In this document: positions 1-64,000 of the stretch, piece after piece
How positions within the stretch are numbered: position 1 is the first letter of the stretch
Layout of the letters: every line of letters starts with the position of its first letter
Assembly: GCA_951406725.2 (NCBI GenBank)
Contig: OX597830.1
Span: 53,940,001 to 54,004,000 of the forward strand
Direction: 5' to 3'
DNA from: Octopus vulgaris
Lineage: Eukaryota
DNA: 64,000 bases
Program-made: the position numbers and the translations under genes
The notes under the pieces: model-generated
What the model was told of the DNA's origin: nothing
The model's database searches: none
Seen by the model: the letters and a program-made list of their open reading frames with translations, nothing else

Positions 1-239
1 AATAAGCTATATGATAAGTATGTTATCCCATATGTCCTTCCTTTCTTTCTTAATGACAGTAGGGTTTATTTTGGAGGTAGATTTGGTTGCTATTTCTAGC
101 AGGCCAGCTGACTAAGTAGAGATTTCCACTGGTTCGTGAACAAAGAATTATAAAGAATGGGGGGGGGGTTGTGAAAAAACATCGAACATAGAATCATTTA
201 GTAACCGGAGTTGTAAACATCACAGTATGAACTGTAAAT

Positions 240-870
240 TCACCGTTGTAAGCACCATAGAGTGTTTCATTAGCTCGTAGTGCCAAGTTCCTCCAGCAGG
301 AATTCATAGCTGACTCTTACCCCAAACTTGTCATGGCATTGACATGGTTTCCAAGTAGGCTGCAACGCGTCTGGCGTACTCTGAGTCTCCCGAAAGTCAC
401 TGATTGGATGATGTTCGCCACACCCCGATCTAAACGTACTTTTAACATGTGTCTACGAAGAGCTTTTCTCCCAGACATATCTACAGTATCGTACCTTTCA
501 ACAGTGCATATATATTAAATATGGTATACAGATAGCTATTTAAACTTAATGTTGTTCCAGTTGCGTACATGAAGGTTTTAGCCAGCCCAACATGCATTCC
601 ACGTGTTCACTGTTACCAAAATATCGAAGGGTGACTGATTTTGTTTAGGCATGTGACTGGTGAGTAAAGGCTCTTCAGAAGGCCCAGGTAACCCCAAACA
701 CCTCTGACGTTCTCGCAAGTCACTACCCGGATGATGTTCCTCTCTCCAAATTATAATGTCTACGAAGAGATTTTTCTTTCAGACAAAAACCATCCACCTT
801 TCAATGGTGTATATACGTTAAGTATGATGTACCAATGGCTGTCTTTAATTTTATGCTGTTTTAGTTGCAT
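240..870 (-). mobile_element. Possible heavily decayed pogo/Tigger-like transposase remnant with an internal ~120-bp duplication (451-570 vs 757-875)
   Basis: Minus-strand fragments KVRYCRYVW and MNSCWRNLA resemble the pogo DDE C-terminus; weak. Confidence 0.25.
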
Positions 871-2424
871 ATACAGGCTTGCTTTCCAACCACATGGTTC
901 CGAGTTCAGTACCACTGCGTGGCACCTTCGGCAGTTAGGGAAAAATGGATGCCTTGGAAAGTAAATGGAATGGTCATAGCTTGTGTTATGTAATCATCAC
1001 AACAAACATGAACAATCAACGTTGCCCATTGTCTCCCTTGATACAAGGACATTCAGTAAGTTTCCCGCCACAACAAATACCTTGTACAACAACGGCAGTC
1101 TAATAAAGTATCTCGTATCGTTAACACGTTTTTTCAGTCTCTCTCATTTTCTTAATCTTTCATACCAAGTACTCACTACTTCCTTTAATACTCAATACAT
1201 TATATATATATAACAACAACAGCTTGAATGTCTTTCGTCAAGGTTGACCCGAGATTAAACAATAGATTATCCGAGCATTAAACTGTTTGTTACGAGCGAA
1301 ATAACGAATGTCATTCCATTTTGCTGATTATTAATAATATATACGAATGTGCTCAGTCGAATACACCGACCATTGTATTTAATTCGTACTCGATTTTATC
1401 GATCTTCGAAGTATAAAAGGCAAAACTGACTTCGGCATGATTTGAACTCGGAACACAAAGAACCAGAATATATTCCGCAAAACATTTATGTTAAACGCGC
1501 TAAGGTCTCTGCCAGCTGACTGTCTTACTGCTATTTATTAATTCGGCCAAACATCGACTAGTTTGTATTAAAACTTCTGATGACTAAATATCCTGGCTGC
1601 ATCGATAGAGCAGAGGATACAATGCCTCGTGTTATTTATTCTAGCTCACTGCGATCTGAGTTCAAATTTCATCGACGTCAATTTCACATTTAGTTCTTTC
1701 GTGGATGGGGGTCGATAAATAAAGTATTCGTTAAATACTGGGACGAATATTCTCTCTTTCCAGGAACCGACGGAAAGGGTCGCTGGAGATCGCTTACAAC
1801 GTTTTTTTTTTCTTCAGAAATGGAGACAAACTGAGCGAGGCGGTTTAGTAACATTTTCACGTAGAAAAACCGAAATAAAGAAACTGTGCATGATTTTTTT
1901 TTATATGGATCACTTAATACGCATGTTGCTGTTTAACCCCGGCTCAAACCTGATTGATCAAAGACATTCCCAGCCATGACCATCCAGTCTTTTTCCGATG
2001 TGAAAGTAATCCAGGACCATTTAATGTGTCCGTTTTTGGAAGACATGGTTGAGATTTCAGGGAGATATGGCAGCATTTTCTAGCAAGTCGAGTGACCACA
2101 TAGAGGCGCTTTTGTTGACCCGAGTCATTCTTATCTCGTGTCAAGGGTGTACTCAGTCTGACCAATCAAAACAGTTGAACCAACATGATACACTTCATAT
2201 GGTGGTGGTGGTGGTGGTAGTAGTGATTGGCGATACGACAGCTGGTGCTTGGAGAAAGAGAGGAAGGGAGGAAAGAAAACTTTTATAAGCAAAACACCGT
2301 CCCCTCTGTCTTCCTTATTAACCACCCTTATCTTGTAATTAACAAGTTTTGTGAATCAACGACTTACTGTGGCTCTCTGTGTAACATAATTTAGCTCTAA
2401 TCAGTTTCTTTTGCCTACTTGTGT

Positions 2425-2464
2425 CCAATCCACGTTGACAAACCCCACCCCTATTCTATATATA
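2425..2464 (+). promoter_or_regulatory. Possible core promoter for exon 1a (CCAAT plus TATA-like box)
   Basis: CCAAT at 2425-2429 and TATATATA at 2457-2464, about 150 nt upstream of the ATG. These are short motifs in AT-rich DNA, so support is weak. Confidence 0.25.
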
Positions 2465-2616
2465 CAATCTTGTTTGTGGGTCACACGATTTTTTTCTTGG
2501 CTGTTTGTTTTGTCAGGCGATTCAACCGACCTCTAGTCGTTTTTCTTTTTCACTAGTGAGTGCAGAAAGTCTGCCAATTTTTCCGTCCTAAACCACAAAC
2601 AATTTACAAACCCACA

Positions 2617-2771
2617 ATGGACACAGACTGTATGACTTTAACGAGGTTCGTTTTAGCAGAACAGAAAAAATATCCTGATGCGAAAGGAGATCTAACACAG
2701 TTGCTAAATGCCATCCTATCGGCAGTGAAAGCCGTCTCGTCTGCTGTGAGGAAAGCAGGAATACATAAATT
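2617..2771 (+). CDS. FBP1: FBPase alternative first coding exon 1a ([52 protein letters not shown])
   Basis: ATG in acaATGG context; 155 nt; ends TT|GTACGT (phase 2), compatible with exon 2 (TT+A = Leu). Confidence 0.9.
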
Positions 2772-5076
2772 GTACGTAATTATAAATTTTATCTGGTAAC
2801 CCTTAAGTTTTGCTGATTAAAACCTAAAGACAATAAGATCATATTTTAAAAACATACGTTGTTGAAATGTGAAGTGGTTAATATTTTTGATTAAATTATA
2901 TAGATTATTTAAAATAACTTTGTTTATCGAACTATCGAGAAAAACTTTAAAGAAAAGTATCTCTTGTTTTCTTTAGTTTTTTGTTGGTTAAAGAAAACCG
3001 TTTGGATCTTTTCACTTTGACCGGCAGATTTTTAAAATAATTTCTTTGTAAAAGTGAAAAAATCCAACCGTTTTTAGTCATAGGGGACACGAAGTACTTT
3101 TTCTTATATATATTTAACATGCTAAATTTAAGGCTACGGAAATACATTTTCGAGAGTTTTTATTTACTTTCCTTGTTTTATCCAACAGCATCAATCACGT
3201 TAGTTTTATACTGTTAAGACTGTGACTACGCTCTCAAATATTAGTTAGAATGTGACTCGTTATTTTAATATTACCCATGGTATTGATGTATGAGTTTTTT
3301 TCTTCTTTCCTTCCTGTTATGTACTTTTCTCTCGTTCTTATTCATCGAAATAAGGAAGCGTAATTGCCAAGAGGAGTTAAATCGAGCTGCCTTTACAATT
3401 CTGTCCCAAGGGAGAAAAGAAGGAAGACACGTAACATGTCTTTTGAACTTTAATTATAAACTCAATTTTCTGTAAATGTTTTTTTTGTCTGACATTTTCT
3501 GGTTTCTGCGAACCAATGATGATAATAATAATCCTTTCCACTATAGGCACAAAGCCAGAAGGTTTTGTGGGGAGGGGAACAGTCGATAAGGTCGACACTA
3601 GTACGCAACTGGGGTACTACTTGAGAATACTGGTCCCGGTGCGCGCACTCGCGTAGTCGCGCTTCCGCGCTAGCTAGTCGATCCTACAACGACTACCTAG
3701 CAAAATAAATAATTTTTTTACACAAAGTAAATAACACACAAAAACTCAAAGTAAGGATTGACTAGTCATGGCTAGCTGGCGCGAGTACGCGAGTGCGCGC
3801 ACCGGGACCACTGTTCTCAAGTAGTACCCGCAACTGGTACTTAATTTATCGACTCCGAAAGGGTGAAAGGCAAAGTCAACCTCGGTAGACTTTGTACTCA
3901 AAACAGCGGCAGACGAAATACTGCCAAGCATTTCTCCCGGTGTGCTAACGATTCAGCCTTGATGATGATGATGATGATGATAATAACAATAATCATTTTA
4001 TACTATTAGCAAAAATGCTGGAATTTTGGGGGATGGGGTAAGTTGATTATATCGATCTCCAGTGCTTGACTGGTACTTATTTCATCGACCCCGAAATGAT
4101 GAAAAGCAAAGTCGACCTAGACGGAATTGAACTCAGAACACTGAATGACGAAATATCATTTTTTTCCGGCGTACTAACGTATCTTAATAATAATAATGAT
4201 AATAATAATAACAATAATAATAATTAATAGTTGTTTCTAGTTTTGGCATAAGGCTAGAACTTGACCGTTAGTTTATCATTATCCGCCCCGTGAAGATGAA
4301 AGGTGAAGTTCACCTCGGCAGAATTTGAACTTAGAATGTAAAGAACTTCGAAGCATTTTTTTCGATTCTCTAACAATTTTGCAAATCCACCAGCTTCTCG
4401 GCCTGGAATTTTGTGGGAGGGAGCTAGTCCATTACATTGTCCCCACTGTTCAACTGGTACTTATTTCATCGACCCCGAAAGGACGAAAGGGAAAGTCGAC
4501 TTTGACGGAATTTGAACTCAAAACGTAAAAGACAGACGAAATGCTGCTAAACATTTTGTTCGGCGTGCTAAAGATTCTGTCAGCTCGCTACCTTCTTCCA
4601 TCCTCTAACAATTGTTTCTGATTTTGGCAGAAAGTCAGCAATTTTGAAGGTAGGGGAACAAGTTGATGCCATCGATCCTAGTACTTGACAAGTACTTTGA
4701 TTTATCGACCCCGGAGGGATGAATGACTCTGCTGATCTAGGCTGGATTTGAACTCAGAATTAAAGAATCGGAGCAAATATCGCATGAGACCCTGTTCAGA
4801 TTTTTGTTACTATTACTGGCAATGACGTGTTTCTTAGTACCGGATCTTTGGGTATATTTAAGCTACATATTATTTATTTCATCTCCTGGTAGATCAACAC
4901 AGTTGATATCTCTTACTTGCATTGTCGTCTTCATTTACCGACTTAAAAGAATATTTTTGGATACAAACACTGCGTTGACACCTTGAGCAAGTGTCATCTA
5001 CTGTAGCATCGGGCCGACCAAAGTCTTGTGAGAGGATTTGGTAGACAGAAACTGAAAGAAGCCCGTCGTAAATATA

Positions 5077-5114
<38 letters not shown>

Positions 5115-8100
5115 ATTTTAATCCAAACGGGAAAACAAAAAAACAACAACAATGGAACAATTACAGTATTATTATTAATAGGCGCTCAGGAAATGGAAGC
5201 AGGAAATATATATATGTGTGTGTATGTGTCTGTCGCCCCCCCCAACATCGCTTGACAACCGATGCTGGTGTGTTTACGTCCCCGTAACATAGCGGTTCGG
5301 CAAAAGGGACAGATAGAAGGTGCTACTTGAGAACAGTGGTCCCGGTGCGCGCACTCGCGTACTCGCGCATCCGCGCTAACTAGTCATGACTAGTCGATCC
5401 TTAATTTGTGTTTTTGTTATATTTACTTTGCTTAACAAAAATTATGTACTTTGTGTAAAAAAAAATTATTTATTTTGTGTTTTATTTACTTTGCTAGGTA
5501 GTCGTTGTAGGATCGGCTGGTCACGACTAGCTAGCGCGGATGCGCGACTACGCGAGTGCGCACACCGGGACCACTGTTCTCAAGTAGTACCCAGATAGAA
5601 TAAGTACTAGGCTTACAAAGAATAAATCCTGGGGTCGATTTGCTCGACTAAAGGCGGTGCTCCAGCATGGCCACAGTCAAATGACTGAAACAAGTAAAAG
5701 AGTAAAGAGTAAACGTGCCCACGTTATTATCGTTTAGCGTTAGACCAACCCTGGTCGAACAACCCTACAATCTAAAGCACTGGTCCTCAACCATTTTTTA
5801 AACCCCTGGACTCATTTGATTCCCGTTTTACTTTTACTGAATCCCCATAACCATTTAATATTTAAAAAATCCAATTAAAATTTTATAACTACATATTATT
5901 TTGAATTGTATAAAAAAATGCTAAAATGTTGTCTTGAAGTATAACCAAATTATTGCACAAAAATTTTAACAACAATATCCCCAAGGGTCATGTGGACCCC
6001 AGTTGAGAACCACTGGTCTAAGGCATTCCAACCGTGGCTATCGAAAGATCGCGCGATTCCATATTTTCTTTAAGATTTACAGCATGTAAAGGACTTCGTT
6101 GTCTTAAGACAGTAAGGCGTGATCTGAAGGAAATTTGGCTGCTATTTTTAGCATGTCGAACTAACACGAAGCGGCTTCTCGTTGGCTCATCTCACACATA
6201 TATATTCACACGCAGCCCCCCCCCCCCCCACCGCGCACGCACACACACACACACACACACACACATTATTGTTGTTGTTAAGCATCAGGACAACCCTGAC
6301 CGAGCAACCCTATGGTCTAAAGCATTCCAGCCATGGCCATCAAAAGCTTGCTCGATCCCGTCTTTCCTTTAAGAGTACAGTATGTAAGCGCTTCATTGTC
6401 TTAAGACAGCAAGGTGTTGTCTGAAGAAGATTTGGCTGCTATATCTAGCATGTCGAGCGAACACGAAGCGACTTTTCGATGGTTCATCACACACACACAC
6501 ACACACGCTCGCGCACATTGATTGTATCTTTTAGCTGTTAAATCAAGCCTTCCAAGACCTGCGTGGCTGCTGTGGTAACTTCTTAACTGTGGTGTCATAG
6601 AAAATTGGGATTTTGGATTTACGTTTGCTAAAAATACATTTGTTGATATTCTCAGATATGTTTCGATACATACCAGTTGGCCACATCTCACTCACGATAC
6701 AAGAAAGTGTAGGGTTGGTCGCTTGGCAAGCTAGAAATGGTAACCTAGCCTTCCTCGAATCAAACCTGTCCGTTTTGGGGTAGCACGCTTAATTTTTTCC
6801 CCAGTTTAAAGCTGCTGCCACCACTACCACCTGGTCCTTTTGAAGGCATTCAGGTAAGGTCTGCGATCAAAGGGTGACATCCTCTTCCAATCCACCAAGC
6901 AGTCTCGTAGCCCATAAAAAGGGTCATCAATGCTGCCCTTCCTTCTCTGGTTAAATCACTGAGCAAAATACACAGGCGGGTAACATACGGTAGATAATGT
7001 AGTCCTAGATGCTCCCCAGAGGACGTAAAGGCTACGGATGAGATTATTTTGATCATAGGTCTGCTTGATCATAGTTTACCTGGGGTTATATCGAACCACA
7101 AGAGATCCTCTAAACCAGTGGTTCTCAACCATTTTTTCCCCTATGAACCCCTTTGATTCCGATTTTACTCGGGTGGACCCCCCGTAATCATTCGATGTTT
7201 AAGAAATCCTGTTATATTTTTATAATTAAATATTAGGAATTATATAAAGAATTGTTTAAATATTTTGTGCAGTGGCTGTGTGCTTACAAACCACATGGTT
7301 CCGGGTTAAGGCCCACTACGTGGCACCTTGAGCAAGTGTCTTCTACAATAGCCTCGGGCCGACCAAAGCCTTGTGAGTGAATTTGGTAGAGGGAAACTGA
7401 AAGAAGCCTGTCGTATACATATATACATACATACATACATACATACATACATGTGTGTGTGTATGCTTGTGTGTCTGTGTGTCCCCCCAACATCGCTTGA
7501 CAACCGATGCTGGTGTGTTTACGTCCCTGTAACTTAGCGGTTCGGCAAAAGAGACCGATAGAATTAGTACTAGGCTTACAAAAAAAAGTATTAGGGTCGA
7601 TTTGCTCGACTAAAGGCGGTGATCCAGCATGACCACAGTCACATGACTGAAACAAGTAAAAGAGTAAACGAGTAATGTAGACGTATAACTAATTTATTGC
7701 ACATAAAGTTTAACAACAAAATTGGTTAAAGCTTACAAGTTGATCCGGAAACGAAAATCAGCTAAAAATAGTGCCAAAGGTGTAAAAAAATATGTGTAGG
7801 AAATGAATACGAAGAAAAAAAAAAATGCGCGCAAAGCGACGGGAGGGTGGGGAGAGGACCGCGGAAAATTCACAAGATCCGAGCTTTTCCCTCATAACTT
7901 TTAGGAAAATGGCTTTTTTTCAATTTTTATTTTTGCTTGGGGTGTTCTTGCTTTTATAACTATCCAGAAGGATAGACATATCATTGAGAACAATAGATTT
8001 AATTGGTGGTCTTGTTATCTCTATTCTAGCTTTTGATGAAGTAGGAGAGGTCAGAAAGTGTCAAGTGGTGAAGACATTATTTCGGCCTAGCTAAAGGCAG

Positions 8101-9634
8101 CTGGAAAATGTAAAACTGCTGTCAGAGAAAAAATCATTGTTCCACCGTGGGAAAAGTTATGTTCCAATGTTAATTTAAATTTGGCTATGGTGGATCGAAT
8201 CCACTTCATGCTTGCAAGATCCACTACACACCCATATGCGTAACATATCCCTTCTATCGACCGTAGATCGATGAAGGATGAATCAAACCGAATAATAATT
8301 GTTGTTATTGGTGTTGATGTTGTTTTTAGCCCGAGGTTCTCTTAAACGAGAAGACTCTATGATCAAAAGCAATCCAGTGGTGATCATTTTCTATATTTTT
8401 CAAAAAATTATAAGAGTCAGTGTCTAACAGCTAACTATTCCTACCTTGATGCTTTATTGTTTAGCCCCAGGTCAGCTCTTATGATTTAAAGCATTCCAAC
8501 CATGCCCTTCCAGTCAATTTCCCAGGCACAGCACTCCTAGGACCACAGCAACCAATGTTAACTCAGAGGCGTTCCAACAGTGATTAAACAATCTTTTTCT
8601 ATACTCTCTTTTATTCTTTTACTTGTTTCAGTCATTTGATTGCGGCCATGCTGGAGCACCGCCTTTAGTCGAGCAAATTGACCCCAGGACTTATTCTTTG
8701 TAAGCCTATTACTTATTCTATCGGGCTCTTTTGCCGAACCGCTAAGTTACGGGGACGTAAACACACCAGCATTGGTTGTCAAGCGATGTTGGGAGGACAA
8801 ACACAGACACACAAACATATATACACACACCTACATATATATATATATGCATATATACGACGGGCTTCTTTACATTCCGTCTACCAAATCCACTCACAAG
8901 GCTTTGGTCAGCCCGAGGCTATAGTAGAAGACACTTGCCCAAGGTGCCACGTAGTGGGCCTTAACCCGAACCATGTGGTTGGTAAGCACTCCTGCGCCTA
9001 GCTACTTACCACACAGCCTCTCCCACGCCTATATCTAACATTTAGATTCTTCAGTGTATTCATTTTTTTTTTCTGTTAAGACCAAAGGGTGTTATTTCTA
9101 GCAGACCAAGCGACCACTAGATATCTTTTATCGTTGTCTCGTGTTCTAATTCTTAATCGCTGTAACATAGCAGCATATTTTATAAATGTGAAGGAACTAT
9201 ATATAACATGGTTTTATATATATTGCACTATAGTAATTCCTTGACTATCGCGGGTGTTACCTTCCAAAACACCTCTCGATAGGTGAAAACCCGCGAAGTA
9301 GAAACAGTACTGTACTGTATATTTTTTGCTATTATTTTTATAATTTATATATATTTAATTTATTATAAATGCAAAACAACACCATGGAGGAATCGACGTA
9401 AGCTTAAATAATAAACCGCGATAGGTGAACCGTGATGTGGCGAGGGACTACTGTATTATGAATATATGTGTATATATTATATACATACAGATGTGTTATA
9501 TATATAACGGCTAATGTCAACGATCAGTATCTAACGTCAGTGACTACAGTTGGTTGGTTAGTCGCTCCGTGAATTCTTCCGATGGGTATTTCCATGTACT
9601 CTTTGCTAGGCGGTAAGAATTGTCTGGAGTATAT

Positions 9635-9667
<33 letters not shown>

Positions 9668-12600
9668 GAGTATAGAGATTTGTACATCCACAGAATTTAT
9701 TTTGTAGTTATATACAACATAATGGCCTACACGTGTTTCCGTTGCAGCGACTACTCACTGTTGCAAATGCAACCTTGCAATATTGTCGGTACAGCTTCAT
9801 CAGGGTCCGTCCATTTGGTCATCCTCGAAGTGAACTGATTGAAGTAAAATTTTGCTAGTGAATGTTCTGTGGGGAGGGGGTATTGTTATTTAGGTATTAT
9901 TTGATTCTTTCAAACGCACGATTTTCACTAAGAACCCCACCCCCAAGACTCGGATTTTTTGCGTGGAATCAAGTACCCTGACCTACAAATATGCTGCAAA
10001 CTATTTTTGTTCGGAAAAAGGGAGTGGGTGGGAATCAGACCCCCCCCCCCCCCATATCCTGGAATCATTAGAAATTAAAGATTTTTTTTTTCCGTTGAAT
10101 GAATTCCCGTGACCTCCTAATATGCTACCAAACCCTTTTTGGGTCTGGAAAACGAGGTGGAGCAAGGTGGAAGCCTCGGAAGTTATTTATAAATATGTGC
10201 TGTTGACCTCAGCTTCACCTCAGTCAACTTTTTCAATTAGAGGCCGAAAACAATAGCTATTTTATCGATTGGGAACAAATAAGTACTGCTAAGCCTTATC
10301 GAGTAGGGGGAAACAGATGCGACGGATGCGTAGAAGAACCTTATCAAATCTTTACATCAAAACACATTAATTAATACGAGACACGAACAATCACTGATAT
10401 GTTTACACGAACGCCCCAGCAACAATTGAGGTTGATATAACAAAGAGAATAAGCATAAAAATATTTAATAACTATAGGCGTAGGGATGGCTGTGTGGTAA
10501 GTAGCTTGTTTACGAACCACATGGTGGCACCTTGGGCAAGTGTCTTTTACTATAGCCTCGGGTGGACCAAAGCCTTGTGAGTGGATTTGGTAGACGGAAA
10601 CTGAAAGAAGCCCGTCGTATATATGTATATATATATATATATATATATGTAATTGTGTGTGTGTATATGTTTGTGTGTCTGTGTTTGTCCCCCCCCCCAA
10701 CATCGCTTGACAATCGATGCTGGTGTGTTTACGTCACCGTAACTTAGCGGTTCGGCAAAAGCGACCGATAGAATAAGTACTAGGCTTACAAAGAATAAGT
10801 CCTGGGGTCGATTTGTTCGACTAAAGGCGGTGCTCCAGCATGGCCACAGTCAAATGACTGAAACTAGTAAAATAGTAGGATCATTAATAAAAACAAACAA
10901 AACAAATGCCCTGTCCAATGTGTAGCACAAATCATGAGCAGCCCAACCCCAAAATGAATCTAAACAAACACGAACCCTTCAACATAAGCACTACACTCGA
11001 AATCAAAAACATAACACACACAGCCGTTAAAAGAAACAAAGAGCTTTACAAAAGCAATTATCTCGACTTTGATATATTTTAGAGCATGTTCTGACTTCGG
11101 ATTGCGACGGGGGTGAAGTTGAGGTCAATAGCACATACTTATGAATAACAATATCCCAGCCTCCAACAAACAATAACTAGCAAAAATTTGCATCAATCGG
11201 TTCAATTCGCGGATGACCAAATGAACGGACCCTGATGAAGCTGCACCGACAATATTGCAAAGTTGCATTTGCAACAGTGAGTAGTCGCTGCATCAGGTCA
11301 TTATAATATGCTGAATATAACTATAAAATACATTTTGTGTATGTACAAGTCTCCATACTCTTTATTATATATAATACTAGCAGTATCGCCCGGCGTTGCT
11401 CGGGTTTGTAAGGGAAATAACTATATAAGCAGTTACTTCCCTTATATAATAGCAAAAAATGCATTAAAAATGGGAAAAAAATTATGGTAAATTTTTTAAT
11501 CGTAGACTCATCGTAGACGCGCGCTAATACCCAGAAGGGCTCGATATGAATCACAACTATAAGATACCCGGTTTTGGTTAAATTGCACCGCAAAATGTGG
11601 GAGTAGTTAGGAATCTAAATCGTAGGAGACAGACACACAACTTCACTTTTATATATAAAGATATATATAATTTAGGGCGGCGAACTGGCAAAAACGTTAG
11701 CGCGCCGGGCGAAATGCTTAGCGGTATTTCGTCTGTCGTTACGTTCTGAGTTCAAATTCCGCCGAGGTTGACTTTGCCTTTCATCCTTTCGGGATCGATA
11801 AATCAAGTAATCGACTTAATCCGTTTGTCTGTCCTTGTTTGTCCCCTCTGTGTTTAGTCCCTTGTGGGCAGTAAAGAAATATATATATATACTGACACAC
11901 AAACCTGCGGAGTTGTCACACAATCATAAGACAAACATGTCAAATTTATCCTATTTCGCCTTAGATTTATCAAATGATAAACAACCTTACTCGATTTTCT
12001 ACCCTCATCAGAGAATCGGTAGCCAATGCGTCTATATCAAGTGTTGTAGTTCCCGAGAACTGGACCTACTTATTTGCGTATTATAAGTATTTAGTACCTT
12101 ATTTAATATCAGAGTTTTGTCGGCATATTTCTCGATGTGAAGCTATAAACTAGGTTATATAGAATAGTCTTTTAATCAGTGATAACAGACAAGAAAACAT
12201 GTGAGAATGGAGGAGCACATTGTTATTGCTTCATATGAGGTCACCCTCATATGATGTCACACTCATATGATGTCAGTAAGATCAAATATGGTATTGCAGC
12301 CTTTACCAATTCGTCTTTTGTATTGAGATGTATTGTATATCGGAATTTGTGTTGCTGTATGAAAATTTCATACAAAAATATCCATATTTCTGGAAGTTGC
12401 GAGGCAACAAATTTGGTGATGGGGTGCATATGTGGACGCATGCTACGTATCTAATATGTCGCCCTTGTCTTTATTTAAGATAGTAAGGTATAATTTAATG
12501 AAAATTTGATGTTGTGTCTAGTAAAAAGCTAACGGCCACGCGAGAGTCTTCTTCAATGTCAGCCGTTTAAAGTGGTTTGATACCTTTAGTTTAAGATTTC

Positions 12601-15600
12601 TTATCGACATTCGTCAGCCAGACGTTCTCACAAGTTTACAAACAGATAAACACATTAACTGATTGGCTACTCTCATAAATATTCCAGGCAGCACACGTTA
12701 TTTAGTCATTACTAACATATTTAATGTCGTGGTCTAAGAAATGTTAATTAATTGAAATTAACGCTCGTAGTAACGAAGAGAAAGAATAATAAAGTTAATG
12801 ATTCTGGTCACTACTGGGTATCAAAGAGAGAAACAGCCAACTCTGGCATTTTAATTAAAATGACGTCTCCGATTAGGACAATCGCTCTAGCGATTCCATT
12901 TGTGACCAATTGTGCCTCTTTTTAAGGATCTGAAAGACTACATTAGATTCATCTCCTCCACTTTTTCAAGATATTAGGGTGTAATTTGAGAAAGATTTAG
13001 CTGTTATTTTTAGTATAAGGCTCCTTCACTGTGCCTATCAGGTTAATAGAGGTCAATAATATCATATTTCACGTTATCAGAAAAGCATATCTTTTTATCA
13101 GAAGATTCTAAATTTGTTGTCGTTGTTGTTATTGTTGCTGTAGTTGAGATACTGCTGCTGTTATAGTGGATATTTAAAGCAAATTATGCTGAATTTTTAC
13201 TGTATTTTACGTTTTTAGATAATTTTTCTCATATTGTTTTTTTCAAATTTTTACATTAAATGCTTTTTCTTACTTTTTTCATCCCCACTCTCACCTCCCA
13301 CTCTTACGCCACTAACTCTCTCTCACCACCACGACTACCACCTCTCACCCATTCTCTCTTACTCCACCCTATTTCACCCACCATCACTTACCTTTCTTTC
13401 ATGCCCACTCTCTTATCTCATTCTCCCACCCCACTCACGCTGACCCTACTGTCTCTCCCACACTCTCTTTATCTCATCCTCATCCTCTCTCGCCCCACTC
13501 TATCACTCTACCCTCTCTCACTCACACTCTCATTCTCACCCTTCTGTCCCTGCTCCTATTTTAAAAATACCATTAAATCTTACATATGCAATACAAGGAG
13601 TTGAAAAAACTTCGATCAACTGAGATTATCCAAGCCATTAATAAACACAACCTCCCTATTGTGGTGTTTAAAATCTAAACTCCAGTAAGGAAGATAACTC
13701 CAATCAGCTCAGTTGATTGAATTGTTGATCAATATAAAACAATGTAGATTCTTTTATCTTTTACTTGTTTCAGTCATTAGACTGCGGCCATGCTGGGGCA
13801 CCGCCTTGTAGAATTTATCGACCCCAGTACTTATTGTTTTTTTTAAAGCCTGGTACTTATTCTATCGTCATATTTTGTCGAATCGCTAAGTTACGGGGGC
13901 GTAAACACACCAACACCGGTCGTCAAGCGGCGGTGGGGGACAAATACACGCACACACACACACATGATGGGCTTCTTTCAGTTTCCATCTACTCACAAGG
14001 CTTTGATCAGCTCAAGGCTTTAGTAGAAGACACTTGTCCAATGTGCCACGCAGTAGGACTGAACCCGGAACCGTGTGGTTGGAAGGCAAACCTCCTACCA
14101 CACAGGAAAGATCTAGAGAAATCTCGGTCATGTTTCGGCTTTATTAGACCTCATTATATTCTCTACTCAGTTGATAACATTGACAAGTGTTTATCTTATT
14201 ACTTGCTGGAGGAAGGGACAGTGCCCATGGCCTTCGTAACCCCCTCCCCTGACACTGATGAACTTGCTGCTGCTAATATTTCTCTCCAACCATTAGTAGA
14301 TACCCGTAGAGAAGAAGTTCCAGATGAATGCTGTTCAGGAAAGGAAGGACAAGACATACTGGTTACTGTGGGGCCTGGCGAGTGGGTGGGGGAGTTCGGA
14401 TACATCAAGGGCGATGTGACAAAGAGAGACGCTGGAACAGAAATACCTGAGCAGATGTGACATAATCGTAGCTAGTTCCGAGGAGCAGAGACCATTATAG
14501 CAGTAGTAGAAAGAACAGAGGGAGGAAACAGTGTACTTATGGGGCCAGGGGTGGGAATATGTCTGTAAGTGATTTTGTGCCATTTAGTCGGGTGGCCATT
14601 TTTTAATGTGCTTTACTCTTCACACAAAAATTTTATCGCTCGGATTTTCTGGATTTTCAGTTACACGAACACTTTACATTACACTACGCTGTACTTGATT
14701 ACTACGTGAACTGATAGCCAAGTCCGTAGGAGGAGCATACTGTGGTAGTCGCATGATTTTCTGAATCCATATTTTACACTACTCATGTATGTATGTGTGT
14801 GTGTGTGTGTGTGTGTGTTTCGGCCAGCTAAATCATCATCGGACAGTCCGACAATGGCTTAGCTGGCCGAAACTTCGAAGTCACTATCAACAACACAAGT
14901 TCACTTGATAATCCCAAGAAACTAACGAGATTAATCCCTAGCAGTTTACCAGGTGAACCATATTACACGTTACAATTCCAAGGGAGACGATCGTTGCGAT
15001 CCCGTGATAACTGGTCCATGAAGATCGTCTCCCTTGCAAATTGCTTCACGTATTTATATGTATCATGTCAGTCCACACACACACACACACACATCTTGAT
15101 TAACGAACTAATTTGTTTTTACTCTGGTCTCAGAAATTTCGCTATCTGATGATAGACGATTTTTATGCAGATAAATACTTTGTGAGTACTGAAATATAAA
15201 CTAATATAAAATACAGTAGGCCTACAATGCTCCTATATCGAAAAATAAATTCTATATATTGAAAAACAACCATTGAATAAAATTATATATAATTCAATCA
15301 GAAAATAAATAAAGCGGGGCAGGCTTGGCTGTGTGGTAATGAAGCTCGTTTTGCAATTACAAGGTTTCCGGTTCATTCCCATTTCACGGTACCTTGGGCT
15401 AATGTTTTGTGTCTCCTGGCTGACCCATACCTCCTGCATAAACTTAGACGGAAACTGTGTAGAGAACCGTTGTGTGTGTGTGCAGTTCAGCCTAAGACAT
15501 CGATAGAATAAGTGCTAGGCTTACAAAGAATAAGTCTTGGGGTCGATTTGTTCGACTAAAACCCTTCAAACAAATAAAAGAATACATAGGAGTGGCTGTG

Positions 15601-15746
15601 TGGTAAGTAGCTTGCTAAACAACCACATGGTTCCGGGTTCAGTCCCACTGCGTGGCATCTTGGGCAAGTGTCTTCTGCTATAGCCCCGGGCCGACCAATT
15701 GCCTTGTGAGTGGATTTGGTAGACGGAAACTGAAAGAAGCCTGTCG

Positions 15747-15777
<31 letters not shown>

Positions 15778-18700
15778 TTGTCCCCCTAGCATTGCTTGAC
15801 AACCGATGCTGGTGTGTTTACGTCCCCGTAACTTAGCGGTTCGGCAAAAGGGACTGATAGAATAAGTACTGGGCTTACAAAGAATAAGTCCCGGGGTCGA
15901 TTTGCTCGACTAAAGGCGGTGCTCCAGCATGGCCGCAGTCAAATGACTGAAACAAGTAAAAGAGTAAAAAGAGAGAGATATAAAATATGCTTCGACACAC
16001 GCAGGATCTTTTCACTTTGACCAGGATCTTTCTGCCGGTCAAAGTGAAAAGATCCAAAGGGAGATAGCCACTGAAGTTATTATCAAAAAAAAAAAAAAAA
16101 ATCATTTTGTTTTTTAACGATATCGTGGTTTATGTTGTACATTTTTATCTTCTATTACTCACTGATTGTTTCTAGAGTTCACGTCACTATTTGTCATATA
16201 TACACCTTAAAATTGACAATAAACCAGGAAATATTAGACGTGGTCACTTATGCTAGGAGTGACAGATCCTGGTAGTTAGGGTTTCAATTAACAAAAGAAA
16301 AAAAAATGGGATTGGTTGGTACAGACTGTTCATAATCCTTTTGAGGAAAAGCTGCAGTTAACAGGTTGGGGGAAGACGGAATGATAAACAACAAGGCGGA
16401 TAGTATTGATATCGGTGTATAGGTTCGATCCCACCTCTTAATAGATTGGACTCGTCTTCTACCGCCAAATAACTGGATCAAGGGGGATTCAACATAAACA
16501 ACACCGGTTTTAGACATGTGTAAACATTGACTCAGTCGTGCGCACACACACACACATTCACACGCACGCGCACACACACACACAGAGTGGACAGAGTCGT
16601 TAGAGCGCCTGATAGATTGCTTTGCGGTGAGTTCAAATCTCGCCGGGGTCAATTTTGCCTTCCATTCTTTTAAGGATTAACAAATAAAGTACGAGTCATT
16701 TACTGGGGTATCTTGCTTCTCTTTTCCTTTCCGTCTGTCTTTCTGTCTTCTAGAAGAAATCGGCTGATGTCAGACCTGTAGAGGAATGGGCTCCTTAAGA
16801 TCAAAAATCACTCAAGACATACGATATGTCATCTTGGCGTCTCTGATTCCATCCAGGAATCGAAGGCAAAAATATATAAATACGACAGCCTTTTGCATAG
16901 TTTCCGTCTCCAAAATTCGTCCCACAAGGGTATGTCTATTACCCATGGTGCCAAGATGTTGACGGAAGCAGAGACGGCAATTCAATAATCATGAAAATAA
17001 CTCCTGCTATTTCTTCACCCCGCGAGTCACATACATCCTTCTTGTTACTATCGCTGGATCCCCGTCGGTTTCGACGATGACGACCTACTTGTGCGATCCA
17101 CTGAATTACCTGCACGTGAATCAACGTGTATGTGGTTGAGTATTCCGTAGACACAAAAAAAAAACATAAAGTAAATTTCTGACAGAATCAGCGTGACAGT
17201 GTGATATATGACAAGGCTGTACTTTTTGAATTACAGACACAAATCACCCAACCGACTGCTATATACTTCCCGTCTACTCAATTCATTCACAAAGTATGAA
17301 TCGATCCGTGATTTTTCAAAAATGATACTTGTTCAAGAAACCATGCAGTGGTATCGAACCTGGCCCTCGTGGTTGTGAAGCGATCTTCTTAACCTTTTCA
17401 ATATACTGCACCTATAATCACAAAATGCATATTGAAATAGAAGTGGAGGAAAAAACGCCAACAACTTTGAAAGATATTTATTATTGTAATGTGAACAATA
17501 TTCTAATGGAAGATATATATTACAGAAATAGCTGGAAAGTTGTTTAGCGGCTGTCAGTGAAGGTGAAGGTCGTTTGTTGTTTGTCAAAATAAAGGTCGTC
17601 CTGTGACCAGTTGAATCTAAGTGAAGGTCGTTAAACTATCCAAACTTTTCTTGTTCATAACAACAATCACTCCGTTTCATTTATGTTACATTTCTCTCCT
17701 CCCACTCTTCATGTCATCTTGTACTTTTACTTTTCGCCCTCTCCTACTTTCGCATTCACTCCCTCATCTCTCTATTTTTAACGCTTCTCCCCTCTCTCTC
17801 CCTCTTCTTCTTCTTCTCTCTCTCCTCCTCGTCATCTCGTCCTTTCTGTCTTCCTCTCTCTGTCTCTTTCAGTCTTTATTCTTCACCACTCTCTCATTAT
17901 CTTACTGTCTCACTTCAATCTGTCTGTCTCTTCCTCTAGTCCTCGCGTCATTCGCACCCCTCCACATCTCCCTCTTTTCGATCACACTTCTCCCGCTCTC
18001 TCTCTCTCTCTCACTTCCATTTCTCCTCCTCTTTAACACACACACACACACTTACACATATAAATTCGCACGTATACACCACATCTGTCTTCTGAGTCCA
18101 GGCACCATGGAGACTGACTACATGACCTTGACACGTTTCTTACTCAACGAAGAGAAGAAACATCCTCAGGCAACGGGAGTTTTAACCCAGTTAATCAATT
18201 CGATTCTTACATCAATCAAGGCCATTTCTGCTGCTGTTCGCAGAGCGGGTCTTCGAGATTTGTAAGTTTATTTTTCATTTCAAAAAGTTCTTAAAACTAT
18301 CCATACATACACATACACTATATATATTTACACACACCACGCGCATAGATATGTATGTATGCATGCATGCATGCATGCATGCATGTATGTATGTATGTAT
18401 GTATGTATGTATGTATGTATGTATGCACGCGCACACACGTACACACACACTAAAAGTGTTTTCTTTAGACGCAGGAAAAAATGGGTTACTGGCTGGTGAA
18501 ATCGTTAGAGTTGAGACAAAAGGTTTAAGGTGTTTAGTTACAGCTGCTCTTCAAGGACAGAGTTCAAATCTGGCCGATGTCAGCTTCGGAGTTCATTCTT
18601 CATGGGTCGGGGAAATAAAGTTCTGTGGTCAACTTAGATGTGAATAGAAGACTAAAGTACGTTTTGCTAGGGAGATTTGGCTGTTATTTCTAAAAGGACG

Positions 18701-21700
18701 AGTGCTACTGGAAAAGTTCCCTTCTTAACAAGTATTGATCCAGTGGAATGAAGAGCCAAACAAGCTCCTGATGAAGACCAAAAACTGATGGTTATAGAAT
18801 ATTAAATTAACATCTCAATAATATCTTATTAATATTGGTTTCAAATTTTGGCATCAGGTCAGCACTTTTGTGGGTGGATCAAGTCGGCTACATCGACTCC
18901 AATGCTCAACTTGTACTTATTTTATCGACCCCGAAAAGAAGAAAGGTAAAGTCGACCCCGGCGGAATTTGAACTCAGAACATAAAGAGTGACGAAATAGC
19001 GCTTGGCATTTTGCCCAGGGTGCCAACGCTTCTACTAGCTTGCCTCTTTGTCATCAAATTAAAAAAAACAAAAAAAAAGATAACAAACTTAAGGTTAAAT
19101 AACTACGGTGTCACTAGAATAAGTCCTCGTGCCGTATTAGGTCCTTTATATCAAATACATATCTGTGTAATTTTATTGTATCTGGGGAGGGTCATTCTCT
19201 TTTAGTGCCTTATTACTTAACACACGCACCGGTTCGATTTCCACTCATTTATTTTTTCTAAAATTTTCGTTGCCTCTTGCAACCTTTTCAGTAGTCGTTG
19301 ACCCTGTCAGAGTCAACGACTATTGAAAAGGTTGAGTGTGTTAAGTAAGAGGGCACTAAAAGAGAATGACTCTCCCCAGACACAATAAAATATGCTTCAA
19401 CTCATGAATTCATATCAAGAATCTTGCAAACCAAATACAAAAGCGAAATATCTGTGTCATTTACCCATGAAACCTCATCTTGTTTTGTATTTTATTGTGA
19501 TTCCATTTCCCATCCAAGATGCATTATAGGAATATTAATCGTCTACAGGACATGGGGAGTAAAGTAGACATGTGCATGATTTGAACTCAGAATGTGAAGA
19601 ACCATAAATAAACGGTACGGAATTAATGTATTTAGTCGGAGTCTTTTAACAGTTCAGTTACTTACGTACAGAGGCGCAATGGCCCAGTGGTTAGGGCAGC
19701 GGACTCACGGTCATAGGATCGCGGTTTCGATTCCCAGACCGGGCGTTGTGAGTGTTTATTGAGCGAAAACACCTAAAGCTCCACGAGGCTCCGGCAGGGG
19801 ATGGTGGTGATCCCTGCTGTACTCTTTCACCACAACTTTCTCTCACTCTTACTTCCTGTTTCTGTTGTACCTGTATTTCAAAGGGCCGGCCTTGTCACTC
19901 TCTGTGTCACGCTGAATATCCCCGAGAACTACGTTAAGGGTGCACGAGTCTGTGGAGTGCTCAGCCACTTACACGTTAATTTCACGAGCAGGCTGTTCTG
20001 TTGATTCGGATCAACCGGAACCCTCGTCGTCGTAGCCGACGGAGTGCTTCCATCCACTTACGTACAGTGCATTCTTTTTTTACTCATCAAAATGACTGTG
20101 TGTGTGTGTGTGTGTGTAAAAGAATGGGTAGTTTAAAACATCACTTCACGCGTTTCAGTAGCGTGGTTTAACTCAAATATGACTTGCTTCTTAGTTAAAG
20201 ATTTATCCAAACTTATACGTAACCGATCGTCAGACAGACGTGAATATTTATAACTATCATCGTCGTCATCATCATCATCATGGTTTATTTTTTTGCGTCC
20301 GTCTTCCATAAGACATGGGTCGGACAGTTTGATAGGATCCGACGGGTCAGAGGACTTTAGCGTTTTCCATTGTCTGCTTTGGCACGGTTTCTACAGCTGG
20401 ATGTTCTTCCAAATTAAAAGTTTAATTAAAAAATTTTGTGCATTCAAAAATTTTACGATATCGGATACATTATTTGAAGAATTGTTAATTTAATCCCAGT
20501 AAACTCATTGACTACAATTAACTATTACAAAAGCCAACACCTGTTAGGAACCGACAGGAAATCTAGAAAGAGTAGCTAAATCTCTCCCATTTTATCGCCT
20601 TAACATCTCAAAATAACTAAGGAATAAGGTAGGACTCAATACATTGAAGAACGTGGGCATAGATATTGTTTGAATAGCACATGATGGTCATGTTTGGAAC
20701 AACTATCGCACACTCACGCACTCGAACATGGAGACACATTCACACACACAAACATTTACATATGCATCCGTGCGCATGCACACACACACAAAAGCACTTA
20801 CATACACACACACTTACAAGCACATACACATACACTTACATGCACACATACAACCACATACACACACACATACATGCCTACGCACGCGCACACAATTTTG
20901 GGAGTTCTCTCCCTTGCTCTCTTTGAGAGAGATTTTCTTAAACGTTTTTTTCTCTTTATTTGTTTTGCTGAGGTCTGTGGCCATGCTGGGTCAACGTTAA
21001 TGACTTTTCTTTCCGTTATACTTTCAGTTAAATTTAATAAAAAGTTGTTTTGGCCTTATCATATTAAGCCCTTAACCATACATGGATGCGTGCGAACATA
21101 TTGCATACACACATGTTCTATATACACACATAAACGCTTACACATACACACATACAAGCACAAAAGCACACGTATGCACGCATGCTTACATACACCGAAG
21201 TACACGCATTCACTCATATACACAAATGCACACACATACATTCATACACATACATATAAGCACATGTATGCAAACACACATACGCACACACTCTCGTTAA
21301 AATCTTAAAACCACAGCTAAGTACAAGCCCATAACTCTCGCTACGTCCCGGCTCCTGATGCTTCTAAAATCTTTTATATTGCGTAATATCCACCCCCAGA
21401 GCTTCTACCTGGGCTTTATCGCAAATAATTATCTCGCACACTTATTATGGCGATCTTTCGTCTACCTTTCCGTCGATTTCCGTAAAAAACATATTTTTTT
21501 TTTTACATATGGGCTTGCGGGAACTTTTGAAGTAATGAGAGCGAAAGAGACTAAGAGAAAGCGATTGTATGACGAGGGAAGTTCTTTTGAAGTTACCCTG
21601 CATGGGAAGCATTGATGTACATGTGTGTGTGTGTGTGTGAACTTCAAAAGTTCCCGCAAGCCCATATTTAAAAAAAAAAATGTTTTTTACGGAAATCGAC

Positions 21701-24162
21701 GGAAAGGTCTACTAGAGACGAAAGATTGCCCTTATTATAATGTAATTATCAGCCATTTCTCCAAAACACTCCATATTCTTGCTGTTGAATTACAACACAC
21801 ACACACACACTTTTCTTGTTCTGTCTCTTCACTGACTCATCAGCATGAAATTTTATACCCTCATCGCTTTTATTGTTTATGGTACCATCTCTCCATCACA
21901 CTCAGTACACGCGCCTACGTGTACGTACATATGTCTCGCTCACCCTCCACTCTCTCTTTCTCTGTTCCTCCTTTCATCTCTCTTTCACTGCATGCTTCAC
22001 TTTCTCTATGTCTCTCCACGTTCTCTATATATTCCTACCTTCTACTTTTTCTTTACCTATTCTTTCCTCTGTCTGTCTTCTCTCTGCCTCTGTCTCTCTC
22101 TCTCTCTGTCTCTCTGCTCCTTTCTGCTGCAATAAAAAAGAAATTTAAAAAATTAACTTCTTCTCTTGTTCTAAATAATTTCAAGCCAAGAAGTGGGTAA
22201 TAAAAGTAATTAGAAATAGAACGGTAGCAATTAAGTGTATGGAAGAAATCTGATCTTTGGCAAGTTATAAAAGACAGTTCTGGACATGTATTATTAGAAC
22301 TCCTCAGTGAAACAGTCTGACTTAATGTTGGTAAAATATGGTATGATTTGAGGGATATTTGGGCGCTATTTCTGGTTGGCCTAACAACTATGTACAGGTT
22401 CCATCGTTGATTTGGTTTAACTTAGGTTCTTGTTGTTTAGCCCCTGGTCAGCATTAATTGAGAAGACATGATCAGAGATTCTCCAGCTATGATCATTCTG
22501 TCATTTGTTATCTAGGACTACATTGTTCAACTGCTCTTTATTATTGTTTTTTTTTTGAAGATATTAGGATGAATGTTAATGTGGGTTTAGCTGTTATTTC
22601 TAGCGTGTCTAACGGACCTCGTAAAGGCTCCCTCTTTAGCTGATTGTATCTTATGTAACATTTTCAGGTGATCTAGTTGGTACCCGTTTCTGACATGTTG
22701 AGGTTAGGCTGTAAATGAGGCTGATTTTGAACCTGGGACTTTGTGTTTGTACTTCAATATACAATCCACTAACCATTTCTTCCACCTTTTTGCCACTTTA
22801 ACTGCTGCTTTGTCATATCTTCAATAATAATGTTTCTTTGAATGGGCTGAACTGCTACTCATAGAGTATCAGGAATTTAGAAAAAGTTTATCAGAAGTGT
22901 ATTGTTTGTTGTTTTTATCTCTGTTGCTTTGTCTCCTTTCAGATTTGGTGTTGCTGGTGGTTCCAATGTGTCAGGAGATGAGGTCAAGAAGCTGGACATT
23001 CTGTCCAATGACCTTTTCATCAACATGCTCAAATCTTCATTCACGACCGCCCTGATGGTTACAGAAGAGAATGAGAACGCTGTTCTGGTTGAAGTCGAAA
23101 ACCAAGTGAGGATTTAGTTTGGTGTTATTATTATTGAAGACATCACACAGTATTCAATACTGTGATGTTGTAGATTGAGAATATAGGGTGTAGCAGGGAT
23201 TTGTGCTGTCTGTCAAGTCAAGACAAGGCTCTCAGACAGACAACATTTTATGTAGTACTAGCACTATGACCCGGCAACACCTGGTCATAGTGCTAGTGCA
23301 TGCATATACAGCTGCGTGCGTGCGCACATACACACGAGTACTGTCCAAATCTCCGACCAATCACATACAGCTAGCTGGCATTCAATTGGCATATCAAGTT
23401 TCGGGCATTTTGATTGGGTTTTGGATAGAAAATTCACAAAAAGTCACTTCTATTGATTTTTTAAGGGCTTTGCATGGTGACTGGGAAAATATAAAGATGT
23501 GCATGACCACCCTTGGACGGTTTTGAATGGCCATAGAAAGTGCAAGCCCTCTAACTGAAAAATTGTGGATTTGTATAAAGGACACACACACAGACAGACA
23601 TTTTTCCGTTTATATATAGAGAGATGTGTGCAGTTCCAAATAAAACTGATTTTTGCAACACACCAAGATTGCAGGATATTTCTAAAGTGTCCAGACTCTT
23701 CTTCAGGTTGGGTAGTATTGAACTCAATGCTCTGATGAGAATAAGAATACTTTCTTCGTTTGACACTTGCAGCTGCCACATCCTGGTGATCTTTATTATT
23801 ACCATTAAGACAGCAAGCTTGCAGAAGCGTTAGTTTGCATTTCATTTGTCTTTACAGTCTGGTTTCAAATTCTGCCAAGGTCAGCTTTGCCTTTCATCCT
23901 TTTGGGGTCAATAAAATAAGCACCAATTAATTACGGGAGTTGATGTAATTAACTAGTCCCCTCACACAAAATTTCAGGCCTTGTGTCTGTAGTAGGAAGA
24001 AAGTGGTGAGCTGGTAGAATCGTTAGCATGATTGGTAAAATGCTTAGCGACATTTCATCAGCCTGTGCTCATACCACATCTTGCCTCTCTTTAGGTCTCA
24101 CTTTTCACGTAATTTTCAATGTAGCACTTTTGCTACCTCGTCCTGTTGTCATGACTTAGAGT

Positions 24163-24205
<43 letters not shown>

Positions 24206-27200
24206 GACAGCAAGCTGGCAGAATCATAAGCATGCTGGGGAAAATGCTTAGCAGCATTTTATCTATCCTTACGTTCTGAGTTCAAATTCTGCTGAGGTTG
24301 ACTTTGCCTTTCATCCTTTTGGGGTTGACAATTATGCACCAGTGAAACACTGGGGTCAATGTAATCAACTAGTCCCCTCCCCCAAAATTTCAGGTCTTGT
24401 GCCTTTAGTAAAAAGAATTATAAGTACCAGTTAAGATTGATTTAATCAGTTGTCTCCTTTCCTGCAGTTTTCTGCCCTTCTACTATGTTAAAAATTATTA
24501 CAGCTATGGTGGTTGTGATGATGATGTTTAACCCCAGGTCAGCCCTAAATTGAGCAAGCAGACATTCCAGCCATGACCAATCTCATCTTTTCCTTATGTA
24601 GTAAGAATCAAGGGTCACTTTCTCCAACATGTCCATTTAAGTAAGTAGGGTGTAATTTGAAGGCACTTGGCTGCTATTCCTTTCAGTTCATATCACCATA
24701 TAGATACATACTTGTTGGCTTGTGGTAATTGGTAGAATCAGAGTTGCAAAGAAAATACCTTGTGTTGTTTAGTTCCTAGTTCTAAGTTCAAATCCTGTAG
24801 AGGTTGAACCTAATACTGAAAGGAAAATGTTACAGAATGGAAATGATTGAAAGGAGAAGAAAATAGAATTTTTTCCTTTACATATTTCAAAATGAATGTC
24901 AACAAAGTTAGCACAATTCTTGTTATGTCATGTTTTGGAACTGGTTGACTGATGCAACTTCATGATGTACAGTGGTTGTACAGGAAGTTAAAAGTGAAAC
25001 TGGACTTGATATTTGCCATAAGTTTTGATGAAGAAACAGTAAATTTGCTGAATTTGTACCACATTACACTAAACAACATTGCTTAACCAATGACATGTTC
25101 ATAAAAATGTGATATAAAATAAGATACTGCTCTGGGAAAGGCTTAACTGCCATCACTTCCTGCTTAACTTTCCCTAAAATAGTGAGTTAGTTGATACAAA
25201 ATAAGCTGAAACAAAATTGTAGTTAATGATGTTTTGTTTGTTTCTGATAATTTCTAGGGGAAATATATCGTCTGCTTTGATCCTTTGGATGGTTCTTCAA
25301 ATATTGACTGTCTGGTTTCTATAGGATCCATTTTTGGAATTTATCGAAAGGTGAGTTACTTCTACAGTTATCCTCAAACATATACTGCATATCTTTATCT
25401 GTCTGTATATATATGTGCATGTGTGTATATCTCCTTATATTGACCTACCAGCCACCTAGTCACCTACCGATCGGGTCGACATACCAGCCAAATTGACTAC
25501 ATCCTTGCCAGGAAAAGGGAAAGATGGCTGCTTATAAATGCCAAAACCTTCCCAGGCGAAGAATGTACCCCACAACATAGACTGGTAGTTAGTGACTTTA
25601 GGATCAGGACTAAGAGGACGACCAGAAGATGACCAACATGGAGAAGAATGATCTGGAAGCTTAAAGATCCTGCAAATGGACAGAGATTTAGAGACATATT
25701 ACTTGAAGCATTTGACGAAGTAGAAGGGGATATAGCTTCACATGGGGTAGAAGACAACTGGAGGATTCTAAGGGACAACCTCCTGAGAGCCACTGACCAG
25801 ATCTGTGGCTGGTGCAAAGTCCCCTCTCGACCTAAAATAACGTGGTGGTGGAACAATGCTGTAGACAGGGCTATTAGAGAAAAGAGACAGGCTTGGAAGG
25901 ACTGGAAAAATGGGGTAGCAGGGAATTGTATCAGACTGCCAAAAGAGAAGCTAGGAGACAGGTTTATTTAGCCAGAGGGGAAGCAGATAAGAAAAAATTT
26001 GCCAATGTTCTGCGCCGTGAGGACCAAAGACTTGAGGTATTCTGAGTTGCAAGACAGTGTGTGAGAGAGATTTGTGATGTGGTAGGAGAGAAATGTGTTC
26101 GCATGGATGATGGTTCACTTGCGCTAAATGAGGATGCAAAGAGAGAGATTTGAAGACGCCACTATGAAAGGTTGCTGAATGAAGAAAATGAATGGGATAA
26201 AGAGAGTCTGCTGAATGTCGACCCAACAGAGGGACCAGCTATCCGAGTTGACAGTTCCTTGGTAATTAAGGCAATTAGAAGCATGAAGACAGGGAAAGCC
26301 CCAGGCCCATCAGGAATTACTGCAGAGATGCTCAAAATATCTGGTAGTGTCGGCTATAGCCTAGTCACCCGTATAGTTAACCAGGTGATACACGAAGGAG
26401 TCATACCCAGTGACTGGTGTAGCAGCATAATAGTCAACTGCTACAAAGGTAAAGGTGACGCCCTAGATACAAATAATTACAGAGGTATCAAGCTGTTGGA
26501 TCAGGTAATGAAAGTTACGGAGAGGGTCATAGCCAAACTAATTAGAGAGAGAGTTAGTTTAGATGAGATGCAGTTTGGGTTCGTGCCAGGGAAAAGCACC
26601 ACTGATGCCATATTCCTGGTAAGACAGCTGCAGGAGAAATATCTAGCCAAAGATAAGCCCCTGTACCTAGCTTTCGTTGGCATGAAGAAAGCCTTCGACA
26701 GGGTCCCCCGATCCCTTATCTGGTGGTCAATGAGGAAACTAGGGATAGATGAATGGTTAGTGAGAGCTGTGCAAGCCATGTACAGGGACGCTGCTAGTAA
26801 GGTGAGGGTTGGCAATGAGTACAGTGAAAAATTCCAGGTAGAGGTAGGGGTCCAAAGTCCTAATAAGTAGGAAGGTAGACAAGTCACAAACGCCTTCAGG
26901 TAGATGGCCTTGCTCGATCTGTAGGAAAGGCGTAGGTAGAAACTCTATAAGATGCACCAAGTGTAAGCTATGGACACACAAGAGGTGTAGCAACATCAAG
27001 GGAAGGCTAACTAGGAAGATAGTTTTTGTATGTGGCAGATGCTCAGGAACAATAAACACTGAAAATGCGCAGAGACCAACTTCCGCCACATTCCAGGGAG
27101 AAAAACTAGAAATAGTTGATAGCTTCCGTTTCCTAGGTGACCAAGTCAGTAGCGGGGGCGGGTGTGTTGAAAGTGTAACTGCTAGAGTAAGAATAGCTTG

Positions 27201-30200
27201 GGCAAAGTTCAGAGAGCTCTTACCTCTGCTAGGGACAAAAGGCCTCTCGCTCAGAGTAAAAGGCAGACTGTATGATGCATGTGTATGAACAGCCATGCTA
27301 CATGGCAGTGAAACATGGGCTGTGACTGCTGAGGATATGCGTAAGCTCGCAAGAAATGAAGCCAGTATGCTCCGATGGATGTGTAATGTCAGTGTTCATA
27401 CTCGACAGAGTGTAAGTACCTTGAGAGAGAAGTTGGACCTAAGAAGCATCAGTTGCAGTGTGCAAGAGAGACGTTTGCGCTGGTATGGCCAATGTGGCGA
27501 GAATGGATGAAGATAGTTGTGTGAAAAAGTGCCACACCCTAGCTGTTGAGGGAACCTGTGGAAGAGGCAGACCCAGGAAAACCTGGGATGAGGTGGTGAA
27601 GTACGACCTTTGAACTTTAGGTCTCACCGAGGAAATGACTAGAGACCGAGCCCTTTGGAAGTATGCTGTGCGTGAGAAGACCCGGCAGGACAAGTGAGAC
27701 CATAACCCATGGCCTCAGTCCACTTATGCATACCTTTCCTTCTTGGGACACAAAACTCTACTTGTGAAGACCTGTTGAGGCAAGTGAAAATCAAAAAATC
27801 AAAAATCAAAATCGATCAACATGAATGGAAATTGTAGCTGTGATACCAATGCCGGTGGCATATAAGACAACCATCCAAACGTGGCCGTTGCCAGCGCCGC
27901 CCTGACTGGCTTCTGTGCCGGTGGCACGTAAAAAGCACCATCTGATCATGGCCGTTGCCAGCCTCGCCTGGCCTCTGTGCTGGTGGCACGTAAAAAGCAC
28001 CATCCGATCCATGGCTGTTTGCCAGCCTCGCCTGGCACCTGTGCCGGTGGCACGTAAAAAGCACCCACTACACTCATGGAGTGGTTGGCGTTAGGAAGGG
28101 CATCCAGTCGTAGAAACATTGCCAGATCAGACTGGGCCTGGTGCAGCCTTCTGGCTTCCCAGACCCCGGTCGAACCGTCCAACCCATGCCAGCATGGAAA
28201 GCGGACGCTAAACGATGATGATGATGATGATTGACATGTGGGATAGTAGCAGTGTCATTTATTTCGATAAATTTGCCCCCCACCAAAAAAGGTCACCATT
28301 ATAACTGGTGATGGTGTGTTTACATCCCTCTAACTTAGCAGTTTGACTCATATAACCAATGGAATAAGTACCTGACTTAGAAAAAATATAATTACTGGGG
28401 TTGATTCAATTGAAATTCTTCAAGGCAGTGCCCCTGCATGGTTGCAGTCTAATGTATATGTTATACATAACAGTTATATGGATGAGACGTAAACAAGAGA
28501 CTATGGCACTACAACCAGCCAGGAACAGTCTTCGCTACATTTGCGGTACCTGCCAGAGGGAGTGTTTGTCCAGGATAGGACTACACAGCCACAGTAGGAA
28601 ATGTATCAGGACATGAAATATAAAAGCCGGACTAGACTACAACAACCCCCCCCCCCCCCAAAAAAAAAACATGTGCAACTCCATTGTCTCCCGAGACAGA
28701 AAGGATGCCAATACAATACAAAAATATGGATGAAGAGAGCTTGCGTATGGATAAGGAGAGCTGCATCAAGAAGTGCTGATTTCTAATTGAAGAGAGAACA
28801 TGTGGAAGGGTAGACCTTGGGTCAGTGAAATAAATACCATTCAGGTGCTAGGTGTCAATTTAGATCCCTGTACACTTAGCAACTTAAATTTGAGGACTTG
28901 TGCCAATGTTAGAGACCATGGTGGTGAGCTGGCAGAATTGTTAGAGAATTTGGAAAAAAATACCTCGTGGTATTTATTCCAGCTCTTTATATTCTGAGTT
29001 CAAATTCTGCCAAGGTCATTTGCTTTTCATCAAATAAAGCACCAGGCAAGTACTGGATCAATGGTATTGATTAACCCCTCTTCTGAAAATGGCTGGCCTT
29101 GTGCCAAGATTAGGAACTATTTTATGAATGGATGATTTAATAAATAATAAATAATGAATCTAATTAGTTAATTAATTCCCTTAATTGTCTTTTTCATCCA
29201 GTTGTCTTCAGGCCCTGCTACTGAGAATGATGCCCTGCAACCTGGCCGAGACTTGGTTGCCGCTGGATATGCCCTTTATGGCAGTGCTACTATGGTTGTG
29301 CTATCCACTGGTCAAGAGGTGAATGGATTCATGCTGGACCCTGTAAGTTTTATTTTTTTGTTTTGTATTTTATTCCCTTTGAGGCTCTTCAAACATCATG
29401 GGCACTGTACTTTCTTTGATGAGTTTATCCTCTTCTTCCAGAGCCTCTTCTTCCAGAGCCTCTTCTCCCAGAGCCTCTCCTTCCAGAGCCTCTTCTCCCA
29501 GTGCCTCTTCTTCCAGAGCCTCTTCTTCCAGAGCTTCTTCTCCCAGAGCCTCTTCTTCCAGAGCCTCTTCTTCCAGAGCCTCTTCTCCCAGAGCCTCTTC
29601 TCCCAGAGCCTCTTCTCCCAGAGCCTCTTCTCCCAGATCCTCTTCTCCCAGAGCCTTTTCTCCCAGAGCCTCTTCTCCCAGAGCCTCTTCTCCCAGAGCC
29701 TCTTCTCCAAGAGCCTCTTCTCCCAGAGCCTCTTCTCCCAGAGCCTCTTCTCCCAGAGCCTCTTCTCCCAGAGCCTCTTCTCCCAGAGCCTCTCCTTCCA
29801 GAGCCACTTCTTCCAGAACCTCTTCTCCCACAGCCTCTTCTCTCAGAGCCTCTTCTCTCAGAGCCTCTTCTCCCAGAGCCCCTTCTCCCAGGGCCTCTTC
29901 TCCCAGAGCCTCTTCTCCCAGAGCCTCTTCTCCCAGAGCCTCTACTCCCGGAACCTCTTCTTCCAGAACCTCTTCTTCCAAACTAAAACAAAAAAAAAAA
30001 ATAACAAAACAAAACAAAAAAAAACAAAAACAAGCAAACAAAGCTAGCCTTTTGATGTTTCAGTTTCCTGTGAATTAACTTTGTTTCGTGTTTTGGCAGT
30101 CAATTGGAGAATTTCTCCTAACTGAAAAGAATATGAAAATTAAGCCACGAGGAAAAATCTATTCCCTCAATGAAGGTTATGCTCAGTATTGGGACAAGGC

Positions 30201-30929
30201 TACCACAGAGTATATAAAGAACAAGAAGCATCCTAAGGTAAGGCTTTTGCCATTTTGCTACTCTTCAAAGCATGAACCATTACAAGGTGTAACACGATAT
30301 TTGTCCTTGGGTTGCAACTGTTTGCTTACCCCGAGAAAATAAGAAAAATGGCTAATATTTCCTTCAGACTTTGCTTTTATTATTTAAATGAAAAAGAATC
30401 CTTCTCAGCACATGGCTATGATGCTCTAACATTAATCCTGCTCATGATCAGAGATGCACATATTGTCGGCCACTAAGGGACATGCTCTAGTGGTTAAGGT
30501 CAAGCAACTGACAAGCAAATCTGTGGTACTGAGCAGAATATTTGCTATAACGGTATTTCTATTTCAGCATCTCAGCACTGAATCTGTGTGAAATGTAATG
30601 GAAAATAGGTCAGTTTCAAAACATTGATGCCCAGGTCACAAAAGCAAAGTCTGAAGGGAATAGTAGTCATTTCCTTTAACTTCTAGACAGAAGCAAATAG
30701 GAAATAACACTTGTTGACCAAAGACAAAAAAAAAAAGAAGTTTTGTTACACAGTGCATAAGAGTGGCTGTGTATTAAGTAGCTTGCTTACGAACCACATG
30801 GTTCCGGGTTCAGTCCCACTGTGTGGAACCTTGGGCAAGTGTCTTCTATTATAGCCTCGGGCCGACCAAAGCCTTGTGAGTGGATTTGGTAGACAGAAAC
30901 TGCAAGAAGCCCAACGTATATGTATGTAT

Positions 30930-30970
<41 letters not shown>

Positions 30971-33883
30971 TATGTGTTTGTGTATCTGTGTTTGTCCCCC
31001 CAACATTGCTTGACAACTGATGCTGGTGTGTGCTTACATCCCCGTAATTTAGAGGTTTGGCAAAAGGGACTGATAGAATAAATACTAGGCTTACAAAGAA
31101 TAAGCTGTGGAGTCGATTTGCTCGACTAAAGGCGGTGCTCCAGCATGGCTACAGTCAAATGACTGAAACAAGTAAAAGAGTATAATTATTAACAGGTAAC
31201 TCTTTTGATACCAACACACCCGAGACTGTTCCTGGTTCTGTGATACAAACTTCCTCTTTTAAAGTGGTCTAAATTAAAACCCTCCATCAAAACTTAATTT
31301 ATGTTCAATTTATGTTAATTTATGTTCAAAACACCAGCTTAATAATGACAGTTATTTTCCTAAATTCTCCTCTATTTTCAAAATTTAGTGAAACAAAGCA
31401 GTGCAGTGCAACAGAATTATGATAATTAAAGAGTTAAAGTGTGTTAGGACTTTTAAGAATTTGTTCTATAAATTAGAGTATGTTATTTTCATCCTTTTAA
31501 ATTTTTGAGTTCAAATCTAACATTACTTTTAACCCTTTCTCATTTAAACCGGCCAGATCCAGCCTCTCACATTTATTTTACAATGTCATTCTGAAAATAA
31601 ATATCATTGAAATCTTGAAGCTTCAAGATAATGCTTGATTAATTCAAAACAATGTGAATAAATATGTGTTACATTTAACAGAATAATCTGGATGCTAAAA
31701 GGGTTAATCTTTTTTTGGGGTAGATAAGATGATATACCACTCAAGTGCTGGGGTTGAATAAATTGACAACCCTGGCTTGCTGGACTTGTGTCAGAATTTG
31801 AAACCAATATTAAAAATATCAACTTATGGCTAAAAATGATGCAGAAGCTCACTGATAGGACTTGAACCATGTACCTGCCACTTACTGGCTGATCACATTA
31901 CCCATTTGGTACATTGATATTCGACATTACTGCTTGATAAATACAACTATAACAATTATGACAGCAGCAGTTGTGAACAAGCCTACAAGAGACCCTTTAT
32001 GTGGTTGCTTGGATTGCTAAAAATAGCAGCAGTTTACTCTCGTAACCATACTATTTAAAAAGCAGAAGGGGTATGTTGAAAAGGTAGTGTTGGATACACT
32101 ATAGCTAGAAAAAGAAAAGAAAATGGAATAGTCATGGCTGGAATAGTGTTAATCATGGGACTGTTGTTGTTCACTGACAATTGACCTAGGGTTAAAATAA
32201 AAATATGGATGCTTTTTGTTGATGTCTATTACATTTAAGTTTTATTGAATTGTTTATGTCAGGAGGGAAAACCCTACGGTGCCCGCTACATTGGTTCCAT
32301 GGTCGCTGATGTACACCGAACCTTGTGCTATGGAGGGATCTTCATGTACCCTGCTACATCACAGACTCCTAAAGGAAAGGTTTGTTATAAGATTTTTTTA
32401 TTAAGTATTGTTACACACAAACATGCATGCACAACACACACACACACACCGTCATCATCGTTTAGCAGATACTGCAATAGCTTGGGATTCTCTTCAGTAT
32501 CCTCCCGAAGAGAGACCAACATTGTGTGGACATATGTCTCTTCAAAGCTGAATTGGATCTCTTACTGTCAAGAGCCCCAGATGAGCCAACTTCTCGGTGG
32601 AAAGCTGAATGAGGGCAGCAGCATCAAACTCCTTCATTCACTAAATGCCAACTATTAGAGGAGGATTAATGAAGGTGAAGTAACACCAGTTTGCAGTGCC
32701 CCAGCATGGCCACAACCATTGCCCTGAAACTAGTAAAAGAAAGTATATGTTAAATGATGTATATATATATGTGTGTGTGTGTAAGTGTATATATATATAT
32801 ATGTTTGCATGTATACATGTATGCATATATGCATGTATCATCATCATCGTTTAGCGTCCGTTTTCCATGCTAGCATGGGTTGGACGGTTCAACTGGGGTC
32901 TGTGAAGCCGGAAGGCTTCATCAGGCCCAGTCAGATCTGGCAGTGTTTCTACGGCTGGATGCCCTTCCTAACGCCAACCACTCCGTGAGTGTAGTGGGTG
33001 CTTTTTACGTGCCACCCATTGTTTATATATATATAGAAACACCTCCTTGACACCTAGCTACAAGCAATGTTGTCATTTCCCCTGTCAACAAATCATCACC
33101 TTGAGCCTTCGCAGACATGTAGAATAAGAGGCCTTTCTCTTGAAAGACATGGAATGGTTAATGACACGTAGGGCATCTAACTATAAAATAATGTTTCTGT
33201 AATGTATTCATCTAATCCATGATAGTATGGAAAAACAGATGTAAAAATAGACAAATGAATATATATTTTTTCTTAAATTTACTTCATGGTAATGTTTGGT
33301 ACTCTTGTATCACCACCCTCTCTATTTCAGTCCCCAACTGTTTCAGCACTCCTTATCTCAGTACACGTGTTTAGATACTTTCTGTTTGAGTACCCCAGAT
33401 ACAGTACCCCAATCCCATTTTAGTGTCCTTTATTATTTGTTAATTTACTAAATTCTTCAGTATTTCCAATATTAATTGAAACATTAAGAGCATATTTCAA
33501 CAGAAATATGGCAACAAAACAGTTAATGATGAAGTTATTTTACTAAATTCTTTAAGATTTTTCAAAATTAATCGAATAAAAGACTGTGTATTTCACAATA
33601 TGATAACAAAAGAGTGATATACTCCTTGAAATACTAGACCGACCATTTGTTATCAAAGTGTTTTTTAAGTGCTTATTTCTTATCGTTCCAGCTCCGACTA
33701 TTGTATGAATGCAACCCCATGTCTTTTATCATTGAGAAAGCTGGTGGTTTAGCTACCACAGGAACCATGCCCATTCTTGATGTTGTTCCTACAGGCCTTC
33801 ACCAAAGAGTTCCTATCTTCTTGGGATCGAAAGATGACGTTCAAGAGATTATAGATCTCTACAAAGTTCATGGAACTAAGTAA
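2617..33883 (+). CDS. FBP1: Fructose-1,6-bisphosphatase class I, spliced gene. Isoform A: join(2617-2771,22943-23105,25258-25350,29202-29342,30100-30237,32263-32379,33692-33883). Isoform B uses 18107-18261 as the first coding exon. 332 aa each.
   Basis: All introns are GT-AG and phases are consistent; the total is 999 nt. Hallmark motifs are present: [68 protein letters not shown]. Intron positions match the vertebrate FBP1/FBP2 pattern as I recall it. Confidence 0.96.
3004..3065. mobile_element. 62-bp mini-MITE with GG..CC ends and an 8-bp TSD (AACCGTTT)
   Basis: GGATCTTTTCACTTT ... AAAGTGAAAAAATCC; identical flanks at 2996-3003 and 3066-3073; related copy at 16004-16055. Confidence 0.7.
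3530..4780 (-). mobile_element. Tandem cluster of about 5-6 tRNA-derived SINE (family B) copies, partly separated by (AAT)n/(GAT)n tracts
   Basis: Repeated blocks atcgaccccgaaaggatgaaaggcaaagtcgac...atttgaactcagaa (B-box GAGTTCAAAT on the minus strand). Confidence 0.75.
3613..3828. mobile_element. MITE with CpG-rich ~45-bp TIRs and a 9-bp TSD (CGCAACTGG); Merlin- or MULE-like
   Basis: GGTACTACTTGAGAA...TTCTCAAGTAGTACC; TSD at 3604-3612 and 3829-3837; interrupts a SINE. Confidence 0.85.
5319..5591. mobile_element. Second copy of the same MITE, opposite orientation, 9-bp TSD (CAGATAGAA)
   Basis: TSD at 5310-5318 and 5592-5600; interrupts a family-A SINE. Confidence 0.85.
5778..6015. mobile_element. 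hAT (Charlie/MER5-like) MITE; truncated related copy from 7116
   Basis: CACTGGTCCTCAACC ... GTTGAGAACCACTG termini; imperfect 8-bp TSD (ATCTAAAG / GTCTAAGG). Confidence 0.6.
7271..7673 (+). mobile_element. SINE family A (tRNA-like head, internal TA/TG microsatellite, AAAGAGT tail)
   Basis: Shared blocks ggccgaccaaagccttgtgagtggatttggtagac and gcggtgctccagcatggccgcagtcaaatgactgaaacaagtaaaagagt. Further copies at about 4968-5711(+), 8603-9030(-), 10476-10878(+), 13750-14104(-), 15588-15968(+), 30759-31181(+), 40490-40907(+) and 63682-63900(+). Confidence 0.85.
9231..9453. mobile_element. Tigger/pogo-like MITE
   Basis: Imperfect TIRs TAGTAATTCCTTGACTATCGCGG / CCGTGATGTGGCGAGGGACTACTG with TA flanks. 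Confidence 0.6.
9661..11366 (+). mobile_element. 5'-truncated Penelope-like element with inverted pseudo-LTRs and a GIY-YIG C-terminal remnant; interrupted by a SINE
   Basis: Inverted arms 9661-9859 / 11176-11366 and 10181-10225 / 11105-11148. Frameshifted peptide [25 protein letters not shown]...[14 protein letters not shown] at 10264-10408. Hammerhead-like core in the arms. Confidence 0.75.
9724..9808 (-). ncRNA. Hammerhead ribozyme-like motif (type I, Penelope-associated)
   Basis: ggacc-CTGATGA-[long stem II]-GAAA-cACGTg-TA-ggcc, with palindromic stem III; one mismatch in stem I and a non-canonical closing pair at the base of stem II. Confidence 0.55.
11377..11661 (-). mobile_element. Non-autonomous Helitron
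   Basis: Minus strand starts A|TC-TTTATATATAAAA, has the subterminal hairpin CCCGAGCAACGCCGGG and ends CTAG|T. Confidence 0.8.
11675..11880 (+). mobile_element. SINE family B (tRNA-derived), representative copy
   Basis: GGCGGCGAACTGGC...GAGTTCAAATTCCGCC head. Many more copies, e.g. 24205-24420, 35560-36220(-), 49030-49195, 51225-51630(-), 53850-54185 and 56421-56632. Confidence 0.8.
14200..14590 (-). mobile_element. Decayed CR1/jockey-group LINE 3' fragment
   Basis: [20 protein letters not shown]...[15 protein letters not shown] resembles the C-terminal SFFPRT..LWN motif of these LINEs. Confidence 0.55.
18107..18261 (+). CDS. FBP1: FBPase alternative first coding exon 1b ([52 protein letters not shown])
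   Basis: Strong Kozak gcaccATGG; 155 nt; ends TT|GTAAGT (consensus donor, phase 2); no stops or indels relative to exon 1a. Confidence 0.88.
19171..19390. mobile_element. Fold-back (palindromic) MITE
   Basis: ~55-bp terminal inverted repeat (TCTGGGGAGGGTCATTCTCTTTTAGTGCC...) plus a central 23-bp inverted repeat; partial copy at 56228-56295. Confidence 0.7.
19672..20055 (+). mobile_element. tRNA-derived SINE family C, apparently full length, 12-bp TSD
   Basis: A-box TGGCCCAGTGG and B-box GGTTTCGATTCC; TSD ACTTACGTACAG at 19660-19671 and 20056-20067; related copy at about 44190-44467(-). Confidence 0.8.
21449..21730. mobile_element. MITE with ~85-bp TIRs, GG..CC ends and an 8-bp TSD (CTTATTAT); Merlin-like
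   Basis: GGCGATCTTTCGTCT...AGACGAAAGATTGCC; TSD at 21441-21448 and 21731-21738. Confidence 0.8.
22943..23105 (+). CDS. FBP1: FBPase exon 2 (dynamic loop, [18 protein letters not shown]...TEE...ENQ)
   Basis: ctcctttcag acceptor, GTGAGG donor, 163 nt. Confidence 0.95.
25258..25350 (+). CDS. FBP1: FBPase exon 3 ([31 protein letters not shown])
   Basis: tttctag acceptor, GTGAGT donor, 93 nt; carries the metal-binding DPLDGS motif. Too short for the ORF track. Confidence 0.96.
25443..28230 (+). mobile_element. 5'-truncated, frameshifted RTE-type LINE (end of endonuclease, RT, PHD finger, tandem-repeat 3' UTR, (GAT)n tail) in FBPase intron 3
   Basis: Peptides [67 protein letters not shown]; multiple stops and frameshifts. 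Confidence 0.92.
28480..28713 (+). mobile_element. RTE LINE 3' fragment with a C-terminal zinc finger
   Basis: [23 protein letters not shown] followed by an RTE-like terminus CCATTGTCTCCCGAGACAGAAAGGATGCC. Confidence 0.65.
29202..29342 (+). CDS. FBP1: FBPase exon 4 ([30 protein letters not shown]...FMLDP)
   Basis: ttcatccag acceptor, GTAAGT donor, 141 nt. Confidence 0.95.
29429..29980. repeat. 15-bp minisatellite (CCAGAGCCTCTTCTC)n, about 37 units, in FBPase intron 4
   Basis: Directly visible; it explains the SLFSQ, EEALG, EPLLP, RASSP and KRLWE pseudo-ORFs. Confidence 0.95.
30100..30237 (+). CDS. FBP1: FBPase exon 5 (SIGEFLLT...IYSLNEGY...HPK)
   Basis: ttttggcag acceptor, GTAAGG donor, 138 nt. 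Confidence 0.95.
32263..32379 (+). CDS. FBP1: FBPase exon 6 ([21 protein letters not shown]...PKGK)
   Basis: tatgtcag acceptor, GTTTGT donor, 117 nt. Confidence 0.95.
32837..33016 (-). mobile_element. Short 3'-end copy of the RTE-type LINE; similar copies at about 20270-20410, 36930-37280 and 59100-59330
   Basis: Reverse complement of 28045-28230, including the (CAT)n tail. Confidence 0.75.
33692..33883 (+). CDS. FBP1: FBPase exon 7 ([10 protein letters not shown]...HGTK*)
   Basis: cgttccag acceptor, TAA stop at 33881-33883, 192 nt. Confidence 0.95.
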
Positions 33884-34023
33884 AAGAAATCCAGAGAAAA
33901 GAAAAAAACATTTTTGCTGCTTATTCAATTTTTTTTCAATTTCTTAACTGTTAAAGAATGAATTAAGGGGAATAATTATATGCAAATATATGCAACGTTT
34001 TTGATTTTCTTCGATGTCATTGT

Positions 34024-34029
34024 AATAAA
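34024..34029 (+). terminator. Putative polyadenylation signal of the FBPase gene
   Basis: AATAAA about 140 nt after the stop codon, followed by T/GT-rich sequence. Confidence 0.5.
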
Positions 34030-35299
34030 TATATTTTTTTGTTTTGAATATTTCCAAAGTGTGTTTTATTATTATTATTATTATTATTATTTTGTTTCAC
34101 TTCTTTTACAATTGAATTGAATTGAACTGGTTTCAGCTTATGAGCTGTGGCCATGCTGGGGCACTGCCATTATTAGTCAATAGTTAACCAATTAAATAAT
34201 GTTAACTAGAAATAATTATATGTTAAGATGAATAGACAAGCTCATTTGTGTTAAAATACTTAAAACATGTTAACTACAAATAATTGTACATCTAAGATAT
34301 AGATAGATGGATAGATATTTATGTTAATGTTAATATGCTTAAAAGCTAACATGATATAATGCTGTGGTGCACAAAAATAATTTTGAAATTTGAATGCAAA
34401 TATGAACATGAAAAAAGGAAAAAAAGGACAACAACAAAATTTAATTTTTTTAATCAATTTTTTTATTTAAGTTTTTAGATAAAATATTTACATAGATTTT
34501 GCTGTAAAAATATCTTATTACTGTATGCTATAGTTGTAAATTTGTATAATGGTAGTATTAAATTGGTTTTAGTTTCTGATATATTCTACCATTTATGCAT
34601 TCATTTCAAGAGAATTAAGAAAAATTTGTTTTTAAATATGCAGTTCTTTTTATGTGATCAAGGCAATATTGTTTTGTTTTGTAGTAGTGTTGTGTCACTG
34701 AATGCTGGGTTGTTGGATGTGTGTGTGTGACACTTTTCTGACAAATACATTTATTTAATTCTCTCTAAGCCTTCATTTTGATGTGGTTCGATTTTAAGAA
34801 CTGGGTCAGTGTAAAGGTAAATTTACAGGAATCAGGAATCAAAAAGAGGAAAAAAGAAAGGATGTCTTTTTTTTCTATGTTCTTCCAATATTCAGAAGAT
34901 GTAGCAAGTGAAAGGTGTCAAGTGACTTGACAAGACTATGATAGTGGCTACAGTGAGTTAAACTACCTCCCTGTCATCCAAAATATCTTAAGTAGTCTAA
35001 AAGAAGCGAAAATAAAACAAACTAACATTGTGCTGCCTGTAGTATCAAATGAGTAGCAAATAGCAAGTATGAAATATGTGTCAAGAAAAAGAAGAAAAAG
35101 CAAGAACAAAAGCATTTAAAAAAGCTACCAAAAAAAAAAAGAACAACTAAAATGTAAAATAAACTATTAAAAACTGAAGGAATTTAGAGAGTGAGAAGAA
35201 AAAATGGTTACAAATGAAATTATTGCGATATTCTCTCTATATATATGTTTGTACATATATATTTATATATAAGGATGGATATAAAAGACCCAAGGAAAA

Positions 35300-45971
<10,672 letters not shown>

Positions 45972-47061
45972 CTGTAGCATGAAAAAAAATTGCAAAAAAA
46001 AAAAAGAAAATTTAGAATCTTAAAATTAGGATAAAAGTCGACGTGTCTATTGTAAAGACTCAAGTGTTAATCGTAATATGGCGGTTAACGGTAGAAATGT
46101 ATATATATTTTTTACATCGGGCTGTAATATGTTTTGTTATATAAATTCGGTATTTATTGTTTTATTTTTCTCCGACCGAATTTTATGGTGAATGAATACT
46201 AATGAAATTTATATAATTTTCAAAATAAAAATATTTAAATTAAAATACAATTAAAGCGGAATTTCCGATTTCGTATATCTAAAATAAACATATTTTATTA
46301 GTAACTGTGATATTAGTTAATTATCGATAATTAACTATATGACATCACCTAATGTTATCCGCAATGGCCAGAGTATATAAACCTGAACATTGTCGTACGT
46401 GAATAACACTAGTTTAGGATAACCTAACCAAGGGAGATAAATACGATAAAATCAGGATTATCTTCCTTTATGGGACGTATAAACAAAAAGAGGGGAGAGA
46501 TAAACTGCCAATGATTATAATAGATTACTGGAAGGGGTGGGGGTGCAAAGAAATGGGAAGATAAAAGGGCCATGCATTTGTTTTAGTTTTTCCACCACCA
46601 TCATTATCAAAATCTATGAAATACAACGACAACGAATACAAAATGACAACACAAAAAAACACAGTAGCAGTCAAAGAAAGAAAAAAGACAAACCACACAC
46701 ATGCTGGTTATAATGAAGAAAGGGAAGGAGGAGGAGGGAGAGGAGGAAGAGGGGAAGGAGGAGAAAAAAATGAGGAGGAGGCAAAAATGAAGGAGAAAGA
46801 GCAAATGAAAGAGGAGGAGTAGGAGGACAATGGTGGTGACGATAATGATGATGATGATGAAAAGAAGAAGAAGGAGAAGAAGAGGAAGAAGAAGAAGAAG
46901 AGCAACAATAATAATAACAACAGAGTGAAGAAACATTGAGAATTGAGTCGAAGAGGGTGAACTTTAAAGAAGTGTCAGCGTGTCAGACGTAGCGTTGTGC
47001 ATGTGTATGTGTGTGTAATTCTGTGTATGTGTATAACTCTGTGTGTGTTATTGCATGTATG

Positions 47062-47128
<67 letters not shown>

Positions 47129-47685
47129 CACACATCACCACACCACACCACACCACACCACACCACACCACACCACACCATCACTACATCGCACCATCCT
47201 GCACATACTAGCCATGACCACTTCCCAGCATCTACACCACACCACACACCACATCATGCCACACCACATCACACCAGCCGCACACGCTAGTACTGACCTC
47301 TTCCCAGCACCCACACAATCATCCACACACCTACACGTCAAGGTCACCAGCCCTAATTCACACGCACACACTTACATGCTCTCACATACATACGCATGCG
47401 CACCTTTGTTTTGGGATCACCACTATTTTATTATCTCCCTTTCTTCCTAGCTCTCCTGCCTGACCACCTCCGCCCAAGCATCGCCATGACTGACCGCTAG
47501 CCACTACAGCTGTTTTTATTTTCTCTCTATTTTCTCGTGTTCCTTTCTGTTGCATGCATTACTTGGGTGGTAGAAAGGTAGCTAACACACAGGTTGGCTG
47601 AATGAATATATTTATATGGAATACAATACACAGAGTACGAAATAAAGAATACAAAATAAACAGAAAGAGTTATGTAATAGTCTTA

Positions 47686-47820
47686 TCTTGACAGCTGTTT
47701 CGGTAAACCATTGCTTATGTCGTAACCATGTTCATTAAAAACCATAATATCGCAGGTGTACGGAATAACTCAAGTTCCTTTAGATCCCTCAAGCAAGGTC
47801 AGGTCATCCTCATCGGAAGA
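47686..47820 (-). ncRNA. Hammerhead-like motif with a large stem II insert (probable Penelope pLTR remnant)
   Basis: tctt-CCGATGA-gg[~105 nt]cc-GAAA-cAGCTg-TC-aaga; perfect 4-bp stem I; U4>C change in the core. Confidence 0.45.
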
Positions 47821-47867
47821 ATATCGCTACATACATACATACATACATACATACATACATACATACA

Positions 47868-47901
<34 letters not shown>

Positions 47902-48059
47902 CGTGTGTGTGTGCGTATATATGTGTTTGTTTATTTGTGTGTGTGTGTGTGTGTGTATATATGTGTTTGTTTGTGTGTGTGTGTGTTTGTGTGCGCGTGT
48001 GTATGTATACATATCCGGTTACTCTTAGTGATATTAGTAACATGTGACCTAGTACAACG

Positions 48060-48530
48060 TATCGCACGGTGGTTTTCGTCGGACACTCTACAAGAGGAAA
48101 ATCAAAATCTTCAGCCGGCGGATGAACTCAGTCGAGTCAACGTCCATCTAACAGCTGGGTGTGAGGGAGATCCCCTAGTCTTTGGTTTAGACATCCCTCT
48201 AAGAGAAGTAAAACTCTGATGTAAGACTTTCGACTTCGTTTGCATCCAATGATGTAGATTAGTTCTTAATTTCGGTTAAATCCATACGTTGTTCAGAGAG
48301 AGTGATTAGCCCAGTGCAAGACATTTCGTCACTTCAAAGAGCTCCAGGCGCAGGCATCGTTTAGTTTTTAACATCTCTATTAGCATCTCTATTATGTATT
48401 GCATAATACGGCGTGCTGTATCGAGAAAGGCAAAATATTCAATGAAAAATTCCATGATGGAATGACGTCATACTTCAGTGTTGGTGGTAACTCTTTGAGC
48501 ACCAATTGCAAGTTAATAGTGACTGTGTCC
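48060..48530. repeat. Unclassified interspersed repeat; second copy at about 61510-61920
   Basis: Shared blocks gatgaactcagtcgagtcaacgtc, gttgttcagagag..gtgattagcccag and gagaaaggcaaa..aatgaaaaattccatgatggaatg. Confidence 0.7.
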
Positions 48531-48599
48531 TTAACAAGACTGCTCATACTTAAAAGAACAATCAAGCGATGGCATTATACAAAATCGGGTTGCAGCCAT

Positions 48600-48637
<38 letters not shown>

Positions 48638-50227
48638 GGCATGTGTGCATGTGTGTATTGTGTATATATTTATGTGAGTGTGTATACACACACTTATGAG
48701 GGTGAGTAATTAATTATTCGCAATGCATTAATTTGGACAACTAATGATTTGTCGTCGTATACCTCTGTGTTTGTGTGTGCTTGCGCTTACAAGGATCAGC
48801 CAGTCATATATTGAGCTTCCTCGAAGCAGTTTTATTCAGAATTAATCTTGTCGAACATAAAATAGTGAGAAACTATGTACTCTTGTGAGTTAGCTATTTG
48901 CAGCGAGCTGCCAGACTTATTAGAACACGGGACAAAATGTCTCGCACTATGTGTTCTGGCTCTTTACGTCCCAAGTCAAAATCGTAGTTGATAAAATAAT
49001 GTACCAGTCAGGTACTGGTATTGTTGGGATTGAGTTCAAATTCCGCCGAGGTCGAATTTGCCTTTCATCCTTTCGGGGTCGATAACTTAAGTACCATTTA
49101 CGCACTGGGGTCGATGTGATCGACTTAATCCGTTTGCTTGATCTTGTTTTTCCTCTCTGTGTTTAGCCCCTTGTGGGTAGTAAAGAAATAGGTATTGTTG
49201 GGATTGACAAACCTTCATCCTCAAAGTTGCTGGCTTTGTACCTATGTCATAAATCATGAAAGGCGGCTAGCTGGCAAAATCGTTATCGATCTGGACAAAT
49301 ATGCTTTGGTTTTGAGTTCAAATGCCACCGAAGCCGACTTTGCCTTTCATCCTTTCGGGATCGAAGAAATAAGGACCAGTTGAATACTGGGTTTGATGTA
49401 ATCGACAACCCCCTCCCCCCTCCAACAAAATTCTAGGTCTTGTGTCTATAGGAGAAAGGATTATCATTATTATTGCTTAGCAATATTTTTACGTTCTGAG
49501 CACAAACCCCGCGGAGGTCAACCTTGTTCAAGTAAGTTACTAAAATTGGTGGCATTGGGCCAAAATTTGAAACCATTATTATTATTATTGGTAGAATGAC
49601 TAGTGTTGTACAAAGCATTTTGCGATATTTAGTTACGTCTCGCTATTCTGAGTTCGGATACCTGCAGAGTAATTGCGTTCTGGTTATAAATGAGTATCAC
49701 TAATATGCTCGATCAATTTAAATGATTACACTCTCCTTCCAAAAATTATGTCCTTGGGACAATATTGCAAGTCATTACTTCCAAGATTGCTGTGAAAAAT
49801 AGTTGTAACTGTATAGTACCAGACTTAATACTTATAACTACGTTCTTTGACGTTCTGAGTTCAAATCCCACCGAAGACGACCTTGCTTTTGATCCCTTTA
49901 GAGTCGATTGATGATGTAAGTAATAACCATTTCTGAGATTGAATTATCACATATTGACATGTACACAAATTTACCCTGATACACTGACATTCAGCTACAA
50001 ACACACACACACACATAGTGTTTTGACCTTAAAAGGCCTTCCGATGGATGAAGGGGCTGTGATTATAGCCTTGTCAGACTCTTTGATGGATAAGGGGCTG
50101 TGTTTACGATCTCAGCAGGACTCCGATGAAGATAAGGGCTGTGTTTATGGCCCTAATAGACTCTCCGGCACAGATCAGGTCGATATGGCTAATGTTCTAC
50201 TTGAGAAACTGCATGATACGAATGAAA

Positions 50228-50305
<78 letters not shown>

Positions 50306-50537
50306 GAAGCTGGTGAGAGTCGAGACGTTCTAGAAAGCAAAGACTGAAATAGAGGTTAATGTAGAGCCTTCTTCGGGGATGGAGTCAGACATAATATTGG
50401 TAACATGACGAGGAGATACGAGTGAGGCAGGTTGGCCTCGATGAAGCAAGAAAGAAACCTATCAGAGTCGGCTTGCCCTTTGTGAAGGTCCATCCAGAGA
50501 AAAATCCACTGTAGTAGCAGTAAGATATATATATAAG

Positions 50538-50940
<403 letters not shown>

Positions 50941-51036
50941 TTTCATATATATAAGAAGAGAGAGAGGGGGGAGAGAGAAATGAGAGCTAAAGACAGAAGA
51001 GAAAGGACGGAGAGGGAGTGAATGAAGATAGAGAGC

Positions 51037-51102
<66 letters not shown>

Positions 51103-52390
51103 AGGAGAATGGGAAAAGAAATAGCGCATCAGTGGGCGATTTCATAAGCAGTCAGTCTTTGATTGTCGTGTATGATGTTTGTGTACAGCAGCAGAACTGT
51201 TCTAAATATGGCAGCATTATAATATTCTTTTCTACTCTAGGCACAAGGCCCGAAATTTTTGGGGAGGAGGCTAGTCGATTAGATCGACCCCAGTACGCAA
51301 GTGGTGCTTAATTTATCGACCCCCGGAAGGATGAAAGGCAAAGCCGATCTCGGCGGAATTTGAACTCAGAACATAAAGACAGACGAAATACCTATTTCTA
51401 TTTCTTTACTACCCACAAGGGGCTAAACACAGTGAGAGGACAAACAAGGACAGAGAAACGGATTAAGTCGATTATGTCGACCCCAGTGCGTAACTGGTAC
51501 TTATTTAATCGACCCCGAAAGGATGAAAGGCAAAGTCGACCCCGGCGGAATTAGGACTCAGAACGTAACGGCAGACGAAATACTACTAAGCATTTCTCCC
51601 GGCGTGCTAACAATTCTGCCAGCTTGCTGTCTTGGCAGTGTTATAATATTGTAAATCTCGCATATCTCTTGAAGAAAGTAAGTAATTCTTTGAAGTTGAA
51701 ATGTTTTCTGTCTCCAAAGAGGAAGTTGTTTTATTACCCTGGCACTGAACTTAGAACTTAACTGGGGTTTAAACTCATGATATAGATGGACGTGGTTATT
51801 TATAGCAGGACACTTATTGAGTCCAACATTCATTTAGACCTGAACATTTTAAGACAATGTGTTCGAGATACACACACACGTCATACATACATGATGGCTG
51901 TCAACAAGTAGACGAGTATGACCGTCACTGATAAATCAATGCCTGTGCGAAAGTTTCGGTTCAACAAATCTTGCACATCTCCTCATAGCCCCTCTCCATC
52001 TTATCAGCATGATCCAGAGACAGGCCAAGGCAAGATATCCAGCGCCAATTTAAGCTCAGAAATGTAGGAGCGCTGTTATCTCAAGCGCAAGTAAAATATC
52101 CTCAAAATGTCCAGTGCCATTCCTTGCGTATCCGGTTTTATATCAAAGTAGCCTTCTCCTAGAGACATGCTTTAACAAAAGCTAAGGGATGTCTCGCCCT
52201 CAATGGTCTTCCAGCACGCCGGACTTCAACCCGGAATATCTGAGTATCCCTGCTTCTGCTAGTTAGACGTTGAACATATAGTCTGGGATCATCCGTCCTT
52301 TTGGTAGGTCTTGTTTTCAGTCTTGCTGGGTTTCAAGTAACCCTCCTCACAAAGCTAGTCTGGAGGGTGTACCAGTTTAGTCGCCAACGA

Positions 52391-52482
<92 letters not shown>

Positions 52483-52514
52483 GCTTGTTTATAGATAGAT
52501 ATGTATGTGTGTGC

Positions 52515-52553
<39 letters not shown>

Positions 52554-52591
52554 CGTGTGTGTATATATAAATACACACACACACACACACA

Positions 52592-52651
<60 letters not shown>

Positions 52652-52787
52652 GAGCAAGTTGGGTGAAGATCGGAAAGTGAAATGTTGAATGGTGACTCGC
52701 AAAGACAACCTTCCCAAAAAATCGATTCCACTCTACTAAAGAAGTATTGAGTAGTCTTTCATGTAATAATTGCACTGATACAAAGTG

Positions 52788-52828
<41 letters not shown>

Positions 52829-52843
52829 ATACACACACACACA

Positions 52844-52940
<97 letters not shown>

Positions 52941-54402
52941 CCGTGGAGAAATGAAATTAAACTCGATTCTAGCGGAGTTTGAAAGCATAACCTTGAGACA
53001 CAGCAATTAACTGTCTTTATTTCTTCATGCTTTCTATTTCTTCAACAGAAAAAAAAAAAAAATTATGAGTAAAACGAAACATTATTAAAAGAACCAAAAA
53101 AAAGTTTAAAAACTTTATATCGTTGAAGGCAGATTAGAGTGAGGAGGACTGGGGGTGACAGGGTTCCAATAAGTGAGCAAATACATGGGTAGGTGAATGA
53201 ATGAGTGAGTGAGTGAGTGAGTGAACGAGTGGGAAAGTGAGGTAAGTGAGCGAATGAAAGAATGACTAGGCGAGTGAATGAAAACAAAACGAAAAAGACA
53301 GGAAGAAAGAGGTAAAAAAGAGAGAGAAAGACAAACAGAGAAGACAGAGAAGGAATCGGGTCAAAATGAACGAAAGCTAAAGCCAAGGAAGAGAGTTTAG
53401 CGTTTCATTGAAGTCAACCCTGAGTGGAGTGTGTGTAAGCTATACTCACAGGACCAAGATTTCTCACTCATCAACATATGCGGTTCATGGGCTGAAACTG
53501 AGAAGATACGTATTTAAAGTAGATGACCACTGATACACTTGTAGTCCGGTAGAGGGCAAACATTATCACAGGCATGGGCTGGTTTGTGACAGTCAAGTTT
53601 CGGTCAAATACTGTTGGAAAAGTAAAAACCCTAACATGGGCCATAACAAGTAACCTGAGATGCTAAGAACCTTCCTAAGTATCCTAGCAGCCCCTAATAA
53701 CTGTTTTCCGGAACTGCACTAAACAAGGTATATTTAAAACCAATTTCCTCTATCCATCGGTTCGAATCTTTAGGGATTGTTCCTAATGCACCTATAATTA
53801 AAGGGATACATTTTACCCGCACTTTCCATAACCTCTGTAACTCAATAACAGAATCGTTAGCACGCCGGGCGAAATGCTTAGCGGTATTTCGTCTGATGCT
53901 ACGTTCTTGGTTCAAATTCCGCCAAGGCCGACTTTGCCTTTCATCCTTTCGGGGTCGATTAAATAAGTACCGGTTACGCACTGGGGATCGATATATATAA
54001 TCGACTTAATCCGTTTGTCTGTCCTTGTTTGTTCCCTCTGTGTGGAGCCCCTTGTGGACAGTAAAGAAATAAGAATCATTAGCACGTCGGACGAAATACC
54101 GCCGAGTTCGACATTACCTTTCATCCTTTCGGGGTCGATAAAATAAGTACCAGTTGAGCACTGGGGTCGAAGTAATCGACTTATCCAAAATTTGAAATTA
54201 TTATTATTTGCACACTGGAGCCTATGTTATAGATCAGTGCTGTAAGCTAGAGCATCGTTCTGAGGTTCAATAAAATAAGTTACATTCTAGTGTGGATTTA
54301 ATTGGCTATACATCGATGATATACTTCTCATTAGTGTGTTGCAGAATACTGGATATTCTGTCAATTTTTCGGTAATAACATCAGTTATCGTCTCTATATG
54401 CA

Positions 54403-54841
54403 TGTAGCGATATTGATATCCTAACTCTTTGAGAGACACAATAAGAATGATCTCGTTTGAGATTACAACCATCGTCGCCATACCACTGAAGCAGGAGCAT
54501 GGCTGGCAGGCTGGTCGTCTGTCGCTGGAACTGGAATACGGCTGAGTAGCTCTGTGGTCAGTGACTAGACCTTAAAAGGTCTGGAGGCGAAAGACGGAGA
54601 ATAGTGAAAACAAGCTTATTTATAGCCCGTGCAAGGCTCAAAGAAGGGCATCTTAAGCAGGCCCTATCCGAAGGCCGTGATTGGTTGGCTTTACACCCTG
54701 GCGCGAAATAAGTAGAGAGACAGACCGCGCTAGATGCCAACCAATCAGATCAGTGGAGACAACAGGGTCAAACTAGCCAAAGATGGTTGTAATCTCAAAC
54801 TATTGTGTCTCTCAAAGAGGGAGGATATCAATATCGCTACA
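54403..54841. mobile_element. ~440-bp TIR element with TGT...ACA termini (Ginger-like MITE?)
   Basis: ~60-70-bp inverted repeats TGTAGCGATATTGATATCC...GAGATTACAACCATC; flanks TGCA / TGCT. Confidence 0.7.
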
Positions 54842-55144
54842 TGCTTTCACTCTGTGCCTATAGTTAGAGACTAGGGATGTTAATAACACCCGTTAATTCC
54901 TCTACATGCCTTACTCTATCAAAAGTTACAGGGACCTGGGTTAAAAGGGGGATGTATTTTTACCTTAATTTAAATATCAGGATATTGCAACGGGGATGTG
55001 TTAACGGTCCAGATTCCTTTAAGATAAACTCTTCCTTTGTTTTTTGCCCCTTATCATCTTTCTTTTTCCTTGTGTTCTCTCTTTCTCGCTCTGTATTTCT
55101 CTATCTCTCATTCCTTTCTCTCATGTCCTCTCAAACTCCTTCTT

Positions 55145-55190
<46 letters not shown>

Positions 55191-55943
55191 CTTCTTTCTC
55201 TCTCTCTCTCTTTCTATGACAAGTGAACTGGTTGTAAGCAACCGAAGTGGCAGTGACTTTAGTGAGTGTGATTGATTAAATGAAGACTAAAGTGTTAGTG
55301 AAGGTGGTGAGTTTCTAAGTTCTAATTTCTACAAAATTTCTAGTATTTCGGCGTTGCTATTACAAAGGAACAATAAAATAAATAACACCAGTCGTATGCT
55401 GTAGATGGATCAATCAATTATAAAGGCTTTTGTTTTGGCCTAAACCGTTACTCCCTAGACTCTGTGTGTGTGCGTGTGTGCATGTATATATGTTATATAA
55501 ATGTATACATATGTATGTGTATATATGTGTGTGTATATATGTAATATGTGTGTACACACACACGCGCGCTTTATATGAAACTGCTTGTAACCAACAGCTA
55601 TTTATAGTTAGGCCTCATGGGAACTCGTCTCTTTTTACACCAGCTGATGAATCAAATGATGAAACATCTAGGTGTACCGGAAGATTACTACAAAGTAAAT
55701 ATATGCGTATTTTCTTTATATTCGAGATTAATTTCTTTCGTTTACTTATATCACGTAGACGCAATTGGTAATCAGTTGTCGAGCACACCCAATGATCAGA
55801 TTAGACTATTAAGATGTGCTCCAAGAGGTTCATGATAGTCTATTCATCATACATGTATGAATGTATGTGTATATATATATATATATCGTATATATACATA
55901 TAAATGTTTATGTATGTTTATATATGTATGTATGTGTGTGTGT

Positions 55944-56002
<59 letters not shown>

Positions 56003-56699
56003 TCCAATAAAAACTGAATTTATTAGAAAAAATGGTTTTATACTGTGATTAATGTCGAAGATGAAAAATCCAGGAATGTATTCTTGAATGAAAGAAGTAA
56101 ATAACTCGGGGACTATTTACAAAGGAATAAATATCAGTTTGATAGGGATCACGAAGGTGGCAAGCTGGCAGAAACGTTCGCCTGTCGGGCGAAATGCTTA
56201 ACGGAATTTCGTCCCTTTTTACTCCGTTGTGTCTGGGGAGAGTCATTTTCTTTTTGTGCCTTATAATTTAACACACTCACCGGTAAAATTTCTACGGTAG
56301 ACTTTAACTTTCATCCTTTCGGGGTCGATAAAATAAGTACCAGTTGAACACTGGGGTCGATGTAATCGACTTGCTCCTTCCCTCAAAACTGTTGGCCTTG
56401 TGCCAAAATTTGAAAGAGATAGGCGGCGAGCTGGTAGAATCGTTAGCACGCCGGGGGAAAATACTCGGCGGCATTTCGTCCGTCTTTACGTTCAGAGTTC
56501 AAATTCCGTTGAGGTCGACTTTGACTTTTATCTTGTCGGGGTCGATAAAATAAGTACCAGTGAAACACTGGGTTCAATGTATGAACTTACCCTGCCCCTT
56601 ACAATTGCTGGCCTTGTGCCAAAATTTGAAACGAATATTATATTGATGACAACTTGGTATAACACACCCTTTACTCCAATACATCAGTGATGTGGTTAG

Positions 56700-57494
56700 G
56701 TATGCTAAAGACCAAATTTTTGTAGCAATCTCGAATTATCTCCTGTATCTCAACCAGTAATTTTCTTCTCATTATAATCTGTAAATTTTCTCATGATGTA
56801 TTCCAACAGATTTTCTGCAGGGTTCAGTTTAGGAGCTGATCTTTGCAATGCACCCAAAAGAGTTATATCGTTGTCTGTAAGCCAGTCATTCATATATTTT
56901 ACTGAATGGTAGGCTGCACCATTCTTTTGGAATAAAGTATGGTTACAAATGATCATATAAGTAGGCCGCTTCTTCAGAATATCCTGGTATGCTTTAGAGT
57001 TTCTGATTTTACTTTGAAGAATTATCCAAATACCTACACTTCCTTTGCAGAAAATGAGTCCTATATCATTGTTGGACTTTTGTATGTGTATACTTGGGAT
57101 TGTACCTTGCGTTTGATGGACGACAACTGAAAGGAGCATTAAATGCAAATTGTTAAACAGATGTTTCCTCACTAAATATGATTTTATGCCAGTTTTTTGT
57201 AAAATTTTTCTGATCCCTGCAAAAATTGCAGACAACTTTTTTTTGTGATAGTCTCATCATGTTTTCACGAAATGTTTTGCTGCTACGTTGAAGTTTCCCT
57301 TAAAGTATCAGAAATGTCGAAATTATGAAATAATATTTTATCATTCATGTATATTAATGTGTAATATCAATTAATTAACTCAGTTTCCGGAAAATAAATT
57401 TTGAAGGCTATTCAGAAAAATACTAAATTTCATCATTGCATTCAGACAAGCGCTGCACACGCACATTCATTCTAAAATTTAATGGCAACTGTAA
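56700..57494 (-). mobile_element. Degraded Tc1-like transposon
   Basis: LFQKNGAAYHSVKYMNDWL...SAPKLNPAENL resembles Tc1 FQQDNAP.H....W...SPDLNPIENL; the minus strand begins TA-CAGTTGCC. Confidence 0.7.
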
Positions 57495-57545
57495 ACCTAT
57501 TGTTTTTATTTTTTCTGCATAATTAAAGTTGGCAAAACTAGAATA

Positions 57546-57870
57546 CTGTGGAACCTCGGTTTACGAATTTAGTTCGTTTCCGAAGATCGTTCGTCACCCG
57601 AAATGTTCGTAAACGGAAATTGTTTTGCCCCAAAGGAAATTCAAGAGAAAGCACAGCAAATTTGAACAGAGATGTGCGGCGCTGAGCGAAAGCTAAACAG
57701 CAACTGACGTTCTTCCGCTGATACCCTCAGCTTGTCGCCAACCGTTGTTGTCAGCTTGCATGTTCGTTGCATGAAACATCGTTCGTTACCCAAGACATTT
57801 TATGTTCGAAGAATTGTTTGGAAACCGCTTTGTTCGTGATGAGAGGCATTCGTAAGCCGAGGTTCCATTG
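57546..57870. mobile_element. Tigger/pogo-like MITE
   Basis: TIRs CTGTGGAACCTCGGTTTACGAAT / ATTCGTAAGCCGAGGTTCCATTG; TA on the left flank. Confidence 0.7.
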
Positions 57871-58051
57871 CGTTTTGAAGCAAAATGTCTTATAGTGTTT
57901 GATTATGTCCCTTTTACGGTCTGAGTTCGAATCCCACTGCAATCGACTTTATATCCTTCCATTCTTTAGAGTTTTTCTAAAATCAATGAACTACTTTTCC
58001 CTCTTTCCAAAATGATTTGTAGCCAAGAGGAGAAAGAAAGAAAGAAAGGGT

Positions 58052-58129
<78 letters not shown>

Positions 58130-59120
58130 TGAAAGATAAGCTGACAGATGGACAGAGACACACAGAGAATGAGAGAGAAACAACACAAAAGAAGAGTTTA
58201 TATCTTTGATAAGGTAGAACTACTAACGACACCCTTAAAATATTTCAATATTTCGTTTGTATTCTTAACTTGCTAACTAGAATTGGTCCTTGATAATGTT
58301 TGTGGCATCCCTCTAGCAGACTGCAAAATGTTTTGTTCAAGAAGGATTTTACAAGAATTGCTTTATTTGATTGAAAAAGAAAATGTTCTTATGTGGTGAT
58401 AAGCAATTGAGATAAAGCCATATGCTAATGCATAATATAGACGTTAAGTTTTGACATCCAAAGGTACGTGATAATGCATTTGTAAAGTAAGCGTGGAAAC
58501 CCTTGAGGCGTTGACAAACGAAACTGGTTGCAATCAAGACCGAAGTGAACTGAGGAGAGGAAAACATTGAATTAATGTTTAAATTTGTCCAAGACGACTA
58601 AGGGTGAAAACTCCTGGACTCAAATAATTGAAATTAGAGTTAACTCTATTGAAATCTCAGTTCGGCAACAATGGAAATAGTCATGCAAGCAAAGGGAAGG
58701 GGGAAATATTAAACTAGTCTTTTTTAGGACACAGTGACAACTGTAGACATGTTTCGATGTTATTAACCCTCCTCAGCAAAGCATATTGTTATATTAAATT
58801 GATGTTAAGTTCTGACACTTAAAAGCCATTTGATAGTATATTAGCAAATAAAAACTGGACTTCGAGGGAATTTATGGTGGTGTGTTTTTGGTTAAATAAT
58901 GTTCAATTAAGTTAGTAAATTTGTATGTCTGTATTTTCTGGGGAGATGAGGATTCGGGTATTTTATGATTGACATTTCGTCGAAGAATCATTAGATTTAT
59001 GTTAACCGTCGACACCTAAATTAAAATAGATGATACGAAATGTTCATTGTTAGAACAATGATGATAATAAGAATATCATCGTCGTCATCATCATCATTAT
59101 CATCGTCGTCGTCGTCGTCG

Positions 59121-59151
<31 letters not shown>

Positions 59152-59455
59152 TTAACGTCCATATTCCATGCTCTCATGGAGTGGACGGTTCAACGAAATC
59201 CAACTAGTCTGAGGGCTGTGTTGTTCTCAAATGCTTGCTTTGGAATGGTTTTTACGACTGGACGTCTTTCCTAATGCCAACCTATATTTACAGAGTGTAC
59301 TGTGCGATTTTTTTTCTTGTGACTGACCACAAGTGAGGTCACCAAATAATTTGTAAGACAGAGGAAAGAATCTCGACTGCGTGGAGTCGTAGTGGAGAGG
59401 GCGGTGGCTTTATGACGGGTACTGAGAGGCTAAAGTATGATGCACCCGTGCGCTC

Positions 59456-59514
<59 letters not shown>

Positions 59515-59651
59515 GAGAAAGTTGGATGAAGATCGGAAAGAGAAATATTGAATGGTGACTCGCAAAGACAACCTTCAAAAAAAAATCTGTTCCACTCTAC
59601 TAAAAAAGTATCGAGTAGTCTTTCGTGTAATAATTGCATTGATGCAAAGTG

Positions 59652-59709
<58 letters not shown>

Positions 59710-60434
59710 CACTCGCGCCCCCACCACCACCTATTTGTCATTATCATCAAGTGGGTTTTGAGCAGCTGTTACTTAAAGAAACTCGAAGTTTGAAGGACAT
59801 GCTTAGGTGAAATTAAAATGAAAGCGCAAATTTAGTGCAAAGAAGCTCTGAGGTCAAACAGATTAATAATAATAATATTAATAAAACTCATTACAGAAAC
59901 GCAGTGCATTATGGTTAGGCAATATAATTGGCTTGCTTTTATATTTGTTTAGTATATAGTCATTATATTCAGAATGTTTGTTAAATGTAGCCATTATGAG
60001 ACATTTACAATTGAAATTATTGACTTTATAAAGGTAATATCATTTTATCTTTATAATGTCTTCCGTGCTTAATTATGCAGTAATTGGTAGTTTGTTATTT
60101 GTTGTTTTTTGTGTGTTGCTCATAAGATTTTTTTTATTTATGTGTGTGTTTGTGTCTTTTTTTTTGTTTTTTGTTTTTAAATAAAATCAATTCGATATTT
60201 AGTTTTACTTGATGCGACCACAATTCGTTTTGTCTTCTGTCAATGTGTCAAACAGCTTCTCAATGCTTCTTTGCCCTTGATTACTTTGTTGTCAAGAAAA
60301 TTTATTTAGAATTTTTTTTTTTTTTTTTTTTTGGAGAATCACTCGGAGAACGCACGAGTAGTATAAACTCACCATCTGAAAAGATAACCACAACAACAAT
60401 TTTTTTCTTTTTTTTTTTGCAGGTAAACAGCATG

Positions 60435-60492
<58 letters not shown>

Positions 60493-60880
60493 CCAACAAT
60501 GATAGGCATCAACATTAATAGCGTCATTTTACTCCTCCTCCTCCTCCTCCTCCTCATAATCGTTAACAACAACAGCAACAACAACAACAACAACAGCAAC
60601 AGCAGCAACGACAACAACGACAAAAGCGACAGACAACAATAGCAACAGCATCAATAACATCATCACCATCGTCGTCATCATCATCATCATCATCAGTATC
60701 ATCATCAACAACAATAATAACCATAAACAGTAATGACATCCGTATTATTGTGACAAAAACGACAGGCGAGGGGAAACTTAGAGAGGGATAATTTACAAAA
60801 AAAATGTATGGAAAAAGGATTGCAATAACATCAAAGAACATTAATTAGAAAAAGATCGTCATCATCGTCGTCGTCATCGT

Positions 60881-61160
<280 letters not shown>

Positions 61161-62315
61161 AGTAGTTGTATACTGTCAACTTAATGTGACAGTCCCATGA
61201 AAGGAATCATACTATTGCTATTTAGCCCTAGGAAGCAGCAACACTTCCTGTCGGCCTTGACACATTTCCTATGTCCTTATATTTACAACTGCAACTCTGC
61301 CTAGCCTTGGGAGGGAGGTTTTCGTTTGACACTCTGCATGATGACACATTTCCTATGTCCTTATGTTTACAAAGGGGAGATAAGCACCTCCACCCATCTA
61401 AGCCTGCATCCAAAGACTAGTTTCTGAGTCTTTGCCCGTCATCAGTCTGGAGTAGTATGGCCTGCTACTTTATCGTACCACTACTGCAACTCTGCCAAGC
61501 CTTGGGAGGGAGGTTTTCGTTTGACACTCTGCATGATGAAAAACAAAACTTATCTAAAGGTGGGATGAACTCAGTCGAGTCAACGTCAACAGCTCCAAGT
61601 CTTTGTTTAGAAGTAATCTCAGGTGTCACACCTTCGACTTGTTTCGCATCCAGTGATGTAGACTGGTTCTTGATTTTTGGTCAAATGAATATGTTGTTCA
61701 GAGAGTGTGATTAGCCCAGTTCAAGACATTTCATCACTTTCAAAAGCTTCTAGTATACGTGTTTGATTTTTAACATTTCTAGCAACATCTCTAGCATGTA
61801 TTGCTTAATATTGCTTGCTGTGTCGAGAAAGGCAAAACATCGAATGAAAAATTCCATGATGGAATGCCGGTATGCACCAGTGTGGGTGGTAACTCTTTGA
61901 ACGCGTATTGCAAGAGGTCCTCATTGTTGCCATATTTGTGCAACAGAGTGAAGGTCCCTAGCAGGACTGAAAATCCCTATCCGTACTGCTCATGTTTAAG
62001 ACAAAAACAAACAATGTTATTGTTTGAAATCGAGTTGCAGCCATCATCTACCTGCCTGCCTGTCTGCCTTCCAGCCTGTTAGTCTGTTTGTTGGTTTGTC
62101 TGTCTGTATGTCTGTGCAACCATTAATCCGGGCACGTTTTCTTCCCGTTTTTCCCCCTCTCTTTATCTGTTTTCTCTCCTCATTCCTTTCCGTAGAAGAG
62201 CGTAGTCTCAAAACGTCAAAGACTTCTTCCATTTTTCCTTAATACAACGCCTTGTTTGTTGATCCGTCACCTGTCTCTGTCTTTTGCTTTTTGTGTTGTG
62301 TATAGTTTTAAATTA

Positions 62316-62398
<83 letters not shown>

Positions 62399-62405
62399 AT
62401 CTGAC

Positions 62406-62497
<92 letters not shown>

Positions 62498-62539
62498 ATG
62501 TCTCCTCTCTTAAATACATATATGTATGTGTGTGCGTAC

Positions 62540-62577
<38 letters not shown>

Positions 62578-63898
62578 ACACCATACATTCGTATAAAGCA
62601 ACTGTGGCGTTTAGTAACAGAATTTCGTAAGCACCACCCCGGCCATTTTCGAGGTTAGTGAATCATTTTCTTTGTCTCGACGTCTAGAATCCGAAAAAGT
62701 TGGGAGGAAGAACCGGTGAGGCTTGCAATAAGGTCAAAATTCCGGCTGAAAAAAATTGTACCTTGACGCTGTTGACACGACGCTCGCTGAGCCACACTCG
62801 GACCAGAGAGTTTAGTAACACACCATCGTAAGCACACACGCTCAGTCAATAACTTTGGTGTGGTCCTTATATCGTTTTTTTAGTGTTATGGCTCATTTTC
62901 TAATATTCTCGTTACCATCGAAACGATAATGGACTATTATCTTACTATCTTGTCTTACTTTCCACTTAACTATACTTACCTTGGTATATTAAAACACAAA
63001 AAATACCTTGGGTGAGGGTCTCTGTATGTTTTTTTTCTAGGTATTATAACTAAAATATGCAATGCGATACACCGTTTCATAATACCTATTTATTCTACAA
63101 AATGAGAAAGACGCAGTCATTGTTTAATCTTTCAGATGCAAACATAAATATATAATTTCACATAGTCTTCGCAGTCATTTTAAGATCAAAACCAGCTTCC
63201 TAACGTCATTCCTTGTCGAGATATCGCATTCTGAAAGTCGCGAAACTTTGTGTTTTTCTCGGTTTTTAAGTTATGACACTTACAACAGTCTGTTACTAAA
63301 CGCTTCAATTAAAAAAAAAAGAAATTACAAGGATAGAACTATAAAGACAACACCACCACCACTAACAACAACATCAACAACACCGACTAGATCATATTTA
63401 CATGTTAGAAGTCCACAGTCATGTCCAGTATAATTGTTGGAACATTCGCAGTAATTTGAAGTTGTTAAACACTTTCCATTCTTGGCGCACGATACTCCCC
63501 AACGTCTACAATCAAAGTCGACTTTCTGAGCTGCAAAAGAAGAAAGACGAGAGAATGAGGATTACAACAAATGTTATTTATTTAATATGTAAAAATAATT
63601 ATTGTAAGACAAACAAATAAATAAATAAACACAAGACACGCATAAAGAAATAATAACGAATGCGTAACTCTAGATCTACATTTGTGCGTCTGTGTTTGTC
63701 CCCCTAGCATTGCTTGACAACCGATGCTGGTGTGTTTACGTCTCCGTCACTTAGCGGTTCGGCAAAAGAGACCGATAGAATAAGTACTGGGCTTACAAAG
63801 AATAAGTCCCGGGGTCGATTTGCTCGACTAAAGGCGGTGCTCCAGCATGGCCGCAGTCAAATGACTGAAACAAGTAAAAGAGTAAAGAGAGTAAAAGA

Positions 63899-63979
<81 letters not shown>

Positions 63980-64000
63980 GGACGTGCCGCCTGGGTAGGC

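What the first reader, a model, noticed from the sequence alone, without database searches (positions are those of the whole stretch)
2617..18261. One FBPase gene with two duplicated, alternative first coding exons: isozymes by exon swapping
Seen: exon 1a (2617-2771) and exon 1b (18107-18261) are both exactly 155 nt. Both start with an ATG in good context, end in TT|GT (phase 2) and align without gaps at 32/52 identical residues, with mostly conservative changes. I found no second copy of exons 2-7 between them, so both must share one catalytic core. Established: this segment encodes helices H1/H2 and the hinge of FBPase, which form much of the AMP allosteric site and tetramer interface. Vertebrates obtain liver and muscle isozymes with different AMP sensitivity from separate genes (FBP1/FBP2). 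Inference: this lineage may reach the same result convergently by duplicating only the regulatory exon, possibly with tissue-specific promoters and mixed heterotetramers. I am not aware of this having been described, but I could not search.
Basis: partly seen in the sequence, partly recalled or inferred. Interest (0 to 1): 0.85.

Follow-up and report, generated by a model that had tools for sequence, protein, structure and literature searches.

The report
FBPase with two swappable first exons
The octopus gene for the glucose-making enzyme FBPase carries two old copies of its first exon, both kept in cuttlefish too, so one gene encodes two versions that likely differ in how the energy signal AMP switches them off.

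Summary
Observation confirmed. Exons 1a and 1b are 155 nt, phase 2, 32/52 identical, with saturated synonymous sites. Each joins exons 2-7 in a 999-nt frame, and the genome shows one catalytic core. Both products are already database isoforms (Octopus vulgaris, O. bimaculoides X1/X2, Sepia pharaonis); my paper searches found no description. Octopus and cuttlefish 1b form one clade (100/98), so the duplication likely predates their ~275 My split. 1b is the derived copy: seven fixed changes, at AMP-loop residue 29 and residues 40-55 (end of helix 2, start of the catalytic loop). The same design (identical core, different exon 1) occurs in Lingula and Centruroides scorpions; independent or shared origin is unresolved. 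The vertebrate liver/muscle determinants are not used: E20 is in both exons, and E69, T177 and Q179 are in shared exons. Different AMP response, tissue use, separate promoters and mixed tetramers remain untested; no reads were laid. Verdict: real, old, annotated but undescribed in my searches; a new variant of isozyme-by-exon-duplication.

The parts
2617..2771 (+). Coding exon 1a: 155 nt, ATG to phase-2 donor; ancestral-like copy; helices H1, H2 and start of the catalytic loop; Lys at mammalian position 27
   Evidence: product identical to P0007
18107..18261 (+). Coding exon 1b: 155 nt, ATG to phase-2 donor; derived copy; Val29, Ser40, Ala46, Arg50, Leu53, Arg54, Asp55 in mammalian numbering
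   Evidence: product identical to P0004
22943..23105 (+). Shared exon 2 (163 nt); rest of loop 52-72 including Glu69
25258..25350 (+). Shared exon 3 (93 nt); Lys112, Tyr113 and the FDPLDGS stretch
29202..29342 (+). Shared exon 4 (141 nt); STGQ at 176-179
30100..30237 (+). Shared exon 5 (138 nt)
32263..32379 (+). Shared exon 6 (117 nt)
33692..33883 (+). Shared exon 7, coding part to the stop (192 nt)
2457..2463 (+). TATA-like motif 160 nt before the 1a ATG (candidate only)
   Evidence: motif match, no chance control, function not shown
18059..18065 (+). TATAAAT 48 nt before the 1b ATG (candidate 1b promoter)
   Evidence: motif match, no chance control, function not shown
34024..34029 (+). First AATAAA after the stop (candidate polyadenylation signal)
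   Evidence: motif match only

Best explanation
The single FBPase gene carries two tandem-duplicated first coding exons, each of which makes an open frame with the same six downstream exons, and it likely yields two isozymes with one catalytic core and different allosteric control, 1b predicted to be the less AMP-inhibited. Shown: anatomy, single core, open frames, conservation of both exons, and 1b being the derived copy. Inferred: the duplication fell in the coleoid ancestor; each exon has its own start site, so promoter choice picks the exon; 1b changed quickly after duplication and was then held by selection. Predicted: loss of the acid at 29 and the changes at 46-55 weaken coupling between AMP binding and release of catalytic loop 52-72, letting the enzyme run where AMP is high, in a restricted tissue or state. 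Mixed tetramers would form where both are made. My odds: functional two-exon gene 0.95; differing allosteric behaviour 0.6; given that, 1b the less inhibited 0.6.
For: Two 999-nt frames identical to P0007/P0004. One core in the genome. Pairs with 273/273 identical cores and 57-75% identical exon 1 occur in O. vulgaris, O. bimaculoides, two cuttlefish-type sets, Lingula and two Centruroides species. The cuttlefish-type proteins P0126 (1a) and P0130/P0132 (1b) are whole frames on contigs of 1.4-2.0 kb, which I infer are spliced transcripts. Both exons are 49/51 identical between the two Octopus species, against 258/273 for the core; octopus versus cuttlefish 1b is 39-41/51. Between 1a and 1b, pS is 0.76 (saturated) and pN 0.25. 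The 1b clade has support 100/98 and a 0.26 stem. Seven positions are fixed between 6 1a rows and 4 1b rows; Val/Ile29 occurs in 0 of 150 background rows and Ser40 in 1 of 150. All four 1b rows exceed all 150 background rows in weighted deviation. AMP contacts 17, 27, 29, 30 and 31 lie in this exon (PMC3785478, PMC4822563 passages); octopus 1a and 1b differ at 17, 27 and 29. A54L raised the AMP I50 50-fold in the pig enzyme, and AMP acts through loop 52-72 (PMC3795747). The second exons of cephalopods, scorpions and Lingula all leave the consensus at 50 and 53 (P about 0.013, threshold chosen afterwards).
Against: No kinetics, tissue data or laid reads. Both forms keep the three residues said to be required for AMP inhibition (Thr/Ser31, Lys112, Tyr113; PMC5639204 citing Gao), so any difference is probably one of degree. 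Glu29 binds AMP through its main chain only, whereas Thr27 binds through its side chain, and it is 1a that lost Thr27 (Lys in 5 of 6 1a rows, 0 of 150 background). The direction could therefore be the reverse. Leu53 of 1b is also the state in the muscle-type half of P0011, and the muscle enzyme is the more AMP-sensitive one. The overall overlap of deviating sites among the three second exons is not above chance (5 sites, P 0.21). AU tests do not reject separate duplications in octopus and cuttlefish (p 0.056-0.061, log-likelihood 24-28 lower). The O. vulgaris models may come from this same assembly (equal contig length), so they are not independent.
Confidence: 0.55

Rival explanations
1. The second exon is kept for its promoter (another tissue, stage or feeding state); the protein differences are largely tolerated drift from an early relaxed phase and the kinetics are similar.
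For: TATA-like motifs precede both exons. Among cuttlefish-type Logan proteins of one cluster, 1a forms were seen on 76 contigs and 1b forms on 2, hinting at narrow or low use of 1b; assembly bias is possible. The core AMP ligands are retained in both.
Against: A new promoter needs only a non-coding exon. The seven 1b changes hit conserved sites and are shared by octopus and cuttlefish.
Confidence: 0.2
2. The exons differ mainly in partner binding, location or stability (aldolase or sarcomere binding, tetramer form) rather than in AMP response.
For: In mammals the N-terminal region contributes to Ca2+ sensitivity, and a cited title links it to aldolase binding (PMC3795747 passages). Residues 8-18 set the muscle enzyme's tetramer form (PMC4822563). 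Cuttlefish 1a keeps a five-residue N-terminal extension that 1b lacks.
Against: Octopus 1a lost the extension too. Residues 11 and 13 are the same in both exons. The fixed differences lie at 29 and 40-55, not at the N-terminus.
Confidence: 0.15
3. Architecture variant: 1a and 1b are internal mutually exclusive exons behind a shared or separate non-coding exon, chosen by splicing as in pyruvate kinase M. This is compatible with the best explanation's protein-level claim.
For: A CAG lies 5 nt before the 1b ATG, and T-rich AG sites precede 1a at 2515-2516 and 2555-2556. Joining 1a to the 1b AG would shift the frame.
Against: The 1b AG has a poor tract (T 0.32 against 0.50-0.64 at the six true acceptors) and another AG just upstream, and TATAAAT sits 48 nt before the ATG.
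Confidence: 0.15
4. 1b is a dead exon, or the first exon of a second FBPase gene whose body was lost or collapsed in the assembly.
For: No junction reads were laid in this species; genome searches score best candidates only.
Against: Intact, conserved 1b occurs in at least four cephalopod sequence sets, each with a core identical to its own 1a form at 273/273. There are no Ns in the window and one core in the genome.
Confidence: 0.03

Closest known systems
Vertebrate FBP1 (liver) / FBP2 (muscle) isozymes
   Same: Same class I enzyme (PDB matches to E 1e-151); two forms that differ in the AMP-site segment.
   Different: Separate genes, 77% identical (PMC3785478). Their AMP and Ca2+ differences rest on 20, 177, 179 and 69. 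Here both forms have liver-type Glu20 and share muscle-type STGQ 176-179 and Glu69, and they differ at 27, 29 and 40-55 instead.
Pyruvate kinase M exons 9/10 and ketohexokinase exons 3A/3C (recalled, not read)
   Same: Tandem exon duplicates give isozymes of a sugar-metabolism enzyme from one gene; in PKM the swapped exon sets allosteric control.
   Different: Those are internal exons chosen by splicing; here the duplicate is the first coding exon, probably chosen by promoter. Kinetic difference is proven there and untested here.
UGT1A and clustered protocadherin loci (recalled, not read)
   Same: Homologous alternative first exons spliced to shared constant exons.
   Different: Many variable exons that set substrate or recognition specificity; here two exons covering a regulatory segment.
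Annotated FBPase isoform pairs of Lingula anatina (X1/X3) and Centruroides (X1/X2)
   Same: Identical core, differences confined to the exon-1 segment, changes at 50 and 53.
   Different: Their genomic layout was not seen here. They fall elsewhere in the exon tree, but common origin is not rejected (AU p 0.15-0.38). Lingula's second form is not unusually deviant (44 of 150 background rows as deviant).

Membership tests
Class I fructose-1,6-bisphosphatase | PF00316 N-terminal and PF18913 C-terminal domains in one frame | tested here: met
   PDB matches to E 1e-151; model of the 1b form has pLDDT 84.9, helices 8-17 and 25-46, low-confidence loop 48-67
AMP-inhibited FBPase | Ser/Thr31, Lys/Arg112, Tyr113 (PMC5639204 citing Gao 2014) | tested here: met
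   present in both isoforms
AMP-inhibited FBPase | measured AMP inhibition | not testable with these tools
   needs an enzyme assay
Tandem-duplicated alternative first exons on shared constant exons (UGT1A type) | homologous exons in tandem, same length and phase | tested here: met
Tandem-duplicated alternative first exons on shared constant exons (UGT1A type) | a single set of downstream exons | tested here: met
Tandem-duplicated alternative first exons on shared constant exons (UGT1A type) | each exon spliced to the shared exon 2 in transcripts | tested here: inconclusive
   both forms exist as annotated proteins and as whole frames on short cuttlefish-type contigs; no junction reads laid for this species
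Tandem-duplicated alternative first exons on shared constant exons (UGT1A type) | own promoter for each exon | tested here: inconclusive
   TATA-like motifs only
Internal mutually exclusive exons (PKM type) | splice acceptor before each alternative exon | tested here: inconclusive
   weak before 1b, plausible before 1a
Vertebrate liver/muscle FBPase pair | two separate genes | tested here: not met
   one core
Vertebrate liver/muscle FBPase pair | isoforms differ at residues 20, 69, 177, 179 | tested here: not met
   Glu20 in both exons; the rest lie in shared exons

The most novel reading that the evidence does not exclude
Protostomes have repeatedly made a second, differently regulated FBPase by duplicating only the allosteric exon: coleoid cephalopods, an old arthropod line kept in scorpions, and a brachiopod, with parallel changes at hinge residues 50 and 53. 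In cephalopods the 275-My-old 1b exon encodes an AMP-desensitised subunit that is switched on by tissue and can tune mixed tetramers.
Probability: 0.3. Interest if true: 0.8.

Novelty: new variant of a known kind. Interest (0 to 1): 0.55.

Why it matters
The two proteins are a natural experiment in allostery: the same catalytic core with two regulatory segments that have both been kept since about the octopus-cuttlefish split, and 1b carries residues not seen in 150 other invertebrate exon-1 rows. Reports disagree on whether cephalopods make glucose in several tissues or only in the digestive gland (PMC5473251 passage). Two junctions that can be counted in existing RNA data, and two proteins that can be assayed, make that question directly testable. 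If the Lingula and scorpion cases are independent, exon-level duplication is a recurring route to FBPase isozymes in animals.

Tried and rejected
Expression: the run search with exon 1b gave 'no RNA holder listed', which is no evidence either way. No reads were laid, so junction counts, start sites and tissue use are open. The supplements of PMC9699675 (3 files searched, file 2 not searched) had no FBPase entry. The search for longer homologues with the 1b peptide was insensitive (1 hit among 38 candidates). Origin of the second exons: AU tests rejected none of seven groupings (p 0.056-0.40); 51 columns are too few. dN/dS across species could not be computed (no DNA of relatives); between 1a and 1b dS is saturated. 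Flanks of 1a and 1b show no similarity beyond chance (best E 0.069). Other isoform pairs checked and not exon-1 swaps: Liolophura, Lineus, Tubulanus, Mizuhopecten (small inserts) and Limulus (longer start); Ischnura and Tachypleus share their N-termini. Absence of a second exon in gastropods, bivalves, spiders, ticks, Daphnia and locusts is weak evidence: 21 clusters were opened, at most 15 members each. Nautilus and named squids were not retrieved. No complex prediction was sent, because a 1a/1b pair would pass by likeness to solved tetramers. Prior description: none seen in the listings (open-access library only; 20 of 169 hits listed). Gao 2014 and the mouse knock-in paper were not held. 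No earlier scan findings matched.
Full report
Observation. Exon 1a (2617-2771) and exon 1b (18107-18261) are each 155 nt, start with ATG and end TT|GT. They agree at 32 of 52 residues and 99 of 155 bases with no gap, and identity is lowest at third codon positions (19/51). Exons 2-7 lie at 22943-23105, 25258-25350, 29202-29342, 30100-30237, 32263-32379 and 33692-33883 with AG/GT borders. Either first exon gives a 999-nt frame with one terminal stop, identical to database proteins P0007 and P0004, which their sources name as Octopus vulgaris FBPase. These two may derive from this same assembly (equal contig length), so I do not count them as independent.

One core. PF00316 gave 6 matches in the 2.8-Gb genome, 5 at this locus and one at E 9.6 elsewhere. 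PF18913 gave 3 of 3 at this locus, and the full protein 8 of 8. Profiles over the window plus 10 kb upstream found two exon-1 copies and one copy of each later exon. The window has no N. The genome searches score best candidates only.

Already annotated. O. bimaculoides has isoforms X1 (1a) and X2 (1b). Sepia pharaonis has both on a contig of the same length (the 1a model with a damaged start), and O. sinensis has the 1a protein. Unnamed Logan proteins 98-100% identical in the core to S. pharaonis include both types as whole frames on 1.2-2.0 kb contigs, which I infer are spliced transcripts. In that cluster 1a types were seen on 76 contigs and 1b types on 2.

Survey. I aligned 254 proteins, leaving out the two exon peptides and three fused vertebrate models; 242 had both exon 1 and core. 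Of 208 pairs with cores at least 97% identical, 186 had exon 1 at least 90% identical and 22 had 57-75%. All 22 belong to cephalopods, Lingula anatina or Centruroides. In the Centruroides pairs and Lingula X1/X3 the differences stop at the exon-1 boundary. The sample is the top 120 hits of two searches plus 21 opened clusters, so it says little about absence elsewhere.

Age and selection. In a tree of 45 exon-1 peptides (51 columns, LG+G4) octopus and cuttlefish 1b form one clade (100/98) on a 0.26 stem. All ten cephalopod exons group together with weaker support (95/77). The scorpion second exon groups with a Scolopendra and a Limulus sequence (96/62). Octopus and decapodiforms split about 275 Mya (PMC9068888, passages). 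Constrained trees with separate duplications in octopus or cuttlefish were 24-28 log units worse but not rejected (p 0.056-0.061). A single ancient origin of all second exons was not rejected either (p 0.15-0.38). Between the two Octopus species each exon is 49/51 identical, against 258/273 in the core. Octopus to cuttlefish is 40/51 for 1a, 39-41/51 for 1b and 231-234/273 for the core. Between 1a and 1b, pS is 0.76 and pN 0.25. A dead exon would not look like this.

What differs. Numbering follows the alignment to mammalian chains. The model of the 1b form has helices at 8-17 and 25-46 and a low-confidence loop at 48-67, so the exon holds H1, H2 and the first five residues of loop 52-72. Seven positions are fixed between 6 1a rows and 4 1b rows: 29 (Asp to Val/Ile), 40 (Ala to Ser), 46 (Ser/Cys to Ala), 50 (Lys to Arg), 53 (Ile to Leu), 54 (His to Arg/Gln) and 55 (to Asp). 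Against 150 distinct non-cephalopod rows, Val29 occurs 0 times and Ser40 once. 1a has its own novelty, Lys27, in 5 of 6 rows and 0 of 150 background. By weighted deviation all four 1b rows exceed all 150 background rows, while octopus 1a is typical (about 80 of 150 as deviant). The three lineages' second exons all deviate at 19, 25, 50, 53 and 55. Five shared sites is not above chance (P 0.21); two at conserved sites gives P about 0.013, with the threshold chosen afterwards.

Mechanism. AMP contacts Val17, Thr27, Glu29, Leu30, Thr31, Lys112 and Tyr113. The side chain of Thr27 and the main chains of 27, 29 and 30 hold the phosphate (PMC3785478 passages and Introduction; PMC4822563 passages). 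AMP inhibits by stabilising loop 52-72 in its disengaged form (PMC3795747 passages), and A54L raised the I50 50-fold. A single change in the same loop makes mouse FBP1 AMP-insensitive (G27P; PMC12096142 passages). That E29Q weakens AMP inhibition and cooperativity in the pig enzyme is recalled, not read. I therefore infer two isozymes with different AMP coupling and predict 1b to be the less inhibited. Against this: both keep Thr/Ser31, Lys112 and Tyr113 (PMC5639204 passages); 1a rather than 1b lost Thr27; and Leu53 is also the muscle-type state. The vertebrate determinants are not the ones swapped: Glu20 is in both exons, and STGQ 176-179 and Glu69 are shared.

How the exon is chosen. TATAAAT lies 48 nt before the 1b ATG and TATATAT 160 nt before the 1a ATG; neither ATG has an upstream ATG within 300 nt. 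The AG 5 nt before 1b is a poor acceptor, while T-rich AG sites precede 1a. Two promoters is the likelier reading, but it is unproven. No reads were laid, so tissue use is open.

Literature. Ten searches ran; six asked about prior description and their listings showed no paper on duplicated first exons of an invertebrate FBPase. The library is open-access only. PMC5473251 (passages) reports FBPase activity in O. vulgaris paralarvae and conflicting views on where cephalopods make glucose. PMC9699675: three supplementary files searched, none matched, one large file not searched. PKM, KHK, UGT1A and protocadherin comparisons are recalled.

Verdict. A real, old, conserved exon duplication whose products are in the databases but, as far as my searches reach, not discussed. 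It works like known isozyme-by-exon systems and is a new variant of them. The regulatory difference is a well-grounded prediction, not a result. Interest 0.55.

Noticed in passing
window 26154-27285 (+), FBPase intron 3: Reverse-transcriptase frame (PF00078, E 1e-11) followed by a PHD finger (PF00628, E 4e-6) in another frame: likely a broken non-LTR retroelement.
   Followed up: no
window 29429-30042, FBPase intron 4: 15-nt minisatellite of about 37 copies followed by an A-rich run; it keeps several frames open.
   Followed up: no
window 45010-45336 (-): Weak cuticlin N-terminal match (PF25057, E 4e-5, under the cut-off): possibly an exon of a neighbouring gene on the other strand.
   Followed up: partly
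Lingula proteins P0019, P0134, P0135, P0136: Besides two exon-1 forms there are two forms of the exon-6 segment (3 residues differ), in all four combinations: a probable second duplicated exon.
   Followed up: partly
Babylonia proteins P0023, P0026: Isoforms X1 and X2 have identical cores and differ at 3 residues of exon 1: a young duplicate exon or alleles.
   Followed up: no
proteins P0015, P0029, P0098: A centipede, a horseshoe crab and the scorpion second exon share an N-F...P-Y-A-T-G-E pattern and group together (96/62), hinting at an old arthropod duplicate.
   Followed up: partly
proteins P0017/P0133, P0028/P0137, P0058/P0140: A chiton and two nemerteans each have an isoform with a 6-10 residue insert at the exon 2/3 boundary, just before Lys112-Tyr113 of the AMP site.
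   Followed up: no
protein P0010: A decapod-type sequence with a 1a-like end but Thr27 and some 1b-like residues; it sits next to the 1b clade in the tree (85/86).
   Followed up: no
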